Assembly: GCA_964507055.1 (NCBI GenBank) | Contig: CAZDOJ010000001.1 | Span: forward strand, 849,313-913,312 | Origin: an uncultured Gammaproteobacteria bacterium | GTDB taxonomy: Bacteria; Patescibacteriota; Microgenomatia; Levybacterales; UBA12049 | Length of the DNA stretch: 64,000 bases | Direction: 5' to 3' | Shown here: positions 1 through 64,000 of the stretch, one piece after another | How positions within the stretch are numbered: position 1 is the first letter of the stretch | Layout: each line of letters starts with the position of its first letter | Made by a program: the position numbers and the translations under genes | The notes under the pieces: generated by a model | What the model was told of the DNA's origin: nothing | The model's database searches: none | The model's input: the letters and a program-made list of their open reading frames with translations, nothing else

Positions 1-623
1 TAGTCTGCAATATTTTAATCTTTCCATTAACGTACCAGTTCATGATAAACACAAGAATTGCCACCGCAGCTGCAAGAAAAAGTGAAATATAATGCAATTG
101 GATACAAATTCCGAGAAGAATACCAGTAAGGATATAATATTTCCACGACCTTGCGGTTGTAACAGCTTTAAGAAGCGAATACATTGTCAAAAGAGCAAAA
201 AATGGTACGACATTGGGGTTCCATGACGACCGTGAATATTGAATAACAAGTGGTGATACAGCATAGAGTGCAGCTGCAAATAGTCCAGCTTTCTCGTCAA
301 ATAACTTTCTACCCATCAGATAAACAATCCATGTAGTGAGCGTACCGATAATCCCAACCATAATCGCTGGCCCTACTGGATCTAATTGCCAAAGCCATAA
401 GAAAGGAGCCATCATATAGTAGTAAATTGGTCCTGTAAAGAAGTCACCAGCTGATGCACGTGGACCAAGCAGCGTAAGATTTCCTTCAAGTATTCCTTTT
501 ACCACGAGCACATCTCGTCCTTCATCACCCAAAAAGGTCATATAATCGGAGACTCTATAAATCCGCATAAATGCTGCAACAAGAAGAATAACTACTAAAA
601 ATAGAATAGTTTTATATTTCATG
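1..623 (-). CDS. Integral-membrane GT-C glycosyltransferase (PMT_2/ArnT-like, GT39/GT83 type), N-terminal fragment; the gene runs off the window start
   Basis: ATG at 621-623 (rc) with an open frame to position 1. The translation MKYKTILFLVVILLVAAFMRIYRVSDYMTFLGDEGRDVLVV... shows a TM helix followed by a DEGR-type loop, then several more TM helices, as in lipid-carrier-dependent GT-C enzymes. It lies directly downstream of a polyprenol-phosphate sugar synthase gene. Confidence 0.5.
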
Positions 624-630
624 ATTTCTG

Positions 631-1812
631 TTAGACAAGCTCACTATGATGCTTTTGATTATTTTTTAAATAATGTGTTTTCCAAATTACTTTGTTATAG
701 ATAAAGTAGTTTAATGGTATGACAAGAAGTATTATTGTCGGAACCAAAATAACCATAGATGTTGGAACATTGAAACCATACAGATAAATATGTTCGCCTA
801 AATTATGTACAGCTATATAAACTACTAATGTTTGTAAACCGATAGATCCAAGCGAGGCAACATTGAACTTCACAAGTCTCTTAAAAAAGCCACCTTGTTC
901 TGGAATAGATTTAGTGTCACCAAATGTCCAAAGATTATTAAGAATAAAATTAGAAAGAATTGCTGTTTCTCCACCAATCGTTGCAGCTATGAACTGTTCT
1001 ATTCCAAACCGATATAAAATGTATACGGTGAGAAACTGCAAAAAGAATCCTGTGCCACCAATAACGAGAAATTTTATAAATCGCTTTCGTGAATAGATTC
1101 CAAGACGTAAAACAACATAGAATGATTCGAACTGATCTTTCTGACTAATCTTACTTGTCCCCTTTTCACGCTCTAAGAAAACAATTGGAACTTCTTTTAC
1201 CTTTGCTCCAAGTTTTACAACATCATGAAGAATTTGCATTTTATAGGCAAAATTATTCGAGAGAAGATTATCGAGATCAACTTTTTTAAGAATTGATGTT
1301 CTCGAAAGTTTGAAACCAGAGGTCATATCATGGATCGAGAAGTTACCCCAAACAACTCTCGTAAAGAGGTTGCCAAAGACACTCAATACTTTCCGGTCGA
1401 GTCCCCATTCCTTCGGTATGGATCCACCAGGAACATATCGACTACCGATAACATAGTCAGCACCATCGTCCATTGCTTCAATAAGTCGTGGGATGTCATG
1501 AGGATTATGCTGAAAATCTGCATCAAACTCCATGACTGCATCTGCATCCATTTCAACCATGGCATGCTTCATACCACGGACATATGCATAACCTAAACCT
1601 TTTTTGTCTCCAGAAAGAAGTGTTATATTTTTCCACTTTTTTATGAACTGCTTCACTTCATCTGCTGTCCCATCTGGAGATTTATCATCAACGACAAGAA
1701 TTTGCATAGTATGCTTTTTAATTTGCGGAAAAATCTCTTCCTCAAGAAGTGGGATAAGACGGGAAATGTTCACACGCTCATTATACGTGGGTAGGATAAT
1801 AACAATTTTCAT
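631..1812 (-). CDS. Polyprenol-phosphate glycosyltransferase: GT2 (DPM1/GtrB/ArnC-like) catalytic domain fused to a C-terminal GtrA-like 4-TM domain
   Basis: IILPTYNERVNI, VVDDKSPDGT and DADFQHNP motifs are typical of dolichol-P-mannose synthase-like GT2. The C-terminal about 120 aa are hydrophobic and GtrA-like (FIKFLVIGGTGFFLQFL...). Confidence 0.85.
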   Translation of the reverse strand: MKIVIILPTYNERVNISRLIPLLEEEIFPQIKKHTMQILVVDDKSPDGTADEVKQFIKKWKNITLLSGDKKGLGYAYVRGMKHAMVEMDADAVMEFDADFQHNPHDIPRLIEAMDDGADYVIGSRYVPGGSIPKEWGLDRKVLSVFGNLFTRVVWGNFSIHDMTSGFKLSRTSILKKVDLDNLLSNNFAYKMQILHDVVKLGAKVKEVPIVFLEREKGTSKISQKDQFESFYVVLRLGIYSRKRFIKFLVIGGTGFFLQFLTVYILYRFGIEQFIAATIGGETAILSNFILNNLWTFGDTKSIPEQGGFFKRLVKFNVASLGSIGLQTLVVYIAVHNLGEHIYLYGFNVPTSMVILVPTIILLVIPLNYFIYNKVIWKTHYLKNNQKHHSELV

Positions 1813-1956
1813 GCATTTCGAAATGACTGATTTGCCGACTGCTTAATAAGTGTAACATAATTTAACTGCATACTCGTATGATACTAAAATCCATAGATTA
1901 TTGGAAGAGCAAGTGATATTGATAAATCAAGCTATTAGGCAAAATATAGAAGAATT

Positions 1957-2928
<972 letters not shown>

Positions 2929-2944
2929 TTAATATTTCTCTATT

Positions 2945-3892
2945 CTAAACTATATTTCTCCAATAGTCCAGTGTATCTTTCAGCGTTTTTTCAAAAGGAA
3001 TTTCAGCTTCCCAACCTATCGCATCTTTTACTTTTTTTGTGTCTGCAAAAATATCAGGAACATCACTTGGACGCATTTTTGCAGGATCTTGTTCAACTGT
3101 GATCTTTGATTCAGATAAAGCTAAGAGTCCATCAAGAATTTCTTGAGCACTTCTGGATTTTCCCGAACCTGCATTATACACTTCTCCAGGCTCGCCTTTT
3201 TCTAAAAGCATTGGGTATAAGCGAACCATATCTCGAACATCAGTGAAATCACGTTTGGCATCTAAATTTCCGACTCTCATTATTGGTTCTCGTTTTGATT
3301 TTTCTATCTCGGCAATTTGCTTAGCAAAATCTGAAACAACAAATGTGGGAGCTTGTCTTGGACCGACATGATTAAATGGACGGACGCGAACAATAGGAAG
3401 TTTATATGATAACTGATATTGAAATCCGAGGTAATCCTGAGCAATTTTTGAAACTGCATATGGGTTTGCAGGACGATGTGGAGTGTTCTCGCTTACGGGA
3501 AGATCTTCGGGTCGGATAAAACCATAGACTTCCGCTGATGTAACAAGCAGTACTTTTGTCTGCAGCATTTCTTTTTCTTTTAAACTGAGAAAAAGATTAA
3601 GTTGTGAATCGATATTTGCATGAAAGGTATGGATTGGATCTTTTATGCTCTGAGGGACATTTGATTGTGCAGCCAAATGAAAAATCCAGTCAGGTTTTAC
3701 TTCATCGAGTAGTACATCCACGTCTGATTTATTTTGCAAATCAGCTTTAAGAAATTTGAGGCGATCACCTGATCCGGTTGGGGATTCTGATCTATATGTC
3801 CCGTAAATTGTGTAATCACTAGTTGCAAGTAAATGATCAGTTAAGTGACTTCCGACAAAACCTGAGGCTCCAGTAATAAGTACCTTTTTCAT
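2945..3892 (-). CDS. NAD-dependent epimerase/dehydratase; probable GDP-4-dehydro-6-deoxy-D-mannose reductase (Rmd-like)
   Basis: MKKVLITGASGFVGSHL Rossmann motif and 315 aa. It lies immediately 5-prime of gmd in the same operon. The exact substrate is inferred. Confidence 0.6.
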   Translation of the reverse strand: MKKVLITGASGFVGSHLTDHLLATSDYTIYGTYRSESPTGSGDRLKFLKADLQNKSDVDVLLDEVKPDWIFHLAAQSNVPQSIKDPIHTFHANIDSQLNLFLSLKEKEMLQTKVLLVTSAEVYGFIRPEDLPVSENTPHRPANPYAVSKIAQDYLGFQYQLSYKLPIVRVRPFNHVGPRQAPTFVVSDFAKQIAEIEKSKREPIMRVGNLDAKRDFTDVRDMVRLYPMLLEKGEPGEVYNAGSGKSRSAQEILDGLLALSESKITVEQDPAKMRPSDVPDIFADTKKVKDAIGWEAEIPFEKTLKDTLDYWRNIV

Positions 3893-5181
3893 TATCTTCC
3901 TACACCGATGTAATTAAAGCCGAGTTCACGTGCTTCTTCAGGATTATAGAGATTACGAGCGTCAACAATGAGTGGTGAGTTCAGCCATTTTTTAACTTGT
4001 TTAAGCTCCAAATCTTTAAATTCATTCCATTCAGTTAATACAAGCATAGCGTCTGCATCTGTAAGTGCTTCTTTCGCAGACTTAGCAAATGTTATATCAG
4101 AAATAACTTTTGCTGCCGTTTCACGTGCTTCAGGATCATAGGCTGAGATAATTGCTCCGTCATTTTTTAGCAACTCCAAAATATCAATTGCAGGAGCATC
4201 ACGCATATCATCAGTATTTGCTTTAAATGCTAATCCAAGAACTCCAATACGCTTTCCACGAACATCACCTAATGCATGTCTGACCTTCTTCACAATGTCA
4301 CGTTTTGCTTGAGAATTAACTTGTTCTGTTTGATTGAGTAAACCAAAATCATAATCGAAATCTTTTGCAATTGTGATCAAAGCACGAACATCCTTCGGGA
4401 AGCAACTTCCACCGTATCCTGGTCCTGGAGCCAAGAATTTATCCCCGATACGATTATCCATACCAATTCCCTCAAGCACTTTGATACCATCTGCACCGAC
4501 AAGTTCGGATAACTTTGCAATTGCATTTGCATATGAAATTTTCATTGCTAAGAAAGAGTTAGCCGCATATTTGATCAACTCAGCTGTATCAAAATCTGTA
4601 GAAACAACTGGAGCATCTACTGGTTTATGCAAGTCTACTAATAATTTTTTAGCCCGATCACTTTTTGTACCGATAACAACACGATCGGGATGTAACGTAT
4701 CTGAGATTGCACTTCCTTCACGCAAGAATTCTGGAATTGATGCATAATCAAATTCTGCACCCTGAGGCTTATTTTCTTGAATAATTCTACTCACTTTTCT
4801 ATTGGTACCTGATGGTACTGTACTCTTTGTTGCAACGACTGTGTATCCTGACAAATGCTTTGCTATCTTTTCTGCAACACTTAATACAGTTTTCAAATTA
4901 GCATCGCCAGTCTTTGTTGTCGGAGTTCCAACTGCAATAAACACAGCATCTGAATCAGGGATAGCTGGATTATAATCAAGAGTAAAAAGAAGACGTTTTG
5001 CTTTAATATTCTTTTTAACCAGCTCTGTAAGGCCTGGTTCGTAAAACGGAGTAATTCCCTTTTTAAGATCATCAATTTTTTCTTGCGTATGTCCTATGAC
5101 GTAAACTGTATTTCCAAAATCAGCAAAAACAGCTGCTGTTACTAAACCCACGTATCCATGTCCAATGAAAGTTATTGTCAT
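3892..5181 (-). CDS. ugd: UDP-glucose 6-dehydrogenase
   Basis: MTITFIGHGYVGLVTAAVFADFGN... with the GGSCFPKD catalytic Cys motif, 429 aa. Confidence 0.9.
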   Translation of the reverse strand: MTITFIGHGYVGLVTAAVFADFGNTVYVIGHTQEKIDDLKKGITPFYEPGLTELVKKNIKAKRLLFTLDYNPAIPDSDAVFIAVGTPTTKTGDANLKTVLSVAEKIAKHLSGYTVVATKSTVPSGTNRKVSRIIQENKPQGAEFDYASIPEFLREGSAISDTLHPDRVVIGTKSDRAKKLLVDLHKPVDAPVVSTDFDTAELIKYAANSFLAMKISYANAIAKLSELVGADGIKVLEGIGMDNRIGDKFLAPGPGYGGSCFPKDVRALITIAKDFDYDFGLLNQTEQVNSQAKRDIVKKVRHALGDVRGKRIGVLGLAFKANTDDMRDAPAIDILELLKNDGAIISAYDPEARETAAKVISDITFAKSAKEALTDADAMLVLTEWNEFKDLELKQVKKWLNSPLIVDARNLYNPEEARELGFNYIGVGR

Positions 5182-5182
5182 A

Positions 5183-6046
5183 TTATTTCAATTCCAAGAG
5201 GCCTTCTTCGAAGGATTTCATTCTTACCCCAAGTTGATCTATTTTATCATTATTTATTGTTAAGTCAAATGGTCTTGGGGCTTTGCTTGCAAAGTATTCA
5301 GCACGTGTTGTCTTACTAATCAACGATTCATCATAACCAAAATTCTTAGCAATAAGGAGACTTGCATCATATGGAGTTAAACTCTGGCTACCAACAGCAT
5401 GATAAATTCCGGTTGCATTATTTGTTATTAAAGCATCAATAGCTGGAGCAAGATCGTCAATAAATGTTGGAGTAAAGATATGATCAGTAATTGCTTTAAT
5501 TGGTAATCCTTCTGCTAATCTTCCTGCAACTGCTCGAACAAAATCTTTCTTCGCATCAAACGATTTTCGATACGGATAAGCAATTCGCAAAATGATATAG
5601 GGTATTCCTGCTTTTTTAACAACTTCCTCACCTTTTTCCTTGGTCTCAGCATACCAACCGAGTGGTAAAGGTGTATCTTCTTCTGTATATCCACCTTTTG
5701 GTGTATCCTCACCATTAAAGACAAAGTCGGTCGATATATAAATCATTTTTTTATTACCGATCTTACATGCAGTAGCTACATTTTGTGTTCCAGCAACATT
5801 AATCTTATATGCAGGGCCTTCTTCTCCTAATTCTTTATCTTGTTCACAACCATCTACATCTGCTTTTGCTGCAAGATGAATAACTACAGCATGTTCAGTA
5901 TCATTTTTTATAACATCAAGGCTATCAGGATTGGTTATATCAACACCACTTGTCAAACTCAAATCATCAAATGAATATTTGTATTGCAACAATTCAACGA
6001 TTCGTGAACCAACTAAACCTGATCCTCCAATTGTAAATATTTTCAT
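5183..6046 (-). CDS. RmlD-like SDR reductase (dTDP-4-dehydrorhamnose reductase family)
   Basis: MKIFTIGGSGLVGSRIVELL N-terminal Rossmann fold and a YAETK catalytic YxxxK, 287 aa. It sits between ugd and the NUDIX/rfbB genes. Confidence 0.55.
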   Translation of the reverse strand: MKIFTIGGSGLVGSRIVELLQYKYSFDDLSLTSGVDITNPDSLDVIKNDTEHAVVIHLAAKADVDGCEQDKELGEEGPAYKINVAGTQNVATACKIGNKKMIYISTDFVFNGEDTPKGGYTEEDTPLPLGWYAETKEKGEEVVKKAGIPYIILRIAYPYRKSFDAKKDFVRAVAGRLAEGLPIKAITDHIFTPTFIDDLAPAIDALITNNATGIYHAVGSQSLTPYDASLLIAKNFGYDESLISKTTRAEYFASKAPRPFDLTINNDKIDQLGVRMKSFEEGLLELK

Positions 6047-6570
6047 AATTTTCCTTGTTCCAATAACTCCTTATATAATAATATAGTAGCACTATGGCTT
6101 GCTGCAACTATTTTGCCTGAGATAACATTATCAACAGCCTCATCCAATGTCATCTGTATCTGACTAATTTCTTCATCTTCATCCGGATGAGCTTCTCCTT
6201 CAGATAGATCAGTTGCGACAAAAACATAAATCTTGGAATTCATGTTTACTGAAGCTTCCCACTCTGCTATTTGCTTCCAAGATTTTGCAGTGAGACCAGT
6301 TTCCTCCTGCAATTCTCTTTGGGCAGTTGCCATAGGTTCTCCATCTTCTTCCATCGTTCCGGCAACTACTTCCAATAATGTCTTATTAAATGCGTCACGA
6401 TGCTGTGAGATTATATGAAGCTTTCCATCAGGATAGATTGGGAGAATAAACACAGCAGAATTCCTTTCTATAAATTCTTTCGTAAATGTTTTCCCATGCT
6501 TCTCTAAGATAACTTTATTTATGCGGAAATACTTTGCACGGTATGCTTCTTCTTTGGAAATAATCTTCAT
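6043..6570 (-). CDS. NUDIX hydrolase (nucleotide-sugar or ADP-ribose pyrophosphatase type)
   Basis: Nudix box GTMEEDGEPMATAQRELQEETGL. I trimmed the start to ATG 6568-6570 (MKIISKEE...), which overlaps the rfbB stop as ATGA. The track ORF 6043..6633 would overlap rfbB by 67 nt. Confidence 0.75.
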   Translation of the reverse strand: MKIISKEEAYRAKYFRINKVILEKHGKTFTKEFIERNSAVFILPIYPDGKLHIISQHRDAFNKTLLEVVAGTMEEDGEPMATAQRELQEETGLTAKSWKQIAEWEASVNMNSKIYVFVATDLSEGEAHPDEDEEISQIQMTLDEAVDNVISGKIVAASHSATILLYKELLEQGKL

Positions 6571-7580
6571 CTGTCTTCGTATTGTTTTTGATAGTATTCT
6601 GCGTACTCTCCAGATTTGATTCGTTGCCACCATTCAGGATTATCCCGATACCAAGCAACTGTCTTTTCAAGCCACTCATCAAAACTATGCTGCGGAGCCC
6701 AACCTAATTCATTTTTGATCTTTGACCAATCGACATCGTATTTTCGATCATGTCCTGGACGATCTTTCACATATTCAATTGAACTCTCATCTTTTCCCAA
6801 AAGTTTAATAATCTTCCTTGCGATTTCAATGTTGGGAGCGAGTTCTGTCATACCCCCAACTAAATATGTTTCACCAATTTTACCTTTTTGTAAAACCATG
6901 TCAATTGCTCGACAATGATCTTCAACATAGAGCCAATCTCTGACATACAGTCCGTCCCCGTAGATTGGAACCTTTTTCCCTTCGAGCAAATTAGTGATCG
7001 TTAAAGGAATAAATTTTTCGGGGAATTGATATGGTCCAAAATTGTTTGAACAATTTGTAATTGTCACAGGCAAACCAAATGCGATATTGTAAGCTCGGAC
7101 TAAATGATCTGATCCAGCTTTACTTGCAGGATAAACACTTCTTGGTTCGTAATTAGTCTTTTCTGTAAACTTTCTTGTATCTCCAAGTTCTATGTGTCCA
7201 AAAACTTCATCAGTTCCGATATGGTGGAATCGTTTCACTTGATTTTCCAATGCTGCATCTAAAAGAACCTGTGTTCCAACAACATTGGTTAAAACTGTCG
7301 TAAGACGATCCATATTTGCACGATCATTATGGCTTTCAGCTGCGAAGTGAACGACAACATCAATTCCTGGCATGACTGCATTGACTGCATCAGGATCGCT
7401 GATATCACCTTGGACAAATGAGTAATTTTCATTCGCCTCAATCGATGCAAGATTTTCAAGATTTCCTGCGTAGGTTAATTTATCGAAGTTAACGATATGG
7501 TCTTCGGGATGGTTTTTAAGCCAATACAGAATAAAATTAGAGCCAATAAATCCGGCGCCACCGGTTACGAGTATTTTCAT
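6567..7580 (-). CDS. rfbB: dTDP-glucose 4,6-dehydratase
   Basis: MKILVTGGAGFIGSNFILYWLKNHPEDHIVNFDKLTYAGNLENL..., 337 aa, classic RmlB. Confidence 0.9.
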   Translation of the reverse strand: MKILVTGGAGFIGSNFILYWLKNHPEDHIVNFDKLTYAGNLENLASIEANENYSFVQGDISDPDAVNAVMPGIDVVVHFAAESHNDRANMDRLTTVLTNVVGTQVLLDAALENQVKRFHHIGTDEVFGHIELGDTRKFTEKTNYEPRSVYPASKAGSDHLVRAYNIAFGLPVTITNCSNNFGPYQFPEKFIPLTITNLLEGKKVPIYGDGLYVRDWLYVEDHCRAIDMVLQKGKIGETYLVGGMTELAPNIEIARKIIKLLGKDESSIEYVKDRPGHDRKYDVDWSKIKNELGWAPQHSFDEWLEKTVAWYRDNPEWWQRIKSGEYAEYYQKQYEDR

Positions 7581-7593
7581 ATAAAGACAGTGT

Positions 7594-8334
7594 TTACTTG
7601 AGTTCCCCAGCTGCTACTTTTTCTTGAACCAAAATATTGGCACGAAGAAGTTCATCATAAGAAGTGCCAGCATCAATCCACCAGTCAATAAGCTCGAATG
7701 ACATGGTACCTTCTTTTACGTAGAAGTTATTGAGATCAGTAACTTCAAGTTCTCCACGAGCTGATGGCGACAATCCTTTGATAAACTCGAAGACTCGACT
7801 GTCATACATATAGATACCTGTTTGAGCATAATCTGATTTAGGGAACTCTGGCTTTTCTTCGATTGAAAGTACTTTTCCGTTCTCATCTGTTTCGATGACA
7901 CCATATTGCTTTGATTCTGTTGGCATCTTTATACCAAATATTTTTGCACCTTTATCTTGGGATTCCAATGCTTCAACAGATTTCTTTAAGTTATGACCAA
8001 AGATATTATCACCAAGCAATACTGTAACTTTTTCACCTCTCGCGAATTCTTCAGCAAGCATAATTGCATCAGCAATTCCACCTTTTGGATTTTTTTGTAC
8101 TGCATAATAAAGCTTGAGACCAAACTCTTCTCCCGCTCCAAGTAAACTTGCAAAATGACCAGCATGATCAGCAGATGAAGTTAAAAGTACTTCTTTAATC
8201 CCTGCTTTTGCCATAGCTTCAAGGGGATAATAGATCATCGGTTTATTGTAGATCGGAAGGAGATGCTTATTGGTTACGTATGTAAGTGGACGGAGTCTTG
8301 TTGCCAAACCTCCAGCTAATATAACACCTTTCAT
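7594..8334 (-). CDS. rfbA: Glucose-1-phosphate thymidylyltransferase (short form)
   Basis: MKGVILAGGLATRLRPLT... nucleotidyltransferase signature, 246 aa. Confidence 0.9.
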   Translation of the reverse strand: MKGVILAGGLATRLRPLTYVTNKHLLPIYNKPMIYYPLEAMAKAGIKEVLLTSSADHAGHFASLLGAGEEFGLKLYYAVQKNPKGGIADAIMLAEEFARGEKVTVLLGDNIFGHNLKKSVEALESQDKGAKIFGIKMPTESKQYGVIETDENGKVLSIEEKPEFPKSDYAQTGIYMYDSRVFEFIKGLSPSARGELEVTDLNNFYVKEGTMSFELIDWWIDAGTSYDELLRANILVQEKVAAGELK

Positions 8335-8382
8335 AGATTACTTGTCATTATACTACAAGAGTTTCACTTTCACAAAGCGTGA

Positions 8383-9318
8383 TTATTGCTTCACTTTTAG
8401 CTTTGATAGTGCTCTTTTTTGCATAAGATCAATCCCTTTAAAAATCCCCCACTGTACAAATGCAGGATATGTATTATGATAATTTTTTCTGTAAAATGTT
8501 CTCATAGAATCAAATCTCCATCCTTGTGCTCGCTTCTTTCCCTCAACATTTGCTGTCGTAACATTTTGCGAGGCAGCCTTGATACCACTTGAAGCTCCGC
8601 CAATATGCATAATCTTTACTTCTCCTATATAATATACTTTGTATCCAAGTTCGTGGATATCGTAACAAAACTGAAGATCTTCGCCGTAAAAGAAATAATC
8701 TTCATCCCACCAACCGACTTTCTCTCCAACTTCACGCCGTACCATCATGAAAGCTCCTTCAACTGCATCGACTTCATGCGTGGTATTGAGATCTTTCCAA
8801 CCTTGTGTGTATCCGGAAAATAAACGATTCTTTGGGAACTTTCTCTGTAATCCCGAAAAGAATGTGAACGCATTCCATGGGGTTGGAAATCCGCGATGAC
8901 AATTAAAATCAAGATCACCATCTTTATTTATTAGCTTACAAGAAGCTGCACCAGCATCTGGATGTGCATCCATGAAGGAGATTAGATGAGTAAGTGTTTT
9001 GGGGTAAACGATTGTATCGGGATTGAGGAATAGAACATATCGTCCCTTTGCAAAAGGTAGTCCTTTATTATTTCCAGCTGCAAATCCAATATTCCCACCA
9101 TTATCGACCGCATGAAAAGATTTGATCTTTGTGTGCTTTTTGTATTCTTTAAATGCTTGATAAGAATTATCCGGAGATTGGTTATCGGTGACAATAACTT
9201 CAATATTTCCAGAAGCAACATCTTGGGGATAATGCTTTTCAATTGATTTAATAGCATCAAGCGTTATTTCCTTTGTATTATATGAAAGAATAATAATCGA
9301 TAAATCTACACGTGCCAT
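8383..9318 (-). CDS. Glycosyltransferase family 2
   Basis: LSIIILSYNTKEIT...VIVTDNQSPDNS; a DxD-type GT2-A fold. Confidence 0.8.
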   Translation of the reverse strand: MARVDLSIIILSYNTKEITLDAIKSIEKHYPQDVASGNIEVIVTDNQSPDNSYQAFKEYKKHTKIKSFHAVDNGGNIGFAAGNNKGLPFAKGRYVLFLNPDTIVYPKTLTHLISFMDAHPDAGAASCKLINKDGDLDFNCHRGFPTPWNAFTFFSGLQRKFPKNRLFSGYTQGWKDLNTTHEVDAVEGAFMMVRREVGEKVGWWDEDYFFYGEDLQFCYDIHELGYKVYYIGEVKIMHIGGASSGIKAASQNVTTANVEGKKRAQGWRFDSMRTFYRKNYHNTYPAFVQWGIFKGIDLMQKRALSKLKVKQ

Positions 9319-9386
9319 ATCAAAATCATTATATACAGATTGGTATCAAATGAACAGCTTAGTCGCAATTAGTATATAATAGAAGC

Positions 9387-10316
9387 ATGAAACACGTTGC
9401 TGTCGTCACAGTAAACTACAATACAGAACAAGATACGATTGATCTCCTTCACAGCCTTAAAAAAATAAATAAACAAAATATTAAACTCGATATTATTATT
9501 GTCGATAATGGTTCAAAAGATGTTTTTGAACTTCCAAACGATAGTAAGAAAGATCACATTAAACTTATACGATCCGATACCAATACAGGCTTTTCTGGTG
9601 GATACAATATGGGGATAAAAGAAGCATTAGTAAAACAAGCAGAATATGTATTGATCGTCAATAACGATACATTAATGCATCCGGATATGATTGTGCATCT
9701 CTTAGCAGTCCTTGATAGTGAGGCATCTATTGGAGTCACTACACCAAAGATATACTTCGCGAAGGGACATGAATTCCATAAAGATCGGTATAAGAAAGAC
9801 GATCTTGGGAAAGTATTTTGGTTCGCTGGAGGACATACTGATTGGGCAAATGTACAGAGTATCCATAGAGGCGTTGATGAAGTTGATCATGGACAATATG
9901 ATAAAACTGAAGAAATTGGATTTGCAACGGGATGCTGCATGATGTTTAAGAGAGAAGTGCTAGAGAAAGTCGGAATGTTTGATGATGATTTCTTTCTTTA
10001 CTACGAAGATGCTGACCTCAACGAACGAATCAGAAGAGCGGGATATAAGATCTTCTATGTACCAGATGCTGTTTTAACACATGTTAACGCTGCATCTTCA
10101 GGTGGAGCCGGAAACGGAAATGTATTGCAGGATTATTTTATTACGCGAAACAAAATGCTCTTCGGTATGAAATATGCACCGTTCAGAACCAAATTGGCAT
10201 TGATTCGAGAAAGTTTACGATTACTGAGAAATGGACGGGAATTTCAAAAAATTGCTCTTCAAGATTATTATCAAGGAAGATTTAATAAAGGTACATTCTT
10301 TGAAAAGCGTAAATAA
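9387..10316 (+). CDS. Glycosyltransferase family 2 (WbbL/rhamnosyltransferase-like)
   Basis: VAVVTVNYNTEQDT...IIIVDNGSKD...YEDADL motifs. Confidence 0.8.
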   Translation: MKHVAVVTVNYNTEQDTIDLLHSLKKINKQNIKLDIIIVDNGSKDVFELPNDSKKDHIKLIRSDTNTGFSGGYNMGIKEALVKQAEYVLIVNNDTLMHPDMIVHLLAVLDSEASIGVTTPKIYFAKGHEFHKDRYKKDDLGKVFWFAGGHTDWANVQSIHRGVDEVDHGQYDKTEEIGFATGCCMMFKREVLEKVGMFDDDFFLYYEDADLNERIRRAGYKIFYVPDAVLTHVNAASSGGAGNGNVLQDYFITRNKMLFGMKYAPFRTKLALIRESLRLLRNGREFQKIALQDYYQGRFNKGTFFEKRK

Positions 10317-10317
10317 T

Positions 10318-11199
10318 TTAGATAGCTTCTAGAGCTTTTGTATAAGTTTCCACAAGATAAGGTTTATTTGTAACTTTCCCTAAGCGAATCAAACTTTTTG
10401 CTTTAGTAACCATCATCGCTTTGACAATCTTATATTCCGTAGGCGAACGATGTTTCTTATAAAAATACAAAAGGTTTTTATAGATATTAACTATCGCAAA
10501 AGTTTTATTTGTACTTCCATGCTCTTTATGCAAGACCAAGACATCTGGATAGAAGTAAACATCTTTTCCAGCCAGATGTGCTCGATAGCAAATTTCCATA
10601 TCTTCTGTATACATAAAAATCTTCTCATCAAATCCACCTAGTGCATCAAATGCAGTTTTGCGAATCATCATAAGTCCACCTTTTACCCAATCAACTTTCT
10701 CAATTCCGTCAGGACTTTTATCAAGCATTCCATAGCGTTGTCCGCCAGCCAAAAGTAAAGCCGCATAGCCTAATGTATAAAACTTTCCAGTTGATGCTTG
10801 AAGCGTGCCATCAAAATTACGCAATTGTCCACCTAAAATAGCAACCTCTTTATGTTCATCCATGTATTTTGCCATTGCAAAAACTCCATGATCTTTGACA
10901 ATAGTGTCATTGTTCAAAAATAGTATGTATTTTCCCTTCGCTGATTTTGCTCCAAGATTGCATCCTGCTCCAAAACCACTGTTGGAAGGATTAGCGATGA
11001 CATGCATATTTTTGTATGCTTTTTCTTTTATTTCTTTTTTCATTGCATGCACCGAACCATCTTGAGAATCATTATCAACGATGATAAGTTCGATATCATC
11101 GAACTCAAATTCGTGCTTAAATACTTCATACAATGACTGCATACAATCAATTGTTAATTGATGTCTCTTATAATTTAACGTCACAATAGAAAGTGTCAT
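10318..11199 (-). CDS. Glycosyltransferase family 2
   Basis: LSIVTLNYKRHQLT...LIIVDNDSQDGS...YTEDMEI. Confidence 0.8.
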   Translation of the reverse strand: MTLSIVTLNYKRHQLTIDCMQSLYEVFKHEFEFDDIELIIVDNDSQDGSVHAMKKEIKEKAYKNMHVIANPSNSGFGAGCNLGAKSAKGKYILFLNNDTIVKDHGVFAMAKYMDEHKEVAILGGQLRNFDGTLQASTGKFYTLGYAALLLAGGQRYGMLDKSPDGIEKVDWVKGGLMMIRKTAFDALGGFDEKIFMYTEDMEICYRAHLAGKDVYFYPDVLVLHKEHGSTNKTFAIVNIYKNLLYFYKKHRSPTEYKIVKAMMVTKAKSLIRLGKVTNKPYLVETYTKALEAI

Positions 11200-12149
11200 A
11201 CTTTATTCTCCTTTAAAACAGATCTATCTGTACGTACGAAGAGTTTTCGGGCTCTATAGCGGGAATCTTTCACCCTATCCATCTGTGCAAGTGCCAAAAG
11301 AAATCCCTGAATAAAAACAAAATCTCTTCGGAGAATCGCTTTGAGCAAATGATATGGCATCCAAAAAATATGTGAAAGTAATAAATTTTTATCTGTTATA
11401 TTTTTCCATATAAAAAAGTATTGATTTCGATATGCGATCTTCTGAATATGCTTTGGCTTAAATTTTGTTTTTATTGCTCCTTCTTCATGTTCATGGACAA
11501 CGACGCTTTGTGGTTCAAAAATTATTTTGTATCCCGATTTCCACGCACGGTAGCAAAGATCAATGTCTTCCCAATAGAACGGATTAAACAAGTTATCAAG
11601 TCCTCCTAATTTATCCCAAATCTTCTTATTGAAAGCACTACTTCCCCCACTTGCCCAAAGTGAATGACCCGCTGAAACATCTGCTGCTTTATGCTGGAGA
11701 AATCCTCGTTGCCACCAACCAACTGCACGGCCACGAGGAACACTTTTGCCTTCTTCCATACTTTCATCAAGACATCCAACTGCAAACACTTTTTCATCTG
11801 AAAAATGAGCAAGTAACGGTTCGAGAAATTCCTTGTATGGCCGAACATCTGAGTTAAACAAGATAAGTATATCTCCTGTAGCAAGCAATACTCCACGATT
11901 CACATTCTTTGAAAAACCTGATTCCTCTCTTTTTGTATTATCAATTGTTTTTCCAATAATATGTTTTTCCTTAATTGCGTTAATGAAATCGGCAATAACT
12001 TCCGCTGATTTATCAGTGGAAGGGTCATTGGGAATAATGATTTCTACTTTTCCTTTTTTATATTCTTTTACTGATTCGAGAACATGCGGAAGATTTTTCT
12101 TTAATATCTTTTCTCCATTGTAGTTTGGGATAATAATACTAATGTTCAT
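11196..12149 (-). CDS. Glycosyltransferase family 2
   Basis: MNISIIIPNYNGEKILKKNLPHV... I trimmed the start to ATG 12147-12149. The longer track ORF begins with an implausible hydrophobic 18-aa extension. Confidence 0.75.
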   Translation of the reverse strand: MNISIIIPNYNGEKILKKNLPHVLESVKEYKKGKVEIIIPNDPSTDKSAEVIADFINAIKEKHIIGKTIDNTKREESGFSKNVNRGVLLATGDILILFNSDVRPYKEFLEPLLAHFSDEKVFAVGCLDESMEEGKSVPRGRAVGWWQRGFLQHKAADVSAGHSLWASGGSSAFNKKIWDKLGGLDNLFNPFYWEDIDLCYRAWKSGYKIIFEPQSVVVHEHEEGAIKTKFKPKHIQKIAYRNQYFFIWKNITDKNLLLSHIFWMPYHLLKAILRRDFVFIQGFLLALAQMDRVKDSRYRARKLFVRTDRSVLKENKV

Positions 12150-12156
12150 AACTCGT

Positions 12157-12417
12157 CTATACACTAAAAAGGTACAGGGAGAGTACCACACCCAGGCAGG
12201 CAATCAAAATATATTCTATAACAAGTCGCACATGTAATTCATGATGTACATAATGATGAAGCAACGACCAGATGAAATAGCAAGTCGCTGTCATCGTAAT
12301 AATAAGTGCCTGTAACTTATTATCATGATTATTTAAAACGATAAGCGTCAAACCCAATCCAAAAATGATCAGCGTTGAACTGTAATACCAAATATGTTTG
12401 CGAAGATCTGTAATCAT
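12157..12417 (-). CDS. Small hypothetical membrane protein (2-3 TM)
   Basis: 86-aa hydrophobic ORF whose start codon shares one base with the stop of the upstream CAP gene (TAATG). Confidence 0.45.
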   Translation of the reverse strand: MITDLRKHIWYYSSTLIIFGLGLTLIVLNNHDNKLQALIITMTATCYFIWSLLHHYVHHELHVRLVIEYILIACLGVVLSLYLFSV

Positions 12418-13409
12418 TATAAAATAACTCCTCTCCCTATAATTATACCTGCTACCAAAATGAACAATAAGAAGAGAATATGATCAAGATTATGAGAGAA
12501 TGCTCTGACAATCTTCTTGCGTTCAATGATAACGGCATCCAGTACTAAGACAAAAATAAAGAATAGGAGGAAGAAGTAGGAGATATTCTGCTTAACAGAA
12601 TTTACATCAAGAAGTGGTGTACTTTGTACCGATGCGACACCAGCCAGGTCTTTCGGATCTTGATCAGTACTCGCAGTTACCGCTTCTGGCGTTGGTGACG
12701 GTTCAGGCGTTAATGTTGGTTCATTGGTATTAACAGGTGGTGCCAAACCCGTTGGAACTGCCGCTAATTGTCCATTTTCATCTTTCGGAGTATAAGGACT
12801 TCCAAACATCTGTACTACTAAAACTGTATCTGAACCGGTAAGTGTTCCTGGTAAGACCGCAAACCCAATGTCTGTATAATTAGGTGATAGCATATTCTCC
12901 CGATGTGTTGGACTATCCATCCAGGCATCAACAACTGCCTGACCACTATCAAAACCTCGTGCCAAATTTTCACCAGCATAAAGATATTGATACCCTGAAT
13001 CCTTTATAAATACCCAAGGAGTTGTCCCATCAGGTGCGACGTGTGCCCAATAATTCTTGGCAAACATATGATGTGCTTTATGATCTGCGGCTGACGATAA
13101 TTTGGCATTGAGCTTCAAAGGGGCAAGTCCATTTGCTTGCCGTTTGATATTCGTGTATGTAAGTAAATCTTGTATCGATATACTTGTTGAATCTCCGAGT
13201 ACAGCGGGATATTGCTTTTCAACCCCAGCCAAGGTTATCAATCCGGACATCAAAAAGGCAACGATTAGAAAGATGATTTCGTAGTGTAATACTCGTGGAC
13301 GATAATTATTGGTATGTCGAGGAATAAATAAATGGTGAAGAAAGTTTTTCATACTATGTAAAGTATACATTGTCGAGATGAGAGAGTAAATCTGCTTTTG
13401 CATTGACAT
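12417..13409 (-). CDS. CAP/SCP (PR-1-like, YkwD-type) domain membrane protein
   Basis: CAP-domain signature LNAKLSSAADHKAHHMF...YLYAGENLARGF...HRENMLSPNYTDIGFA. It has an N-terminal signal-anchor TM, a Pro/Thr-rich linker and two C-terminal TM helices. A strong SD (AAGGAGGA) lies 1-8 nt upstream of the ATG. Confidence 0.75.
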   Translation of the reverse strand: MSMQKQIYSLISTMYTLHSMKNFLHHLFIPRHTNNYRPRVLHYEIIFLIVAFLMSGLITLAGVEKQYPAVLGDSTSISIQDLLTYTNIKRQANGLAPLKLNAKLSSAADHKAHHMFAKNYWAHVAPDGTTPWVFIKDSGYQYLYAGENLARGFDSGQAVVDAWMDSPTHRENMLSPNYTDIGFAVLPGTLTGSDTVLVVQMFGSPYTPKDENGQLAAVPTGLAPPVNTNEPTLTPEPSPTPEAVTASTDQDPKDLAGVASVQSTPLLDVNSVKQNISYFFLLFFIFVLVLDAVIIERKKIVRAFSHNLDHILFLLFILVAGIIIGRGVIL

Positions 13410-13410
13410 A

Positions 13411-13418
13411 TCCTCCTT
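13411..13418 (-). promoter_or_regulatory. Shine-Dalgarno sequence of the CAP-domain gene
   Basis: rc reads AAGGAGGA, 2-9 nt upstream of ATG 13409. Confidence 0.6.
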
Positions 13419-13668
13419 AACTGACTACAATCGCAAGACTTCTATGACAGAAAATCCAAGGCCCACACCAAGAACAGCTACAGAAAGATTAGGAGATAGA
13501 ACGCTCTTGCAGCATATGCTTCAACGAGCACATGACGTATCTCCGACAACAGATCAAACACCTTGTATGGGTCACGATGTTGGAAGTAGTTTACGTGATA
13601 AGCTTGTGGATAATACTGCAAAGATTGAAAGATTACGAAGCGATCCTACATTATTTACGACTGAATAA

Positions 13669-13986
13669 CTAGCTATAAATTGCTTCAACACTTTCCCCTA
13701 CTTTATTAGTATTTACAGGAATATTTAATAGTTGACCTAAAGTATTTGCAATTGTTATACCAACGCGTACCCCAGTAAATGAACCCGGTCCAGGATGCAC
13801 TTCTATTCCTGTAATATCTTTTAATGCAAGCTTATGGTCCGCAAGCAATGATTGAATCATTGGTATAACAACTTGTCCTTTCCGATGATTAGGAATTTGT
13901 TTACGAATATCTTCTTTTCCATCAATTTTTAGACTGATAATAATCTCTTTATTATTTGATGTATCTATATAAAGAATGTTTTCCAT
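13669..13986 (-). CDS. tsaB: tRNA t6A biosynthesis protein TsaB (YeaZ), truncated N-terminal-domain-only form
   Basis: EVHPGPGSFTGVRVGITIANTL is the TsaB/YeaZ hallmark. The protein is only 105 aa, against about 230 aa typically. It lies adjacent to tsaC, with tsaE nearby. Confidence 0.7.
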   Translation of the reverse strand: MENILYIDTSNNKEIIISLKIDGKEDIRKQIPNHRKGQVVIPMIQSLLADHKLALKDITGIEVHPGPGSFTGVRVGITIANTLGQLLNIPVNTNKVGESVEAIYS

Positions 13987-13990
13987 AGTA

Positions 13991-14566
13991 TTACACTTTT
14001 ACTTGTACAGCACCTTGTCGTAAAATCTTCCAAGGAGTTTCAACAACAGAAATAACCGTAGAAGCTTCCTTAGTGAACGTTTCTCCTGGTACAACATAAT
14101 CAACTAATCGCACTAACTCTGGATCCAAAGCTTCAAAAGTATATGGTGTCTGATGCTTTGGGAAATTAGCCGAAGAACCAATTATGGGTACACCAACACC
14201 ATTGATTATTTCGAGTGTCGTCAAATGATTTGGAACGCGTACTCCTAGAGTATCACCTTTGCGAACCAATGCAGGAATCTTTTCACTTTTACATGGCAAT
14301 ACAATTGTTAACCCACCGGGCCAATGTGGAGCAATGAGTTTATCAATGACATCTTGTGATACTGGTTGGGTAAATGGTTCAAGCATTTCAAGACTTGCAG
14401 CTAAGACAGGAGTTGCCTTGTCTTCAGGACGCCTCCGCAAAGCAAATAAACGCTCTACAGATTCTTCATTATCAATTCTACAACCAATTCCAAATGCTGT
14501 ATCTGTAGGAAAAATGACTACGCCACCATCTTTGAGTATTTGCACTGCTTTTTGTATGTGATCCAT
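13991..14566 (-). CDS. tsaC: L-threonylcarbamoyladenylate synthase (YrdC/Sua5 family)
   Basis: VVIFPTDTAFGIGC...RRRPEDKATPVL...GVRVPNH, 191 aa. Confidence 0.85.
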   Translation of the reverse strand: MDHIQKAVQILKDGGVVIFPTDTAFGIGCRIDNEESVERLFALRRRPEDKATPVLAASLEMLEPFTQPVSQDVIDKLIAPHWPGGLTIVLPCKSEKIPALVRKGDTLGVRVPNHLTTLEIINGVGVPIIGSSANFPKHQTPYTFEALDPELVRLVDYVVPGETFTKEASTVISVVETPWKILRQGAVQVKV

Positions 14567-14636
14567 GAGAGCATTTTATCATAAAATGAGCTTGACAAGC
14601 CTCACTCTTCCCATCTATGCTTAAGATGAGGTCATA

Positions 14637-15215
14637 ATGGATCAAAACGTCGAAACAGCTACTTCGTATTACAATGCACATAGAAGAAAGTCATTTTTTC
14701 TATCTCGTCTCTTTGTATTAATATCAATGCTTGTGCTTATTGTTACTCTCGGTATTAATGTAGCTGTTCTTTATCAACAACGAACTTCAGCAACGACAAG
14801 AGCATCAGGACCTGTGGGACAAAATAATCTTCCGGCACTGCCGCAAGGTTGTGAATATCAAACAAAACAAAATGGTGTTGTCGTTGTTTGCCCAACGGAT
14901 AAGCCAAACGCATCACCAACCCTAGCATCAAATCCTGAATTTCCAATTAAGGTGGAATTACCAGAACTTCCTGAACCATGTACATATGCTTCTTCGAATG
15001 GAGGCTTTGCTGTAAATTGTTCTTCTCCAAATGTAGTTATCCCAACATCCGCTGTCAGGACAGTAACTTCATGTCAGGTTGGCACAGAGAAAGATACGCT
15101 TATTTGTCGGGAAACTGATAATGATAAAGTGGTAGTACCATTGCCTCCATTACCGCAGGGATGCGAATACCAAGTAGTTGCGAGAAATTATTTTGTTGCA
15201 TGTAAGCCAAATTAG
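14637..15215 (+). CDS. Hypothetical membrane-anchored Cys-rich protein with an internal duplicated LPxLPQGCEYQ...VxCxP motif
   Basis: One TM helix (residues about 20-45), 8 Cys in the ectodomain, and two copies of LP(A/P)LPQGCEYQ. Confidence 0.6.
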   Translation: MDQNVETATSYYNAHRRKSFFLSRLFVLISMLVLIVTLGINVAVLYQQRTSATTRASGPVGQNNLPALPQGCEYQTKQNGVVVVCPTDKPNASPTLASNPEFPIKVELPELPEPCTYASSNGGFAVNCSSPNVVIPTSAVRTVTSCQVGTEKDTLICRETDNDKVVVPLPPLPQGCEYQVVARNYFVACKPN

Positions 15216-15226
15216 TAGTGGCTTTA

Positions 15227-15835
15227 TTATCTTTGTGCTGGGATATCTTTTACTTGTACACTAACACTAGCACGCATAACTTGAGCTTTCCCATCATCAA
15301 CAAATTCACCTGTAAAAATTGTTTCTCGCGTTGCGGTCCCCCAATATTTGGCTTCCATTGTATAACCATCTTTTTCAAAATCTAATTTTAAAGATTCGGA
15401 GTGGAACCCATTTTTCCCAGAGCCATGTGTCACAACCTCCACTGACTCTCTATCATCAGAGTATTTGTCATAATAAATTTCTGCGTGTTCTCCAGGAGGG
15501 CAAGCAAGGCTTATAATAAGTTTATCTTGCATCACATGTGCTTCTCCGACACCATCTTCTGCATAGTTACCCTTTGGTACTGTATCAAAAGCCCTGCACA
15601 ACAATTCGAGACCTACTAAATCAGCAAATTTTGATCTTTCCAGACCCTCATACGCAGGAGGAATCTGATCAGCTTCTAAACGTGGGACACCAATAGTTCG
15701 CGGAAGAAGTACTCCAATAGCAGGCATAAATTCCTTTTCGAAACGAGAGATAATAACTTCAGGACGGGGTACTCTATCCTTTCGTGAAGATATATCTGCA
15801 TTGCTTTCCAATAAAAATCTTGGTCTATCCACCAT
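15227..15835 (-). CDS. Hypothetical protein
   Basis: 202-aa ORF in coding-like composition; no family recognised by eye. Confidence 0.5.
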   Translation of the reverse strand: MVDRPRFLLESNADISSRKDRVPRPEVIISRFEKEFMPAIGVLLPRTIGVPRLEADQIPPAYEGLERSKFADLVGLELLCRAFDTVPKGNYAEDGVGEAHVMQDKLIISLACPPGEHAEIYYDKYSDDRESVEVVTHGSGKNGFHSESLKLDFEKDGYTMEAKYWGTATRETIFTGEFVDDGKAQVMRASVSVQVKDIPAQR

Positions 15836-15889
15836 AATTCGGGGATTATCTCATAGCACTATAGACGCTGTCAATAAAATGAGTGATTG

Positions 15890-16321
15890 CTACTGAGCAA
15901 TTCGTATTTTCCTCTTATCCTCTTGAAGATACTCAAAATAAATATCAATTTTATTCTTAGGAAGCACCTTTTTAATCTTTTCTGGCCATTCAATTGCTAC
16001 AATATTTTCTTTCTCTCCGAGTAACTCTTTTAATCCTAGACCATCAATATCATTTTCAGATGCAATTCTGTATAAATCTACATGATACAAATTCTGAATA
16101 TTGGAATCGTTTCCAATAGCATACGTTCGCATGATAATAAATGTTGGTGAAATGATATTTCGTTTAATACCTAAGCCTTTGGCTAATCCTTGCATAAATG
16201 TTGTTTTGCCAGAACCTAAATCACCATGCAATGCTAACACTTCGCCACCTTTTAATTTCTTCGCAAGTTCCAAACCGAGTGCTTGAGTTTCCTCAAAGCT
16301 TTTTGTAATTATTTTTTCCAT
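15890..16321 (-). CDS. tsaE: tRNA t6A biosynthesis ATPase TsaE (YjeE)
   Basis: Walker A LHGDLGSGKTTF, 143 aa, with typical TsaE size and motif order. Confidence 0.85.
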   Translation of the reverse strand: MEKIITKSFEETQALGLELAKKLKGGEVLALHGDLGSGKTTFMQGLAKGLGIKRNIISPTFIIMRTYAIGNDSNIQNLYHVDLYRIASENDIDGLGLKELLGEKENIVAIEWPEKIKKVLPKNKIDIYFEYLQEDKRKIRIAQ

Positions 16322-16322
16322 A

Positions 16323-17198
16323 TTATGCTCGCTGCTTTAATTTTTTCAAAAATAAAAGAACAGCACACGCAATTATAAACCCTGCACCCAAAATTGTAAA
16401 AAGAGCAGGTGCACTGGAAGCACCTTTCACTTTCATCGGAATTGATGGTAGAGGAATTCGAGTCGGTTCATTTGCTTTCGTTTTTGCTCCAAGAACAGCG
16501 GTTGGATACGCACCTCGACTGGCAACTTTTGCTGAGGGACTTACGGAGCGAGGTGATATAGGAACTCCTGAAATTCTTGGAGAAGACGTTGGGGAAGAAA
16601 CTCGTGTTGTAGGTGTTCGTGTGGCAGTGGTTCTTGAAATAGTAGATCCCGATTGTGTTTGATTTGACGAAGCGACTTGAGTGACTGCAGGTTTTGCGGT
16701 TGGTTCGGGTTCGTCGGTTGCCGTTGGCATTGGGCCAGCATTTGCACTTCCCCGTGTGGGATTAGATAGATACGCAAAACTACCAGTTCCATCAGGATAT
16801 CTTCCCATTGCGACATCATAACCAGGCCCATCAGTATAAGTGAGCTGGTCTGCGATAGATCCATTTGGATTAAACAGAACGACAGTATCACCATCGTTAT
16901 TAAACATTGATGCACTCAACTCAATATAATAATGCTGACTATCACTTCCAGCAATTACTCCATCAAGGCTTTTCTTTGCACTCCCACCTTCATCACTTGC
17001 AAAATCTGCATCATCATCAATCCAATAATTTTTGAGATTACTACTATCCGTGACATAGAATTCCACCCATTCTTTACTTCCTGCATTTGGATGAGTGAGT
17101 ACTTCATTAAGAGAAACTGGACCTGCTGCATAAGCTTGATTTGGCACACTCACCAGTAAAACAAGAAGAGAACCTAGTATAATGAGAAGAGACTGCAT
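16323..17198 (-). CDS. Lamin-tail-domain (LTD) cell-surface protein
   Basis: Signal peptide, then an LTD signature (LNEVLTHPNAGSKEWVEFYVTD...GDTVVLFNPNGSIADQLTY), an S/T/P-rich linker, and a C-terminal TM with a basic tail (LLFLKKLKQRA). Confidence 0.75.
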   Translation of the reverse strand: MQSLLIILGSLLVLLVSVPNQAYAAGPVSLNEVLTHPNAGSKEWVEFYVTDSSNLKNYWIDDDADFASDEGGSAKKSLDGVIAGSDSQHYYIELSASMFNNDGDTVVLFNPNGSIADQLTYTDGPGYDVAMGRYPDGTGSFAYLSNPTRGSANAGPMPTATDEPEPTAKPAVTQVASSNQTQSGSTISRTTATRTPTTRVSSPTSSPRISGVPISPRSVSPSAKVASRGAYPTAVLGAKTKANEPTRIPLPSIPMKVKGASSAPALFTILGAGFIIACAVLLFLKKLKQRA

Positions 17199-17251
17199 GA
17201 TAATTTAATCATACATGAGAATTATGCCAATGTCATTAGTTTTGGAGAAGG

Positions 17252-18415
17252 TTAGTTATACCAACCATATGAAGAAATGCCAGCGTAGTAATCAGAAAAC
17301 TTTAGATCAGGACCGTTCCATGGATCATGCATTATGTAATTCCCAGAAGAACCACTTTTCAAAACAATAAAATGGGAATTTCCTTTAACTCCAACAATAA
17401 CGGGCTCACCACCTGCTAACTTACTATCAATTGCTGATTGGTTGTAGCCGGATGCCGAAGAAAATTTACCTCCACCCCACGGAATTGCCATGTAGGCTGT
17501 ATTTGAAAAGAAGTATGAACTATTGCTTGTTACTGAGGCCGGAGTTACATCTTCTCCGTGCTTTTTCATAATCATTGCCATTGATGTCGCTAAACATCCA
17601 ACTTCCCAAACATATTCTGGCGAAGATCCCATATTTGAATTGCCCCATCGAGAATCACGTTGATTAAAATACCATCCATCAGGACTTGCTTGAGGAGGTA
17701 GAACAGATCCACCGTGTCCTCTTGCAAAAGACTTCATAGAATTGACCTGTGCTCGAGCTTGGGAGAGTAGCTGTTGGTAGTGAGCTTCGTCGTTCTTGGT
17801 CGTGGCCAGAAGAGTTTGTTTTGATGCTTTATCTTTATCTAACTGTACTTGATATCCTTCTAATTGCTTGTTCAATTCTTCAACCTTCTTTTTCTTTTGC
17901 TCGAGGATGACTTTTTGATTCGCGTAATCATTACGTGCTTGCTGAGTATCATAGAGCAGTTGTCTATCATGACTTTGAACAATTTTTAAATAATTTGATC
18001 GAGACATAAGGTCGGATATATTTCCGGATGCCAACAACACTTGTAACTCTTTCGCATCACCTGCTTGATAGGTTGCGACAATTCTATTAAGTAAGACTTT
18101 TGTCACGTTATCGAGTGAGCCTTCCAAATTACTCATCCGCTTACTTGCTGATTCGATATCGAGGGTAATCTCCATTACTTCTTTTTGCGTTGTATCAATA
18201 CGATATTCAGTCAATGAAATTTGCCCATCCATTGCAGCTATTTGAGAAGAGAGAGAATTACCCTGCGATTTGAGATCGGATACTTTTCTTTCTAATTCGC
18301 GGATACGATTATTGAGATCCGAAACTTGTTGCTGATTAGCAGTTTGTGCATAAACGAATGCACCACTTAATCCAAAACCTAGGATAGCAAGAGTAAATAT
18401 TATTAACTTTTTCAT
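17252..18415 (-). CDS. Secreted coiled-coil protein with a C-terminal C39-like (Peptidase_C39_2/papain-fold) cysteine-peptidase domain; putative FtsEX-associated peptidoglycan hydrolase
   Basis: Signal peptide, about 200 aa of heptad-rich coiled coil, then NQRDSRWGNSNMG...VGCLATSMAMIM...GNSHFIVL...IMHDPWNG. This gives a Q...C...H...D order consistent with C39-like domains. It lies immediately downstream of ftsE-ftsX. Confidence 0.7.
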   Translation of the reverse strand: MKKLIIFTLAILGFGLSGAFVYAQTANQQQVSDLNNRIRELERKVSDLKSQGNSLSSQIAAMDGQISLTEYRIDTTQKEVMEITLDIESASKRMSNLEGSLDNVTKVLLNRIVATYQAGDAKELQVLLASGNISDLMSRSNYLKIVQSHDRQLLYDTQQARNDYANQKVILEQKKKKVEELNKQLEGYQVQLDKDKASKQTLLATTKNDEAHYQQLLSQARAQVNSMKSFARGHGGSVLPPQASPDGWYFNQRDSRWGNSNMGSSPEYVWEVGCLATSMAMIMKKHGEDVTPASVTSNSSYFFSNTAYMAIPWGGGKFSSASGYNQSAIDSKLAGGEPVIVGVKGNSHFIVLKSGSSGNYIMHDPWNGPDLKFSDYYAGISSYGWYN

Positions 18416-18461
18416 ATGTTTGTAATTAAGTTCCTGAATTACTTCAGGAGAACATTATAAA

Positions 18462-19373
18462 CTATTTCAAATACCGACGTACGGCAAGTGAGCTGGCGAG
18501 GATGCCAAGGAAAACTGCGATAAGCAATTCTCCAAAAAGTAGTGCAACCAAAAAGATTGGTGACACCGGCAGTACAGGAATACCCTTTAAGAATGTTTCA
18601 AGGTATGGCGTCGCATAAAGCAATCCACCTGAGGCAATCACCCAACCGATAAGTGTTCCAAGTACTCCATAGAAAATACCTTCAAGAATGAAAGGCCAAC
18701 GAATATACCAATTCGTCGCGGAAAGTAACTTCATAATTTCAATTTCTTCCTTCTTTTGTGAAACTTTGAATCCGATGACCGTCATCATAATAAAGACTGA
18801 AACCAAGGCTAAGACTGCAATTAATGTAATACCGATAATACGCACGGCGTTGGTCCAACTTGCCAAGGTAGAAACAATATCCTTCTGATAAATCACTTCA
18901 TTTACATAGGGAGACGATCGTAAAGTATTTGAAACAGGCTCAAGATCTTCAATTTTGTATGTCGAAATCTCAAGTGATGCAGGCAAAATATCTTCTGTCA
19001 CAAGATCAAGAAGCAAAGGATCATCTTTATTTTGCTCTTTGTAAATTTGTAGTGCTTCAGCCTTGGAGACATACTTTGTTGAGGCAATTTGTCCTGATTG
19101 TTGGAGCTGAGCTCTCAGTTGATCAATATCTTGTGGTTTTGCTTCATCTTTAAAGAAGGCTGTTACTTGTGGCTTTGATTCGAAATATTGAATAACCGCT
19201 GATGATCCAAAGACGATAAATGAGAAAATGGTAATCGAAAGAAATGTCAGCATCATAATAAAAACAGCTGCCATTGACTGATATGGACTTCTTCGAATAT
19301 GTTTTAATGTTGTTTTGGTTGCTCGCATATTATTCTTCTTTCTTCGCATGAGACTTTGGCTCACGCTTATCAT
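18462..19373 (-). CDS. ftsX: Cell-division ABC transporter permease-like protein FtsX
   Basis: Four TM helices with a large extracellular loop after TM1. It follows ftsE. The true start is probably ATG 19349 or 19328, because the track start overlaps ftsE by 44 nt. Confidence 0.75.
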   Translation of the reverse strand: MISVSQSLMRRKKNNMRATKTTLKHIRRSPYQSMAAVFIMMLTFLSITIFSFIVFGSSAVIQYFESKPQVTAFFKDEAKPQDIDQLRAQLQQSGQIASTKYVSKAEALQIYKEQNKDDPLLLDLVTEDILPASLEISTYKIEDLEPVSNTLRSSPYVNEVIYQKDIVSTLASWTNAVRIIGITLIAVLALVSVFIMMTVIGFKVSQKKEEIEIMKLLSATNWYIRWPFILEGIFYGVLGTLIGWVIASGGLLYATPYLETFLKGIPVLPVSPIFLVALLFGELLIAVFLGILASSLAVRRYLK

Positions 19374-20025
19374 CTCTTGTCAGAATACCTTTTTCAAGAA
19401 TTAATGTTCTTTTCTGCATACTATTTACAATGTCAGCATTGTGGGTCGCCATAATAATTGTTGTGCCGCTATCATTGATATCTTGCAACAATTTTACAAT
19501 CTCCCACGTAGTAGCATTATCTAAATTACCAGTTGGTTCATCTGCAAGCAAGATCTCGGGATTAAAAGCCAAAGCTCTCGCAATTGCTGCTCTTTGTAAT
19601 TCTCCTCCGGATAGTTGGATAGGAAATTTGTTAATATGTTCCTGAATTCCGACACGTTCGATAATCTCTTCAACACGCTTTTTAGCATCATGTGTATCCA
19701 TATTTCCAACTTCTAAAGGAAACATGATATTTTCAAAAATTGTACGATCACGCAAAAGCTTTAAATCCTGAAATACCATTCCAATATTTTTTCTAAGATG
19801 ATGCACTTTTTTATGAGGAAGTGTAACTAAATCCCAATCACCAATATGAATTGCACCACTTGTCGGGACAGTATCTCGGATCAATAACCGGAACAATGTT
19901 GTCTTCCCAGATCCGGAAGGACCCACAAGAAAGACAAATTCACCTCTATCAATATTAAAAGTAACATCGGCAAGTGCTGTATTTCCCGTCGGATATGCTT
20001 TGGTAACATTTTCTAGTCGTATCAT
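19330..20025 (-). CDS. ftsE: Cell-division ATP-binding protein FtsE
   Basis: GPSGSGKTT Walker A, LSGGELQRAAIARAL signature, and ADEPTGNLD Walker B. Confidence 0.9.
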   Translation of the reverse strand: MIRLENVTKAYPTGNTALADVTFNIDRGEFVFLVGPSGSGKTTLFRLLIRDTVPTSGAIHIGDWDLVTLPHKKVHHLRKNIGMVFQDLKLLRDRTIFENIMFPLEVGNMDTHDAKKRVEEIIERVGIQEHINKFPIQLSGGELQRAAIARALAFNPEILLADEPTGNLDNATTWEIVKLLQDINDSGTTIIMATHNADIVNSMQKRTLILEKGILTRDDKREPKSHAKKEE

Positions 20026-20112
20026 AAGTCATTGCGAGGAATATTTATGAAGCTGCAATCTCTTCCCCGACGAGATCACTGCTTCCGCCCAATGACGGAT
20101 TGTTCTACGAGA

Positions 20113-20670
20113 TTATTGAACCTCAACTCGTCCAACATCCATGAGCCAGCCTGCATGCTGTGCGGTTTGAGTAGCTCCCCATACCTTTATCTTCTTATCA
20201 ACAAATTTGGATAGATCAACGGTTGAAGAAGTCATATAGACGTTTTGACTTTCACCACCTGGTCGCTCCAAATGATATTGTCCTTCCCCTTCAATGCCGC
20301 CTTCTTTAAGCGTTCCCTCAGCTGTATCTTTATATGCTGAAGTATCTTCTGTACCAAAGGTCTGACCTTTTGCAGGGGCATTTGGATTAAGTGCACCGGG
20401 TACCACACTTTTTTGTCCTGGTTTCGAAGAAAACGCTGCAACTCCATAGCCAGTGCCTACTCCAAGTGCTGCCATAACCAACAGTACGACAAGAATTTGT
20501 ACTGTTGATGGTCCTTTCTTTGTATCCTTAAATGATTGCATAGTTGATCCTGATGATTTGCTTTCAAATGCTAATTTTGAGGTAGAAGACCCGTCTGTTT
20601 TTGTAGCAACAGAAGCCGGTGTTGAACTTGTTGCTGGCTGAGATTGTTTTGGTGTTTCTTTGCTTTCCAT
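20113..20670 (-). CDS. Hypothetical bitopic membrane protein
   Basis: S/T-rich N-terminus, one TM helix (VQILVVLLVMAALGVGTGYGVAAF), and a C-terminal domain of unknown function. Confidence 0.5.
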   Translation of the reverse strand: MESKETPKQSQPATSSTPASVATKTDGSSTSKLAFESKSSGSTMQSFKDTKKGPSTVQILVVLLVMAALGVGTGYGVAAFSSKPGQKSVVPGALNPNAPAKGQTFGTEDTSAYKDTAEGTLKEGGIEGEGQYHLERPGGESQNVYMTSSTVDLSKFVDKKIKVWGATQTAQHAGWLMDVGRVEVQ

Positions 20671-20767
20671 ACGGATTTCTTACCTGGCCGTTATCCTTAG
20701 TAAAACATATTTGCGATCTTTTGGCAACACTCGCAAACTCGCCTGAAAGTCTTGGTATAATACATCA

Positions 20768-21616
20768 ATGGTAAAACACAATGTACAAATAATGGGGATA
20801 TTAAATATTACACCCGATTCATTTTCTGATGGAGGCTTATATAAAGATAAAAATCATGCTGTCCACCATGCCGAAAAAATGGTACAAGAAGGTGCAGATA
20901 TCATTGATATTGGTGGAGAGTCAACAAGGCCTGGTGCAAGTGAAATAACTGAAGACGAAGAGTTAAAACGTGTTATTCCCGTTATTAAAGAGCTCAAAAA
21001 GAAATTGCCTCATCTGATTCTTTCGATTGATACCCGAAAGTCAGCTGTTGCACAAGCAGCTGTAAAAGAAGGATGCACTATTATTAATAGCCTTGGAGGA
21101 TTTTTATATGATGAAAGACTAGCAAACGTCGCTGCAAATGCTCAAGTACAATGTCTTATCTACCACATAAAAGGCACCCCAAAGACCATGCAAAAAGGAA
21201 AGATAACCTATGACAATGTCATTGATGAAATATCTCAGTTCTTTAAAAACCAAATCGAAATTGGTAAAAAAGCAGGAATGAGAGATGAGCAATTCATCAT
21301 CGATCCTGGAATTGGATTTGGAAAAACAATGGAACAGAATTTCGCAATAATCCGTCATCTTCATGCCTTCAAAAAACTTCAGTACCCAATTGCCATTGGA
21401 GTCTCAAGAAAAAGTCATCTGGGCATGTTGTTGCAGGAACAATTGCAACTTGATACACTACCATCCGTTGATGAGAGACTCGAAGCATCACTTGCTGAAA
21501 CTGCAATTGCAATAATAAACGGTGCAACCATCGTACGAACGCATGATGTACTGCAAACCAAGAAATTTATAACAACACTAGAAACAATAATTTCCAATGA
21601 ACATTCAAGCATTTAA
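20768..21616 (+). CDS. folP: Dihydropteroate synthase
   Basis: ILNITPDSFSDGG...DIGGESTRPGA pterin-binding motifs. Confidence 0.9.
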   Translation: MVKHNVQIMGILNITPDSFSDGGLYKDKNHAVHHAEKMVQEGADIIDIGGESTRPGASEITEDEELKRVIPVIKELKKKLPHLILSIDTRKSAVAQAAVKEGCTIINSLGGFLYDERLANVAANAQVQCLIYHIKGTPKTMQKGKITYDNVIDEISQFFKNQIEIGKKAGMRDEQFIIDPGIGFGKTMEQNFAIIRHLHAFKKLQYPIAIGVSRKSHLGMLLQEQLQLDTLPSVDERLEASLAETAIAIINGATIVRTHDVLQTKKFITTLETIISNEHSSI

Positions 21617-22340
21617 AACAAAAAAAATAACCTCAGGAGATAGTCTCTTTACTATTCTCGATGAGAGTTTACCAAAACCTCAGGAGAATTCTGTTATTGC
21701 TGTGACCTCAAAAATTGTAGGCATTTGTGAGGGACGTTTGGTCAAAGCAGGGACACTTGAAGAGAAATTTAAACTTGCAGAAAAAGAAGCAGATTATTAT
21801 CTCCCACCGGAAGAAAACCAGTATGGCATCATGCTCTCCATCAATCATAATCTCTTGGTCGCATCTGCAGGTATTGACGCATCCAACAGTGACGGATACT
21901 TTAGTCTCTGGCCAAAAGATCCACAAAAAAGCGTCAATAAGATACGAGAATATTTGTCAAAGAAACATAACCTCAAACATATTGGTGTCATTCTCACTGA
22001 TAGTAAATTAAGTCCGCTCCGCTGGGGTGTCACTGGCTATGCAATAACGCATAGTGGTTTTCGGGCACTTAATAGTTATATCGGCAAGGAAGACCTTTTT
22101 GGAAGAGAGATGCATATGGAACAAACAAATGTTATTGATTCACTTTCGTCAGCTGCTGTATTAGTCATGGGAGAAGGCTCAGAACAAACCCCACTGGCAG
22201 TTGTAACAGATTTGCCTTTTGTAGAGTTTCAGGAGAGAAATCCCAATGAAGAAGAACTCAACGCATTGAGAATTGAAATAAAAGATGACGTCTACGCTTC
22301 AATGCTTTCAGCAGTGCCGTGGAAAAAAGGCAAAAAATAA
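21597..22340 (+). CDS. CofE-like gamma-glutamyl ligase (F420-0:gamma-glutamyl ligase family; putative folate-metabolism gamma-glutamate ligase)
   Basis: VTSKIVGICEGR and AGIDASNSDGY motifs characteristic of CofE. It overlaps the folP 3-prime end by 20 nt. Confidence 0.7.
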   Translation: MNIQAFKTKKITSGDSLFTILDESLPKPQENSVIAVTSKIVGICEGRLVKAGTLEEKFKLAEKEADYYLPPEENQYGIMLSINHNLLVASAGIDASNSDGYFSLWPKDPQKSVNKIREYLSKKHNLKHIGVILTDSKLSPLRWGVTGYAITHSGFRALNSYIGKEDLFGREMHMEQTNVIDSLSSAAVLVMGEGSEQTPLAVVTDLPFVEFQERNPNEEELNALRIEIKDDVYASMLSAVPWKKGKK

Positions 22341-22342
22341 CC

Positions 22343-22681
22343 TCACTTTAATAATTTGCTACCTTTAAGATCTGCTGCAGTAACAACCAGCTTTTCTCGA
22401 ATTACACCGGCAACTTCAGGCTTGATCGCATTTAAAACCATCTCAGCTCTGGGAAGATCTTCCACTGGTCCTGCAACAATTCCAACTGCCAGATGCAATG
22501 CTCTTTCACGCCTATTTACTCGCTCTATGGAATCGGGGACGTTACTCGTCGTAGTTGTAGTTAAAATTTTTCCTAATTCAAACACTCTATTTACTACTGT
22601 TTGGCCCTGCTTAGGTTCTTGGGGAGTAACTAAACTTTGTTGGATAGTCGCTAAATATTCTGCTTTTCTTCTTTCACTCAT
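22343..22681 (-). CDS. Hypothetical protein
   Basis: 112-aa charged ORF downstream of prfB on the same strand. I preferred it over the fully overlapping plus-strand ORF 22356..22715, whose translation is low-complexity. Confidence 0.35.
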   Translation of the reverse strand: MSERRKAEYLATIQQSLVTPQEPKQGQTVVNRVFELGKILTTTTTSNVPDSIERVNRRERALHLAVGIVAGPVEDLPRAEMVLNAIKPEVAGVIREKLVVTAADLKGSKLLK

Positions 22682-22720
22682 AGGAAATATTATACTAAAA
22701 ATAAAAGCATATTGAGGATA

Positions 22721-23728
22721 TTAAGAAAGCATACGCAGTTCCTCTTCAATAAATTGATCTAATTCTCCCCCTAGTACTGCATCGGTATTTCCTGTTTCGA
22801 CATTTGTACGAAGATCCTTTACCATACGATATGGATGCAGGACATACGATCGGATTTGATTTCCCCACCCTGGAGTTTTATAGCCACCTTTTAATGCAGC
22901 TTCTTCTTTCTTTCTTTTTTCCTCTTCAATTGCCCAGAGTTTTGCCTTGAGAAGTTTCATCGCGAACTCTCTATTCTGTCCTTGATAGCGTTGTGTTTGG
23001 GCGGTGACGACAATTCCTGAAGGAATATGCTTCAAACGTACAGCAGTACTCACTTTATTTACGTTTTGTCCACCGTGACCACCTGAACGAAAAGCATCAA
23101 ATTCGATGTCATCATCTTTAATTTCAATTGTGTCATCTTGTACAATTTCGGGCAAAACTTCAACCATCGCAAATGATGTTTGGCGAAGTGCATCAGCATT
23201 AAATGGTGATAGTCGGACCAAACGATGGACGCCAGCTTCGTGTTTGAGATATCCATATGCATACTTCCCTTCAACAGCAAGTGTAATACTTTTGAGTCCA
23301 GCTTCTTCGCCAGGAGTTTGATCAAGGATGTCATATGCCCAACCTTTTTTCTCAAAATACTTTGTGTACATACGAAAAAGGATCGAAACCCAATCCATCG
23401 CTTCTGTCCCACCTTGTCCGGAATGAATCGCGAAAATTGCATTGGATTTATCATTTGGGGATGAAAAGAACATTAAGAGTTCCATCTTTTTCAAGAGTTT
23501 CTCAGCTTCAGCATGTTCTCCTTCTTCCATCCAAAATTCAAGCAGTTCTACTTCTTCAACCTCTTTCTGCAGAGAAGACATCTCTTTCATTTTCGTTGCA
23601 GCGGTTTGATGATCATCCCAGAAACCAGGCTTCATACTTTCGGCTTCCAGCTCACGAATGCGTTTCCGTTTTTCGTCGGCATTAATCTTTTCTATTAATT
23701 TGGTACTACGCGTGTGTAAATCGTCCAT
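22721..23728 (-). CDS. prfB: Peptide chain release factor 2
   Basis: SPF tripeptide (RLSPFNA) and GGQ (SGGHGGQNVNK). It is a single uninterrupted ORF; I found no in-frame UGA or upstream frame-0 leader. Confidence 0.9.
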   Translation of the reverse strand: MDDLHTRSTKLIEKINADEKRKRIRELEAESMKPGFWDDHQTAATKMKEMSSLQKEVEEVELLEFWMEEGEHAEAEKLLKKMELLMFFSSPNDKSNAIFAIHSGQGGTEAMDWVSILFRMYTKYFEKKGWAYDILDQTPGEEAGLKSITLAVEGKYAYGYLKHEAGVHRLVRLSPFNADALRQTSFAMVEVLPEIVQDDTIEIKDDDIEFDAFRSGGHGGQNVNKVSTAVRLKHIPSGIVVTAQTQRYQGQNREFAMKLLKAKLWAIEEEKRKKEEAALKGGYKTPGWGNQIRSYVLHPYRMVKDLRTNVETGNTDAVLGGELDQFIEEELRMLS

Positions 23729-23737
23729 GATCTGTAC

Positions 23738-23743
23738 ATTATA
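23738..23743 (-). promoter_or_regulatory. Candidate -10 box (TATAAT) immediately upstream of prfB, suggesting a leaderless or near-leaderless transcript
   Basis: rc gives tagTATAATgtacagatcATG; the -10 lies only 10 nt before the start codon, and there is no SD. Confidence 0.3.
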
Positions 23744-23757
23744 CTACGAGTAAGAGT

Positions 23758-24072
23758 TTATTTTTCTCGATTGGTGAAGTTGTTGAGCTGGTCCTCTGAA
23801 TATTCCCTGGCATTTTGTAAATCTTGAGGAATTTTCTGGAAGCGTTGGAGGAAACCGAAAATATCTCCAACCGTTACATCACTTGCACTGTCTGCTGCTT
23901 TCTCAGCTTGTTTCCCTATATCGGATTGGATCTCGTTACTGACTTCTTGAGCTTTCTCTGTACTTGCACCTTTTACACCTACTGTTTGCTGTGCTATTCC
24001 ATAATAATTACTTACAGCATACACAATAGCAGCAAGGACCAAAAAAGCGATGATATTTCTTAGGACAGACAT
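23758..24072 (-). CDS. Hypothetical small membrane-anchored protein
   Basis: N-terminal TM (IIAFLVLAAIVYAVSNYYGI) then a charged tail; 104 aa. Confidence 0.45.
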   Translation of the reverse strand: MSVLRNIIAFLVLAAIVYAVSNYYGIAQQTVGVKGASTEKAQEVSNEIQSDIGKQAEKAADSASDVTVGDIFGFLQRFQKIPQDLQNAREYSEDQLNNFTNREK

Positions 24073-24127
24073 CGTATCTAGTATACCAAATAGAAAGAAA
24101 TAGGAACCTTTACTTCCTCATCAATTT

Positions 24128-25180
24128 TTGACATACTTAATTATGGATCACCACTTTTCTAAAAATCCTCGAACTTTTCCAGACTTTCCACTCGCAGAAC
24201 TGCACACGCATATCGGATCAGCAATTAATCCTTTTGTGTATTGGCAAATCGCACATGAACAAGGAGAGAAACTTCCGAAGAAAGATTACCATGAATTCGT
24301 CGAACATATTACCCTATCTCCAAACAGAAAAATGAAGCTCAATGAATATCTCAAAAAAATTTACCATCCAGTCCTAGACAAACTCAGTTCAGGAACATTT
24401 GCTCTTGAAAAAGCGATGTATGAAACCATGGGCGGTGCATATAGAAACAACATTAAGCATATTGAAATTCGCGGAAATATCATGCGACACAATAATAACG
24501 GAGAACAGGATCTTGATCACATCATCATGGCAATGCTTCGGGGTATGGAACGAGCATTTCTTGAATATCCAAATCTTTCTGGTGGATATATATTCTGTCT
24601 TGCACGGGAATTTGATATTGAGAAAAACGCGATAATGATTGAGAAAGCTATTAAGTATAAAAGACGTGGCGTTGTCGCAATCGATTTTGCTGGTGGTTCT
24701 AATCCGAATTTCCATTTGAAGGATTATAAAAACTTGATTGTAAAAGCAAAACGTGCTGGACTTGCTGTAACAACACATTCAGGAGAGGTTGATGATTCAA
24801 ATGACATGTGGGAAGCACTTGAATATATTAAGCCTCAGAGAATCGGACATGGGATTAAAGCAGCTTACGATAAACCATTGATGAAAGAATTGGTGAAACA
24901 GGACATTGTTCTTGAAGTTTGTCCTCTGAGTAATCTGATGACCAAAGCTGTTGAAAATGAAGAAGAGCTAAAATTTATTTTACGGACATTTATTGAAAAT
25001 AATGTAAAATTCACAATCAATACGGATTGGCCCGAAATGATTGCTGATGCCCATTTATGGAGACAATTTGCATTCCTGCGAGAGAAAGGAATTATGACCG
25101 AAGAAGAACTTAAGCGATGTAATAAAATTGCTTTTGCTTCGGCTTTTGCACCAAAGGGCGGCCTCAACGCTTATTTGTAG
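24128..25180 (+). CDS. Adenosine/AMP deaminase-family metal-dependent hydrolase
   Basis: LAELHTHIGSA (HxH metal site), THSGEV, and TINTDWP (SLNTDDP-like) motifs. Confidence 0.75.
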   Translation: MTYLIMDHHFSKNPRTFPDFPLAELHTHIGSAINPFVYWQIAHEQGEKLPKKDYHEFVEHITLSPNRKMKLNEYLKKIYHPVLDKLSSGTFALEKAMYETMGGAYRNNIKHIEIRGNIMRHNNNGEQDLDHIIMAMLRGMERAFLEYPNLSGGYIFCLAREFDIEKNAIMIEKAIKYKRRGVVAIDFAGGSNPNFHLKDYKNLIVKAKRAGLAVTTHSGEVDDSNDMWEALEYIKPQRIGHGIKAAYDKPLMKELVKQDIVLEVCPLSNLMTKAVENEEELKFILRTFIENNVKFTINTDWPEMIADAHLWRQFAFLREKGIMTEEELKRCNKIAFASAFAPKGGLNAYL

Positions 25181-25192
25181 TATAATACGCTT

Positions 25193-25834
25193 ATGGATCA
25201 GAAAAACATTTGCACAATGTATATCGTTCGCCATGGACAGTCGGTTGCGAATGAACAAGGTAGACACGGTATGGATACGCCTTTAACTGAAAAAGGGCAA
25301 GAACAGGCATGTGAAGCAGCACAAAAACTAAAAGATGTTCATTTTGATATAGCATTTTCTTCTCCATTGCAGCGTGCATATGAAACAGCAAAAACAATTG
25401 CGGCAGAACATAATTTAGCAGTAAATATAAAAGAAGCTTTGAAAGAAAGAAACGAAGGAGCAATTGATGGAAGGCTTAGTCAAGAAGTTCGAGAAGAATT
25501 AAAGGATCTTTATGAAATGCGTCACACACTTCCCTACGATGAATGGAAATCAGTAAAGCTAACCGAAGGTTATGAAAGCGACGAAGAATTAATGTCACGC
25601 TTCATCACGGAACTTCGTGAAATCGCTATTGCTTACCCTAGTAAAACTGTCCTTGTTGGAAGCCATGTCGGCCTGATGAAAACGCTTCTCGTCCATTTAG
25701 GCGAAGGTACACATGCAACATTGAAGGGTCAAGCGTTTAAGAATACTGGCTATATTGTGTTGAAGTCTGATGGTATAGAGTTTGAAATCGCAGAAACATA
25801 CGGTATCAACAAGCCAGAAGATCAATTAAAATAG
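25193..25834 (+). CDS. Histidine phosphatase family protein (phosphoglycerate mutase-like)
   Basis: IVRHGQSVANE (RHG motif) ... SSPLQRAYETA ... GSHVG. Confidence 0.75.
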   Translation: MDQKNICTMYIVRHGQSVANEQGRHGMDTPLTEKGQEQACEAAQKLKDVHFDIAFSSPLQRAYETAKTIAAEHNLAVNIKEALKERNEGAIDGRLSQEVREELKDLYEMRHTLPYDEWKSVKLTEGYESDEELMSRFITELREIAIAYPSKTVLVGSHVGLMKTLLVHLGEGTHATLKGQAFKNTGYIVLKSDGIEFEIAETYGINKPEDQLK

Positions 25835-25842
25835 TTCCTCGT

Positions 25843-26520
25843 ATGACAGATAAAACAAACTGGAGTATCTCCCGCCAGTCCAATCAATATATTGAAGATC
25901 TTTTTATCCCGAAGGATGAAGCATTGGATTTTGCTATCAAAAATAGTAAGAAGCATAATCTCCCACCGATTCAGATTAATGCAGTCATCGGACGCATGCT
26001 GTACCTTCAAGCAAAATCGATCAATGCCAAAAACATATTGGAGATTGGGACACTCGGAGCATATAGCACTATTTGGTTGGCAAAAGCATTACCAAAAGAT
26101 GGAAAGATTGTCACAATTGAACATAATTCTAGTTATGCAGCAGTCGCTCAAGAAAATATCGAACATGCCAAACTTGAAAACAAAGTAGAACTCAAAATTG
26201 GTGAAGCATTAGAAGTCTTACCAAAAATAAAGCAAACCTTCGATTTCTTTTTCATTGATGCTCACAAAGAAGAATATATTCAGTACGTTGAGCATGCAAT
26301 TCAATTGAGCAAACCTGGATCAGTCATTATTTGTGATAATGTCCTAAGGAATGGTTGGGTAACCAAAGGAACTTTTGAAAAAGAATATTATGCAAAGCTC
26401 CATGAATTCAATCAATGGCTAGCCAATAATGAACAACTTGAATCAACGATTGTACCAACAGTCCTTCCACTAAAGGATCGAGATTATGTCGATGGAATTA
26501 GTGTGAGTTTGGTAAAGTAG
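25843..26520 (+). CDS. Class I SAM-dependent O-methyltransferase (family 3, caffeoyl-CoA OMT-like)
   Basis: ILEIGTLGAYSTIWLA (SAM motif I) ... FDFFFIDAHKEEY ... typical OMT-3 order. Confidence 0.75.
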   Translation: MTDKTNWSISRQSNQYIEDLFIPKDEALDFAIKNSKKHNLPPIQINAVIGRMLYLQAKSINAKNILEIGTLGAYSTIWLAKALPKDGKIVTIEHNSSYAAVAQENIEHAKLENKVELKIGEALEVLPKIKQTFDFFFIDAHKEEYIQYVEHAIQLSKPGSVIICDNVLRNGWVTKGTFEKEYYAKLHEFNQWLANNEQLESTIVPTVLPLKDRDYVDGISVSLVK

Positions 26521-28668
26521 CTACCTCATAGACGAAAGCTCACGTAAAAAGAGATTATAATCGCCACTATCCACTTTTCCATTATCATCAAGATCCGTAT
26601 TGATTGCAGGAACGTGAACTTGGCATACATTCTTGTTAAAAGGAGCATTTGGATCACTCATAGGAAGTGGATTAATTACTCCGTACCCACAATCAAGAAA
26701 AGCATTGTAGTCCATAACATTGATCAAATTGTCTCCCGTAACATCACCAGCATTCAAAATGATTTGTGATACAACATTTTCTTGATTAGATGTTATCGTA
26801 ACAGCTACATTCCTTTGCAGATATTTATCACTTTTGACATGCATAACATATGTACCAGAAGGAAAAGCACTTCCTAGATCCAATTTCCCTACAAAGTTTC
26901 CTGAAGCTGCATCATAGGTAATAGCAGCTGATTTACTGGCAACTTGGTTATTTGCACTATCAAACAGACGTACAGACAAATTCCGTTGCGGAGTTTGAGG
27001 AGACTTATTACTTAAGCTTCCTCCACCAGGATTAGAATTATCTCCTGACGACCCAACTCCGTGAAGAGCAATTGTAAATGAAAGTGTTGTAGAAGGACCT
27101 CCAGGATTTGGTGTCGTTGAAACCACCGGACTAACAGTTGGCTGTGGAGTAAAAAATGGCGTTGGAGGCGTTGCCCCAAAGTGAATAGCCACCGTTGCTT
27201 GTGTTGTAGTTGCTGTCATCGTTTGCACAGAGATCTTATGGTCTTCGTCAAAGAAAACCATACCTGGCTCCAATGCGGCATCAGCAAATGTAGTAGTTCC
27301 TGGATTTGCATCAAGAAGAACAGCATCACACTTCGATCCACCTGGGCAATCTGCTGGGGAAAGCCGGAGACTTATACCCTTAAAGACATTCGAACTAGGA
27401 CGATCTGGAATGGAAAGATACGTAAAGAAATTATCTAGCGTATCAAGACCATAAGGTTGTCGATATTCTAAATAATAGTACTGCTGAGCACCAGAAGCGG
27501 TAGTCGTACTTCTCGGTATTTTAATAAGCTGGACAGACGAAGACGATTGTTCTTGTGGAGCAAGTGTATATGTTCCTGTAGAGGTTACCTGCTGAATATT
27601 TTCAGGTGCAAACCATCCTGATAATTCTTTGTGAACATTACTGATGTGACCCAAACCGCCCCCTAATGGTTCATATGGATCACCTGCATCATCCACACAG
27701 TTATTGCTTATCGTAACTCTTCGTCCAGTGCTATCTGTACAAGAAAATGCATAAGCATGATCTAAATAGTCAACACTTGACTGGTCATTCTCAAGCGGTA
27801 ATGCATGAGCAATTTCATGGAGCAATACATGTTTGTAATTGTCTATTGGCCACGTTAGATCATACATAACGATATAATGACTTGTTGCACTTGTTAAGCC
27901 AACAAATCCTTTACATCCATTTGTCACAGGGAACATAAAAATGAACTTATCGTAGTTATTCATATCATTTCCTGCTTTTTGTGCTTCTTGTTTGGCTAAT
28001 TCTCCCCAATTTCGAACTTGCTCATTTGGACATTCTGTCGAAGGTGTTCCAATAGTAAGATCATATGGGATTGTGTACCAGCCAAAGACATCTCCATCAG
28101 GGCTTGTTTTGCCCTGCATATTATATAAACCATAAGATATTTCCTTAAAATAATTTTTGCTTGAGTCTGCATCAGTAAATATTTGCTTCTTTGCATCGGC
28201 TGGAGTTACAGGTTGAATCGTGTTATTTCTGAAATTAAACAAAATGACTGCAGTCTTAATATTTTTGGTAGTTGAGGAAGCTGTAACTTTGGACTGTGGC
28301 TCATCAATAATTTGTATAGCATTTGGAAGCTTTACGTCCACATGCAGTACGTTATTATGTTGTGTACCGACTACTTTAACTCGTGAACCTGAAGTAAGTT
28401 GTGAAGGAATCCCATTTACAAACTGCAGTCGTAAACTTCGCCTATCTAAAGTTTCTAATAGATATTCTTCTGTCGACTTTCCTGAGATTTGATCAAGAAT
28501 AAGAATTGAAACTTTCCCTTCAACGACACTTGTTGTTGATTGTGTGGACGAACGAGAGCGAATATCATTTATCTCTAAACGAAATATGCTTACAGGGAGA
28601 ATAATCAGTCCCATAAGCAAACTAAGTAAAATAAAAAAGGTCGGAGTATTGCGAAATTTTCGCATCAT
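26521..28668 (-). CDS. Secreted HExxH zinc metalloprotease with a C-terminal dockerin-like module
   Basis: Signal peptide/TM at the N-terminus, then a YKHVLLHEIAHAL zincin motif. The C-terminus has two Ca-loop-like repeats, GDVTGDNLINVMDYNAF and DLDDNGKVDSGDYNLF, that fit the dockerin pattern D-x-[DNT]-x-[DN]-G-x-[IV]-[ND]-x-x-D. Confidence 0.7.
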   Translation of the reverse strand: MMRKFRNTPTFFILLSLLMGLIILPVSIFRLEINDIRSRSSTQSTTSVVEGKVSILILDQISGKSTEEYLLETLDRRSLRLQFVNGIPSQLTSGSRVKVVGTQHNNVLHVDVKLPNAIQIIDEPQSKVTASSTTKNIKTAVILFNFRNNTIQPVTPADAKKQIFTDADSSKNYFKEISYGLYNMQGKTSPDGDVFGWYTIPYDLTIGTPSTECPNEQVRNWGELAKQEAQKAGNDMNNYDKFIFMFPVTNGCKGFVGLTSATSHYIVMYDLTWPIDNYKHVLLHEIAHALPLENDQSSVDYLDHAYAFSCTDSTGRRVTISNNCVDDAGDPYEPLGGGLGHISNVHKELSGWFAPENIQQVTSTGTYTLAPQEQSSSSVQLIKIPRSTTTASGAQQYYYLEYRQPYGLDTLDNFFTYLSIPDRPSSNVFKGISLRLSPADCPGGSKCDAVLLDANPGTTTFADAALEPGMVFFDEDHKISVQTMTATTTQATVAIHFGATPPTPFFTPQPTVSPVVSTTPNPGGPSTTLSFTIALHGVGSSGDNSNPGGGSLSNKSPQTPQRNLSVRLFDSANNQVASKSAAITYDAASGNFVGKLDLGSAFPSGTYVMHVKSDKYLQRNVAVTITSNQENVVSQIILNAGDVTGDNLINVMDYNAFLDCGYGVINPLPMSDPNAPFNKNVCQVHVPAINTDLDDNGKVDSGDYNLFLRELSSMR

Positions 28669-28711
28669 TAGTACATTATCGTGCCTTTACCCTGCAAAGT
28701 AAACTCTCTGA

Positions 28712-29458
28712 CTATTCAGACATTTCCCATTTTCCATACAACCACTCTAAATTTTCCTCTGGAAATTGCTCCCTGACAGTACTCGCAACATGTTGCTTTA
28801 TCTCATAGAGCCATCGACCTTGTGCTGAAGACTTTGCAGATACTTCTCTTTTATAGTTTTCGGAAATCTTCTTTCCCTGATCATCATTCACAGCATCTGA
28901 AACCAAAGCCATGGTTTGACGTAAAACATCAACACGATTAGCTTGGTGAGGATCATTAAAAAAGAACGATATATCATTAATTATTTCTGAATCTATTGTC
29001 GTACCTGGATAATAATATTTATTATTAATAAACCCTAGTATGACACGACCAACCTCTTCTGTTGAACCTACCCATAAGTTCTGTAATCTCTCTGGCGTTA
29101 TCTGGAATCGGCCTTCTCGCTTTACTTTTGAAAGTATACGCTGAGAAAGAGCTGCATCTTTAGTAAGTGGATATTCTGTAGAATAACGAACTTCTGCTTT
29201 TCGATGGTGAGAATTCATTGCTTTTCCGATACGATCCACTTGATCCTCCGTGACATCAGTATCAAAAAAATGATCCCATGTATCTGGAGGGTCTTTCAGG
29301 ACCGCATCCGTCAGAAGTGAACCTATACCTTCTCTATTTGTTTGTGGAAATCGACTATTACCTTTTAAATAGTCATTAAACCATGAGTCCTTTACATCTT
29401 GCGAAGAATCTCTTTCATAGGACATTGTAACTTCTGTACCAATACCACCTTCTGCCAT
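28712..29458 (-). CDS. Hypothetical cytoplasmic protein
   Basis: 248-aa ORF with no signal peptide, located 43 nt upstream of the metalloprotease gene. Confidence 0.5.
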   Translation of the reverse strand: MAEGGIGTEVTMSYERDSSQDVKDSWFNDYLKGNSRFPQTNREGIGSLLTDAVLKDPPDTWDHFFDTDVTEDQVDRIGKAMNSHHRKAEVRYSTEYPLTKDAALSQRILSKVKREGRFQITPERLQNLWVGSTEEVGRVILGFINNKYYYPGTTIDSEIINDISFFFNDPHQANRVDVLRQTMALVSDAVNDDQGKKISENYKREVSAKSSAQGRWLYEIKQHVASTVREQFPEENLEWLYGKWEMSE

Positions 29459-29516
29459 AGTAATTTATGATATCACAGCATTGCTAATGAAGTTATTTAT
29501 CAAAGCCACGAAGTTA

Positions 29517-30656
29517 TCAGTAATTCTCCCCTGCATTAGTAATAAGAAGTGAATGAGGATGTGATTCTGTAAGACTTGCTTGGGTAATTTGGAGGAATTG
29601 GGCTTTCCTTTGGAGATCTGGAATTGTCTTGGCACCGACATAATAAAGACCAGATTTGATACCTCCAATTGCTTGATCAATGACAGACTGGACACTACCT
29701 TTGACGGGAACCAACCCCTCAACTCCTTCCGCAACCAAAACTCTATCTTTATAATCTTTACCGTGATATTCATCTTCAGATTTGATTTTGGTTCCTTTTT
29801 GCATTGCACCGATTGAACCCATGCCCCGATACTCTTTAAAAACGTAATTGGATTTATTTTTTTGGAAAATACTTTGAAAACGCTGAGGCACTTGAGCACG
29901 TGTCAATGTAACTTTCTTTCCAGGAGACTCTTTGGTAGAAGCAAAAAAGCTTCCCATCATCACAGCTGACGCACCGGTTGCAAAGGCTTTGACCATGTCC
30001 CCTGAGTATTTAATCCCACCATCAGCAATGACTGGTATCTTTTTCTTTGCCGCACTTCGTACAACTTCAGTTAGAGCAGTAATCTGTGGAACTCCCATTC
30101 CTGAAATAATTCTCGTTGTACAAATAGCACCAGGCCCCATACCAACTCTGAGACAATCTGCTCCTGCTGCAATTAAGGCTTCCGCTCCATCAAATGTTGC
30201 AATATTGCCACCCATGATTTCAATCTTGGGATACTTCTTTTTGATAAACTTTATTGCATCAATAATTTGCTTGGTATAACCATGTGCGGAGTCGACAACA
30301 ACCAATGACACATCTGCCTTCACCAATGCCTCAAGTCTTTCCTGGTAATTCCCACTTGCTCCGACAGCTGCACCGACAAATAATCCTTTTACTCTCACCT
30401 TTGCAACATGTTTTGCTTGATCATTAATGGAAAGATTGCGGTGGATAATACCAATGCCACCGAGCTCCGCCAAACCGATAGCGAGTTCTGACTCTGTGAC
30501 GGTATCCATTGGTGCTGAAACAAATGGAGCAGTCAATGTAATCTTCTTCGTTAATTTTGTGGACAAATCTATGTCACCACGAGAAAAATCTGCATAGCCG
30601 GGAAGAAGGAGGACGTCGTCAAAGGTCAAACCGAGAGGAAGTGTTTGCTTAACCAT
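29517..30656 (-). CDS. guaB: IMP dehydrogenase/GMP reductase family protein lacking the CBS subdomain
   Basis: GMGPGAICTTR catalytic Cys loop and GGIKYSGD; 379 aa, about 110 aa shorter than CBS-containing IMPDH. The overlapping ORF 29465..29899 is out of frame and spurious. Confidence 0.8.
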   Translation of the reverse strand: MVKQTLPLGLTFDDVLLLPGYADFSRGDIDLSTKLTKKITLTAPFVSAPMDTVTESELAIGLAELGGIGIIHRNLSINDQAKHVAKVRVKGLFVGAAVGASGNYQERLEALVKADVSLVVVDSAHGYTKQIIDAIKFIKKKYPKIEIMGGNIATFDGAEALIAAGADCLRVGMGPGAICTTRIISGMGVPQITALTEVVRSAAKKKIPVIADGGIKYSGDMVKAFATGASAVMMGSFFASTKESPGKKVTLTRAQVPQRFQSIFQKNKSNYVFKEYRGMGSIGAMQKGTKIKSEDEYHGKDYKDRVLVAEGVEGLVPVKGSVQSVIDQAIGGIKSGLYYVGAKTIPDLQRKAQFLQITQASLTESHPHSLLITNAGENY

Positions 30657-30696
30657 AATTTAATTTATATCATTTAAGCCGTCTTGTCAATGAAAA

Positions 30697-30975
30697 TTAC
30701 TTTCTTTGACGTTTGGATCTTTGTATTCTAATGTTCTTAATTTTATAATCTTCAATCGTGGGATTAGCGAGAAAACCTGCGGTAAATTCTCTTACAATTT
30801 CTGAAACTTTATCTCTTGATTCTGCTGTAACCGTAAGATCATAAAATTTGCCAGCTTGCATATCAGTAACAGGATGACCCTTTCGTACGAGAGCACTTTC
30901 AATAGCAGCTGTTTGGGGATCAAGTATTTCAGGTTTCTGAAATGTTTCAACTCTAACTCGAAACTCAGGAGACAT
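30697..30975 (-). CDS. purS: Phosphoribosylformylglycinamidine synthase subunit PurS (orphan)
   Basis: MSPEFRVRVETFQKPEILDPQ...GKFYDLTV...FLANPTIEDYKI matches the about 80-aa PurS fold pattern. I trimmed the start to ATG 30973-30975 (the track used GTG 30981). Confidence 0.65.
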   Translation of the reverse strand: MSPEFRVRVETFQKPEILDPQTAAIESALVRKGHPVTDMQAGKFYDLTVTAESRDKVSEIVREFTAGFLANPTIEDYKIKNIRIQRSKRQRK

Positions 30976-30998
30976 AAGCACATTATATAAATTCTTTT

Positions 30999-31019
30999 TA
31001 CTATGTCAATAACATAGTA
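30999..31019. promoter_or_regulatory. Perfect inverted repeat TACTATGT-CAATA-ACATAGTA; candidate operator in the purS/GH130 divergent intergenic region
   Basis: 8-bp perfect arms (9/10 if extended) with a 5-nt spacer, 24 nt upstream of the purS ATG. It is AT-rich with no T-run, so it is not a terminator. Confidence 0.4.
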
Positions 31020-31176
31020 AGCTCATCCATTCTCTAAGCTAATAAGAGAGCCATAGACAATGATACAAAAATTTAATTAATAGTGTATGAGTTTGTCTGT
31101 TATATTGACACCCAAACTAGCTTCATGATAGCTTTAATTAGACCCTGTTTTCTACAGAGTATTTATTGCTTCAAAA

Positions 31177-33015
31177 ATGATTAGATTAATTGGTGTTACT
31201 AAAAAAGATAAGGATATACTACTCTACTACGCCTATACAAAAAACGGTAAGAATTTCTTTAAATGTGTCGCAAGTTCCGATGGATTTGAATTTGATGGTA
31301 CGACAAAGTATGTAATAATCACAGACACCAAAGGTCGTGAGGATGCAAAGTATGATTTCAGGAACTTTAATATAACTCCACAAGGTGATAAATTTGCGGT
31401 AGCATTTAAAGCAGGTCCCAAAGCAAAAGACCTTACTTTTGCAGTCTCAGACCAACTACTCCGCTGGACCAAAATCAACAAAGAAGAAACTATTAAAGAA
31501 GCCGGAGCACTTGTACCGGATTATAAGTACAAGCACCGACACGTTCTCTACACAGGCGAACAGAGTATAAAAGTCGCCTACTCGTCTCAGCTTGAGAGTT
31601 GGAAAACAGTCGATAAGCCTGTCCTTGAAAGTCGTGCAGGCTTTTTTGATGATGGAGACCTTGAGATTGCAAAAGTCTTTATCCATGCAGAGCAAATCCT
31701 TGTGATCTACTACTCGAAGTCACAAAAAGGAAAACACACTGTCTATAAAGTCGGTGCTGCATATTTTGATCCAAAGAACCCTGAACATCTTCTTTGGAGA
31801 ACTGAGAAACCTCTTTGGGAACAACCAGCACACCAACATGCAGATCCTTTACAGCCGCTTGATGTCGAAATGACGAAAGAGTACCTCATCCTTTATTGGA
31901 CAGTAAATGATTCCAATATTTATGCAGTAACATGCCCACTTCCAGGTGGAAGTCTCAGAGAAAAGGATATTCAAATCCTTTTGAAGAAGCCTCACCAGAA
32001 TCCAATTTTGAAACCACGTCCTGATCGAGTTTGGGAATCACGAGCAGTATTTAATTCAGCAGCACTGTATGAAGATGGCAAAGTACATTTCCTGTATCGT
32101 GCATTGGGAGATAGTGATCTTTCAGTCATTGGCTATGCAACAAGTTCCGATGGACTGACCATCGATGAGCGGTCCGAAGAACCGATTTATCTTCCACGTG
32201 AACCATTTGAAACCCCTGGCGGACAAGCATTCAAATCATTTGCAGATCACTTCGCATCCGGTGGAGGATATGGTGGAATCGAAGACCCACGTGTCACCAA
32301 AGTTGATGATACAGTCTTTATGACATATGTTGCATTTGATGGATGGAGTCCCCCACGAGCAGCTCTAACATCAATTCCTCTTGAGGATTTTCTCGCAAAG
32401 AATTGGAGCAAATGGAAAAAACCGCAACTCATTTCCCCTCCAGGGATGGTCAACAAGAGTGCAGTTATCTTCCCAGAAAAAATCAATGGAAAATATGTCG
32501 TTATCCATAGAGTGTATCCAAACATTCTGATTGATGTTCTTGATGATTTGAACTTCGATGATAAATATCTTACTGGTCATCATTTCATTCCACCTCGAAA
32601 GGGTCATTGGGACAGTAAAAAGATTGGTGCTGGTGCTCCTCCGATGTTAACGAAAGATGGGTGGCTCCTCATTTACCAATCTGTTGGATACCAAGATCCA
32701 GGTCGATATAAGATCGGTGCTATGGTTTTGGATAAAGACGATCCAACAAAGGTTCTGTATCGAACGAATAATCCAATTGTCTCACCAGACATGCCATATG
32801 ATAATGAAGGTTTTAAAGCAGGCGTTGTCTATCCTTGCGGTGCAGTTATCAAAGATGACAATCTCTTTGTCTATTATGGTGGAGCAGATACAATCGTGGC
32901 AGCCGCTACCGCAAACGTCGATGACTTCCTCGATAAGATGAAGAATCACAAAGAACCAAAGATGAGAAAAGTTAAAGCACCTGTGCTACACTCTAATCAC
33001 ACAGCACATGTGTAA
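31177..33015 (+). CDS. Two-module GH130 (DUF377) glycoside phosphorylase/hydrolase family protein
   Basis: The C-terminal module is an unmistakable GH130 match (GIEDPRV...YVAFDG...FPEKINGKY...DDPTKVLYRT...VYYGGADT). The N-terminal about 270 aa form a divergent second module (LLYYAYTKNG...ASSDGFEF). Confidence 0.75.
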   Translation: MIRLIGVTKKDKDILLYYAYTKNGKNFFKCVASSDGFEFDGTTKYVIITDTKGREDAKYDFRNFNITPQGDKFAVAFKAGPKAKDLTFAVSDQLLRWTKINKEETIKEAGALVPDYKYKHRHVLYTGEQSIKVAYSSQLESWKTVDKPVLESRAGFFDDGDLEIAKVFIHAEQILVIYYSKSQKGKHTVYKVGAAYFDPKNPEHLLWRTEKPLWEQPAHQHADPLQPLDVEMTKEYLILYWTVNDSNIYAVTCPLPGGSLREKDIQILLKKPHQNPILKPRPDRVWESRAVFNSAALYEDGKVHFLYRALGDSDLSVIGYATSSDGLTIDERSEEPIYLPREPFETPGGQAFKSFADHFASGGGYGGIEDPRVTKVDDTVFMTYVAFDGWSPPRAALTSIPLEDFLAKNWSKWKKPQLISPPGMVNKSAVIFPEKINGKYVVIHRVYPNILIDVLDDLNFDDKYLTGHHFIPPRKGHWDSKKIGAGAPPMLTKDGWLLIYQSVGYQDPGRYKIGAMVLDKDDPTKVLYRTNNPIVSPDMPYDNEGFKAGVVYPCGAVIKDDNLFVYYGGADTIVAAATANVDDFLDKMKNHKEPKMRKVKAPVLHSNHTAHV

Positions 33016-33035
33016 AGTAGAAATTCGGGTACAGT

Positions 33036-34985
33036 ATGATAAAACTACAACGCTCTTCAAATAATCCAATCCTCAGCCCTGATCCAAAAAATCCTTGGGA
33101 ACACGATGGAGCGTTCAATGGATGTGTCGCCTATCATGAGGGGACTTATCATATGGTTTACCGTGCTTTATCTTCAGAGAAAAGACAAAACGGTGTCAAC
33201 CTGCGTGTATCCACAGTTGGTTATGCTACAAGTACTGATGGAGTAACTTTTGGAGAACATAGAATGCTCTTTGAACCAACAGAAGATTGGGAAATATATG
33301 GAGTCGAGGATCCACGTATTACATTCCATAACGGCAAATTCTATATATTCTACACAGCACTTTCAGTCTATCCATTTGCAGCCTATGGTATTAAAACCGC
33401 TGTCGCTATTACAACTGATTTTAAGACATTTGAGAAACATCCAGTTAGTACATTCAATGCAAAAGCTCAGGCACTTTTCCCCGAAAAGATTAATGGAAAA
33501 CTTGCGTCCCTCATTACAATAAATACAGATATGCCACCGGCAAAAATATGTGTCGCGACATTTGATAATGAAGCAGATATTTGGTCACCTTATTATTGGC
33601 AGGAATGGTATGACAATGTAAATCAACATTCGCTGCATTTATTGCGTGATCTTCGTGATCAAATAGAACTTGGTGCACCACCAATCAAAACACCAGATGG
33701 ATGGTTTGTCATCTATTCATATATAGGGAATTATCTTTCAAACAATAAGAATTTTGGTATTGAAGCTGTACTTTTGGATTTGGATGATCCGAGGAAAGTT
33801 ATTGCGAGAACTGAGCATTCACTTCTTGATCCTGAAGCGGAGTATGAATTGCATGGAGATGTGCCAAACATTGTTTTTCCTTCGGGTGCACTTGTGAAAG
33901 ATGATGAACTCTTCGTTTATTATGGAGCGGCAGATACACGAGTTGGACTCGCTTCGGCAAAGATCGCTGATATCATAGCTGAAATGAAACCGGCAGAGTC
34001 TGTACCAAATCTTGCACTTTCCGCAGAAGCAAAACAAGCAAATGCCAAACAACCGAAATTCCAACGCTTTGAAGGAAATCCCATTATCAAACCAGCACTT
34101 GAATCAGAATGGCAGGCTTTTGGGACATTTAATCCTGCTGTAGTTTATGAGAAAAACAAATTCCATATCGTCTATAGAGCACAAGCCGTCAAAGGAACGT
34201 CTGTCATGGGATATGCCGTGAGCAGTGATGGCTTCACAATAGATGAGAATTTAGATGAACCAATTTATTTTCCACGTGAATCATTTGAACAAAAGATTCA
34301 TGAAACCGGCAACTCAGGATGTGAAGACCCAAGACTTTCCCGAATTGATGACAAGTATTACATGCTTTATACAGCATATGACGGCGTCAATCCTCCTCGT
34401 GTCGCGATGACTTCAATACCGGTTGAGGACTTTCTTAATCGCAAATGGAATTGGTCACCAGCACAACTCATCTCTCCACCCGAAGTTGATGATAAAGATG
34501 CATGCATAGTGAAAGGTAAGGCTGCTGGAACGTACTTAGCATTCCATCGACTTGGATATGATATTTGGTTGGATATCAGAAAAGATCTTATCTTTAATGA
34601 ATCTAATTGGCTCAAAGGTGAAGTGATAGCACATCCAAGAGCAGATCATTGGGATAATGTGAAGTTGGGTATTAGTGCTCCACCAATTGAAACAGAAAAA
34701 GGTTGGTTATTACTGTATCATGGGGTTTCAGAACCAGGAAATGTTTATAAAGTTGGTGCGATGCTTTTGGACTATGATGATCCAAGAAAGGTTCTTGCTA
34801 GAACCGATGAACCAGTCTTTGAACCCGAAACAGAATACGAAAAAGTCGGAGTCGTTCCAAATGTAGTCTTCCCTTGCGGTGCAGTTGATGTAAACGGAAC
34901 TATCTTTATGTACTATGGCGGTGCTGATGAAGTAATTGGAGTTGCTACTATGAAGGTAAACGATCTACTGAATCTTCTTAAATAA
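33036..34985 (+). CDS. Two-module GH130 (beta-mannoside phosphorylase family) protein
   Basis: Two complete GH130 modules, each with YRA...GYA.S.DG, EDPR, LFPEKINGK, PIKT..GW, LDxDDPRKV and YYGxADT strings. These align with the EDPR, PIKT..GW, LDDP and YYxxxDT strings of a Bacteroides fragilis GH130 enzyme as I recall it. Confidence 0.8.
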   Translation: MIKLQRSSNNPILSPDPKNPWEHDGAFNGCVAYHEGTYHMVYRALSSEKRQNGVNLRVSTVGYATSTDGVTFGEHRMLFEPTEDWEIYGVEDPRITFHNGKFYIFYTALSVYPFAAYGIKTAVAITTDFKTFEKHPVSTFNAKAQALFPEKINGKLASLITINTDMPPAKICVATFDNEADIWSPYYWQEWYDNVNQHSLHLLRDLRDQIELGAPPIKTPDGWFVIYSYIGNYLSNNKNFGIEAVLLDLDDPRKVIARTEHSLLDPEAEYELHGDVPNIVFPSGALVKDDELFVYYGAADTRVGLASAKIADIIAEMKPAESVPNLALSAEAKQANAKQPKFQRFEGNPIIKPALESEWQAFGTFNPAVVYEKNKFHIVYRAQAVKGTSVMGYAVSSDGFTIDENLDEPIYFPRESFEQKIHETGNSGCEDPRLSRIDDKYYMLYTAYDGVNPPRVAMTSIPVEDFLNRKWNWSPAQLISPPEVDDKDACIVKGKAAGTYLAFHRLGYDIWLDIRKDLIFNESNWLKGEVIAHPRADHWDNVKLGISAPPIETEKGWLLLYHGVSEPGNVYKVGAMLLDYDDPRKVLARTDEPVFEPETEYEKVGVVPNVVFPCGAVDVNGTIFMYYGGADEVIGVATMKVNDLLNLLK

Positions 34986-34986
34986 A

Positions 34987-36657
34987 TTACAATTCGTAGT
35001 GCTCGTATGATTTCGTAATTACAGGTAAATATGTCTTTTCAAAATAATCCCGCAGCATACGCGTCGCACTAAATTGGTGCAGAATAAGTTCACGACCATC
35101 CCGTTGCATCATATGCCACTTTGTTTGGTCCTGATCGTAATAAGTTGGAATAACTTGTTGCTCGAGTATATCGAGAAGACTTGTTTGGATAGTATCACTA
35201 TCAAAAGACCATCCAATCCTGTTCACGTCAATTTCATCCATCCATCCATCTTTGGTGCTTAATGGTAAAACTCCATTGAGACTCGCTTTCATACCACTTG
35301 TCCCACATGCTTCTGAACCGACGACTGGAGTATTGAGCCAAACGTCTGATCCGCTGATCATTAATTTTGCCAATGTTTTATTGTAGTCTGCCAAATAAAC
35401 CACGCTTCCTTTTAACTCATTGTCGAGCATCTTTTGCAAAGTATTAATAAGCTCTCGCCCTTCATCATCTGCCTGATGAGAGATACCAGCCATTACAATG
35501 CGTACAGGTCGATCTGCATTTTTTGCAATTGAAACAAACCGCTCCAGATCTCCATATAAAGCTAGCGGTCTCTTATAACGAACCATTCTTCTTGCCCAAC
35601 CCAAAAGTAATTCATTTTCATCCCAATGCTGGCCAGTTTCTTTTGCAATATAACTAAGCAAAGCTTTTTTACTCGTGTCATGATATGCCATACTTTCCCA
35701 ACTTGGTGTATGAATGCCGTTTGTAACTGGTTCCCATACAAAATCCGGCCAAAACTTGCTTGCTTCTTTGACGTGCAACTTACTCACTCCGTTGATTTTT
35801 CCTGCCAATCGCATTGCAAAGACTGCAAGGTAAAAATCATGTGAATCCTCAATCGTTCCTAAATCGGAAATCTTTGTGACAGGAATTTCTAGTTGACTAG
35901 CATACTTACCAAGCATCATATGAATCAACTCATTACTAAAGATATCGTTGCCAGCTGGAACTAATGTATGATTGGTAAAAACCACATGATGGGAAGCCAT
36001 TTTTGATGCCTCTTCAAAAGAGATGTTTCGCTTCTGCATCTCATGTCTTATGATTTCCAAGACAAGTAAAGCGGAGTGACCTTCATTCATGTGATAAAGT
36101 GAAGGTTGTACACCAAGTGATTCAAGTAATCGAAATCCACCAATTCCCAAAATCATTTCTTGTTTGAGTCGAACTTGCTTATCCGCGTCATACAGTTTGT
36201 AACCAATTGCACGGTCTTCAGGAGAATTCTCAGGAACATTGGTATCAAGTAAGTACAGTGGAATAGAATTATTTTGCCAAACCCAACATCGGACAAACAC
36301 ATCATGGTCTCCTACTGGAACTGCTATTATGAGCGGCTTTTGGTCTTTCTTATCTAAAACAGGTTGTAAGCCTTGATTTTCAGGTGTTGGGATAATATGC
36401 TCACTATCCTTATCATGATGTGGGTCAAAACCATATCGACTTTGATAATATAAACCTACAGAAACAGCAGGAATATGCCTATCTGCAAGTTCTTTGATAA
36501 AGTCCCCTGCAAGAATCCCAAGCCCACCTGCATACGTTGGAAGCTTATCTGAGAGAGCATATTCAATACTAAAATACGCTAGGGGTTTTTTCTGCAAAAG
36601 TTGATAGGGCTTAGTTGTTCGAAATTCTTCAAACCAAATTTCGTGTTCATTAACCAT
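34987..36657 (-). CDS. glgP: Alpha-glucan phosphorylase (GT35, short maltodextrin/glycogen phosphorylase type)
   Basis: LPTYAGGLGILAGDF, NEGHSAL, and about 555 aa, typical of the compact GT35 subfamily. Confidence 0.85.
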   Translation of the reverse strand: MVNEHEIWFEEFRTTKPYQLLQKKPLAYFSIEYALSDKLPTYAGGLGILAGDFIKELADRHIPAVSVGLYYQSRYGFDPHHDKDSEHIIPTPENQGLQPVLDKKDQKPLIIAVPVGDHDVFVRCWVWQNNSIPLYLLDTNVPENSPEDRAIGYKLYDADKQVRLKQEMILGIGGFRLLESLGVQPSLYHMNEGHSALLVLEIIRHEMQKRNISFEEASKMASHHVVFTNHTLVPAGNDIFSNELIHMMLGKYASQLEIPVTKISDLGTIEDSHDFYLAVFAMRLAGKINGVSKLHVKEASKFWPDFVWEPVTNGIHTPSWESMAYHDTSKKALLSYIAKETGQHWDENELLLGWARRMVRYKRPLALYGDLERFVSIAKNADRPVRIVMAGISHQADDEGRELINTLQKMLDNELKGSVVYLADYNKTLAKLMISGSDVWLNTPVVGSEACGTSGMKASLNGVLPLSTKDGWMDEIDVNRIGWSFDSDTIQTSLLDILEQQVIPTYYDQDQTKWHMMQRDGRELILHQFSATRMLRDYFEKTYLPVITKSYEHYEL

Positions 36658-36666
36658 TACTTTATT

Positions 36667-38226
36667 TTAAGCTAATTGCTCCGGAGATGCTACTGTCGCG
36701 ATTGTTTCTTTTCTTTTTGCAGCGACCCTTTTATACCAGCTGTCGTATTGTGTCGCAGCATGGCTCCATGAAAAATCACTTTCAAGACAATTTTTAACAA
36801 GCATTTTCCATAATTTCGGATGATTATAGATAATCAATGACTGCATGATCGTACCATATAAAGACCATGCGTCTTTATTTTTGAAAGAGAACCCATTCCC
36901 TTCTTTTGTTGCAGGATTATAATCAGTGATAATATCACTTAATCCCCCTGTTCTTCGTATAATTGGGACACAACCGTATCGTAATGCTTCTAAAGCAATG
37001 ATACCGCCTGGTTCAAAAAGGCTAGGAATAAGCATCATGTCAGCACCTGCGAATATCTTCTTTGGTAATCGGAAATCTGGACGCAAATGCAAACCTACTT
37101 GTTCAGGAAATGTCTTTTGTAAGACTGTTAATTCCAAACGATAGCGTTCTTCTCCACTTCCAAGAAAAACAATTTGTACATCAGGTCGTTCACTCAATAA
37201 ATGAGGTAACGCTTCAAGTACCATATCTAATCCTTTTTGTTTTACCATTCGTCCACTTAACGCAAGCAGCGGTCGATGAAAATCCGGTGTAAGACCGAAA
37301 AGCTTTTGTAGTTCTCTTTTATTTTCTTCTCGTGCATGGACAAAAGAATTGGCATTAAAGTTTTTCTTAATAGACTTATCTGTATGTGGATTAAATTTTT
37401 CTGTATCTAGTCCATTAAGAATTCCTGTCAACCGTCCTCGTACTTCTTGTAAAATTTCATCTAAACCTTCAGCGTATTCAGGAGTCATAACTTCGACTGC
37501 ATGTGTTGGACTAACAGTATTGATAGCATCAGCATTCAACAAACCTCTTTTTAATGGATTTTGTAACTGAAGTACTGGATTTGTCAGAGCAGCAGGTAAC
37601 GGTTTACCTGTATCGAATTCTTCTTTCGGCGAATAACGAAAATCATAGTTACCTTGAAGAGAAAAATTATGAACTGTATAGACAATTGGTGTTTTACGGA
37701 AGATATCTTTATATCGAGGATGTCGGCGAGCTAAATCAAGGAAATAGCCTGTATGCCAATCGTGAGCATGAATAATATCAGGCTTCCACCCATCATTCAT
37801 GCCTGAGTTTGTTGAAAGCTTAACTTGTTGCTGCATCATCCATTCAAGACATGCTTTGGATAAAAGTGCAAAGCGAGTGTGATCATCTTTATATCCATAC
37901 ACATTTGCACGGAGTTCGTAATATTCTTTATTCTCAAGAAAGTATGCATGGATTTTAGAATTTTTATCTCGATATGATTTTACATTACAAATAATTGGTC
38001 GATCTTCTATGTCCATATCCTCAGGCACTTTCAGATCAGTATATTCCATTTGTAATTTCCAATTGCCTTCGATTGTTGTTTCATCCATCGCACCATATTT
38101 CGGAGTAAAAATGCGGACATCATGTCCTAATTTGCGGAGCTCCTTAGGGAGAAAATACATGAATTGACTCAACCCCCCAACTGAAACAAAAGGAGCAACT
38201 TCAGCAGCAAGTAAGAGGATATTCAT
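36667..38226 (-). CDS. glgA: Glycogen/starch synthase (GT5)
   Basis: MNILLLAAEVAPFVSVGGL (KxGGL-like), a GT-B fold C-terminus, and 519 aa. Confidence 0.8.
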   Translation of the reverse strand: MNILLLAAEVAPFVSVGGLSQFMYFLPKELRKLGHDVRIFTPKYGAMDETTIEGNWKLQMEYTDLKVPEDMDIEDRPIICNVKSYRDKNSKIHAYFLENKEYYELRANVYGYKDDHTRFALLSKACLEWMMQQQVKLSTNSGMNDGWKPDIIHAHDWHTGYFLDLARRHPRYKDIFRKTPIVYTVHNFSLQGNYDFRYSPKEEFDTGKPLPAALTNPVLQLQNPLKRGLLNADAINTVSPTHAVEVMTPEYAEGLDEILQEVRGRLTGILNGLDTEKFNPHTDKSIKKNFNANSFVHAREENKRELQKLFGLTPDFHRPLLALSGRMVKQKGLDMVLEALPHLLSERPDVQIVFLGSGEERYRLELTVLQKTFPEQVGLHLRPDFRLPKKIFAGADMMLIPSLFEPGGIIALEALRYGCVPIIRRTGGLSDIITDYNPATKEGNGFSFKNKDAWSLYGTIMQSLIIYNHPKLWKMLVKNCLESDFSWSHAATQYDSWYKRVAAKRKETIATVASPEQLA

Positions 38227-38293
38227 GCCTATATGATACCATAAAAATGAAACTTAAGCGATAAGCAGACTGTGAAGACAATCTAAACTACCG

Positions 38294-38860
38294 TTATAGA
38301 GGCTTTCTTTTAAGCTTTAACAAATAGCCAAGAAATGTTGCGGTCGGGTGAATAATAATCCACATAAAGATAATCAGTAAATACTGATACCACTCCAATG
38401 GAATGTAAAAGAAAGTAAATACAATACCACCCAATATAAAATCAATTTGATCAAAAGGAACCCAACTTCGTCCAGGTTGAATATTCTGTCTCCTTTTGAA
38501 GAAACTTTTCACCGCATCTCCAGCTAACGCTCCAAATCCAAGAAGAAAACCCAATAGAATCGGATTTACTTCGTTATAATTTATGGGCAGGAAATCACGC
38601 TGCCAACTGATTGTGTTGTAAAAGAAAATTTGTAAGTAGACGCCAATAATTGCTACAATTGTTCCAAGTAAAAAGCCACGAATTGTTTTATGACTTCCAA
38701 GAATTCTTTTTCCTTGGAATTTTAATCCAAAATCTACAGGATAATTATATGGTCGCAAAAACTTAATTTTTCCAGAACCAAACGCCACGACATTTGCGAG
38801 TCCTGCGGGTCCAAAAAACCAAAATGCAAAGAAGAATTCTTTAAGAAGCTGTTCAACCAT
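38294..38860 (-). CDS. CarS-like membrane CTP:lipid cytidylyltransferase (CDP-archaeol synthase family, DUF46)
   Basis: 188 aa with about 5 TM helices. GSHKTIRGFLLG (G..KT.RG) and AGDAVKSFFKRR...GRSWVPFDQIDFILGG match the CarS signature (GD..SF.KRR...FDQ.D). It is translationally coupled (8-nt overlap) to the upstream PHP gene. Confidence 0.65.
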   Translation of the reverse strand: MVEQLLKEFFFAFWFFGPAGLANVVAFGSGKIKFLRPYNYPVDFGLKFQGKRILGSHKTIRGFLLGTIVAIIGVYLQIFFYNTISWQRDFLPINYNEVNPILLGFLLGFGALAGDAVKSFFKRRQNIQPGRSWVPFDQIDFILGGIVFTFFYIPLEWYQYLLIIFMWIIIHPTATFLGYLLKLKRKPL

Positions 38861-39521
38861 TTGTTAATATTATCTTATTTTTAATACGATTTACCAATGG
38901 GCAAAGTAACGTATACATTGGTGCTCTCTTGCGGGAAAGCTCAGGGTTAATCAAAAGTCGTTTCAAAGATTTTTGTGTCGGCATTTCAGCGACAATACTA
39001 TATGTTTTTCCCATTCCCATAATACAATGAGAATCACTACTAGCTGCCTGAGATTTTTGATGCAGATTGGCAAATGCTAATGATTCTTCTGGCTTTCCTC
39101 TGACCTGCCCTCGTCCGTTAAAGACTTCTACAATATCTATTTCATCTTTTATCTTATCAAGACTTGATTGCTGTAACCCTTTTCTAAATATTTCATATGG
39201 ATGCGGTATATAGACAAGTGCATCCTGTTGTCTGATTCGGTTAACAGTCTCTACTGCATCTAATCCAGCGGGTATTGTTTCTTGCAAAAACAATCCTATG
39301 ATTTCTCCCTCCGTCGTTGTGATCTCTTCACCGATAATGATCTTATCACCATGTTTTTGTTGCATAATTCGAGCAAAACTAGTTTCATTATGATCTGTTA
39401 TAGCAATGCAATCGAGTCGTTCGGAAGAAAGTAATTTCTCATATTCCTCTGCAGTAATACCTCCATCATGTGATATGATTGAGTGAGAATGTAGATCAAC
39501 TTTATACTGTGTTTTATCCAT
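38853..39521 (-). CDS. PHP-domain metal-dependent phosphoesterase
   Basis: VDLHSHSIISHDG at the N-terminus (PHP motif I), ITDHNE, and HPYE. 222 aa. Confidence 0.75.
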   Translation of the reverse strand: MDKTQYKVDLHSHSIISHDGGITAEEYEKLLSSERLDCIAITDHNETSFARIMQQKHGDKIIIGEEITTTEGEIIGLFLQETIPAGLDAVETVNRIRQQDALVYIPHPYEIFRKGLQQSSLDKIKDEIDIVEVFNGRGQVRGKPEESLAFANLHQKSQAASSDSHCIMGMGKTYSIVAEMPTQKSLKRLLINPELSRKRAPMYTLLCPLVNRIKNKIILTNG

Positions 39522-40107
39522 GCTAAGTCAAAGTAAACAATCAGTCGAAAAAGTCCTCGAGCCACTAATTGAACCATTATCAAAGGTTAACCCAAACGTG
39601 CTTACTCTCTTAGGTAGTATACCACCTCTGGTATTCTTTGTCGCTATTATTAACCATATATATTGGCTGGCAATAGTTGCTTTCATTGGAAATCTCTTTG
39701 ATCTTCTCGATGGTATGGTTGCTAGAAAATATAAAAAAGTGACAGCATTTGGAGGCTTTTTGGATTCCACACTTGATCGAGTTGGAGATTTTCTGATCAT
39801 TACTTCATTTTCATTTGCAGGAATCGTTCGTTGGGAATTAACTATTCCATTACTACTTTTTGCATTCCTCACAAGTTATATTAGAAGTCGTGGAGAATTA
39901 GCAAAACCATCAGTAAGTTTTGCAGTAGGAATTGTTGAGAGAACAGAGCGTTTGATTGTTGTTGTTCTGGCATTAATCCTTCACATGATCTTTCCAGATT
40001 ACTCATTTTCAGGACTTAATGTGATGGAAGTAAGCTTTTTATTCTTAGCAATTTTATCCTTTTACACAGTTTTGCAGAGAATTATGTATGCCTACCGAAA
40101 ATTATAA
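39520..40107 (+). CDS. CDP-alcohol phosphatidyltransferase (archaetidyl/phosphatidyl-inositol-phosphate synthase-like)
   Basis: Complete D-x2-D-G-x2-A-R-x8-G-x3-D-x3-D signature (DLLDGMVARKYKKVTAFGGFLDSTLDRVGD). 195 aa with 5-6 TM helices. It is convergent with MIPS. Confidence 0.85.
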   Translation: MLSQSKQSVEKVLEPLIEPLSKVNPNVLTLLGSIPPLVFFVAIINHIYWLAIVAFIGNLFDLLDGMVARKYKKVTAFGGFLDSTLDRVGDFLIITSFSFAGIVRWELTIPLLLFAFLTSYIRSRGELAKPSVSFAVGIVERTERLIVVVLALILHMIFPDYSFSGLNVMEVSFLFLAILSFYTVLQRIMYAYRKL

Positions 40108-40143
40108 ATACTATTTCAACTTCACGCCTATTGAAGTCTGACA

Positions 40144-41238
40144 CTAATCAATCTTGTACTTTTTGATAAACTCTTCAACTTTTTCTCGTGCTATTGAATC
40201 TGTATATTGTTTGGGTGGAGACTTCATGAAATATGATGATGGCTCAACCAAAGGACCTCCTACATTATTGTCTAAAGCAAGTTTACAACATCTGATTGCA
40301 TCAATTACAACTCCCGCTGAATTTGGTGAGTCCTCCACAGAAAGACGTGCTTCAATATGCATTGGCACATCTCCAAAATGACGACTTTCAATCCGTATAA
40401 ATGCCACTTTATTATCTTTCATCCATTCAACGTAATCACTTGGGCCTATGTGTACATTTTCAGGAAGAATCGAGTCATCATGTAAATCAATTTGAGAAGT
40501 GACAGATTGTGTTTTGGATATTTCTTTGGACTTTAGTCTTTTTCTTTCGAGCATGTTTTGAAAGTCAGTATTGCCGCCAACATTTAATTGATACGTTCTA
40601 TCAATTGGCATCCCTCGATCTAAGAATAAATTAGTTAAAACTCTGTGAACAATTGTCGCTCCAACTTGTGCTTTTATATCATCACCAACAATTGGTACAT
40701 TTGCTTCTGTAAATTTTTTGCTCCATTTTTTGTCTGTTGCTATAAATACAGGCATACAATTAACCATTCCTACTTTTGCACGTAAGCAAATATCAGCCCA
40801 ATACTCTACTGCTTTTTGACTACCTACAGGAAGATAATTCACAAGGATTTCAGCACCAGAATCTTTTAAGATTTTTACTGGATCTGGAATTTTATTCTTG
40901 GAAACTTTGATAACATCTTTGACATACTCACCAATTCCATCCATTACCTCAGCATTTTTAACAGTAACACCTAGTTTTTGAACATTCGCGAAAATCGCGG
41001 TATTATTTGGATGTGCATAAATTGCCTCTCCCAAATCTTTTCCAACTTTTGTTTCATTGACATCGAAGGCAGCAACAACTTCAATATCACTAATAGTGTA
41101 GCCACCAAAATTCGTATGCATCAAACCAAATATCCGGTCATCTTCCTTAGCATTTTTATAATAAGTTAGTCCTTGAATAAGTGAAGATGCACAGTTGCCA
41201 ATGCCTACAACCGCAATTTTTATTTTTTTATTCCTCAT
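40144..41238 (-). CDS. ino1: myo-Inositol-1-phosphate synthase (inositol-3-phosphate synthase, short prokaryotic form)
   Basis: IKIAVVGIGNCASSLIQG NAD-binding N-terminus, 364 aa, matching compact archaeal/bacterial MIPS. Confidence 0.85.
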   Translation of the reverse strand: MRNKKIKIAVVGIGNCASSLIQGLTYYKNAKEDDRIFGLMHTNFGGYTISDIEVVAAFDVNETKVGKDLGEAIYAHPNNTAIFANVQKLGVTVKNAEVMDGIGEYVKDVIKVSKNKIPDPVKILKDSGAEILVNYLPVGSQKAVEYWADICLRAKVGMVNCMPVFIATDKKWSKKFTEANVPIVGDDIKAQVGATIVHRVLTNLFLDRGMPIDRTYQLNVGGNTDFQNMLERKRLKSKEISKTQSVTSQIDLHDDSILPENVHIGPSDYVEWMKDNKVAFIRIESRHFGDVPMHIEARLSVEDSPNSAGVVIDAIRCCKLALDNNVGGPLVEPSSYFMKSPPKQYTDSIAREKVEEFIKKYKID

Positions 41239-41308
41239 AAGATCTAAAGATACCAGATGAGTTGATAGTTGTAAAATTAATGATTCTTATGTTATATTAA
41301 TAAAATTA

Positions 41309-42157
41309 ATGATAGAAGAATTACACAGATTTATACTATTGGTTGAGAAGCGAAATGTAACGAAGGTCGCAGATAAGGTTTTTATCACACAGTCTGCAAT
41401 GTCTCAATCAATCAAACGACTTGAGAAAGAACTTGGAGTAAAGTTAGTCATTCAGAAAGGTAAGCAGTTAGATATTACGAGTGATGGTATGGCAGTTGCA
41501 GAACTCGGGACAAAAATCCTTCAACTCTGGGAACGTGCAAAAGATCCTCAAAAGCGTATAGGCGAAAAACAAATAATATCTCTTGGCCTTTTTGATAATG
41601 CAGCACTTAAATTAGGTGAGTATTTTCAAGATTCAATTATAAAAAATGATTTCAAAATAGAGCTAACGATTAATGCATCAGGAAAAATTTTCTCACAGCT
41701 TATGCTTGGCATATATGATCTTGCAATCTGTGTCGTAGATAATAAAAATTCCCTTCCGAAAACAGTACATCATATAAAAAGCTTCACCGAAGAATTGATT
41801 CCTGTTTCATCAAAAAAATTTAAGGGTAAGCTTGAAGATATCCCATTTATTTTATATAACATTGGTTCACATACAAGAGAACATATTGATGAGATATTTG
41901 AAAAAAATCAAATCAAGCCAAATGTCTTTGCAGAATCAACGAGTACTACTTTTATGAAAGAACTTGCTCTTCTTGGAAGCGGTATCGCTTTATTACCAAA
42001 GAATTCTGTTTCTGCTGAATTGTCACAAGGACTTCTAAAAAAATACTCTTTGCCTTTTAAGTTTTATCGCGAATATGGTCTTTATATTTCGACACAAAGT
42101 CTACTTCAAAAGGACCATCAGATTATTAAGGATATAAGTAAGATATTGGGGAAATAG
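41309..42157 (+). CDS. LysR-family transcriptional regulator
   Basis: N-terminal wHTH (VTKVADKVFITQSAMSQSIKRLEKELGVKL) plus a C-terminal substrate-binding domain. It is divergent from ino1 across a 70-bp intergenic region. Confidence 0.8.
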   Translation: MIEELHRFILLVEKRNVTKVADKVFITQSAMSQSIKRLEKELGVKLVIQKGKQLDITSDGMAVAELGTKILQLWERAKDPQKRIGEKQIISLGLFDNAALKLGEYFQDSIIKNDFKIELTINASGKIFSQLMLGIYDLAICVVDNKNSLPKTVHHIKSFTEELIPVSSKKFKGKLEDIPFILYNIGSHTREHIDEIFEKNQIKPNVFAESTSTTFMKELALLGSGIALLPKNSVSAELSQGLLKKYSLPFKFYREYGLYISTQSLLQKDHQIIKDISKILGK

Positions 42158-42904
42158 TTATTTCGTTTTTCCTAAGCCTTTCATTGCTTCAAGGACTTCG
42201 ATTGGGACAGCAAAAACAACTGTATTGGATTGATCGGAAGATATGTCATTGATTGAATTTAATGTTCTCAAATGCAATGCTCCAGGTGCATTAGCCATAA
42301 GTTTTGCGGCTTTTGAGAGATTTTCTGCGGCAACAACTTCTCCCTCAGAATTAATAATAGTAGCTCGTCTTTCTCGCTCTGCTTCAGCTTGTTTTGCCAT
42401 TGTTCTTTTCATGGTTTCTGGCAAAACGATATCTTTTAATTCAACAGTGAGAACTTCAAGTCCCCATTGTGTCGTTGTTTCTCGAACAATATCCTTAATT
42501 CTCGTTGCTACCTTATCACGATTTGTAAGTAAGGAATCGAGGTCAATTTCACCAATAACATTTCGCATAGTAGTTTGTGCCAATTGATGAACTGCCACAT
42601 AAAAATTCTCTACTTCAAGAACTGCTTTCGATGCATCTGTTACTTTGTAATAAATAACTGCGGAGATACTCGCAGAGATATTATCTTTGGTAATTGCTTC
42701 TTGATTTGGGACATCTACAGCTTTTGTACGGATATCAATTTTTTGATATGACTGCACAATCGGAAGCACAATTCTCCATCCAGGTTCCATAACACCTGTA
42801 TATTTCCCAAATGAGAATTTTACACCGCGTTGATATTGATTAATTTGTTTAATCGAAATAAGTAGAATAAAAAGAATCGGCAAAATGATTATTGCAAGTT
42901 CCAT
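42158..42904 (-). CDS. SPFH/band-7 (stomatin/prohibitin-like) membrane protein
   Basis: N-terminal TM, then band-7 core (QRGVKFSFGKY...VLEVENF...) and a C-terminal coiled coil (AKQAEAERERRA). Confidence 0.85.
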   Translation of the reverse strand: MELAIIILPILFILLISIKQINQYQRGVKFSFGKYTGVMEPGWRIVLPIVQSYQKIDIRTKAVDVPNQEAITKDNISASISAVIYYKVTDASKAVLEVENFYVAVHQLAQTTMRNVIGEIDLDSLLTNRDKVATRIKDIVRETTTQWGLEVLTVELKDIVLPETMKRTMAKQAEAERERRATIINSEGEVVAAENLSKAAKLMANAPGALHLRTLNSINDISSDQSNTVVFAVPIEVLEAMKGLGKTK

Positions 42905-43146
42905 TGAAGTTATTGTATACCCGGGAGAGAGCTATTGCAAGCTTTATCTATGAAATATGTGCCTATACATCTCTTCAACAAATCTTACAATACTATATAG
43001 ACAATAACGAGTCTTGGGTATATAATTCTTTTTTATGCTAAGATTTTGCTCATTCATTGCCACACAGGGAAAACACTTAACTCCTTAAATCGCACGTATT
43101 AATACGAATATTTACTTGCAGGAATAACCTGACCACTATTATCGTT

Positions 43147-44337
43147 ATGCAAACTCAAATAATTACAAATCATATAAATCAATTTGCTTCAAATGCCCCA
43201 ACTGTTGTTGTATCTGCAACAGGTAAAGAAAGGCTTGTTTGGACAGAAATCGATTTGAAGAAATTTAGAGACAATTATCTAAATATCAAAAAGTTTGTGC
43301 AACCTGATGTAAAAATTATGGGAGTTCTTAAAGCCAATGCATATGGACATGGAATCAAGCATATTGGCCATGAATTAGAGAAATTAGGTGCAAATTACCT
43401 TGCAGTTGCATGTATTTATGAAGGAAAGCAATTAAGAGACGCTGGTATTACTTTGCCTATTCTTCTTCTTGGATATACGGATCCACACAGCGTTGCTTTA
43501 GCACTTGATTACAATTTAACTATAAGCGTCAAAGATGAAGATGTATTGAAAGAAATTGCGGAACAGGCGGAAAAAAAGAATATCACTGCAAATATTCACG
43601 TAAATGTTGATACTGGTATGCATTTTTATGGGGTTACTCCTGACAAGGCTATTCCTCTTATTATTAATACACAGTCGTACAAACATGTTTTCTTGGAGGG
43701 TATCTTTAGTCATTTTGCTGATGCAGAAGCAGAAGATTTAACATATGCATATCAACAGGTCGCTGCATTTGAATATATTCTTGATGAAGTTAAGAAATAT
43801 GGGATAACTCCTCCTTTAATTCATATGGCAAATGGGGCTGCGATAGTAAGAATGCCGAAAGCTCACTTCACAATGGTCCGACCTGGGACATTTTTATATG
43901 GCCCGCAAACCGGTGAGCAAATTCCAGGATACACGCCCGAACAAGTTTTATCTTTTAAAACTGTAATTACACATATAAGAAAACTAAACGAAGGCGAAAG
44001 TGTAGGATATGGACAATCTTTCATTGCCAATAAGGAATCTGTCATTGCTTCAATACCCGTGGGCTATGCAGATGGCTTCCACAGAAACACGGAATACTTC
44101 GGATATGTTTTAGTACATGGGAAAAAAGCTCCAGTTATTATTAAACCAGCAATGGATCAGACCGCAATTGATATCACAGGAATCCAAGATGTAAAAGTGG
44201 GAGATGAAGTTGTATTAATAGGAGAACAAGGCAAATCAGAAATAACTCTCAATGAAGTTGCTGAACATATGCATACCGCAAATTACGCAATTTTATCGGG
44301 TATTACAGAACGTGTATCAAGAAAGTACAAGGGGTAA
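43147..44337 (+). CDS. alr: Alanine racemase
   Basis: VLKANAYGHG PLP-lysine motif, WTEIDL, and a C-terminal beta-domain; 396 aa. Confidence 0.85.
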   Translation: MQTQIITNHINQFASNAPTVVVSATGKERLVWTEIDLKKFRDNYLNIKKFVQPDVKIMGVLKANAYGHGIKHIGHELEKLGANYLAVACIYEGKQLRDAGITLPILLLGYTDPHSVALALDYNLTISVKDEDVLKEIAEQAEKKNITANIHVNVDTGMHFYGVTPDKAIPLIINTQSYKHVFLEGIFSHFADAEAEDLTYAYQQVAAFEYILDEVKKYGITPPLIHMANGAAIVRMPKAHFTMVRPGTFLYGPQTGEQIPGYTPEQVLSFKTVITHIRKLNEGESVGYGQSFIANKESVIASIPVGYADGFHRNTEYFGYVLVHGKKAPVIIKPAMDQTAIDITGIQDVKVGDEVVLIGEQGKSEITLNEVAEHMHTANYAILSGITERVSRKYKG

Positions 44338-44341
44338 TTTT

Positions 44342-45922
44342 ATGCAAAAAAACATACATGCACATACAATAAGTACCAAAGTAATTACATCTCAAGGACT
44401 GAAAGTTTCTGATAAGACATTTGCAAAACTGAGAGATAAAGCATTTGCACGAAGACCTATGCTTCGCCATATTCTTGATATTTATGGTGATATGACATTG
44501 CTCGAATTTGCTAGAATTTATAATAGAACTAACGAAAAGTACATCCCAGAAAAACGGAAAGAAGAATTTATTGCGACATTTACAAATGAAGTCGAACGAC
44601 TACTAGGAAAAGATGTTGCCAGAACATGTCAGAAACAACTAGATGCTATATACAGAGTTATAACAACAGACCATCATGGCCCTATCAGCGAACCTGGAAT
44701 GGTAAACGGTAATATCCATAAAGCAATGCCATATTTATCAGGTGATGATCTGGTCAAAAATATTATTGTCCTAGGATGTGCAAATGTTTCTTTTGATAAT
44801 GAATCATTTCCCCGTGGCCTACTCTTCCATTCTAATCAAGATACTCAGACATTGTTAAATCAAATTGTATTTTATCCACGTGCCGTTCGACCATGTCCTG
44901 TTATTTATTATCCAGCGTATACAACTGAGAATCTTGAAAATGCGAAAAAAAGAATTATCACATGGGTACAAGAGAAGACAATAACTGAAACGCAAAAAGA
45001 AGAATTAAATCAACTTCTCTCAGATATTTATGCACACCCATCTGTCCTTTCTAGTACATTCTTTTCAGAACAGATTACAAGGACAAATTATATGTTGTGG
45101 AAGCGGATCATGAAAGAGCAGCCAAAAGCCCCAAACCTCATTTATATTGAACAAGAAAATATTGTAAATCAGCTTATTCTTAATTATCACTTAGACAATA
45201 AGACTTTGGTCAATAAATTATTATTTACTCCAAAATACCATAAATTGATAGAAAAATATTTTGACGGTATTCTTTGCGGCTTTTCAACAAAAGATAAAAC
45301 TGGCACATACCTATTTTGGGCATTACCAAAAGGACAAAAGTATCGCGTACAATTATGGAAAAAAGGAAATAAACTCCAAACTGAAGATGGACAGTACCAG
45401 ATAGAACTTACACCAGATGGTATTCGAAACGCGATTTTGAATAAAGAACTTATTCCAAGTACACTCATGTCATTTATTCTTCTCGCTTTCTATTATGGAG
45501 TGAGGCTCATTGGTGGATCCAATCAAACAACGTACCTTACCCAAATGAAGGAGGCATTTATGAACATGCAAAAAGAATATGGCGATATGGAAAGTTATGC
45601 ATTTGCTGAAGACGTTGTGACAACAGACCTTTCTATTGCTATAGAAAGTTTATCATTTGTCCAGACGCCAAGCGATAATAAAGTTCCAGCAACAGGTATT
45701 GATTTAGTATTGTACGGAAATAAATCAACTGTTCGGATTATGAGACAAATCGCCAGTGTGTTAACAGTAAAAGAAACTTTTTTTAGATCGCTTCCAGATT
45801 GCTATCGTTGGTATTACAAAGAAGCAGAACGTGATCCAAAACTTTCTCAAATTACCAAAGAAGATATGGAAAAATACTTAGGAATAGAACACAAAATAGT
45901 CGCTTCAGCTACAATAAGCTAA
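44342..45922 (+). CDS. Hypothetical protein (about 526 aa, soluble), translationally coupled to alr
   Basis: I trimmed the start to ATG 44342 (MQKNIHAHTIS...) with AAGGGG 8 nt upstream. The track start 44252 would overlap alr by 86 nt. No recognisable family or nucleotide-binding motif by eye. Confidence 0.55.
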   Translation: MQKNIHAHTISTKVITSQGLKVSDKTFAKLRDKAFARRPMLRHILDIYGDMTLLEFARIYNRTNEKYIPEKRKEEFIATFTNEVERLLGKDVARTCQKQLDAIYRVITTDHHGPISEPGMVNGNIHKAMPYLSGDDLVKNIIVLGCANVSFDNESFPRGLLFHSNQDTQTLLNQIVFYPRAVRPCPVIYYPAYTTENLENAKKRIITWVQEKTITETQKEELNQLLSDIYAHPSVLSSTFFSEQITRTNYMLWKRIMKEQPKAPNLIYIEQENIVNQLILNYHLDNKTLVNKLLFTPKYHKLIEKYFDGILCGFSTKDKTGTYLFWALPKGQKYRVQLWKKGNKLQTEDGQYQIELTPDGIRNAILNKELIPSTLMSFILLAFYYGVRLIGGSNQTTYLTQMKEAFMNMQKEYGDMESYAFAEDVVTTDLSIAIESLSFVQTPSDNKVPATGIDLVLYGNKSTVRIMRQIASVLTVKETFFRSLPDCYRWYYKEAERDPKLSQITKEDMEKYLGIEHKIVASATIS

Positions 45923-46021
45923 TAAGTATTGTATCTGCTACAATAACTAAACAAATGTCTATACTCCCTCAGATAGATATTCGTACAATATTTTTTCTAA
46001 CCAACTACTACGGTACATTCT

Positions 46022-47824
46022 ATGAACACAATTCATCAAACTTTAGAGCAATATTTTGGATATGATACTTTCCGTCCTTTGCAAGAAGAAATTGTAAAAG
46101 ATGTTCTTAATCAAAAGCATGTCTTTGTACTTATGCCAACCGGAGGAGGAAAATCACTTTGTTATCAATTGCCAAGTGTCGTTCTTAAAGGGACAACCAT
46201 AGTGATTTCTCCTTTAATTTCCTTAATGAAAGATCAGGTGGATTCACTCAATATTAGTGGAATTAAAGCAGCATTCTTGAATAGTTCACTTTCATCTTCC
46301 GAGCAGAAAAAAGTATTGCAACAATTACAATCAAAGGAAATTTCTCTTTTATATGTAGCACCTGAAAGACTTGCACAACCCGGTTTTATAGATACTTTAA
46401 AGGATATTGATATAAATTTCTTTGCAATTGATGAAGCCCATTGTATTTCGCAATGGGGACATGATTTCCGACCTGAATATAGACAGCTAAGAATCTTAAG
46501 AAAACATTTTCCCCATAAATCTATCATTGCACTGACAGCGACTGCTACCCCTCGTGTAAAGTCCGATATCATAAAAGAGTTAGACATAACAGACGCTGCA
46601 GTCTATCAAGCAAGTTTTGTCCGTCCAAATCTTTCATACAAAATCCTTCCCAAACAAAAACCTTTTGATCAAACACTTGCATATATCAAGTCGCGACCAA
46701 ATGAAGCAGGAATTGTGTATTGCCAATCTCGAAAGAAAGTTGAAAGTGTTGCGGAGCGACTAGAAGCAGAGGGTATACGAGCACTTCCATATCATGCAGG
46801 GTTGCCAGATGAAATACGTCAAAAGAATCAAGAACGATTTCTCAAAGAAGATGTAGATGTTATTGTCGCAACAGTTGCATTCGGTATGGGAATTAATAAA
46901 TCAAATGTACGATATGTTATCCACTATGATTTACCACAAAGTCTTGAACATTATTATCAAGAAACCGGTCGGGCTGGACGAGACGGGTTACCAAGTGAAT
47001 GTCTTTTTCTTTATAGTATCGCTGACAAGTATACATACGAACGATTTATTTTAGAAAAACAACGTGATGAAGAACAGCTAATTGCAAAGGCACAATTGCA
47101 ACGAGTTGTTGATTACGCCACAAGTAGGATTTGTCGAAGAAATCTTTTACTCCAATACTTTGCAGAAGAATCAAAAGAAACAAAATGTAATGCATGTGAC
47201 AATTGCCTTAATCCTCAAGTAACGATTGATGGCACAGTTCTTGCCCAAAAAATTCTTTCATGTGTTTACCGTGTGCAGGAAAGATTTGGTATTGGGCATA
47301 TTGCAGGAATTCTTACTGGTTCACAACAAAAAAAAATTATGCAATATCAACATGATAAACTTTCAACGTATGGAATAATTACAGATTATTCGTCACAAGA
47401 AATAAAAATGTTTATTTACGAGTTACTGCAATTAGGATATTTACAGCAATCAAAAGACCAATATGGACTTTTGTCATTAACAGCAAAAAGTAAACCACTA
47501 TTACTTGGAAAAGATACAATCCAACTAACAAAACCTATGGAGCAAAAAATTACAGTTAAAGAGAAACGTGATGCATACGATGATTACAACATGAACTCGC
47601 AACTCTTTAACCGTTTGCGATCCGTCCGGAAGAAACTTGCTGATGAACAGAGTGTCCCTCCATATATCATCTTTTCTGATGCAACACTCAAAGAAATGGC
47701 AACAACAATTCCACTGAGTCTAAAGCAGTTTGCACAAATCAAAGGAGTCGGTGCACAGAAATTAGAACAATATGGAGAAATATTTATTAGAACGATTAAA
47801 GGATTTGTAAGTTCATCAGTTTGA
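46022..47824 (+). CDS. recQ: ATP-dependent DNA helicase RecQ
   Basis: MPTGGGKSLCYQLP, DEAHCISQWGHDFR, a Zn-binding Cys cluster (CRRN...CNACDNC), and a C-terminal HRDC domain. Confidence 0.9.
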   Translation: MNTIHQTLEQYFGYDTFRPLQEEIVKDVLNQKHVFVLMPTGGGKSLCYQLPSVVLKGTTIVISPLISLMKDQVDSLNISGIKAAFLNSSLSSSEQKKVLQQLQSKEISLLYVAPERLAQPGFIDTLKDIDINFFAIDEAHCISQWGHDFRPEYRQLRILRKHFPHKSIIALTATATPRVKSDIIKELDITDAAVYQASFVRPNLSYKILPKQKPFDQTLAYIKSRPNEAGIVYCQSRKKVESVAERLEAEGIRALPYHAGLPDEIRQKNQERFLKEDVDVIVATVAFGMGINKSNVRYVIHYDLPQSLEHYYQETGRAGRDGLPSECLFLYSIADKYTYERFILEKQRDEEQLIAKAQLQRVVDYATSRICRRNLLLQYFAEESKETKCNACDNCLNPQVTIDGTVLAQKILSCVYRVQERFGIGHIAGILTGSQQKKIMQYQHDKLSTYGIITDYSSQEIKMFIYELLQLGYLQQSKDQYGLLSLTAKSKPLLLGKDTIQLTKPMEQKITVKEKRDAYDDYNMNSQLFNRLRSVRKKLADEQSVPPYIIFSDATLKEMATTIPLSLKQFAQIKGVGAQKLEQYGEIFIRTIKGFVSSSV

Positions 47825-49072
47825 GGAACTCTGAGGTAGGTTAAAAAAGAATGTTGAACCCCTACCAAGAGTACTTTCTGCCCATATTTCTCCAGCATGC
47901 TGTCTCACGATTTCACTCGATATATATAATCCCAAACCTAATCCTGGAAATGTATTCTCACGAGCTCCGCCAATACGATAAAATCGTTCAAAAACTCTTT
48001 TTAATTTATCAGCACTAATACCCAAACCAAAATCCTGTACACTAAGTTGCATTTTATTATTTCTATTGGTAATGCTCACAATCACTTTATCAGCATTAGG
48101 TGAGTATTTTATTGCATTGGAGATGAAATTTGTCAGTACTTGGCCAACTCTCTCACGATCTGCATTTACAAAAGTGTCCTGCACTTGATTGAAAATAATA
48201 GTATGTTTTTCAGAAGTTTTCTGCATATCCTCAATAATCTCATAAGCTAAATCCGAAAGGTTAAATGATTCTTGCTGCAACGATAATTTTCCTCTTTCAA
48301 TCTTTGTAACATCTAGTAAATCACCAACAAGTGTATTTAATTTTGTAAGCTGCCTATCCATTTTTGTTAAGCCATTAAGTAATTCAGTATTCCCTTCTGA
48401 TGTGGCTTTTTTCTGAAGTATTTGCGTATATGCTTTTAACGATGTTAAGGGTGTTTTTAATTCATGAGATGCTACTCCAATAAATTCATCTTTATATTTC
48501 ACTTCTTTTTTAAGTTGTGCTGCAACCGTACGAAGATTTATTTCTGTCATCACGGATTTTGCAAGTTCCGTTAAAATTTCGATTTCATCTTTTGTCCATT
48601 TTCGTGGTTTAAAATCAACTACACAACAAGTCCCGAGTGCGTACCCCTCAGGAGTAATAAGTGGAATTCCCGCATATGCCACAACTCCCATTCCTTGAAC
48701 AGATGGAAAATCACTAAATAAAGGATTTTCTCTCGCATCTTCAAGTATAAGTGGTTCTGTATGGCTTATTATATGTTGGCAAAATGAAGGATGTGCCCGA
48801 ATCTCTCTTTCTGTCGTGATAGGTTCTGGTAAACCGTAGTGACTCTTCACAAAATCACGGTTCTTTTCAAGCAGAGTAACAAACGAGACAGGTGTTTTAA
48901 GTAACTTAGACGCAAGTTTGGTCAATCTATCAAAAGAAGCTTCAGCAGGAGTATCAAGAAGTTGTGTATTTTTAACAGCTTGGAGTCTCAAAGGATCATT
49001 TACAACTTTTTTAATTTGATTCCTTTGTTTACTTTTATCGGTGCTTACTAAAATTTTCTCTTTTTTACCCAT
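47816..49072 (-). CDS. Cytoplasmic GAF-domain sensor histidine kinase
   Basis: GAF region about 60-200, H-box ASHELKTPLTSLKAY, N/G1/G2 boxes (NAIKYS, QDFGLGI, GLGLGL). No TM helix and no response regulator nearby. Confidence 0.8.
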   Translation of the reverse strand: MGKKEKILVSTDKSKQRNQIKKVVNDPLRLQAVKNTQLLDTPAEASFDRLTKLASKLLKTPVSFVTLLEKNRDFVKSHYGLPEPITTEREIRAHPSFCQHIISHTEPLILEDARENPLFSDFPSVQGMGVVAYAGIPLITPEGYALGTCCVVDFKPRKWTKDEIEILTELAKSVMTEINLRTVAAQLKKEVKYKDEFIGVASHELKTPLTSLKAYTQILQKKATSEGNTELLNGLTKMDRQLTKLNTLVGDLLDVTKIERGKLSLQQESFNLSDLAYEIIEDMQKTSEKHTIIFNQVQDTFVNADRERVGQVLTNFISNAIKYSPNADKVIVSITNRNNKMQLSVQDFGLGISADKLKRVFERFYRIGGARENTFPGLGLGLYISSEIVRQHAGEIWAESTLGRGSTFFFNLPQSSSN

Positions 49073-49075
49073 GTA

Positions 49076-49561
49076 TTATTGCAACTTAGCCTTACTTGAA
49101 ATAACTTTTTCATCCCCAGACGTGGTTGATTGTGAGGATCCAATATTTATCAAAAAAATCGCAATTACTGCAAATACTAATCCAACTATTTGTAACGGGG
49201 TAAGATTATTTTTAAAAATGAGAAATGCTAGAAATGCTACAACGCTTGATTGCATACCTGCAACTGCTAATGCTAATCCTGCATTTGGAGCTATCGCTGC
49301 AGCTTGATATAAAAGATAATTCCCCAATGCACTTAAAAGACCTATTACTAGAAGCAAGGCAATATTGCCGATCGTTATTTCAAATTTCTGATTGCCAAAA
49401 TAAAATGTTTGTACTGAATAGTAAACAACAAATATTACCCCAATTCCTAAAAGGATAAAAGAAACAGGGAGCCCTTTCTTTGCCAAAACAGTTATAAGAA
49501 AAGACATTGCTGAGAGACATGTAAGTGCAGATAAAGAATATATGAACCAAGTGTTATTCAT
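49076..49561 (-). CDS. Small DMT-superfamily membrane protein (single EamA-like domain)
   Basis: 161 aa with about 5 TM helices. Its start overlaps the secA stop (ATGA). Confidence 0.55.
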   Translation of the reverse strand: MNNTWFIYSLSALTCLSAMSFLITVLAKKGLPVSFILLGIGVIFVVYYSVQTFYFGNQKFEITIGNIALLLVIGLLSALGNYLLYQAAAIAPNAGLALAVAGMQSSVVAFLAFLIFKNNLTPLQIVGLVFAVIAIFLINIGSSQSTTSGDEKVISSKAKLQ

Positions 49562-49563
49562 AA

Positions 49564-52350
49564 TTATTCACCTGTTTGTGGATAGTGACATTTCTTCCAT
49601 TTTTTACCTGATCCACACCAACAAGGATCATTGCGGCTTAGTTTTGCTTTTGCTTCTTTTGGTGCGGCCGGGACTGCCGAAACTTCACTTTCAGGAGTAT
49701 TGGTCATCATCTTTCTTGGAGCTGCCTGTCCTGGGACCTCAGGATGTGCTGGACCTTGATGGACTGATCCATCTGCGTGTGTATGTGTTTCAGTTGTATG
49801 GACATGTCCAGGAGCACCGTGTGGTGGATTGGTATTTTGCTGCCCCTGCACTTGAATCTTATAAATCCTTCTAACAATTTCGTCATCGATTCCGACAATC
49901 AATGTTTCAAACATTCTAAATGCCTCATTCTTATATTCAACCAATGGATCTCGTTGTGCATATCCACGCAAACCAATACCTTGTCGCAAATTATCAATAG
50001 CATCAAGATGATTCATCCAAAGATTATCAATAACTGACAATGAGACATACTTTTCGACTTGACGCATTAATTGTGGGCCAAGTTGTTCCTCACGTTTTTT
50101 GTATACATCATCTGCCAGGCTGATAAGAAAGTCTATTTTCTCTTCTGTACCTTTGACCTGTTGTAATTGTGTTATGAGCTGTTCTTTTGAAGCATCATCA
50201 AATGGAATAATGAGAACAAATCCATCAACTATTTCACTATTTAATTTGAGTGGTTCTTCAGAAGCACTTGCAACAGATAATTCGACCAAACTTCGAATTG
50301 CTGTGTGAATTCGTTCAAGGACATCTTCTTTCAATGTACTTTTATCATCAAGTGTCGCTTCAAGAATTGCTCGTCGCCGACCGTAGACAATTTCGCGCTG
50401 CTTATTAAGCACGTCATCATATTCAACCAAATGTTTTCGAGTATCAAAATTAAACCCTTCAACTTTTACTTGAGCATTTTCAATTGATTTACTGACAAGC
50501 GGATGTTCAAGTGGAACATCTTCCGGCATATTAAATCGTGTCATAAGACCTGCAATACGATCTCCGCCAAAAAGACGCATAATTTCATCATCCAATGCTA
50601 CGAAGAATCGTGACGCACCCGGATCACCTTGTCGACCTGAACGTCCACGAAGCTGATTATCAATACGACGTGATTCATGTCGCTCTGTACCGATGACGTA
50701 TAACCCTCCCAATTTCAAAACCTCATCATGCTCTTTCTCCCATTGCTTATATTCCTTTGAACTACGATTGACTGTACCATCATCGTTCTTTGGAGTCTCT
50801 CCACCCAAAACAATATCCACACCACGGCCTGCCATGTTTGTAGCAACTGTAACCGCACCTTTTTTACCTGCATCAGCAATAATTTCAGCCTCTTTAATAT
50901 GATTTTTTGCATTCAATACTTGATGTTTAATTTTACGTCGACGTAATAATTCTGAAATGATTTCATTTTTATCAATAGATGTTGTACCGACAAGAACTGG
51001 TTGTCCTTTTTTATATGCTTCTTCGATTGAATCAACTGCTGCAGAATACTTTGCACGTGCTGTTTTGTAAACGGCATCTGCATGATCAAGTCTTTGCACA
51101 TCACGAAATGTTGGGATAACAACTACATCCAATTTATAAATCTTCTTAAATTCCTCTGCTTCTGTTAATGCTGTACCCGTCATACCAGAAAGAGTTTCGT
51201 ACATACGGAAGTAATTCTGGAGCGAAACTGTCGCAAGAGTTTTGGATTCACGTTGAATTGGAACTCCTTCTTTTGCTTCAATCGCCTGATGAATACCTTC
51301 TGAGAGTCTTCGTCCTTCGAGAAGTCGTCCCGTAAATTCATCTACCAAAACAACTTGATTGTCCTGAACAATATATTCTTTCTCTCGATGGAATAATGCA
51401 CGAGCCTTTAAGGCCGCTTCCAAATGGTACACTGTATCAAAGTCTTTTTCATAAATATTTTTAATTCCGTATAATTTTTCAACTTTCCCAATACCATGAT
51501 CTGTAAGATGAGCTGTTTTGAATTTCTCATCAATTTTGAAATCTGTTTCAGCAGACAATTTATCAATAACTTTTGCGTATTCGTAATATCTCTGTGACGG
51601 AGATTCGTCTGGTGCAGAAATGATGTGAGGAGTTCGAGCTTCGTCAATAAGAACAGAATCGACTTCGTCCACAATTGCATAATTATATCCACGCTGCACA
51701 AGATTATTCATATCTTGTGCCATATTGTCGCGGAGGTAATCAAAACCAAATTCTGAATTAATACCATAGGTAACATCTGCATCATATGCTTGTTTGCGGG
51801 TAATATTTTTTAAATGAAGCAATCGGTAATCTGTCGCTTGAGCATTTGTGTATTCTGTGTCATAGAGAAATGATTGGTCATTAATCATCGCAGCGACACT
51901 GACGCCAAGCATATCAAAGACAGGTCCCATCCAACCAGCATCACGACGAGCGAGATAATCATTTACGGTAACTAAGTGAGCACCTTTACCTGTTAAACTA
52001 TGTAAATAAAGAGCCGGAACAGCAGTTAGTGTCTTTCCTTCACCTGTTTTTTGCTCGGCGACTTTACCTTGAGCAAGTGTAATTGCACCCATTAACTGTT
52101 GATCAAAATGACGCATGCCAAGCGTTCTTCGTGCTGCTTCGCGAGCAAGAGCAAATGCTTCTGGAAGTATATCCATCAATTTCTCACCATCAGCAATACG
52201 CTTTTTAAATTCTTCAGTCTTTTTGGGAAAATCTTTATCTTTGAGTTTTTTTACCTTTTCTTCTTCGGCATTAATCTTGTCGACAATCGGCTGGAGATTT
52301 TTGATTTCTTTCTTATTGGAATCGAATAGTTTGTTGATTATACCTAGCAT
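49564..52350 (-). CDS. secA: Preprotein translocase ATPase SecA
   Basis: TGEGKTLTAVPALYL Walker A, full DEAD-motor/PPXD/HWD organisation, and a C-terminal zinc finger CWCGSGKKWKKCH. 928 aa. Confidence 0.95.
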   Translation of the reverse strand: MLGIINKLFDSNKKEIKNLQPIVDKINAEEEKVKKLKDKDFPKKTEEFKKRIADGEKLMDILPEAFALAREAARRTLGMRHFDQQLMGAITLAQGKVAEQKTGEGKTLTAVPALYLHSLTGKGAHLVTVNDYLARRDAGWMGPVFDMLGVSVAAMINDQSFLYDTEYTNAQATDYRLLHLKNITRKQAYDADVTYGINSEFGFDYLRDNMAQDMNNLVQRGYNYAIVDEVDSVLIDEARTPHIISAPDESPSQRYYEYAKVIDKLSAETDFKIDEKFKTAHLTDHGIGKVEKLYGIKNIYEKDFDTVYHLEAALKARALFHREKEYIVQDNQVVLVDEFTGRLLEGRRLSEGIHQAIEAKEGVPIQRESKTLATVSLQNYFRMYETLSGMTGTALTEAEEFKKIYKLDVVVIPTFRDVQRLDHADAVYKTARAKYSAAVDSIEEAYKKGQPVLVGTTSIDKNEIISELLRRRKIKHQVLNAKNHIKEAEIIADAGKKGAVTVATNMAGRGVDIVLGGETPKNDDGTVNRSSKEYKQWEKEHDEVLKLGGLYVIGTERHESRRIDNQLRGRSGRQGDPGASRFFVALDDEIMRLFGGDRIAGLMTRFNMPEDVPLEHPLVSKSIENAQVKVEGFNFDTRKHLVEYDDVLNKQREIVYGRRRAILEATLDDKSTLKEDVLERIHTAIRSLVELSVASASEEPLKLNSEIVDGFVLIIPFDDASKEQLITQLQQVKGTEEKIDFLISLADDVYKKREEQLGPQLMRQVEKYVSLSVIDNLWMNHLDAIDNLRQGIGLRGYAQRDPLVEYKNEAFRMFETLIVGIDDEIVRRIYKIQVQGQQNTNPPHGAPGHVHTTETHTHADGSVHQGPAHPEVPGQAAPRKMMTNTPESEVSAVPAAPKEAKAKLSRNDPCWCGSGKKWKKCHYPQTGE

Positions 52351-52435
52351 ATGTATTAGTCATTTGAAGGGACAGAATGACGTTTAGCAATTAATAATAG
52401 CACATTGCAGCCTCAATTGAAACAGCAGTTTCAGC

Positions 52436-53692
52436 CTATTTACGAGGAACAATTTTATCTTTACCCATATACTTTTGTAAGACTTCTGGGATCAAAACTG
52501 AACCATCTTCTTGTTGGAAATTTTCAAGTATAGCGGCAATTGGACGATTCATTGAGAAAGCAGTTCCGTTGAGGACATTAAGATATTTTCTTTGATCACC
52601 ATCTTGATAACGCATGTTGAGACGACGTGATTGGAAGTCTGTTACGGTTGAAGTTGAAGTTACTTCACGGTATTTCTCCTGCGATGGGAACCACGCTTCG
52701 ATATCGTATTTGCGGGCTGCATTAAATCCAAGATCTCCCGTGCAAATAAGTAAAACCTGATATGGTAAGCCCAAATCTTGGAAAAACTTTTCTTCAAGGG
52801 CCAACATATATGCATGTTCTTTATCATCTTCACCTTCTGCAACAAATGAAACCATTTCAACTTTATTAAATTGATGTACACGGAAAATACCCTTAGTATC
52901 TTTGCCATAACTCCCTGCCTCGCGACGGAAACACGAAGAATAGCTCACATAACGACGAGGCAATTGTTCTTTTTTCAAAACATCATTCATATGAAGTGGA
53001 ACAACTGATTGCTCTGAGGTACCGACTAAATAGAATCCGTCTTTATCAAGTTCAAAGATATTGTCTGCTTCTCCCATTGCAGTATATCCAAGTCCTTCCA
53101 TGATTTCCTTTTTAACCAAAACTGGTGGAGTAACAGGAATAAATCCTTCTTTAATTAATGTATCAAAAGCAAATTGGCGTAATGCATTTTCGAGCATTGC
53201 TCCATCTCCCAAAAGATAGTTAAAACGTGCACCGCTTACAACTGCTGCTTGTTTGACGTCGATAATACCAAGTGATTCGCCCAATTGGAGATGATCTTTG
53301 GGGGTAAATGCGAACTTCTTTGGTTCACCAACTGTCTTCATTACTTCATTCTCAGAATCATCTTTACCGACTTTTACATCTGGTTTTGATGGATTTGGAA
53401 TACTCATGAGAATTTGCTTTAATTGGGTTTCAACTTCTTGCATAGCATTTTCTTTCACTTCCAAAGCTTCTTTGACTTTCTTTCCTTTTTCTACTTGTTC
53501 AGGCGTGGGTTTGCCAGTAATACCTTTAGCAATGGCATTTCGTTCTTCACGAATCTTTTGAACTTCTTTTGCGATAGATTGAGCTTTTTCATCTAGCTTG
53601 AGAAGGGTTTCAGTATCTACAGTAACACCTTTGGCTTCTGAAGCTTTTTTAATATCTTGAGGGTTCTGGCGAATACGATTAATATCTAACAT
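52436..53692 (-). CDS. serS: Seryl-tRNA synthetase
   Basis: N-terminal coiled-coil arm and class II core motifs (FRREAGS..G.D..G, GLAFKANTDD); 418 aa. Confidence 0.9.
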   Translation of the reverse strand: MLDINRIRQNPQDIKKASEAKGVTVDTETLLKLDEKAQSIAKEVQKIREERNAIAKGITGKPTPEQVEKGKKVKEALEVKENAMQEVETQLKQILMSIPNPSKPDVKVGKDDSENEVMKTVGEPKKFAFTPKDHLQLGESLGIIDVKQAAVVSGARFNYLLGDGAMLENALRQFAFDTLIKEGFIPVTPPVLVKKEIMEGLGYTAMGEADNIFELDKDGFYLVGTSEQSVVPLHMNDVLKKEQLPRRYVSYSSCFRREAGSYGKDTKGIFRVHQFNKVEMVSFVAEGEDDKEHAYMLALEEKFFQDLGLPYQVLLICTGDLGFNAARKYDIEAWFPSQEKYREVTSTSTVTDFQSRRLNMRYQDGDQRKYLNVLNGTAFSMNRPIAAILENFQQEDGSVLIPEVLQKYMGKDKIVPRK

Positions 53693-53706
53693 AGGAACTG
53701 AGAGAG

Positions 53707-53712
53707 ATTATA
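53707..53712 (-). promoter_or_regulatory. Candidate -10 box (TATAAT) for serS, implying a very short leader
   Basis: rc of attata; about 15 nt upstream of the serS ATG, with no SD in between. Confidence 0.3.
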
Positions 53713-53743
53713 CTGCTTTTTGCAAAGCTGTGCAACGAAGGAA

Positions 53744-54100
53744 CTATTTGCGGGATGTTGTTTTTCGCTTTGCTGCTTTTGCGGCACTAGCGATCTTTGC
53801 TTTTGCGAACTTAGCTGCTTTCTTTGATTTCGCTGAAACATTCTTTGGAGCTTCTTTAATAACATCTGAAGCTACATGCTTTGTAAGTTGTGACTTCATA
53901 CGAGCTGCTTTATTTGCGTTAAGAATATTGTGCTTAACTGCTTTATCAACTGCACTAAATGCTTTACTTACAGATTCTGCTTTCTTGTCTGTCTCAGCAA
54001 CTTTCAAGAGACTTTTGAAGAGATCTTTAACTTTTTTGTTACGAGCTGTACGGACTTTGTCCTGTCGTAATTTTTTCTTTGCGTGTTTTAGTAACGGCAT
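53744..54100 (-). CDS. rpsT: 30S ribosomal protein S20 with a Lys/Ala-rich C-terminal extension
   Basis: MPLLKHAKKKLRQDKVRTARN...ILNANKAARMKSQLTKH follows the S20 pattern (KSAKKR..Q.EK.R..N ... H.NKAAR.K..L). About 35 extra KA-rich residues at the C-terminus. Confidence 0.75.
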   Translation of the reverse strand: MPLLKHAKKKLRQDKVRTARNKKVKDLFKSLLKVAETDKKAESVSKAFSAVDKAVKHNILNANKAARMKSQLTKHVASDVIKEAPKNVSAKSKKAAKFAKAKIASAAKAAKRKTTSRK

Positions 54101-54218
54101 TTCGTAATTTTAGCATGTTATGCCTAAAAAAACAACAATCACAACTATATTGCACAAAAGCAAACATAGAACTTCCAATCTCATTTCAGGACGACTATAA
54201 TAGTACAGTACAAGAAAT

Positions 54219-55889
54219 ATGAAAAACGGATTTTTATCCAAAAGCCTCGATCTCCTGACCCGTCGACAAACCAATATTCTTTCGGCGGCATTTGTGATCA
54301 TGGTTACTGTCATTATCTCCCAATTATTAGGATTGGTTCGACAAAGACTCTTGGTCGGTATCTTTGGTGCTTCCAATGAATTAGGTATCTATCTCTATGC
54401 TACACAGCTTCCAGATACTCTTTTCCAGCTAACAATAGCAGCAGCTCTTTCATCTGCTTTTATACCTGTTTTTTCAGATTATCTAGCCAAAGGAAAAGAA
54501 CAAGAGGCACATAAAATGGCTTCGACGTTACTCTCATTAGGTTTTGCAATCTTTACCGTGCTATCGATACTCATGGCTATCTTTGCCCGAGATATCCTCC
54601 AGATTTTTAATCTTGGATCAAATTTCTCTCCACATGACATGGATCTCATGGCAAATATGATGCGTATTATTATTTTTGGACAATTACTTTTCATTGTCGG
54701 GACATTCTTTACGGCATTACTACAGTCGTATAATCATTTCTTTATTCCAGGTATTGCAGCTGCTCTTTATAATTTGGGAATTATTATTGGTGTTATTTCT
54801 TTCTCAAGCAGCTTGGGAATTTATTCGACAACGGTCGGCGTCCTTTTGGGAGGATTTATTTTTATCCTTGTCCAAATACCACTTGCTAGAAAAATAGGTT
54901 TTCGATTCAAACCATCTTTCGCTTATATAAAATCTGATGGTGTAAAGAAGATTGGGAAATTGATGTGGCCTCGTACAATTTCAGTTGTCCTCTTCCAATT
55001 AGGAACTGTGGCAATCGGATCATTTATCTCTTTTCTTTCAGACCCTGGACGTATGAATGTTATTTTCGACTTTGCGAAGACATTGGCTTTTGCACCAGTT
55101 GCACTCTTTGGACAAACTATTGCCCAAGCCGCTTTCCCAGTCCTCTCAAGAGAAAAAGACAAACCTGCTGAATTTAAAGAGACTTTTATTAATAGTTTCA
55201 ATCAAATGCTTTATCTTGTTTTACCGGTTTCAGTGCTTATCTTAGTTTTAAGAATTCCACTCGTTCGATTGGTCTTTGGTGCAAGTAAATTTGACTGGCC
55301 AGCAACTGTATTAACGGGACAAACACTTGCCTTCTTCAGTATTTCTATTTTTGCACAGGCTTTGATTACATTGGTTTTACGGGCTTTTTATGCACAGCAT
55401 GATACGAAGATTCCGCTCATTGTCGGTGCAATTTCAACAGCTGTTTTGATCGCAGCTTCATATATATTTATCATTGTGCTTCATTGGGGCGTTGAAAGTT
55501 TGGGCATAGCATTCTCAATCGCAAGTATTCTCCAACTTGTAGTACTCTTCCTTATTTTGGAGAAAAAAGTCGGAGGATTTAATAAGTTAGCATTGTTAAG
55601 TTCTTGGGCAAAGTTCTTTATCTCGTCATTCCTTACAGCATTTGCATTGTACATCCCAATCAAACTTCTCGATCAACTCGTATTCGACACGACTAGAACT
55701 GTTAATTTAATTATCTTAACCGGTATTTCAAGCCTTTTGGGTCTTTCACTCTATCTCTTCCTCACTTGGTTCTTTGATGTGAAAGAAGCAAAAGCATACG
55801 TCTTGATGGCGAAGAAGATTGGTAACTGGAGAGATATCCTCAAGAAGTCTCAAGAGTTATTGGGAATGGGTACTGGGAAAATGAGCTGA
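54219..55889 (+). CDS. murJ: Lipid II flippase MurJ (MviN)
   Basis: N-terminal LLGLVRQRLLVGIFGAS, 14 predicted TM helices, MOP-superfamily layout. Confidence 0.85.
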   Translation: MKNGFLSKSLDLLTRRQTNILSAAFVIMVTVIISQLLGLVRQRLLVGIFGASNELGIYLYATQLPDTLFQLTIAAALSSAFIPVFSDYLAKGKEQEAHKMASTLLSLGFAIFTVLSILMAIFARDILQIFNLGSNFSPHDMDLMANMMRIIIFGQLLFIVGTFFTALLQSYNHFFIPGIAAALYNLGIIIGVISFSSSLGIYSTTVGVLLGGFIFILVQIPLARKIGFRFKPSFAYIKSDGVKKIGKLMWPRTISVVLFQLGTVAIGSFISFLSDPGRMNVIFDFAKTLAFAPVALFGQTIAQAAFPVLSREKDKPAEFKETFINSFNQMLYLVLPVSVLILVLRIPLVRLVFGASKFDWPATVLTGQTLAFFSISIFAQALITLVLRAFYAQHDTKIPLIVGAISTAVLIAASYIFIIVLHWGVESLGIAFSIASILQLVVLFLILEKKVGGFNKLALLSSWAKFFISSFLTAFALYIPIKLLDQLVFDTTRTVNLIILTGISSLLGLSLYLFLTWFFDVKEAKAYVLMAKKIGNWRDILKKSQELLGMGTGKMS

Positions 55890-55900
55890 GAAGATCTGCG

Positions 55901-56266
55901 TCATTGACCCTTAGCATGCTGAATAGCTTCTCTTAAATTAACAATTACAGCTTCAGTTGGAAGTGTTCCTTCTAATCGGAGCGGTACATGATTTCTCTCA
56001 TGTCCATTATCTATGGTCGCGTACCCCCAATGCGGCATATGTTCAACAGTGACTTTTGATCTTCCAATACCATATTTGTTTGGGATATTGGGGCCAACAT
56101 GACTTTCTTCAATAACATTTAATGGTTTCCCCAAGTCCATAAGTGTCGCAACGACGGACATTCCCGTTTCCCAATGATGGGGAGCAACTTCAGCGGGTTT
56201 TTTCGCAGATGCAGCAATCTTTTCGTATGTAAGCCCTCTAACTCTTCTTTCAGCCATAAGAGGCAT
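55901..56266 (-). CDS. Hypothetical protein
   Basis: 121-aa ORF bounded by the groEL terminator upstream and the murJ 3-prime end. No family recognised. Confidence 0.45.
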   Translation of the reverse strand: MPLMAERRVRGLTYEKIAASAKKPAEVAPHHWETGMSVVATLMDLGKPLNVIEESHVGPNIPNKYGIGRSKVTVEHMPHWGYATIDNGHERNHVPLRLEGTLPTEAVIVNLREAIQHAKGQ

Positions 56267-56315
56267 TATACATCAATAAAGATTGAATACATGACAAAAA
56301 CCAAACATTTTTGCC

Positions 56316-56341
56316 AATAAAAAACCCGCCATAAAGCGGGT
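56316..56341 (-). terminator. Rho-independent terminator downstream of groEL
   Basis: Minus-strand ACCCGC-TTTATG-GCGGGT hairpin followed by TTTTTATT, about 30 nt after the groEL stop. Confidence 0.55.
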
Positions 56342-56369
56342 AATTTGCAGTCTCTTAAACAGATGTCTT

Positions 56370-58037
<1,668 letters not shown>

Positions 58038-58337
58038 TTATTCTACGATTGCGAGTATATCAGTTTGTTTGACAAGTTTCCACTCTTCATTTCCAACTTT
58101 AACTTCATCGCCGCCCCATTTTTTGAACATAATCTTTTGACCAACTTTAACAATCATTGGAATCAAATTACCTCGGTCATCGTATACGCCTGTACCAACA
58201 GCAACGATTTCACCGATTTGCGGTTTTTCTTTTGAAGTTTCTGGTAGATATAAACCTCCTGCGGTTTTGGTTTCAGCCTTCACAGGCTTTACAAGGACGT
58301 TATCGAAAAGTGGTTTGATATTTGTTTTAGTTGCCAT
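58038..58337 (-). CDS. groES: Co-chaperonin GroES
   Basis: MATKTNIKPLFDNVLVKP...GEIVAVG, 99 aa. Confidence 0.9.
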   Translation of the reverse strand: MATKTNIKPLFDNVLVKPVKAETKTAGGLYLPETSKEKPQIGEIVAVGTGVYDDRGNLIPMIVKVGQKIMFKKWGGDEVKVGNEEWKLVKQTDILAIVE

Positions 58338-58358
58338 AGCAATATTATTTACGATGAG

Positions 58359-58385
58359 TTATCACTCGTTTTAACAATATGCTAA
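58359..58385 (-). promoter_or_regulatory. Degenerate CIRCE-like element (TTAGCATAT-N9-GAGTGATAA) in the groES leader
   Basis: Compared with the CIRCE consensus TTAGCACTC-N9-GAGTGCTAA, the right half matches 8/9 and the left half 6/9, with exact 9-nt spacing. It lies 22-48 nt upstream of the groES ATG. Confidence 0.35.
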
Positions 58386-58600
58386 TTTATACAATAGAAC
58401 GCGTATCTTGTCAAGCCCTATAGCCTTAATGCAAACCCTAATTCGTCTCTATACTATAGTATACATACAGTGAAATTCTCTGTCACTTTCACCGCTGGAT
58501 GAAAAAGCTGAGCTTGTGAAAATAATTCTTCTTGACACAGCCATTTTTCTTCTATACGATAAAATTACCGTTTACTTTATAAGCGGATAGTGTAGTATAT

Positions 58601-59812
58601 ATGAACTCAAAAGGTAAAAAATTTCTTCTCGGTGGATTCCTCGTTATGCTTCTCGTAGGTATTCCTCTTTCTGTATATTTGGTTCAACAACAACAAGAAG
58701 TTCGAAGTAGAGCTGAAAAGTCTACAATAGTTACTTTTACACCAGATTCAACGCAAGCTGCACCTATTCAAAAAGCAGTTGGAGACAGTGTCCCTCTTGA
58801 TATTAATGTCGATCCAGGTAAGAATTTAGTTTCATTCGTAAAGCTTGAGATTAGTTATGATCCTGAAGTTTTGGCGACATCTTCAGCAAATGCTTTCCAA
58901 GCAAATACAACGGCGTTCCCTTCTGTTCTTGAAGGACCAGTCTACACACCGGGTAAAATTGCTGTGACCCTTTCTGTTGGACCAGATCCGACGAAAGCTA
59001 TTCAGCAAAAAGTAAAAGCAGCGACAGTAACATTTACTGCATTAAAGGATACTCCTCCTGGTACACCAACTTTGGTTACATATAGCTCAAATACACAAGT
59101 ACTTTCTATTGGATCAAACGATCAGGCTAGTGAGAACGTACTCTCTACGGCAACTCCAGCGACAATTGCTATTGGAGGAGCTGCACCATCACCAAGCGAT
59201 CAACCAATTCCTACAGGCACTATCGCACCAACAGTTCCAATTACAGATAGTCCTACACAAGCACCATTACCAACAGATGTTCCATTGCCTACAGATATAT
59301 TGTCGCCAACACCAACTGGTCCAGTTACAAGTGGCCCACCAAACACTGCACCTGTATGTAGTAGCATCGTTGCTGATCGTGAGTTAACGGGAGCAGCACC
59401 TTTCTCAATCACATTAACTGCAAATGGTAGTGATACTGATGGAACAATTGGCAAAGTTACATTTAACTTTGGCGATGGTCAACAAAGTGATGTCACAACA
59501 TCTGGTGGAATCGGAACCGCTTCTGTTAACGTACAAGCGTCCCATACATATAACAATCCAGGTACATATCAAGCAACTGCAATCTTGACAGACAGCTCTG
59601 CTGGCGTAAGTCTCCCAAGTGATACATGTAAGCAAACTATCACTGTAACTGAAGCAAGTGGTAGTGCAAGTCCTGCACCAAACACTGGTGGTGGAAATGT
59701 AGTTCTTACGCCAACTATGCCTCCAACTGGTGCGACTGAAACAGCTATCGGAATTGGAGTTGCCGTCATGATGTTAATCGTAGGCGGAGGATTACTCTTC
59801 TTCGTCCTCTAG
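58601..59812 (+). CDS. Cell-surface protein: N-terminal TM/signal, cohesin-like domain, PKD domain, C-terminal PPTG-like motif plus TM anchor
   Basis: Cohesin-like beta-sandwich pattern (VGDSVPLDINVD...VKLEISYDPEVLA...GKIAVTLSVG...ATVTFTAL). Then PT-rich linkers and a PKD signature (FSITLTANGSDTDGTIGKVTFNFGDGQ...SHTYNNPGTYQATAILTD). C-terminal MPPTGATE plus a hydrophobic helix. Confidence 0.65.
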   Translation: MNSKGKKFLLGGFLVMLLVGIPLSVYLVQQQQEVRSRAEKSTIVTFTPDSTQAAPIQKAVGDSVPLDINVDPGKNLVSFVKLEISYDPEVLATSSANAFQANTTAFPSVLEGPVYTPGKIAVTLSVGPDPTKAIQQKVKAATVTFTALKDTPPGTPTLVTYSSNTQVLSIGSNDQASENVLSTATPATIAIGGAAPSPSDQPIPTGTIAPTVPITDSPTQAPLPTDVPLPTDILSPTPTGPVTSGPPNTAPVCSSIVADRELTGAAPFSITLTANGSDTDGTIGKVTFNFGDGQQSDVTTSGGIGTASVNVQASHTYNNPGTYQATAILTDSSAGVSLPSDTCKQTITVTEASGSASPAPNTGGGNVVLTPTMPPTGATETAIGIGVAVMMLIVGGGLLFFVL

Positions 59813-59845
59813 TTTAAACGCTATTTCTGCTATACTTCCACAAAT

Positions 59846-60013
59846 ATGTATTCTGAGCAGTATCACCGCATCAAAAACTTAGAACGGAAACTGAGGACAG
59901 CAGGAAGTCCGATAGACGCGGCACGTGTACGAAAAGTTGCGAGCGACTATAAGAAACCTATTGTCATCGTAGAAGTTACCACAAAAAATAAAAAAGGAGA
60001 AATTGTCCTCTAG
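59846..60013 (+). CDS. Candidate small basic protein (55 aa), below the ORF-track size cutoff
   Basis: ATG 59846 to TAG 60011-13 encodes MYSEQYHRIKNLERKLRTAGSPIDAARVRKVASDYKKPIVIVEVTTKNKKGEIVL. It lies in an otherwise unexplained 190-bp gap. There is no clear SD. Confidence 0.3.
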   Translation: MYSEQYHRIKNLERKLRTAGSPIDAARVRKVASDYKKPIVIVEVTTKNKKGEIVL

Positions 60014-60035
60014 TTGCTATGCTATAATTTCTTTG

Positions 60036-60590
60036 ATGAAAAATGTAACTATCCTTCATGGTACTGATGCAACTTCTCAAGACAACTGGTTTCCTTGGGT
60101 GAAAAAAGAATTAGAAGCAGATGGTTGGAAAACCTGGGTACCAAACTTACCAAAAGCAAATAAACCAAACATCAAGCGTTACAATAGATTTCTTGGTGAA
60201 CAAAAAGAATTTGAATTAAATGAAGAAACAGTTTTAATTGGTCATTCATCAGGGGCTGTAGCAATACTTGGATTACTTCAATCTTTACCAAAAGATATTA
60301 TCATCAAACGAATTATTCTTGTTGCAGCGTTCAAAAATGATTTAGGATGGGATTCATTAAAAGAACTTTTTGAAGAACCCTTTGATTTTGAAAGAATTAA
60401 AAAGCATGTTAAAGAGGTAACATTACTTCACGCAGATAATGATCCATATATTGGTTTGGACCAAGCAGAATATTTGGCTGATGTGTTAGATGGAGAATTA
60501 ATAATCCTGAAAGGACAAAAGCATTTTAGCGAAAGTATGGATCCGAAATATAATAAGTTTCCTTTTATTGTGGAATTATTAAAAGACTAG
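60036..60590 (+). CDS. Alpha/beta-fold serine hydrolase (RBBP9/YdeN-like esterase family)
   Basis: VTILHGTDA...LIGHSSGAV nucleophile elbow (GHSSG) and a C-terminal D/H-containing region. I chose the start at ATG 60036 (MKNVTILHG); TATAAT lies at 60024-60029. Confidence 0.7.
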   Translation: MKNVTILHGTDATSQDNWFPWVKKELEADGWKTWVPNLPKANKPNIKRYNRFLGEQKEFELNEETVLIGHSSGAVAILGLLQSLPKDIIIKRIILVAAFKNDLGWDSLKELFEEPFDFERIKKHVKEVTLLHADNDPYIGLDQAEYLADVLDGELIILKGQKHFSESMDPKYNKFPFIVELLKD

Positions 60591-61102
60591 TTAAGAGCAT
60601 AAACATTTCGAACAATACCTGGAATGGTGAGGGCCTGTTTTCTAACTGGATTCACGTTGAACTGCGTCCAATTGTCACCTTTCTTAACTTCTCTCCCTAC
60701 AAGTTCAACACTATCCAGAAATTTAAATTCTTCGTTTAGCATTGCTGGTTTATATGGATCAGACTTATCCTTTGCTATCTTTCTGATGTGCATAAGATAT
60801 TGACCTTTTTCTCCAGCATCTTTCATCGATTCATCTTCCAAATCTATATCTTCAGGTGTTCTTCCAATTGTTACTTGTCTTGATATAGTTTCATCCTTGT
60901 CGCTCGATTCGAACATTATTACACCATTTCCTTGAATCACTTCTACAGGTTTACAACCAATATCATATGTTGTAAGGGAATTAAATTCTCCAAAAGCTGA
61001 AGCAAGAGGTTTCATATCTTCGGGTATATCACTTCTTCGACCGTCACCTATTTTAAGTTCAGGTAAAGTATCTACTCGGCCAGTTTCGCCTAACTCAGAC
61101 AT
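60587..61102 (-). CDS. Hypothetical protein
   Basis: 171-aa acidic ORF located 40 nt downstream of lepA on the same strand. No family recognised. Confidence 0.5.
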   Translation of the reverse strand: MSELGETGRVDTLPELKIGDGRRSDIPEDMKPLASAFGEFNSLTTYDIGCKPVEVIQGNGVIMFESSDKDETISRQVTIGRTPEDIDLEDESMKDAGEKGQYLMHIRKIAKDKSDPYKPAMLNEEFKFLDSVELVGREVKKGDNWTQFNVNPVRKQALTIPGIVRNVYALN

Positions 61103-61142
61103 AATTTATATATATCACAATCTAGCTCACAGATACAATAAT

Positions 61143-62882
61143 CTATTTACTATCTGAAATCATTGAAAAGAGTGCTGATTGTGGAAGCTGTACTTTTCCT
61201 TGTGAAACCATACGCTTCTTTCCTTTTTTCTGTGCTTCCAAAAGTTTATCTTTACGAGTTCTGTCTCCTCCACTCATCTTTGCCAAGACATCTTTTCTAT
61301 ATGGTGGGATTTCTTCACGAGCAACAATATTGTTATTCACAGTCGCCTGGATAATTTGGCGGAACTGCTGCCTCTCGAGTGAATCTTTCAGTTTTTCAGC
61401 TTTTTGACGGGCTACATAAATTGCTTCATCTTTGTAAACCAATTCAGATAATACATCAATTGGATTAGTATTAATAAGAATATCCAATTTGACCAAATCA
61501 GCTTGTTTGTAATCAGTTAATTCATAATCTAGTGACCCAAAACCTGCAGTTACAGATTTTATTTCTCCATCCAGTCCACGAATAAACATACTATATGGCA
61601 TCTCATACGATAAGACGGCATATGCTTCGTGATATTGCATATCTAAAAGAAAACCTTTCTTCTTTTGACAAACGGTCATAATACTTCCAACATATTCAGC
61701 TGGTGCATAAATATTAAGAAGCATGTATGGTTCATAAATTCCCCCATCCTCACGAGTCTCATAAAGTACCTGCGGCATAGTGAGTAAAAGGTCCAAATCA
61801 TATTCTTGCTTCAATCGTTCCTTCACAATGTCGGCATGGAGAAGTCCAAGAAATCCTACTCGGAATCCACTTCCTAAATATGCGGAGTACTCATCAGTGT
61901 AAGTAAGAGCTGTATCATTTAACTCCAATTTCCCAAGTGCTTCACGAAGTCTGACGAAATCATCAGAAGATGTGGGATACATACCGAAGAAAACCATTGG
62001 CTTTGGAGTGACGTACCCAGCTAAAGGTTCAACCGTAGATCCTTCTTCAATAACTGTATCTCCCACACGTGCTTGGCGGATATCTTTTATGCCACAAGCT
62101 ATATAACCAATTTCACCAGTTTCTAAGGAATCAGCTTCTTTGAGAAATGGCGTAAACGTACCTGCTTCTACGACGTTATTTTTTAACTTGTTTTGATAAA
62201 ACTGGACAGAATCACCTTTGGCTATTTTGCCGTCAATGATACGGACATAGGCTATAACGCCTCTGTATTCGTCATACACAGAATCAAATATCAAAGCACG
62301 CAGTGGTGCATCAACTTTTCCTTGTGGTGCTGGGATTTTCTCAACAATCAATTCCAAAAGCTTATCGACATTTTCTCCAGTCTTTGCCGAGATAAAAAGT
62401 ATTTCATCTTTTTTAAATCCAAAAGCTTCAAGCTCTTTCACGACAGACTCTGTCATAGCATTTGGTAAATCGATTTTGTTGAGGACTGGAATCATGACCA
62501 ATCCTTCTTTCTTCGCAACTTGGTAATGTGCCACAGTCTGTGCTTGAATTCCTTGTGTCGCATCAACCAATAAAACTGCACCTTCACAAGCAGCAAGCGT
62601 ACGGGAAACTTCATACGAGAAATCGACATGCCCAGGAGTATCAATCAGATTCAACTGATACGTCTCGTCATTACGCTTGTAGTTCATGCGAACTGGAGCA
62701 AGTTTAATTGTAATACCCCTTTTGCGAGAGATAACATTTTGGTCAAGAAATTGCTCCTGAAGTTTATCCTTTGCAATTGTATGCGTATACTCTAAGAGTC
62801 TATCTGATAATGTAGATTTCCCATGATCTATATGAGCAATGATCGCAAAATTTCGGATATGACTAAGTGTTTGCATGTGCAC
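61143..62882 (-). CDS. lepA: Elongation factor 4 (LepA)
   Basis: IRNFAIIAHIDHGKSTLSDRLLE G1 motif, DTPGHVDF, NKID, and a LepA-specific C-terminal domain ending ...KKGKKRMVSQGKVQLPQSALF. Confidence 0.9.
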   Translation of the reverse strand: MHMQTLSHIRNFAIIAHIDHGKSTLSDRLLEYTHTIAKDKLQEQFLDQNVISRKRGITIKLAPVRMNYKRNDETYQLNLIDTPGHVDFSYEVSRTLAACEGAVLLVDATQGIQAQTVAHYQVAKKEGLVMIPVLNKIDLPNAMTESVVKELEAFGFKKDEILFISAKTGENVDKLLELIVEKIPAPQGKVDAPLRALIFDSVYDEYRGVIAYVRIIDGKIAKGDSVQFYQNKLKNNVVEAGTFTPFLKEADSLETGEIGYIACGIKDIRQARVGDTVIEEGSTVEPLAGYVTPKPMVFFGMYPTSSDDFVRLREALGKLELNDTALTYTDEYSAYLGSGFRVGFLGLLHADIVKERLKQEYDLDLLLTMPQVLYETREDGGIYEPYMLLNIYAPAEYVGSIMTVCQKKKGFLLDMQYHEAYAVLSYEMPYSMFIRGLDGEIKSVTAGFGSLDYELTDYKQADLVKLDILINTNPIDVLSELVYKDEAIYVARQKAEKLKDSLERQQFRQIIQATVNNNIVAREEIPPYRKDVLAKMSGGDRTRKDKLLEAQKKGKKRMVSQGKVQLPQSALFSMISDSK

Positions 62883-62979
62883 ATTGTACCGTATTTAGCT
62901 TCGGATAGCAAAATTATAAACGCATGTGATCCACTTCGATTCTTTTCGTCTTGGTAAAATATGCTACAATAGGAAAACA

Positions 62980-63654
62980 ATGAAAAAATTCCACTACATT
63001 CTTCTTGTGCTTATTGTTGGTGTCTTTATCGCCATTATTTATGCTAACCAACAACAAAATGGCAACACTACAAATGCTACACAAACTCCGACAATTCCAC
63101 CGGATGGTCAGACAATGAACTTTAATATGAACCAAGGAAATGGCCAGCAACAACAACCACAACAACAAGGCGGGCAAGTACAAGGGCAACAAACAGGTGC
63201 TCAACCAACATTTGGCGTTGAAGAAGGTGTAAAGGCAACATATTCAGCTGTCATTAAAACTTCGAAAGGAGATATTGAAGCAACACTCTATGGGAAAGAA
63301 GCCCCAAACACTGTAAAAAACTTCATCACAAAAAGTAAAAGTGGTTTCTATAAGAATCTTAGCTTCCATCGAGTTGAAGATTGGGTTGTTCAGGGAGGAG
63401 ATCCAAAAGGTGATGGAACCGGTGGTGGTTTAATGAGAACTGAATTAAACACACAACCTTTCGTTCCTGGCTCTTTGGGAATTGCACGCGGGGCTGACAT
63501 CAGGGTCTCAAATGATTCACAGTTTTTTATTACAAAGACCGAGGCGTCACATTTGGATCAACAATATACAAACTTCGGAATGGTTACCAAAGGAATGGAT
63601 GTCGTGAATAAGATGCAAATTGGCGATAAAATACTTAGTATTACTGTGAACTAG
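62980..63654 (+). CDS. ppiB: Membrane-anchored cyclophilin-type peptidyl-prolyl cis-trans isomerase
   Basis: Start chosen at ATG 62980 (MKKFHYILLVL..., with AGGA 6-9 nt upstream). TM anchor, Gln/Asn-rich linker, then cyclophilin core FHRVEDWVVQGGDPKGDGTGGG. Confidence 0.85.
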   Translation: MKKFHYILLVLIVGVFIAIIYANQQQNGNTTNATQTPTIPPDGQTMNFNMNQGNGQQQQPQQQGGQVQGQQTGAQPTFGVEEGVKATYSAVIKTSKGDIEATLYGKEAPNTVKNFITKSKSGFYKNLSFHRVEDWVVQGGDPKGDGTGGGLMRTELNTQPFVPGSLGIARGADIRVSNDSQFFITKTEASHLDQQYTNFGMVTKGMDVVNKMQIGDKILSITVN

Positions 63655-64000
63655 TTGGACCATAGACTCTCGGCAACCGCAAGTCCCCCATTCTTCCATT
63701 GCCTATTCCAACTCCCCTAAAAATACCATGGCTATTTGGCTGCCACAAGCTGTGTCTATAATCATATCCTTGAGATTCCCCACCATTAATTGGAACCCTA
63801 TTTAATGGGGACACATTGTGCTTTACTGCAGGAAAAACTTGTGTCACGGTATCAGCAAACCTTACTTCGAGAGGCTCTTCTCGTTGCTCTTTACTGAAAT
63901 AATATATATGGTCTTTATCACGCAAGCGAAATCTGTACGGTTCAATCGATGAAGTACCTCCTATTGTTTTCGTTCCTGCATTTGTTTCACCAGGATGTTT
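63641..64000 (-). CDS. Hypothetical protein, C-terminal fragment; the gene starts beyond the window end
   Basis: The minus-strand frame is open from position 64000 down to the stop at 63641. The track's Met at 63925 is an internal TTG. Confidence 0.35.
   Translation of the reverse strand, partial: KHPGETNAGTKTIGGTSSIEPYRFRLRDKDHIYYFSKEQREEPLEVRFADTVTQVFPAVKHNVSPLNRVPINGGESQGYDYRHSLWQPNSHGIFRGVGIGNGRMGDLRLPRVYGPTSSQ

Follow-up and report, generated by a model that had tools for sequence, protein, structure and literature searches.

The window, meaning the whole 64,000-nucleotide (nt) stretch of DNA analyzed here, contains a cell division locus in which ftsE, ftsX, and a 387-amino-acid (aa) open reading frame (ORF) lie head to tail, all on the minus strand of the ORF list. 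An earlier note, made from the sequence alone, had placed this ORF directly after ftsX; its coordinates and strand were verified. The genes of the locus are as follows.

20113..20670, minus strand: up185, a conserved gene upstream of ftsE, possibly part of the same unit (from synteny)
19330..20025, minus strand: ftsE, the ABC ATPase of the FtsEX pair, 231 aa (from TIGR02673 and ABC_tran)
18462..19373 (longest ORF), minus strand: ftsX, the permease-like membrane subunit with an extracellular domain (from FtsX_ECD and FtsX)
17252..18415, minus strand: gene for a secreted coiled-coil C39_2-like peptidase, 387 aa, a putative FtsEX-controlled hydrolase (from the ORF, domain matches, and structural model)

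The ftsX stop codon is separated from the start of the 387-aa ORF by 46 bp, and no terminator-like site was found between the two. A promoter and terminator scan of the locus gave background-level signal and did not delimit the transcription unit.

FtsE clears the NCBIfam equivalog cutoff (TIGR02673, 267.3 bits versus 264.85) and scores 124 bits against Pfam ABC_tran. FtsX exceeds the Pfam cutoffs for both FtsX_ECD (PF18075, 66.9 bits) and FtsX (PF02687, 51 bits). By a wide margin, its top matches are the NCBIfam FtsX models for Gram-positive, Gram-negative, and actinobacterial proteins, all at scores under their cutoffs (190.5 versus 225, 183.3 versus 255, and 121.3 versus 250), and by this comparison the protein represents a divergent FtsX lineage. 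The true start of ftsX is probably the ATG at 19328, which lies one base past the ftsE stop codon as read from the sequence and would give a protein of 288 aa; FtsX homologs begin aligning at about residue 15.

The effector resembles FtsX-binding coiled coils

FtsEX steers peptidoglycan hydrolases through coiled-coil partners, namely EnvC (M23) in Escherichia coli, PcsB (CHAP) in Streptococcus pneumoniae, and CwlO (NlpC/P60) in Bacillus subtilis. The features of the 387-aa protein, a putative FtsEX partner called the effector here, are listed below.

18347..18415, minus strand: predicted Sec signal peptide, residues 1 to 23 (MKKLIIFTLAILGFGLSGAFVYA), by inspection
17717..18340, minus strand: coiled-coil hairpin of the EnvC/PcsB type, residues ~26 to 233 (from the model, profile, and Foldseek)
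17255..17683, minus strand: papain-fold, Peptidase_C39_2-like C-terminal domain, residues ~245 to 387 (from Pfam, PDB profile, and Foldseek)
17660..17662, minus strand: codon of Q252, putative oxyanion-hole glutamine by the papain/C39 paradigm; invariant
17594..17596, minus strand: codon of C274, putative catalytic nucleophile; invariant, Cys 17 of 3k8u
17372..17374, minus strand: codon of H348, putative catalytic base; invariant, His 96 of 3k8u
17324..17326, minus strand: codon of D364, putative third triad member, followed by invariant P365; invariant, Asp 112 of 3k8u

By inspection, the N terminus (MKKLIIFTLAILGFGLSGAFVYA/Q) has a KK n-region, a hydrophobic core, and a VYA-Q cleavage motif. 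An AlphaFold2 model of the full protein, built from an alignment of 115 sequences (pLDDT 90.2, pTM 0.76), places helices at residues 26 to 50, 55 to 119, 133 to 206, and 210 to 233. The signal peptide and about 200 aa of coiled coil proposed earlier agree with this N terminus and with a model that is helical over residues 26 to 233. A single-sequence AlphaFold2 model, in which the catalytic domain fell below pLDDT 50, was dropped in favor of the alignment-based one.

To place the coiled coil, we compared its family profile with the PDB. The profile matched EnvC from FtsEX-EnvC complexes (E = 7.3e-20, 74.5 bits), V. cholerae EnvC (7e-17), PcsB (7.8e-10), Cg1735 (7.5e-7), and RipA (1e-5), and these EnvC, PcsB, Cg1735, and RipA matches all span profile positions ~10 to 241. 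Tropomyosin, a generic coiled-coil comparison, reaches ~24 bits. The top six Foldseek matches of the model belong throughout to the class of FtsEX coiled-coil partners; leading matches include PcsB (4cgk), RipC in FtsEX/RipC (8idc_E), EnvC (6tpi_A), EnvC-FtsX (8tzl_E), the RipA N-terminal domain, and Cg1735. Pfam CC_PcsB aligns to residues 96 to 161 at 25.3 bits, below its cutoff of 27. Judged by these profile matches, the coiled coil shows a specific homology to its FtsX-binding counterparts in EnvC, PcsB, and RipA.

The tip of the hairpin, which is the FtsX-binding region in EnvC, was considered as the most conserved part and ruled out by the conservation profile; the most conserved part is the base (residues 51 to 60 and 201 to 220). 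A Foldseek search against viral structures was uninformative, because tape-measure and SMC-like proteins dominated the results through their coiled coils.

The C-terminal domain has a conserved C39_2-type active site

The effector alone falls just short of the Pfam gathering thresholds for Peptidase_C39_2 (23.8 bits versus 24) and Peptidase_C39 (21.9 versus 22). Among 115 full-length homologs with 22 to 47% identity to it, 111 match Peptidase_C39_2 (PF13529) at E ≤ 0.01, the best at 1.1e-15, and 72 match Peptidase_C39 (PF03412); precomputed PF13529 assignments are present for most close homologs. Against the PDB, the domain profile found 3erv, annotated as a "putative C39-like peptidase" (3.9e-5), the ComA peptidase domain (3k8u/5xe8, about 8e-5), and 6mpz (2e-3). 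Foldseek matched the catalytic domain to 6mpz with a probability of 1.0 and a TM-score of 0.54 to 0.58 on target length. The Peptidase_C39_2 match claimed earlier for this domain is borne out by the homologs and by the profile matches to 3erv, 3k8u, and 6mpz, and on these sequence and model comparisons we assign the domain to the papain fold of C39/C39_2 type.

Only six alignment columns are invariant across the 115 homologs: Q252, G273-C274 (within GCLATS), H348, and D364-P365. These supply the ordered Q...C(LATS)...H...D(P) pattern that the earlier note had read from the sequence, and the Cys and His, on whose conservation in orthologs that note had staked its reading, are invariant in 115/115. 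Of the four putative catalytic residues, C274, H348, and D364 are the three aligned to a structure, matching Cys 17, His 96, and Asp 112 of the ComA peptidase domain (3k8u), with the His counted from the alignment. The invariance of Q, C, H, and D(P) across homologs this diverse argues for an active enzyme. It is the opposite of the degenerate site expected if the C39_2 domain were catalytically dead and activated a separate amidase, for which the degenerate LytM domain of E. coli EnvC is the precedent (PMC11627006). Alternative M23 modules in relatives of the effector (see below) also retain their HxxxD and HxH zinc motifs, and we consider a dead domain extremely improbable.

The catalytic modules of known FtsEX partners were also searched for directly. 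CHAP had no Pfam match in the effector at E ≤ 0.1 and is absent from the 25 commonest Pfam families across the 115 homologs, NLPC_P60 had no Pfam match in the effector or in the homolog scan, and M23 had none in the effector. A diverged CHAP or NlpC/P60 domain is ruled out by these Pfam results together with the PDB profile results. Scores against the family models for known partners were far below cutoff: 18.2 bits versus 450 for NF046104 (the PcsB equivalog), 26 versus 517 for NF046048 (the CwlO/RipC comparison), and 34.8 versus 270 for NF008644 (EnvC), with the latter two matches confined to the coiled coil.

The effector gene follows ftsX across related Patescibacteria

Among Patescibacteria loci, those of Levybacteria, Woesebacteria, and relatives share the gene order prfB, small membrane protein, ftsE, ftsX, coiled-coil gene. 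Of 19 genome loci found via the C39 domain, 17 show synteny of ftsE, ftsX, and the coiled-coil gene, and the remaining 2 end at a contig edge. When 53 metagenome loci were picked through FtsX alone, a homologous coiled coil followed ftsX in 52. The adjacency also holds over FtsX identities of roughly 37% to 93%. Both sets uphold the conserved position after ftsX. In the 60 related loci with enough sequence, ftsE lies upstream of ftsX in 59, and in relatives ftsX and the coiled-coil gene overlap by 4 nt or lie 3 nt apart. Family members carry the JGI label "peptidoglycan hydrolase CwlO-like protein."

The small gene between prfB and ftsE, up185 in the window, occurs in the same orientation in 48 of the 49 related loci that have space for it, as well as in loci L020 and L022. 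Its product crosses the membrane once and ends in a conserved domain of ~90 aa that is extracellular by inspection; the protein had no match in Pfam, NCBIfam, or the PDB. Synteny suggests that up185 possibly belongs to the FtsEX system.

The close spacing of ftsX and the coiled-coil gene, their adjacency in 52/53 FtsX-selected loci and over so wide a range of FtsX identity, and the specific homology to coiled coils solved in complex with FtsX all speak against an autonomous secreted hydrolase, whose proximity to ftsEX would reflect co-expression or chance operon structure rather than physical control. Such autonomy would be consistent with more distant coiled-coil C39_2 proteins, e.g., in Moranbacteria, that are encoded away from ftsEX. 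However, envC, pcsB, and cwlO are themselves often unlinked to ftsEX in model organisms, so missing linkage elsewhere says little. We therefore regard an autonomous hydrolase as very unlikely, and favor an effector under FtsEX control.

C39_2 and M23 modules alternate on one coiled coil

Among the 52 coiled-coil loci, the C-terminal module is C39_2 in 34 and a circularly permuted M23 in 18; Peptidase_M23 scans of eight loci were over the Pfam cutoff in all eight. The catalytic module swap suggested earlier is thus seen among close relatives, which bear Peptidase_M23 on a homologous coiled coil at the same position. The two types were never found together in one locus, which rules out tandem paralogs in which a locus would encode a C39 protein alongside an M23 protein. 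C39-type and M23-type proteins are homologous over residues 27 to about 230, where the homology ends. At the DNA level, L050 (M23) and L054 (C39) are 81.6% identical over 2837 nt, and this identity breaks off sharply some 70 nt short of where the coiled coil ends.

The C39_2 and M23 types interleave on both the FtsX and the coiled-coil trees, which makes the two modules look interchangeable in function. Fitch parsimony requires at least 9 changes on the FtsX tree (bootstrap range, 8 to 11) and at least 7 on the coiled-coil tree (bootstrap range, 4 to 9), although the exact number of swaps is uncertain because both are neighbor-joining trees of short proteins. We give even odds to the broader reading that one Patescibacteria lineage has repeatedly swapped C39_2 and a permuted, apparently active M23 on an FtsX-docking coiled coil through recombination at the boundary, and that activation by FtsEX is independent of the module attached. 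A 2024 review of FtsEX names neither C39_2 nor permuted M23 among effector domains, and the EnvC M23/LytM domain described there has the canonical order and is degenerate (PMC11627006).

The exchange bears on whether the effector, while tethered to FtsEX, might process protein or peptide rather than peptidoglycan, for example by maturing or shedding a surface protein or secreted peptide at the division site. Characterized C39 peptidases cut double-glycine leader peptides, not peptidoglycan, and the nearest solved relatives of the domain are leader-peptide proteases: the ComA peptidase domain (PEP, 3k8u), LahT (6mpz), and PCAT1 (7n87), the latter two described in the PDB as double-glycine or bacteriocin-transporter peptidases. 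Peptidase_M23, on the other hand, is a bona fide peptidoglycan peptidase family, and it occupies the same scaffold at the same locus in close relatives. That C39_2 and M23 have replaced each other several times at this locus implies equivalent function.

A classification of papain folds puts C39_2 in the papain/cathepsin cluster, not in the NlpC/P60-CHAP cell-wall cluster (PMC10318531), and neither a PHROGs scan nor tblastn against 50,697 phage records turned up any lysin-like protein related to the C-terminal domain. However, C39-like domains do occur in endolysins, including 260 PhaLP entries with C39-like peptidase modules of phage lysins (PMC8310338) and the N5 domain of mycobacteriophage LysA (PMC3314691). 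Relatives within the C39_2 subfamily include fusions to the peptidoglycan-binding LysM domain, and all characterized FtsEX coiled-coil partners act on peptidoglycan (PMC11627006). Taken together, these observations make protein processing unlikely, and we continue with the reading of a cell-wall peptidase.

Comparison with known systems

PcsB of S. pneumoniae (4CGK), the best Foldseek match, is similar in overall design: a secreted protein of ~390 aa in which a signal peptide and an N-terminal coiled coil precede a C-terminal papain-fold cysteine hydrolase. The pcsB gene is not adjacent to ftsEX. Its catalytic domain is a CHAP (C51) of the NlpC/P60-CHAP cluster, whereas the effector has a C39_2 domain of the papain/C39 cluster with a Q-C-H-D site (PMC10318531).

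EnvC (E. coli, V. cholerae, and P. aeruginosa; 6TPI, 8HD0, and 8TZL), which acts as FtsEX-EnvC-AmiA/B, is the strongest sequence relative of the coiled coil and has the same hairpin architecture, and sister proteins at the same locus in relatives bear an M23 as EnvC does. In contrast to EnvC, whose degenerate LytM domain activates amidases (PMC11627006), the effector lacks M23 and has an intact cysteine peptidase site, and its host is not diderm (PMC7143001).

CwlO of B. subtilis, RipC/RipA of mycobacteria, and Cg1735 of Corynebacterium likewise join a coiled coil to a C-terminal cysteine endopeptidase domain, and CwlO/RipC-type endopeptidases are activated directly by FtsEX. RipC in its FtsEX complex is the third Foldseek match of the effector. 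The catalytic domain of these proteins is NlpC/P60 (C40), which is not matched in the effector. CwlO also requires the cofactors SweC/SweD (PMC6705773), whereas no SweC/SweD-like cofactor is recognizable for the system described here.

The C39_2 and C39 peptidases (B. anthracis 3ERV and ComA/LahT/PCAT1) share the fold and the Cys/His/Asp alignment. C39 domains (PF03412), however, are cytoplasmic N-terminal modules of ABC exporters, while the effector domain is C-terminal, behind a signal peptide and coiled coil, with no transporter fusion. C39_2 proteins have been described as single-domain peptidases (PMC10318531); the effector domain differs in its predicted extracytoplasmic location, its fusion to a coiled coil of EnvC type, and its linkage to FtsEX. 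The PET_C39 (PhaLP) and LysA N5 modules provide a precedent for C39-like domains in peptidoglycan-degrading proteins, although these phage lysin assignments are themselves mostly bioinformatic and no similarity between the effector domain and phage records or PHROGs families was detected.

A proposed FtsEX-activated peptidase and its implications

From the observed gene identities, architecture, and fold, the conserved catalytic residues and operon, and the exchangeability with M23 on the same scaffold, we infer that this locus is an FtsEX cell division module of a Levybacteria-like Patescibacteria bacterium, encoded with its own extracellular effector, and that the effector is most likely a cell-wall peptidase that FtsEX activates in cell division. 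We assign a probability of about 0.7 to this explanation, mechanism included. The effector would be exported via its signal peptide, and its long antiparallel hairpin would dock on the FtsX dimer at the extracellular domains, in the manner of EnvC, PcsB, and RipC, with the papain-fold C39_2 cysteine peptidase (Q252, C274, H348, D364) at the far end of the hairpin. At rest, packing against the coiled coil would keep the peptidase inactive. When FtsE binds and hydrolyzes ATP at the division site, FtsX and the hairpin would change shape, and the freed peptidase would cleave cell-wall peptide bonds, presumably in the peptidoglycan stem or cross-link, letting daughter cells separate. Microgenomates genomes encode essentially complete peptidoglycan synthesis without a Gram-negative envelope (PMC7143001).

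The literature searched, with most subscription-journal papers outside its coverage, yielded no description of a C39-type FtsEX partner. To our knowledge, only three types of FtsEX effector module have been described, LytM/M23, CHAP, and NlpC/P60. As far as is known, bacteria couple cytoplasmic division signals to cell-wall cleavage mainly through FtsEX and a coiled-coil hydrolase, a system that is also an antibacterial target. If the broader reading of module exchange is true, C39_2 would join these three types as a fourth class of cell-wall hydrolase module under FtsEX control, and a cell-wall function could be assigned to the wider C39_2 family, for which a biological role is largely undefined. 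The principle would then cover another branch of the papain superfamily, here in Patescibacteria, which are poorly understood and mostly uncultured, and many proteins labeled "hypothetical," "C39 family peptidase," or "CwlO-like" would acquire a testable function. The near-identical FtsEX systems and coiled coils with either C39_2 or permuted M23 heads also form a natural domain-swap series, which could serve to study how a coiled coil holds back, and then frees, enzymes of unrelated structure.

An ftsE-ftsX pair followed by a coiled-coil peptidase gene

The earlier note had read ftsE and ftsX as being followed by a gene for a coiled-coil secreted protein, and we indeed find three consecutive minus-strand ORFs with NCBIfam and Pfam support for this reading.

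Genes and features of the ftsEX locus
20113-20670, minus: upstream membrane-protein gene; 185 aa, single-pass, with a low-complexity N-terminus and a conserved C-terminal domain of ~90 aa
19330-20025, minus: ftsE; 231 aa, passes the NCBIfam FtsE equivalog model (267.3 bits; cut-off, 264.85)
18462-19373, minus: ftsX; 303-aa ORF, Pfam FtsX_ECD and FtsX domains above the cut-offs
17252-18415, minus: coiled-coil peptidase gene (partner gene); 387-aa ORF, third of the three consecutive ORFs
Residues 1-23 of the 387-aa protein: predicted Sec signal peptide, by inspection
16323-17198, minus: LTD protein gene, directly downstream of the partner gene; secreted, 291 aa
15890-16321, minus: tsaE, next after the LTD protein gene

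The FtsX of the window does not reach the NCBIfam FtsX cut-offs, as would fit a divergent lineage. Its extracellular domain covers roughly residues 55-165 of the 303-aa ORF. The true start of ftsX is probably the ATG at 19328, which opens MRATKTTLKHIRR, because this codon lies one base past the ftsE stop (TAA at 19332-19330) and homologues align from there. The ftsX stop and the start of the partner gene are separated by 46 bp, in which a promoter/terminator scan found no terminator-like site. This spacer contains a small perfect hairpin (CCTGAA-GTAA-TTCAGG; 18431-18446, minus strand) that is not followed by a T-run and is thus not a typical terminator.

The partner protein combines a coiled coil related to FtsX-binding ones with a C39_2-like domain

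A structure model of the 387-aa protein built from a 115-sequence alignment (mean pLDDT, 90.2; pTM, 0.76) contains helices at residues 26-50, 55-119, 133-206, and 210-233, with an alpha/beta domain after them; this last domain failed in a single-sequence model. The linker (residues 231-250) has a pLDDT of 94-97, which together with the pTM would be compatible with a head docked on the coiled coil. Pfam matches on the window protein are to CC_PcsB (residues 96-161, 25.3 bits), Peptidase_C39_2 (residues 271-366, 23.8 bits), and Peptidase_C39 (21.9 bits); all three miss the gathering scores of their models, by margins between a fraction of a bit and two bits. The same scan returned no CHAP, NlpC/P60, or M23 match.

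Homology groups the coiled coil with those that bind FtsX. Searching the PDB with the full-length family profile identified E. coli EnvC from FtsEX-EnvC complexes (7.3e-20, 74.5 bits), V. cholerae EnvC (6.6e-17), PcsB (7.8e-10), Cg1735 (7.5e-7), and RipA (1e-5). Each of these alignments covers profile positions ~10-241, and tropomyosin and other generic coiled coils reach ~24 bits. A Foldseek search of the model against the PDB ranked PcsB (4CGK) at the top, then RipC in the FtsEX/RipC complex (8IDC_E), followed by EnvC bound to FtsX (6TPI_A), the RipA N-terminal domain, Cg1735, and V. cholerae FtsEX/EnvC.

When 1.84 billion cluster representatives were searched with a profile of the C-terminal domain, 3138 proteins matched at E<=1e-3, of which 544 also reached E<=1e-10. 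The best 150 matches are mostly ~390-450 aa long and carry the domain at the C-terminus. Aligning 115 full-length members (22-47% identity to the window protein) left only Q252, G273, C274, H348, D364, and P365 invariant, so that the proposed catalytic residues Q252, C274, H348, and D364 are conserved throughout. The assignment to Peptidase_C39_2 likewise holds for the family, with 111 of the 115 members matching when scanned one by one (best E-value, 1.1e-15). Other Pfam matches among these members were to Peptidase_C39 (72), CC_PcsB (43), and Peptidase_C70 (11); CHAP and NlpC/P60 are absent from their 25 commonest Pfam families.

Structures point the same way. The closest PDB matches of the domain profile were 3ERV, a "putative C39-like peptidase" (3.9e-5), the ComA peptidase domain (3K8U/5XE8; ~8e-5), and 6MPZ (2e-3), and Foldseek matched the C-terminal domain of the model to the C39 peptidases 6MPZ and 7N87. 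The Cys, His, and Asp columns of the family align with chain positions 17, 96, and 112 of 3K8U, which we take to be the published ComA catalytic triad. The His-Asp region (HFxVLK...DPW.G; residues ~345-380, window ~17276-17383) also bears weak, subthreshold similarity to chains whose PDB title is "Contact-dependent inhibitor A" (CdiA, 8SSM; E=0.003) and, at E=0.026, to PeiR, an endoisopeptidase (8Z4H).

Three proteins (P0110, P0156, and P0103) place the C39_2 subfamily in other architectures: C39_2 behind two LysM domains (450 aa), an N-terminal hydrophobic segment, VirB2/TrbC pilin-like by eye, followed by C39_2 (343 aa), and a 1090-aa protein with multiple membrane segments and C39_2 at its end. 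These architectures suggest cell-envelope roles. A further homologue, P0118, looks high-GC.

The position next to ftsEX is conserved

Among species-representative genomes, 19 loci from Levybacteria, Woesebacteria, and other Patescibacteria MAGs encode the C-terminal domain. The order ftsE, ftsX, coiled-coil/C39 gene is kept in 17 of the 19, with C39-domain identities of 94% down to 41%, and 15 of these 17 also have prfB and the small upstream ORF. Locus L014 has no coiled-coil match at the threshold used, and L018 ends at a contig end; the contig of L019 ends inside ftsE, with ftsE, ftsX, and the coiled-coil/C39 gene still visible. Independent look-ups of precomputed Pfam labels gave ABC_tran, then FtsX_ECD plus FtsX, then Peptidase_C39_2, and in these relatives the last two genes overlap by 4 nt or are 3 nt apart. 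Coiled-coil C39_2 proteins of greater distance, for example those of a Moranbacteria cluster and two further ones, do not adjoin ftsEX.

Ten of the loci (L001, L002, L005, L007, L009, L011, L012, L014, L018, and L019) come from records titled uncultured Gammaproteobacteria or Pseudomonadales bacterium, among them OZ246394.1, a 1.61-Mb chromosome with 94% identity to the window across the query domain. On records with a typical Patescibacteria locus, these names are probably wrong.

C39_2 and M23 heads alternate on a homologous coiled coil

We scanned metagenome contigs with an FtsX alignment, so that the C39 domain was not selected for. FtsX at the best 80 loci is 59-88% identical to that of the window, making all of them fairly close relatives, and our counts rest on the 53 loci that extend 1250 bp or more beyond ftsX. 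A homologous coiled coil lies right after ftsX in 52 of these; the exception, L059 (OBEQ010716211.1), has an LTD protein next instead of a partner gene. The coiled coil runs on into a C39 domain at 34 loci and does not at 18, where the proteins are 388-420 aa long. In tblastn, all 18 fall into the M23 class, and each of the eight scanned matched Peptidase_M23 (30.8-70.4 bits; gathering score, 28.7). The idea of a swapped module is thus supported by 34 C39 and 18 M23 heads at loci chosen through FtsX, and none of these loci has both types or two coiled-coil genes.

BLASTP alignment of the window protein with the M23-type protein of locus L072 gave 46% identity overall, with similarity strong over residues 27 to ~230 and gone beyond. 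An M23 locus (L050, contig Ga0209542_10092021) and a C39 locus (L054, Ga0066639_10001910) have 93% identical FtsX proteins; their DNA is 81.6% identical across 2837 nt covering the upstream gene, ftsE, ftsX, and most of the coiled coil, stopping ~70 nt short of its end. In sequence, this edge looks like a recent recombination breakpoint.

A single ancient split between C39 and M23 types is excluded by the trees, as the two types interleave on neighbor-joining trees of both FtsX and the coiled coil. By Fitch parsimony, the FtsX tree requires at least 9 changes (bootstrap range, 8-11) and the coiled-coil tree at least 7 (range, 4-9), counts that are approximate given these simple trees.

The M23 domain of the sister proteins is circularly permuted (L084:4933-6099, L072:4876-6087, L061:4849-6084, and 15 other loci). 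GxxGxSTGPHLHFE, usually part of the C-terminal segment, opens the domain, and HTGID ... YxH, usually N-terminal, closes the protein, with positions 59-96 of the Pfam M23 profile matched ahead of 2-52 and zinc-ligand motifs retained. With phmmer, 9GY1 and zoocin A align to it as two halves in swapped order. A 2022 M23 review makes no mention of permutation.

Neighboring genes

Of 49 related loci that leave enough room, 48 have the upstream gene between prfB and ftsE, and more distant loci have it there too. By inspection, its product would have a cytoplasmic N-terminus and a C-terminal domain outside the cell; W175 and M177-D178-V179-G180 are invariant in this domain. The protein has no match in Pfam, NCBIfam, or the PDB and could be an unrecognized FtsEX accessory factor.

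Downstream, the Levybacteria-like loci repeatedly show the partner gene, the LTD protein gene, and tsaE in this order. In the 291-aa protein, a Ser/Thr/Pro-rich linker joins a Lamin Tail Domain to a C-terminal hydrophobic anchor. The wider neighborhood (631-12203, minus strand, and 31177-38226) holds a surface-polysaccharide cluster (GT2 glycosyltransferases, RmlD-like and GDP-mannose-dehydratase-like enzymes, and UDP-glucose dehydrogenase) and two tandem GH130 phosphorylase-like genes adjoining glycogen phosphorylase and starch synthase, all ordinary for Microgenomates.

A proposed FtsEX partner with a cysteine peptidase head

In known FtsEX systems, ATPase cycles of FtsE pass via FtsX to a coiled-coil partner that is either a hydrolase (PcsB, CwlO, RipC) or a hydrolase activator (EnvC) and whose catalytic or regulatory head is held against the coiled coil until activation (PMC11627006). 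Here, the hairpin homology, the linkage in one operon, and the exchange of C39_2 for M23 in relatives are best explained by the same logic, in which the head would be a C39_2 cysteine peptidase. The C39_2 head would be restrained on the coiled coil until FtsE ATPase cycles act through FtsX. Indirect support for peptidoglycan as its substrate comes from the equivalence of C39_2 and M23 at this locus, from relatives in which the domain is fused to LysM, from the C39-like modules that phage lysins carry, and from the complete peptidoglycan synthesis pathways of Microgenomates (PMC7143001).

The 387-aa protein would thus resemble PcsB, CwlO, and RipC in working mode, but it has none of the catalytic domains that define their families and so lies outside them. 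Its sequence places it in the C39/C39_2 branch of the papain superfamily, which is separate from the NlpC/P60-CHAP cell-wall cluster and in which C39_2 members have been described as single-domain peptidases (PMC10318531). A 2024 FtsEX review lists LytM, CHAP, and NlpC/P60 partners only (PMC11627006). Databases already label the pieces ("hypothetical protein," "C39 family peptidase," "peptidoglycan hydrolase CwlO-like protein"), and no paper tying FtsEX to a C39-type domain was found in our partial coverage of the literature; the combination is therefore not described in the literature covered. Its interest lies chiefly in the natural swap series, with C39_2 and M23 heads exchanged at one locus.

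Follow-up and report, generated by a model that had tools for sequence, protein, structure and literature searches.

Tandem two-module proteins of Patescibacteria contain four copies of the GH130 fold and a single predicted canonical phosphorylase site

Characterized relatives of the two-module proteins

The best matches for three of the four modules described below (A_C, B_N, and B_C) are Teth514_1789 (PDB 7FIP) and Teth514_1788 (PDB 9FJ8), two GH130_6 enzymes of Thermoanaerobacter sp. X-514. Teth514_1789 is a β-1,2-mannobiose phosphorylase and Teth514_1788 is a 1,2-β-oligomannan phosphorylase, and the two differ in chain-length specificity (PMC4264767). Both are cytoplasmic, single-module proteins of ~300 aa with full phosphate sites, encoded by adjacent co-oriented genes in a cluster that includes an ABC transporter, a GH5, and a mannose-1-phosphate guanylyltransferase gene (PMC4264767). 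GH130_6 enzymes are dimers in solution and have weak GDP-mannose transferase activity (PMC12814180). The GH130_4 β-1,2-mannobiose phosphorylases Lin0857 (PDB 5B0P) and Uhgb_MS (PDB 9EQQ, 9ERG, and 9ERH) are single-module homodimers, also with weak transferase activity, in which loop L2 beside the phosphate Arg is functionally important; this loop was reported to decide GDP-mannose accommodation in GH130 and GT108 (PMC12814180). The β-1,2-mannosidases BT3780 and BACOVA_03624 (GH130_3; PDB 5A7V and 3QC2) are secreted and have a Glu pair (E227/E268) at the ligand positions. The Leishmania GT108 proteins (MTP1–7; e.g., PDB 6Q50 and 2B4W) have the five-bladed propeller and the proposed mechanism in common with these enzymes. 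Their genes form a tandem array, and β-1,2-mannan synthesis and phosphorolysis are divided between paralogs that lack the phosphate Arg and paralogs that have it, MTP1/2 being strict transferases and MTP3/4/6/7 phosphorylases (PMC12814180, PMC10913872).

More than 99% of the 1592 entries of CAZy 2018 were single-module, and 4 were GH130-GH130 entries (PMC7660257). The latter resemble the proteins described here in architecture, a likeness by description only; both modules of each protein fell in one similarity meta-node, and the 4 sequences were reported without residue-by-residue analysis or characterization (Li et al. 2020, PMC7660257).

Two adjacent genes encode four GH130 propellers

Genes A (31177..33015, 612 aa) and B (33036..34985, 649 aa) were confirmed as open reading frames on the + strand of the window, that is, the whole stretch of 64,000 nucleotides that was analyzed. 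Gene B begins 20 nt past the stop codon of gene A, and its stop codon directly adjoins that of a convergent alpha-glucan phosphorylase gene. Protein A consists of a degenerate GH130-like propeller, A_N (residues 1–258; 31177..31950), followed by a GH130_6-like module, A_C (residues 267–590; 31975..32946). Protein B consists of the GH130 module B_N (residues 1–319; 33036..33992), a linker (residues 320–336, AESVPNLALSAEAKQAN; 33993..34043), and the module B_C (residues 340–649; 34053..34982), all encoded on the + strand. The linker is predicted to be disordered (pLDDT <50) in the AF2 model of protein B (pLDDT 91.4, pTM 0.68, AF2 pTM values of 0.68–0.69 being moderately informative only). Inspection revealed no hydrophobic signal-like stretch at the N-termini of A and B (MIRLIGVTKKDKD and MIKLQRSSNNPIL). 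A weakly evidenced candidate promoter-like site (TTAATA-18-TATATT, TG-extended; 31077..31106, + strand) lies 71 nt upstream of the gene A ATG, within a divergent region shared with purS; promoter-like sites in this region numbered 17 versus 12.6 ± 3.4 in shuffles, which is not clearly higher.

Each module, taken by itself, exceeded the 26-bit gathering score of Pfam PF04041 (Glyco_hydro_130). A_C (residues 267–612), B_N (residues 1–339), and B_C (residues 340–649) scored 166.4, 164.0, and 208.8 bits, and A_N (residues 1–266) scored 35.6 bits in a partial match to profile positions 54–265 of 320. The five-bladed β-propeller fold that marks GH130 was found, and Pfam, PDB sequence, and structure matches agree on this family. 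The four modules in A and B are GH130 propellers, as a preliminary description of the locus had proposed for two modules in each of two adjacent genes. That description had named GH43 or GH32 as the families whose better fit would overturn its assignment; all such matches were at most 24 bits and under their own gathering scores, so the GH130 assignment stands. The modules do not belong to GT108 by sequence.

A_C, B_N, and B_C match the Teth514 enzymes with E-values of 4e-65 to 2e-49, 36–40% identity, and TM-scores of 0.88–0.91. A and B likewise appear to be cytoplasmic proteins encoded by adjacent co-oriented genes, but unlike the Thermoanaerobacter enzymes, (i) they have two modules per gene; (ii) a single site among the four is canonical; (iii) A_C and B_C contain extra insertions; and (iv) the ABC transporter, GH5, and guanylyltransferase genes of the Teth514 cluster are absent from the A-B locus. 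Similarity to Lin0857 and Uhgb_MS is lower (26–27% identity in structural alignment), and the GH130_4-specific lid loop (~48 aa) is missing from the modules of A and B. No single module reaches the 450-bit cut-off of the NCBIfam equivalog NF052550 (β-1,2-mannobiose phosphorylase), the scores being 264 (B_C), 240 (A_C), 205 (B_N), and 50 bits (A_N); whole protein B scores 463 bits, which is reached only by adding up two modules. On NF058598 (BT3780-type), the modules score at most 122 bits against a cut-off of 550.

The phosphate ligands differ among the four modules

Residues were read at the positions corresponding to N44, R59, E103, D104, K150, H167, R168, H231, and D304 of Uhgb_MP, in which D104 donates the proton, phosphate is bound by R168 and H231, and the E103/K150 pair indicates β-1,2 specificity (PMC7660257, PMC4599007). 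The nine-position strings are NREDKHRHD in B_C, NREDKHRQD in A_C, and NREDKITSD in B_N, and they are kept in 116–121 of ~120 orthologs and across CPR classes. The −1/+1 subsite residues are intact in these three modules. The proton-donor Asp (D370 in A_C, D92 in B_N, and D431 in B_C) is invariant among ~120 orthologs, as is the Glu/Lys pair (E369/K427, E91/K143, and E430/K487, respectively). Both the Arg and the His phosphate ligands are present solely in B_C; the corresponding residues are R445/Q501 in A_C, which keeps the ligands in part, T161/S228 in B_N, and V123/Y179 in A_N. The preliminary description had credited three modules with the full catalytic signature. The phosphate ligands do not bear this out, since B_N lacks both and A_C has Gln for H231. 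The motifs on which that claim relied exclude the phosphate-binding residues, exactly where the modules differ, and not every module has them to the letter, B_C having IVKGKAAGTY for FPEKINGK and YYGGADE for YYGxADT.

Judged by these residues, B_C is the only one of the four modules with a canonical phosphorylase site (N348, R381, E430-D431, K487, H504-R505, H562, and D631), and we designate it a putative canonical β-1,2-mannoside phosphorylase-type module. All nine key columns are kept in 119–120 of 120 orthologs, and the string is identical to that of Teth514_1788 and Teth514_1789. The best match of B_C is to 7fip (E 4e-65), and Foldseek aligned it to 7fir with 40% identity and a TM-score on target of 0.89. 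The β-1,2 Glu/Lys signature, the proton donor, and the phosphate ligands are also shared with Lin0857 and Uhgb_MS.

The sugar subsites and proton donor of A_C (N275, R308, E369-D370, K427, and D571) are intact, and the phosphate Arg is retained (H444-R445). Q501 takes the place of the phosphate His (nt 32677–32679, codons checked), and this column contains Gln in 116 of 121 orthologs and His in the other 5. The best match of A_C is to 9fj8 (E 7e-57).

B_N lacks both phosphate ligands and has an enlarged loop L2

The HMMER alignments of B_N to 9fj8, 7fip, and 4udg and a MAFFT alignment revealed that N10, R43, E91-D92, K143, and D300 are kept in 120 of 120 orthologs, that T161 (T164 in the other alignment) has taken the place of the phosphate Arg and I160 that of the preceding His, and that the phosphate His is replaced by S228. 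Thr occupies the Arg position in 119/120 orthologs and Ser the His position in 120/120, and the pattern of ligand loss is identical in every CPR lineage sampled. Directly after the lost Arg lies an enlarged loop L2 (residues 162–180, INTDMPPAKICVATFDNEA; 33519..33575, + strand), an insertion in alignments with the Teth514 enzymes and Uhgb_MP, in which T164, D165, P167, P168, and K170 are invariant among 30 diverse orthologs. The mean ortholog identity of B_N (70%) compared with that of B_C (66%) indicates purifying selection on B_N. These features suggest that B_N has been re-tooled, and it may be a hydrolase, a transferase, or a phosphorylase in which the phosphate site is rewired.

The conservation of B_N bears on whether B_N and A_C are dead modules that, like A_N, would bind mannoside chains or stabilize a pseudo-dimer, leaving B_C as the sole catalyst. 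Since GH130_6 enzymes dimerize, a fused second propeller could have a structural role alone, and A_N illustrates that such degeneration occurs in the family. We nevertheless consider this reading highly improbable: conservation of the proton donor and of all subsite residues is 100% in both modules (~120 orthologs, CPR classes), B_N is overall as conserved as B_C, and neither module resembles A_N, the picture of relaxed constraint.

Loss of the basic ligands is a known route to hydrolases in GH130 (BT3780, BACOVA_03624; PMC4599007). Like these enzymes, B_N retains the acid Asp and the β-1,2 Lys (K143; the equivalent Lys199 is essential in BT3780, PMC4599007), and the invariant D165 of the new loop could act as a base. 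B_N, and possibly A_C, may be β-1,2-mannosidases that complement the B_C phosphorylase, for instance by removing a residue or aglycone that it cannot handle. Several differences make this quite unlikely: the Glu pair of the known hydrolases was found neither in B_N (Thr/Ser) nor in A_C (Arg/Gln); neither A nor B begins with a signal-like segment, in contrast to the secreted hydrolases known in GH130; B_N scores 91 bits on the NCBIfam BT3780 model against the cut-off of 550; and B_N is not in a hydrolase clade in our tree, which held no hydrolase sequence.

Invariant basic and aromatic residues (K170, Y229, Y233, and K238) adjoin the lost ligands, and B_N could conceivably still be a phosphorylase whose phosphate site is built from other residues, such as K170 (where the next strand begins), K238, or Y229. 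A and B would then comprise three phosphorylase modules that differ in the chain length they prefer, as in the Thermoanaerobacter precedent of two phosphorylases for which chain length is the sole difference (PMC4264767); His-to-Tyr variants also occur among predicted GH130 phosphorylases (PMC7660257). Two points render this very doubtful: both canonical ligands were lost together and the loss is strictly conserved, and the Arg is present in every characterized GH130 phosphorylase (PMC12814180).

In GT108, strict transferases were proposed to result from loss of the same Arg (PMC12814180, PMC10913872). The modules without it, namely B_N and A_C where its Arg is lost, might accordingly be dedicated GDP-mannose-dependent β-1,2-mannosyltransferases that, together with the B_C phosphorylase, build and mobilize an intracellular β-1,2-mannan or oligomannoside reserve, much as the Leishmania transferases MTP1/2 and phosphorylases MTP3/4/6/7 do. 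All characterized GH130 phosphorylases keep the Arg, GH130_6 enzymes already transfer weakly from GDP-mannose (PMC12814180), the Arg is absent from B_N of all lineages and from the single-module A of Saccharibacteria- and Paceibacteria-type loci, and the conserved insertion of B_N falls at loop L2, which is tied to GDP-mannose accommodation. However, the Arg/His switch alone does not fix GT108 activity (Franceus et al., PMC10913872), and a synthase–phosphorylase fusion would be a futile cycle unless regulated. We regard the assignment as unlikely.

A_N is a degenerate propeller

A_N starts ~25 residues late and is without the N-terminal NPIL..FN segment. Y18, V123, and Y179 stand at the positions of R59, R168, and H231. 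A_N of the window has the E55-D56 pair, where 100 of 121 orthologs have E-E; at the β-1,2 Glu/Lys positions, E55 is retained and position K107 varies. The relationship with the A_C family is retained (hhalign probability 98.6%), and AF2 predicted a well-folded all-β block with pLDDT of ~83–97. The mean ortholog identity is 48% (120 orthologs) compared with 76% for A_C, and A_N is missing from many CPR lineages. It is probably a fast-evolving, non-catalytic module with a structural or sugar-binding role, in agreement with its earlier description as diverged and possibly non-catalytic; the sub-functionalization suggested there also fits the different specialization of the modules.

Gene neighborhood and proposed function

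We consider it fairly probable that the co-oriented genes A and B, which are probably transcribed together, encode a cytoplasmic system in which β-1,2-mannosides are processed and linked to the mannose-phosphate pool. By analogy with Teth514_1788/1789, B_C would phosphorolyze β-1,2-mannobiose or oligomannan to α-mannose-1-phosphate, or catalyze the reverse reaction. B_N and A_C, two putatively re-tooled catalytic modules, may act on the same linkage type with another nucleophile or donor chemistry, or with another chain-length or aglycone preference, a division of labor like that between the two adjacent single-module Thermoanaerobacter enzymes but here fixed by fusion. A_N may be a non-catalytic partner propeller that takes the place of the second subunit in the usual GH130_6 dimer.

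In CPR loci, the order on one strand can be a mannose-6-phosphate isomerase gene (PF01050), A, B, and a HAD-type phosphomannomutase gene (PF03332/PF08282); 8 of the 28 loci have the isomerase and 6 have the mutase. This flank is limited to lineages with a single-module A and is absent from the closest relatives of the window. Genes for a phosphomannomutase, a mannose-6-phosphate isomerase, or a sugar transporter are also absent from the window itself. These absences and the module scores below the NF052550 cut-off count against the processing system that we favor. We also know of no source of β-1,2-mannosides in the Patescibacteria that carry the pair.

The isomerase and mutase, and the lack of a conserved transporter gene beside the pair in the loci compared, also fit an internal Fru6P–Man6P–Man1P–mannan cycle, and glycogen synthase and alpha-glucan phosphorylase genes lie beside the pair in the window. 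Against such a cycle, the most closely related loci (L005 and L007) lack the glycogen genes at the corresponding position, no mannose-1-phosphate guanylyltransferase gene is conserved around the pair in the loci compared, and a literature search found no report of β-1,2-mannan in CPR bacteria. That the ligand-less modules (B_N everywhere, A in many CPR) are natural GH130 glycosyltransferases or otherwise re-tooled catalysts that create a self-contained cycle is improbable in our view. If true, ultra-small CPR bacteria would own a cycle of β-1,2-mannoside synthesis and phosphorolysis (Fru6P, Man6P, Man1P/GDP-Man, and mannan), a bacterial counterpart of Leishmania mannogen cycling, which would answer the question of a true glycosyltransferase inside GH130 raised by Ladeveze et al. 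(2025).

Distribution and origin of the gene pair

The pair, with its four copies of the GH130 fold and one predicted textbook phosphorylase site, is widespread in small-genome Patescibacteria/CPR. An A-type gene adjoins B in all 27 genome loci with upstream context, on the same strand in 26, and across Patescibacteria the two genes form a conserved, operon-like unit. Orthologs of gene B are ~640–660 aa long, with 63–78% identity for the best 120 clusters. Two or more modules are present in at least 105 of the 149 best-matching representatives of clusters at 50% identity. The two-module form is common and conserved in Patescibacteria, with no characterized member; its earlier description as not standard therefore holds for characterized enzymes and CAZy 2018 but not for this clade, and of the proviso that the form might prove common and characterized there, only the first half applies.

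In a bootstrapped NJ tree, sampled without hydrolase sequences, A_C is sister to B_C (94/100), B_N branches outside a group that unites A_C and B_C with the Thermoanaerobacter enzymes (91/100), and an exclusive grouping of B_N and B_C occurs in 0/100 replicates. A_C and B_C thus appear to be sister paralogs, and B_N an older, separate lineage. Profile comparison places A_N nearer the C-type modules (E 7e-16 and 3e-15), with B_N more distant (7e-8). Gene A is a single module in many CPR lineages, and non-CPR relatives, among them Teth514_1789 and Teth514_1788, are tandem single-module genes. The tree, the affinities of A_N, and the single-module A in CPR indicate that the two fusions are best read as separate events, which contradicts the earlier proposal of a two-module fusion itself duplicated in tandem. 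A triple fusion, A_C–B_N–B_C, was also found (P0241, 971 aa).

Domain organization and fold of the two proteins

The co-oriented genes A (31177..33015, + strand, 612 aa) and B (33036..34985, + strand, 649 aa) are separated by 20 nt and exactly match the coordinates and lengths in the preliminary description. As proposed there, each ORF encodes 2 GH130 modules. The proteins were split at the evident boundary into the N- and C-terminal modules of A (A_N, residues 1–266; A_C, residues 267–612) and of B (B_N, residues 1–339; B_C, residues 340–649). Scanned singly, all 4 exceeded the Pfam PF04041 (Glyco_hydro_130) gathering score of 26 bits, with 166.4 bits for A_C, 164.0 bits for B_N, 208.8 bits for B_C, and 35.6 bits, as a partial match, for A_N. 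An assignment to GH43 or GH32, named in advance as the competing families, was rejected, every Pfam match to them being below the cut-off. The closest solved structures are those of Teth514_1789 (PDB 7FIP) and Teth514_1788 (9FJ8), both single-module β-1,2-mannoside phosphorylases of Thermoanaerobacter sp. X-514. AlphaFold2 models computed from ortholog alignments (pLDDT 91.4 and pTM 0.68 for B; pLDDT 85.0 and pTM 0.69 for A) comprise 2 all-β propellers apiece, and those of B are joined by a disordered linker (residues 320–336). Membership in GH130 is established by sequence for the 4 modules and by fold for the whole proteins. No signal-like N-terminus was seen on inspection of A and B; a CPR genome paper likewise describes 2 GH130 enzymes without signal peptides (PMC7143001).

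Source annotations such as [quoted passage not shown] arise from the architecture of B. No single module reaches the 450-bit cut-off of the NCBIfam equivalog model NF052550 (B_C, 264 bits; A_C, 240 bits; B_N, 205 bits; A_N, 50 bits). The whole protein B passes at 463 bits because its 2 module scores add up, and the annotations follow from this sum. That a 649-aa protein is called a β-1,2-mannobiose phosphorylase equivalog through summed domain scores is an annotation pitfall.

Active sites of the four modules

GH130 is a textbook case of a family in which a few residues set phosphorylase (Arg/His) versus hydrolase (Glu/Glu) activity. Reference sequences were reconstructed from HMMER alignments with their lengths checked, and residue roles were taken as published, in the numbering of the reference enzyme Uhgb_MP. 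In Uhgb_MP, the proton donor is D104, the phosphate ligands are R168 and H231, and R59, E/Y103, K/R150, and D304 line the +1/−1 subsites, with the E/K pair specifying the β-1,2 linkage (PMC7660257); in GH130 hydrolases, a Glu pair takes the place of the phosphate ligands (PMC4599007).

At the 9 positions N44, R59, E103, D104, K150, H167, R168, H231, and D304, B_C reads NREDKHRHD, as do Teth514_1788 and Teth514_1789, while A_C reads NREDKHRQD and B_N reads NREDKITSD. In A_N the N-terminal segment is missing, and R59, R168, and H231 are replaced by Y, V, and Y. Of the 3 modules previously credited with a full signature, only B_C has a canonical phosphorylase site, and it alone among the 4 has the residues that define a GH130 β-1,2-mannoside phosphorylase. 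The sugar-subsite and acid residues, including the catalytic Asp, are invariant in A_C, B_N, and B_C across about 120 orthologs, but both phosphate ligands are present only in B_C, whose key residues are kept in 119–120 of 120 orthologs. The substitutions are themselves conserved: A_C has Q501 in 116 of 121 orthologs (His in the other 5), and in B_N, T161 is shared by 119 of 120 and S228 by all 120. The Arg position of B_N corresponds to T161 or T164, on which HMMER and MAFFT disagree, and in either alignment residues 156–169 contain no basic residue. This pattern holds across CPR classes with one variation in A: single-module forms of A keep the His and have lost the Arg (Ser, Gly, or Asn), and double-module forms keep the Arg and have Gln for His.

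Mean ortholog identity to the modules of the window is 76% for A_C, 70% for B_N, 66% for B_C, and 48% for A_N. A_C and B_N are therefore strongly constrained and A_N far less so, which agrees with the earlier view of A_N as strongly diverged. The strictly conserved Thr/Ser and Arg/Gln modules, and the Ser/His modules of relatives, fit neither GH130 rule, and each shares its polypeptide or operon with an adjoining phosphorylase module of canonical type. What is new at the level of the active site is one canonical phosphorylase site among 4, together with 2 strictly conserved variants outside the known rules.

Several chemistries may be considered for the noncanonical modules. Directly after the lost Arg, B_N carries a conserved insertion, INTDMPPAKICVATFDNEA, of which T164, D165, P167, P168, and K170 are invariant in 30 diverse orthologs. 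The insertion occupies the position of loop L2, which has been linked to the accommodation of GDP-mannose (Ladeveze et al. 2025; PMC12814180). GDP-mannose-dependent transferases acting in a mannogen-like cycle are nevertheless an unlikely identity for these modules. None of the 4 modules belongs to GT108. Hydrolysis is decidedly unlikely; none of the 4 has the Glu pair and signal peptide that define the GH130_3 mannosidases. It is very doubtful that the modules are phosphorylases in which the phosphate site was rebuilt, for instance around the invariant K170; the phosphate-site Arg is reported to be kept by all GH130 phosphorylases (PMC12814180). Least probable of all is that they are dead binding modules, which would have lost phosphate ligands and still kept every sugar-subsite and acid residue.

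We consider it reasonably probable that A and B form a cytoplasmic β-1,2-mannoside-processing system with a division of labor among the modules; its substrate, the reaction direction, and the roles of the noncanonical modules are what we infer from the observed fold, residue states, conservation, and gene linkage. In such a system, (i) B_C would be a Teth514-type phosphorylase; (ii) B_N and A_C would be paralogs that retain an active site but have an altered nucleophile or donor pocket; (iii) these 2 modules may share the work on one linkage, dividing it according to chain length, aglycone, or chemistry; and (iv) A_N would be a structural pseudo-module in the place that a second subunit takes in the usual GH130_6 dimer. 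Study of the noncanonical modules would test for a third GH130 chemistry, for instance a transferase function or a phosphate site wired differently. The metabolism of Patescibacteria is poorly understood, and characterization of the system would show the role of β-mannosides in their carbon economy.

Evolutionary origin of the modules

A_C and B_C are 45% identical, A_C and B_N 31%, and B_N and B_C 32%; A_N gave weak local matches to the other modules in pairwise comparison. The 94 modules placed in a neighbor-joining tree formed 3 clean CPR clades, and 100 bootstraps were run on a 56-taxon subset. A_C and B_C were sisters in 94 of 100 replicates, in a group that also included Teth514_1788, Teth514_1789, and other single-module enzymes; B_N fell outside this group in 91 of 100, and an exclusive group of B_N and B_C was recovered in 0 of 100. 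Profile comparison with hhalign placed the A_N family nearest to A_C (E 7e-16) and B_C (3e-15) and most distant from B_N (7e-8). On the evidence of the bootstrapped tree and hhalign, both a recent internal duplication of B and a duplication of the whole two-module gene were rejected, and the tandem duplication of a two-module architecture suggested previously is not supported. In the simplest history compatible with these comparisons, B would have arisen by fusion of 2 anciently diverged GH130 neighbor genes, A would be a paralog of the B_C lineage, and A_N would stand apart as a degenerate addition or remnant. The 2 fusions would then be of separate origin, which is new.

Single-module A proteins (348–408 aa) occur in Saccharibacteria-, Paceibacteria-, and Adlerbacteria-type loci, and double-module A proteins in a Levybacteria-like set. 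A few A proteins of intermediate length have barely recognizable N-terminal extensions, for which no Pfam match was found (loci L019, L023, and L034). Non-CPR relatives (Thermoanaerobacter, Clostridia, Brocadiia, and Kiritimatiellae) have 2 adjoining single-module genes instead. In tandem single-module pairs from Brocadiia, Planctomycetales, Kiritimatiellae, and Desulfobacterales MAGs (L037–L040 and L043), the upstream gene has altered R59, E103, and H231 (e.g., NTRDKERYD), and both Arg and His are retained in the downstream one. The pairing of a canonical with a divergent site thus recurs outside CPR.

Distribution of the gene pair

A survey of CAZy found 4 GH130-GH130 proteins among 1592 entries, with more than 99% mono-modular (Li et al. 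2020; PMC7660257), which bears out the statement that characterized GH130 enzymes are single-module. The related statement that the two-module form is not standard holds for characterized enzymes and for CAZy but not for Patescibacteria, where the pair is conserved. The form is common in this clade; in literature on GH130 in CPR/Patescibacteria, no paper characterizing any member of the A/B family was found, and the one relevant publication was the genome study that mentions "two enzymes of family GH130" (PMC7143001).

At E ≤ 1e-3, 5762 proteins among 1.84 billion representatives (50% identity) match B, and species-representative genomes contain at least 589 confirmed matches. Module typing of the best 149 of the 5762 revealed 82 A_N-A_C, 19 B_N-B_C, 4 A_N-A_C-A_C, and 1 A_C-B_N-B_C arrangements. 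Among the best 120 clusters at 90% identity, B homologs are nearly all 630–669 aa (one is 1110 aa), with identity down to 63%, and A homologs are 579–628 aa, with identity down to 56%; A and B homologs have neighboring NCBI locus tags. We fetched 79 genome loci and typed their modules with family HMMs. For 27 loci, B was complete and the upstream sequence sufficient; in all 27 an A-type gene directly adjoins B, on the same strand in 26, which makes the A-B pair a conserved unit in Patescibacteria. The feature is real and no isolated oddity, being part of a large conserved family in this group. The bimodular architecture had been noticed by CAZy curators in a handful of entries; the conserved three-plus-one module organization is new.

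Metagenome assemblies and a 1.3-Mb NCBI contig encode identical or near-identical proteins, the named relatives being Candidatus Levybacteria and other Patescibacteria (CPR) MAGs. By record title, pair carriers include Levybacteria, Saccharibacteria, Paceibacteria, Woesebacteria, Adlerbacteria, and Falkowbacteria, and some titles name other phyla. A CPR-type pair was found in MAGs titled archaeon (Ca. Geocrenenecus), Planctomycetota, and "uncultured Gammaproteobacteria" (L025, L034, and L006–L010); either these MAGs are mislabelled or misbinned, or the pair was transferred. The two genes of L025 are divergent and not tandem.

GH130 modules of the A/B type have been joined repeatedly, since one metagenomic protein (P0241, 971 aa) is a triple fusion, A_C-B_N-B_C, and another (P0244, 645 aa) has the permuted order B_C-B_N. 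A third (P0243, 1029 aa) consists of a B protein with approximately 400 extra C-terminal residues without a Pfam match. Proteins of approximately 1110–1260 aa in Syntrophomonadaceae, Dehalococcoidia, Desulfotomaculaceae, and relatives (L047–L083, e.g., L062:369-3926) end in a single canonical GH130 module (NREDKHRHD) after approximately 800–930 residues, which had no Pfam match in the one protein scanned, that of L062.

Gene context

When neighbor genes were clustered over 28 CPR loci, the A-B pair was the sole universal element. In loci with single-module A, a PF01050 mannose-6-phosphate isomerase, A, B, and a HAD-type phosphomannomutase (PF03332/PF08282) follow one another on one strand; the isomerase occurs in 8 and the phosphomannomutase in 6 of the 28 loci. 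Because these 2 enzymes flank A-B, the pair is tied to the Fru6P/Man6P/Man1P pool, a link to be expected of a system in which α-mannose-1-phosphate is made or used by at least one module. In the window, neither enzyme was found by tblastn with CPR neighbor proteins as queries, and Pfam scans of approximately 40 further ORFs revealed only housekeeping genes.

The window is ordinary chromosome (SecA, SerRS, MurJ, GroEL, LepA, RF, IMPDH, PurS, etc.). An Rfam scan of it returned nothing at gathering thresholds, promoter and terminator counts were not above shuffles, and no terminator was detected in the gap between the two genes or downstream of B. Convergent to B, at 34987-38226, lie a short alpha-glucan phosphorylase (556 aa, TIGR02094 type), whose stop codon is 1 nt from that of B, and the glycogen synthase GlgA; in the closest related loci, neither gene is at this position. 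Beyond them are genes for a CarS-like CDP-(archaeol/DAG) synthase (38294-38860, − strand), a PHP phosphoesterase (38853-39521, − strand), a CDP-alcohol phosphatidyltransferase (39520-40107, + strand), and a myo-inositol-1-phosphate synthase (40144-41238, − strand). This cluster looks like a set for the synthesis of phosphatidylinositol or inositol phosphate, which is unusual for a minimal bacterium, and its counterpart also lies beside the GH130 pair in L005 and L007. A 715-aa ORF (26521-28668, − strand) has a weak, sub-threshold match to M6 metalloproteases and no Pfam family, and the adjoining 248-aa ORF (28712-29458, − strand) has no family match. Of the products of 58601-59812 and 16323-17198, one has cohesin and PKD domains and the other a lamin-tail domain; both probably reside on the cell surface of an episymbiont.

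Follow-up and report, generated by a model that had tools for sequence, protein, structure and literature searches.

The window, by which we mean the whole 64-kb stretch of DNA analysed, comes from a Levybacteria-like Patescibacterium (CPR, an ultrasmall bacterium) whose genome is low-GC and mesophile-like. Between positions 38294 and 42157 it holds a CarS-like cytidylyltransferase, a PHP phosphoesterase, a CDP-alcohol phosphatidyltransferase (CAPT), a myo-inositol-1-phosphate synthase (MIPS) and a LysR-type regulator (Table 1), and all five ORFs were found at the positions and in the families given by the initial annotation. The start codons of the PHP and CAPT genes overlap, hence the promoter of each must sit within the other gene; locus L009 shows the identical 2-nt overlap. 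The regulator is divergent from MIPS as had been claimed, and the same pair is adjacent in the Levybacteria-like loci L004, L007, L009, L016, L017, L021, L022, L030 and L079 as well. LysR probably controls MIPS.

Table 1. Features of the locus, with positions counted from the first nucleotide of the window.
Feature	Position	Strand	Basis or remark
CarS-family CTP:lipid-phosphate cytidylyltransferase, 188 aa, five predicted TM helices	38294..38860	-	PF01864, NCBIfam, PDB, AF2
PHP-family metal-dependent phosphoesterase, 222 aa	38853..39521	-	translationally coupled to the CarS-like gene
CATG with 2-nt overlap of the PHP (-) and CAPT (+) start codons	39519..39522		sequence read directly
CAPT, AIPS/PIPS type, 195 aa	39520..40107	+	divergent from PHP; PF01066, NCBIfam, PDB
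MIPS, myo-inositol-1-phosphate (inositol-3-phosphate) synthase, 364 aa	40144..41238	-	PF01658, TIGR03450, 1GR0
LysR-type regulator, divergent from MIPS	41309..42157	+	HTH_1 and LysR_substrate domains

The first gene had been assigned to the CarS family rather than to CdsA, and this assignment held. The protein matches Pfam PF01864 with 91.4 bits (cut-off 22) and the NCBIfam CarS equivalog with 125.3 bits, under its cut-off of 148, and the match to PF01148, the CdsA family, is partial (26 bits, residues 57-127). A sequence search of the PDB gave ApCarS (5GUF) as sole match (E 2.6e-11) and no CdsA; the AF2 model shows five long helices, and 5GUF is again the single significant match by fold (E 8.9e-05, TM 0.63/0.73). 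Residues K58, T59, G110, G114, D115, S119, K122, R123, D137, Q138 and D140 are invariant among the homologues and common to ApCarS. The closest named relatives are DPANN CarS proteins (42-50% identity), which a rough NJ tree nests among those of CPR. We propose that the protein makes the CDP-activated lipid, and it appears to replace the CdsA function of other bacteria in this lineage. As the initial annotation had noted, no CdsA is found among the ORFs of the 64-kb window, where no multi-TM ORF is a PF01148 member or carries the CdsA signature; as the genome is about 1.3 Mb, this absence has no weight as evidence.

The CTP-transferase superfamily includes dolichol or phytol kinases, and the weak PF01148 match would also fit a CTP-dependent lipid kinase of that type acting on polyprenol. 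We regard this as highly improbable: the family and fold match is specific to CarS, the gene is in near-obligate linkage, even fusion, with CDP-alcohol transferases that need a CDP-activated donor, and relatives already have a separate lipid kinase in the operon.

The CAPT matches PF01066 with 65 bits and carries the complete catalytic motif that had been claimed for it (D61-x2-D64-G65-x2-A68-R69-x8-G78-x3-D82-x3-D86). When AIPS/PIPS-type models were set against PgsA and Pss, the comparison came out in favour of the former (AIPS 151.5, PIPS 110, PgsA 33 and Pss 24 bits), the AIPS and PIPS scores each lying under their equivalog cut-offs; the BT_1523-type model gave 50.5 bits (cut-off 350). The PDB matches are the PIPS structures 5D91, 6H53 and 6WM5, and S119, R122, R144 and R187 are the equivalents of MtPIPS S132, K135, R155 and R195. 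Both arginines through which MtPIPS binds the phosphate group of its inositol phosphate (R155 and R195) are thus kept, and their equivalents recur in 39/40 and 40/40 of the type-1 neighbours and in 18/19 and 19/19 of the type-2 ones, which agrees with the inositol-type transferase postulated earlier. MIPS was likewise borne out, with 121.6 bits to PF01658, 485 bits to TIGR03450 (under the equivalog cut-off) and a Mycobacterium-like sequence (M. tuberculosis Ino1, 1GR0, E 1.1e-126). Judged by its sequence, it would supply the head-group precursor from glucose-6-phosphate.

MIPS, CAPT and phosphatase are also the parts for synthesis of di-myo-inositol phosphate, and the cluster might make this or glycerophosphoinositol as a soluble osmolyte, with no lipid involved. 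The DIPPS model does match the CAPT, weakly (40 bits), but its match to the PIPS structures (E 4.6e-12) is much stronger than that to IPCT/DIPPS (E 7.8e-05), a soluble IPCT nucleotidyltransferase domain is missing from the cluster, whose cytidylyltransferase is an integral-membrane CarS-fold protein, and the genome is of the mesophile-like kind described above. We find an osmolyte scarcely credible.

Conservation of the neighbourhood extends across Patescibacteria. In 64 related loci having at least 2.7 kb of upstream flank, an AIPS/PIPS-like CAPT adjoins the CarS-like gene in 57, PHP is present in 48 and both in 46, while a YegS/DgkB-type lipid kinase (TIGR00147 98.8 bits, PF00781) is placed between PHP and CarS in 17 and MIPS lies at most 6 kb away in 11. 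Counted by motif, 55 of 60 related loci have a CAPT ORF no more than 3.2 kb from the CarS-like gene. The partner is not always of the inositol type. Some loci have PgsA, Pss/Psd or Pcs-type neighbours, among them a true PgsA in L018 (130 bits, over the cut-off of 109) and a Pcs-like enzyme in L067, and in DPANN archaea CarS is accompanied by Pss/Psd and PgsA-like genes. CarS-CAPT fusions occur in both domain orders (P0404, P0411, P0479), along with a PAP2-CarS fusion (P0489). These varied neighbours and fusions support the view that the CarS-like enzyme serves CDP-lipid synthesis in general. The module is not unique to the window genome; it occurs widely among CPR bacteria, with counterparts in DPANN archaea.

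A PIPS-type product requires dephosphorylation, and from its gene context we suggest the PHP protein as candidate lipid-inositol-phosphate (PIP) phosphatase. The solved PHP structures nearest to it are uncharacterised proteins, and we know of no PHP enzyme with a lipid head group as substrate. As the phosphatase of the two-step phosphatidylinositol (PI) pathway has been described as unidentified (PMC4634129, PMC9385802), PHP would be a new candidate for the missing final enzyme of prokaryotic PI synthesis. Alternatively, the pathway may run as proposed with PHP in another part, either as a phospholipase-C-like phosphodiesterase, which would remove the existing head group of scavenged phospholipid and feed lipid kinase and CarS, or in an unrelated nucleotide or pyrophosphate role. 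The PHP - lipid kinase - CarS order of the 17 loci fits such a salvage route, phosphodiesterases and nucleases are known among the PHP-fold enzymes with solved structures (RNase AM and EndoQ, for example), and PHP is missing in about a quarter of the loci with a PIPS-like CAPT. Against this, the CAPTs with which PHP co-occurs give terminal-phosphate products: those in CPR are PIPS-like, and in the nanoarchaeotal L091 a homologue of PHP (26% identity, E 1e-16) adjoins CarS, Psd and a CAPT in which a PgsA-like domain is fused to Pss. PHP was not seen near the Pcs-like L067 or the Pss-only L088 and L090, and its position is taken by monoesterases in L061 (HAD 'PGP_phosphatase'-like) and L070 (PAP2). 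We therefore consider the alternative rather unlikely and retain the PIP phosphatase assignment.

From the gene families, the conserved linkage and the motifs for catalysis and acceptor binding, which are intact, we infer that the locus is probably a phospholipid head-group installation module making PI, with diacyl phosphatidic acid from scavenged lipid as the likeliest substrate. MIPS, controlled by the divergent LysR regulator, would convert glucose-6-phosphate to inositol-1-phosphate. The five-helix CarS-family enzyme would turn lipid phosphate and CTP into CDP-lipid, most likely using diacyl phosphatidic acid from scavenged host lipid, which in relatives may be supplied by the YegS/DgkB-type kinase of the same operon. 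The CAPT would then join CDP-lipid and inositol-1-phosphate to phosphatidylinositol phosphate, and the cytoplasmic PHP would take off the terminal phosphate. The initial interpretation is on the whole supported; every proposed check that was feasible spoke for it, including the profile searches for CarS-like PF01864, CDP-OH_P_transf PF01066 and MIPS. Its statement that four genes encode every step was overstated; the phosphatidic acid must come from outside the cluster, and the window, unlike the operons of relatives, has no lipid kinase.

To our knowledge the CarS family has been characterised biochemically in archaea only. The A. fulgidus enzyme prefers DGGGP over phosphatidic acid and does not complement E. 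coli cdsA (PMC9385802). The module might accordingly handle core lipids of archaeal type (isoprenoid ether) or of mixed type, activating archaetidic acid or DGGGP, self-made or from an archaeal partner, to give archaetidylinositol. CarS family membership with DPANN proteins as nearest named relatives, the higher AIPS than PIPS score and the methanogenic archaea that are hosts of some Patescibacteria (PMC10936435, PMC12281837) point this way. On the other side stand the bacterial-type partners in CPR (PgsA above its equivalog cut-off, Pcs-like enzyme, DgkB/YegS-type kinases), the Mycobacterium-like MIPS, the lack of UbiA-type DGGGPS or PcrB/GGGPS members among the window ORFs scanned, and the cultivated Saccharibacteria with the same module type, which live on Actinobacteria (PMC10633639). 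Archaetidylinositol thus seems quite unlikely to us as product. According to published work, CPR bacteria cannot synthesise membrane lipids, and the route by which they take up or remodel lipid has not been identified (PMC7242380, PMC11665869); a Saccharibacterium was earlier predicted to build PI out of scavenged phosphatidate (PMC6031116). If PI is indeed the product, a CPR cell would convert scavenged membrane lipid into it with a CarS family characterised in archaea, by a module type that recurs across CPR bacteria and ultrasmall archaea. Our literature search found no paper describing such a CarS-like/PHP/CAPT inositol-lipid cluster.

Compared with known systems, the locus shares MIPS-derived inositol phosphate and a CAPT-family enzyme with IPCT/DIPPS and the proposed Bacteroides 'alternative' CDP-inositol route, but has no nucleotidyltransferase-fold IPCT. 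An IPCT-like cassette (NTP_transferase, 272-aa CAPT and aminotransferase) is present in the sister genome L001 and absent from the window. With the archaeal archaetidylinositol pathway (CarS, AIP synthase, then phosphatase) it has in common the CarS family enzyme, nearest to DPANN forms, and an AIPS-like CAPT, for which AIPS is the best NCBIfam model; it differs in its bacterial host, in the bacterial-type genes of related loci, in the window ORFs scanned, which hold no GGGPS/DGGGPS, and in CarS and AIPS scores under the equivalog cut-offs. In the DPANN (Woese-/Nanoarchaeota) clusters L082 and L088-L091, CarS likewise adjoins at least one CAPT, with a PHP homologue in L091 (weakly in L082) and a YegS-type lipid kinase in L088, whereas these clusters deal mostly with serine/ethanolamine and glycerol head groups (Pss, Psd, PgsA-like), lack an adjacent MIPS and often have a DUF212/PAP2-like phosphatase in place of PHP.

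Bacteroides thetaiotaomicron BT_1522-BT_1526 also clusters MIPS, PIP synthase and PIP phosphatase, with PIP as intermediate (PMC9246714), but its phosphatase BT_1525 is of the PgpA family rather than the PHP fold, it has no CDP-lipid synthase gene, and its sphingolipid branch has no counterpart in the window. The CarS-like/PHP cluster would be a variation on the known two-step prokaryotic PI pathway, which in Actinobacteria consists of Ino1/MIPS, CdsA, PgsA1 (PIP synthase) and then a phosphatase. The window MIPS closely resembles M. tuberculosis Ino1, the CAPT has the fold family, the catalytic motif and the Ser, Lys/Arg and Arg pair that bind inositol phosphate in common with MtPIPS and RsPIPS, and the predicted route from CDP-lipid and inositol-1-phosphate through PIP to PI is the same. 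Unlike the actinobacterial pathway, the window has a CarS-family CDP-lipid synthase (5 TM) instead of CdsA and a PHP in the phosphatase position, its genes are all clustered, and they belong to an organism not expected to synthesise its own fatty acids.

All five open reading frames that the initial annotation had combined into an inositol-lipid module were recovered with exact coordinates, and the families, motifs and linkage agree with that interpretation, which is supported as far as computation allows. The cytidylyltransferase belongs, as proposed, to the CarS family and not to CdsA: PF01864 covers residues 10-185 with 91.4 bits (Pfam cut-off 22), against a weak partial match of 26 bits to the CdsA family model PF01148 over residues 57-127. 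The only solved structure found by sequence search of the PDB was 5GUF, the CDP-archaeol synthase of Aeropyrum pernix (ApCarS; E 2.6e-11), no CdsA structure being matched at E up to 1, and the signature motif, full-length PF01148 match and larger multi-transmembrane architecture of CdsA are absent from this five-helix protein. Its AlphaFold model (pLDDT 84.5) shows five long helices as in the five-transmembrane fold of ApCarS, and a fold search of the model against the PDB likewise gave 5GUF as the only significant match (E 8.9e-05, TM 0.63/0.73). Alignment to 5GUF reveals the polar motifs G-x-x-K-T, G-D-x3-S-F-x-K-R-R and D-Q-x-D in both proteins, and K58, T59, D115, S119, K122, R123, D137, Q138 and D140 are invariant columns in the CarS-like alignment. 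The NCBIfam CarS equivalog NF003114 scores 125.3 bits, short of its cut-off of 148, and we therefore regard the protein as a diverged member of the CarS family and not as a clear iso-functional copy. No CdsA signature was found in the window or in the about 1.2 Mb of related loci scanned. Domain content and linkage to the CDP-alcohol phosphatidyltransferase (CAPT) led us to reject a lipid kinase function for the CarS-like protein.

Positions of the module and of other features mentioned in the text, in the window unless a locus of a relative (L numbers) is named
Feature	Position	Strand	Assignment or remark
CarS-like protein, 188 aa	38294-38860	-	PF01864
PHP phosphoesterase	38853-39521	-	PHP fold
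CAPT	39520-40107	+	CDP-alcohol phosphatidyltransferase family, complete motif
myo-Inositol-1-phosphate synthase (MIPS)	40144-41238	-	PF01658, 121.6 bits
LysR regulator	41309-42157	+
Sugar-nucleotide genes and four GT2 glycosyltransferases	1-12203
GT2-GtrA/DPMS-type enzyme	631-1812
NTP_transferase-like ORF	7594-8334
ORF, 715 aa	26521-28668		No Pfam match
Glucan/mannoside block	31177-38226
GH130 mannoside phosphorylase	31177-33015
GH130 mannoside phosphorylase	33036-34985		Two GH130 repeats
Alpha-glucan phosphorylase	34987-36657		Downstream of CarS-like gene
Glycogen synthase	36667-38226		Directly downstream of CarS-like gene
Band7-RecQ interval	42905-46021
ORF, 556 aa	44252-45922		No Pfam or PDB match
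Band7-RecQ interval, L001	1848-5918
W-V-[MV]-K-E-G-[RK]-W-D family, L018	7067-8011
W-V-[MV]-K-E-G-[RK]-W-D family, L040	2262-3194
W-V-[MV]-K-E-G-[RK]-W-D family, L056	4192-5214
W-V-[MV]-K-E-G-[RK]-W-D family, L067	8517-9449

The CAPT carries the D-x2-D-G-x2-A-R-x8-G-x3-D-x3-D signature in full, as first read, with all eight residues in place (D61, D64, G65, A68, R69, G78, D82 and D86); these are invariant or nearly so among 59 neighbours of CarS-like genes. Its predicted grouping with archaetidyl- and phosphatidyl-inositol-phosphate synthases (AIPS and PIPS) rather than with PgsA or Pss is borne out by the NCBIfam models, which score 151.5 (AIPS), 110.1 (PIPS), 33.1 (PgsA) and 23.9 bits (Pss), the first two lying below their equivalog cut-offs of 180 and 170. 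The best solved relatives are phosphatidylinositol phosphate (PIP) synthases (5D91/5D92, 6H53 and 6WM5). In the M. tuberculosis enzyme R155 and R195 bind the phosphate of inositol phosphate in a pocket also lined by S132 and K135, and arginines of this type are missing in eukaryotic phosphatidylinositol (PI) synthases (Clarke et al., PMC4634129). The window CAPT has this arginine pair: R144, R187, S119 and R122 align with R155, R195, S132 and K135, and of 40 close homologues (type-1 CAPT sequences) 39, 40, 40 and 38, respectively, retain them. As the inositol-phosphate-binding residues are kept, the predicted acceptor is inositol phosphate and not free inositol, and the product would bear a terminal phosphate needing removal. 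Saccharibacteria have a second, co-directional CAPT type in which the arginine pair is kept and the AIPS and PIPS models score best (95-107 bits).

The identity of MIPS was confirmed by PF01658 and by the match to M. tuberculosis Ino1 (1GR0, E 1.1e-126, residues 5-358), its score on the actinobacterial mycothiol-type equivalog being short of the cut-off (485 vs 638), and the LysR regulator is present as described. The initial annotation had also coupled the CarS-like gene to the PHP gene, and indeed the PHP stop codon and the CarS-like start lie in an 8-nt overlap of the two reading frames (ATGGTTGA). On the other side of the PHP gene, the start codons of the divergent PHP and CAPT genes overlap by 2 nt within CATG (39519-39522), so the promoter of each gene must sit within the other; the same overlap is seen in L009. 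Automatic gene callers truncate the CAPT start, giving 169 aa (L084) and 130 aa (L001); the N-terminus is conserved, with the AIPS model match beginning at position 2. A promoter and terminator scan of 36500-42300 gave counts equal to the shuffled expectation, hence the transcription units of this region are not definable from the scan.

To follow the module beyond the window we scanned one genome per species for relatives of the CarS-like protein, and at least 507 genomes were positive. The best 80 loci are nearly all from candidate-phyla-radiation (CPR) bacteria (Levy-, Roizman-, Dojka-, Doudna-, Staskawicz-, Parcu- and Saccharibacteria), plus two Woesearchaeota. ORFs were called in the loci and searched with the window proteins. 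In 64 loci the sequence extends 2.7 kb or more upstream of the CarS-like gene; of these, 57 hold an AIPS/PIPS-like CAPT, 48 the PHP gene, 46 both together and 11 MIPS at most 6 kb away. An ORF with the CAPT motif lies no more than 3.2 kb from the CarS-like gene in 55/60 loci. The proposed inositol-lipid module is a widespread CPR trait and no one-off of the window genome. In 17 loci a lipid kinase of roughly 300 aa and YegS/DgkB type (TIGR00147, 98.8 bits; PF00781 plus YegS_C) stands between PHP and CarS, giving the order PHP - lipid kinase - CarS with the CAPT divergent; no such kinase was found in the window. Two loci that do not have PHP hold other phosphatase-type genes, L061 one for a HAD protein matching the mitochondrial PGP-phosphatase family and L070 one for a PAP2 phosphatase in the equivalent slot.

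The CarS-like gene also keeps company with other head-group enzymes, namely a true PgsA in L018 (130 bits vs cut-off 109) and a Pcs-like enzyme in L067. An exhaustive search of 1.84 billion cluster representatives gave 1644 CarS-like relatives, 816 of them at E up to 1e-10, and these include natural CarS-CAPT fusions in both domain orders (P0404, P0411 and P0479) and one PAP2-CarS fusion (P0489). Taken together, these fusions and gene contexts point to a CarS-like enzyme that would supply a CDP-activated donor to many CAPT types, the role that CdsA fills in other bacteria. Four loci that have neither PHP nor a YegS-type kinase encode, next to the CarS-like gene, a member of an uncharacterised protein family (about 310-340 aa) that shares the motif W-V-[MV]-K-E-G-[RK]-W-D; the family has no match in Pfam or the PDB and may be a further module partner.

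Both the CarS-like protein and PHP have their nearest homologues in Candidatus Levybacteria/Levyibacteriota and other Patescibacteria. The window has a G+C content of about 37%, contains no tRNA genes and is syntenic with a sister genome, OZ246394.1 (1.61 Mb). It should be noted that public MAG records with a CPR-type module (L004, L016, L017, L021 and others) are titled 'uncultured Gammaproteobacteria bacterium', and one Muribaculaceae; as both the genes they contain and their nearest relatives point to Patescibacteria, these titles look mislabelled.

From these families we propose that MIPS would provide inositol-1-phosphate, while the CarS-like enzyme would use CTP to activate a lipid phosphate, most likely phosphatidic acid from scavenged lipid; in relatives the lipid phosphate may come from the operon's lipid kinase. 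The CAPT would then form PIP, which the PHP protein is predicted to hydrolyse to PI. Families, intact motifs, conserved linkage and fusions are observed in the sequences, and the substrates and products are deduced from them. Domain content and CAPT linkage led us to reject a DIP or osmolyte product. The main uncertainty of the proposed mechanism is the predicted substrate of the CarS-like enzyme, whose relatives are annotated in databases as 'CDP-archaeol synthase'. Characterised archaeal CarS prefers unsaturated archaetidic acid (DGGGP) and does not replace E. coli CdsA, and CarS is viewed as an archaeal enzyme discriminating against bacterial phosphatidate (PMC9385802). Either the specificity of the CPR enzymes has shifted from that of archaeal CarS, or else they handle an isoprenoid lipid. 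The neighbouring genes favour a bacterial-type diacyl lipid over DGGGP, and no PcrB/GGGPS or UbiA family member was found among the scanned subset of window ORFs.

The predicted role of PHP is the second uncertainty. The protein has the (beta/alpha)7-barrel PHP fold and keeps the conserved metal ligands (His, Asp and Glu). Among solved structures it comes nearest to uncharacterised proteins, RNase AM, PsfC and EndoQ, a set that does not point to a substrate. Neither Pfam nor NCBIfam gave a PgpA match; being no PgpA homologue, PHP could be no more than a functional analogue of the known PIP phosphatase. It adjoins CAPTs with terminal-phosphate products (PIPS-like and PgsA-like) and was not seen in Pss-only loci or the Pcs-like locus, a distribution consistent with the phosphatase role. 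Alternatively, PHP may be a PLC-like stripper of head groups acting ahead of the lipid kinase, next to which it lies in the kinase loci. The C-terminal helix 202-220 was considered as an amphipathic membrane anchor and rejected, its hydrophobic moment of 0.34-0.40 being unremarkable.

The glucan/mannoside block beside the module is syntenic with it in many Levybacteria loci and may be tied to the supply of glucose-6-phosphate or to inositol lipids that carry mannose. The GT2-GtrA/DPMS-type enzyme in the sugar-nucleotide region could mannosylate a lipid carrier. The Band7-RecQ interval is variable: in the window it holds an alanine racemase and the 556-aa ORF, and in the sister genome, locus L001, an acetyltransferase, a class-V aminotransferase, a 272-aa CAPT and an IPCT-like NTP_transferase, a cassette that looks like a second head-group pathway of CDP-alcohol type.

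Related clusters exist in DPANN, the ultrasmall archaea. All named relatives of the Woesearchaeota CarS are from DPANN (42-50% identity), and in a neighbour-joining tree DPANN CarS sequences nest among those of CPR, distant from crenarchaeal ApCarS; this rough tree, built without support values and with a single non-DPANN archaeal sequence, shows CPR-DPANN closeness, not the direction of transfer. The DPANN proteins (L082 and L088-L091) are equally near CPR CarS-like proteins and one another. Their gene orders are YegS-type kinase - DUF212 - Psd - Pss - CarS (L088), PgsA-like CAPT - CarS (L089), Psd - Pss - DUF212 - CarS (L090), PHP homologue (26% identity, E 1e-16) - CarS - Psd - fused PgsA-like/Pss CAPT (L091) and CAPT - weak PHP-like ORF (profile E 4.6e-05) - CarS (L082). 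DUF212/PAP2-like proteins are a feature of these Woese- and Nanoarchaeota clusters, and PHP homologues of two. Further, we speculate, with considerable doubt, that CarS-family enzyme, kinase, CAPT and PHP form a cross-domain lipid-salvage ('head-group exchange') pathway common to CPR and DPANN, both of them radiations of ultrasmall symbionts, in which CarS would take any partner core lipid and PHP would be the long-sought PIP/PGP-type head-group phosphatase. If so, CPR CarS would use diacyl phosphatidate, or even an archaeal diether lipid, and the 'lipid divide' rule kept by CarS versus CdsA would be broken.

Since surface glycoconjugates of Actinobacteria are anchored by inositol lipids, the module product may matter in epibiont-host interaction. 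Patescibacteria are thought unable to make membrane lipids, with the uptake or remodelling route unidentified (PMC7242380, PMC11665869), and a conserved operon for re-activating scavenged lipid and giving it a new head group would be a concrete, testable answer to how CPR build their membranes. Hundreds of bacterial genomes pair a CarS-type enzyme with bacterial-type head-group enzymes, providing natural variants for locating the determinants of lipid specificity. The prokaryotic PI-pathway phosphatase was termed unidentified (PMC4634129; 2022 review PMC9385802), the PgpA-family PIP phosphatase of Bacteroides being the sole known prokaryotic case (Heaver et al., PMC9246714), and the PHP-family candidate is a new lead for the missing enzyme, archaea included. 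CPR membrane building, CarS/CdsA specificity and the missing PIP phosphatase are thus all directly testable now.

The general idea has a precedent in CPR, as a 2018 prediction had a Saccharibacterium making PI and PI-mannosides out of scavenged phosphatidate (PMC6031116). Full-text searches of open-access papers and preprints turned up no work that connects CarS homologues of bacteria or CPR with PHP and inositol lipids, and in the literature found there is no mention of the CarS-type synthase, of its PHP partner, of the operon or of the parallel in DPANN. In IPCT/DIPPS systems a soluble nucleotidyltransferase is fused or adjacent to the CAPT, whereas the window cluster has no such domain, the sole NTP_transferase-like window ORF lying in the sugar-nucleotide and glycosyltransferase region. 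The pathway shares its logic with the prokaryotic PI pathway that Actinobacteria run in two steps, and likewise with the Bacteroides BT_1522-1526 cluster (PMC9246714), whose PIP phosphatase BT_1525 is of the PgpA family; the window candidate is of the PHP fold. Compared with these known pathways, CarS would replace CdsA and PHP would replace the PgpA-type PIP phosphatase, the replacing families being unrelated or distantly related to those replaced.
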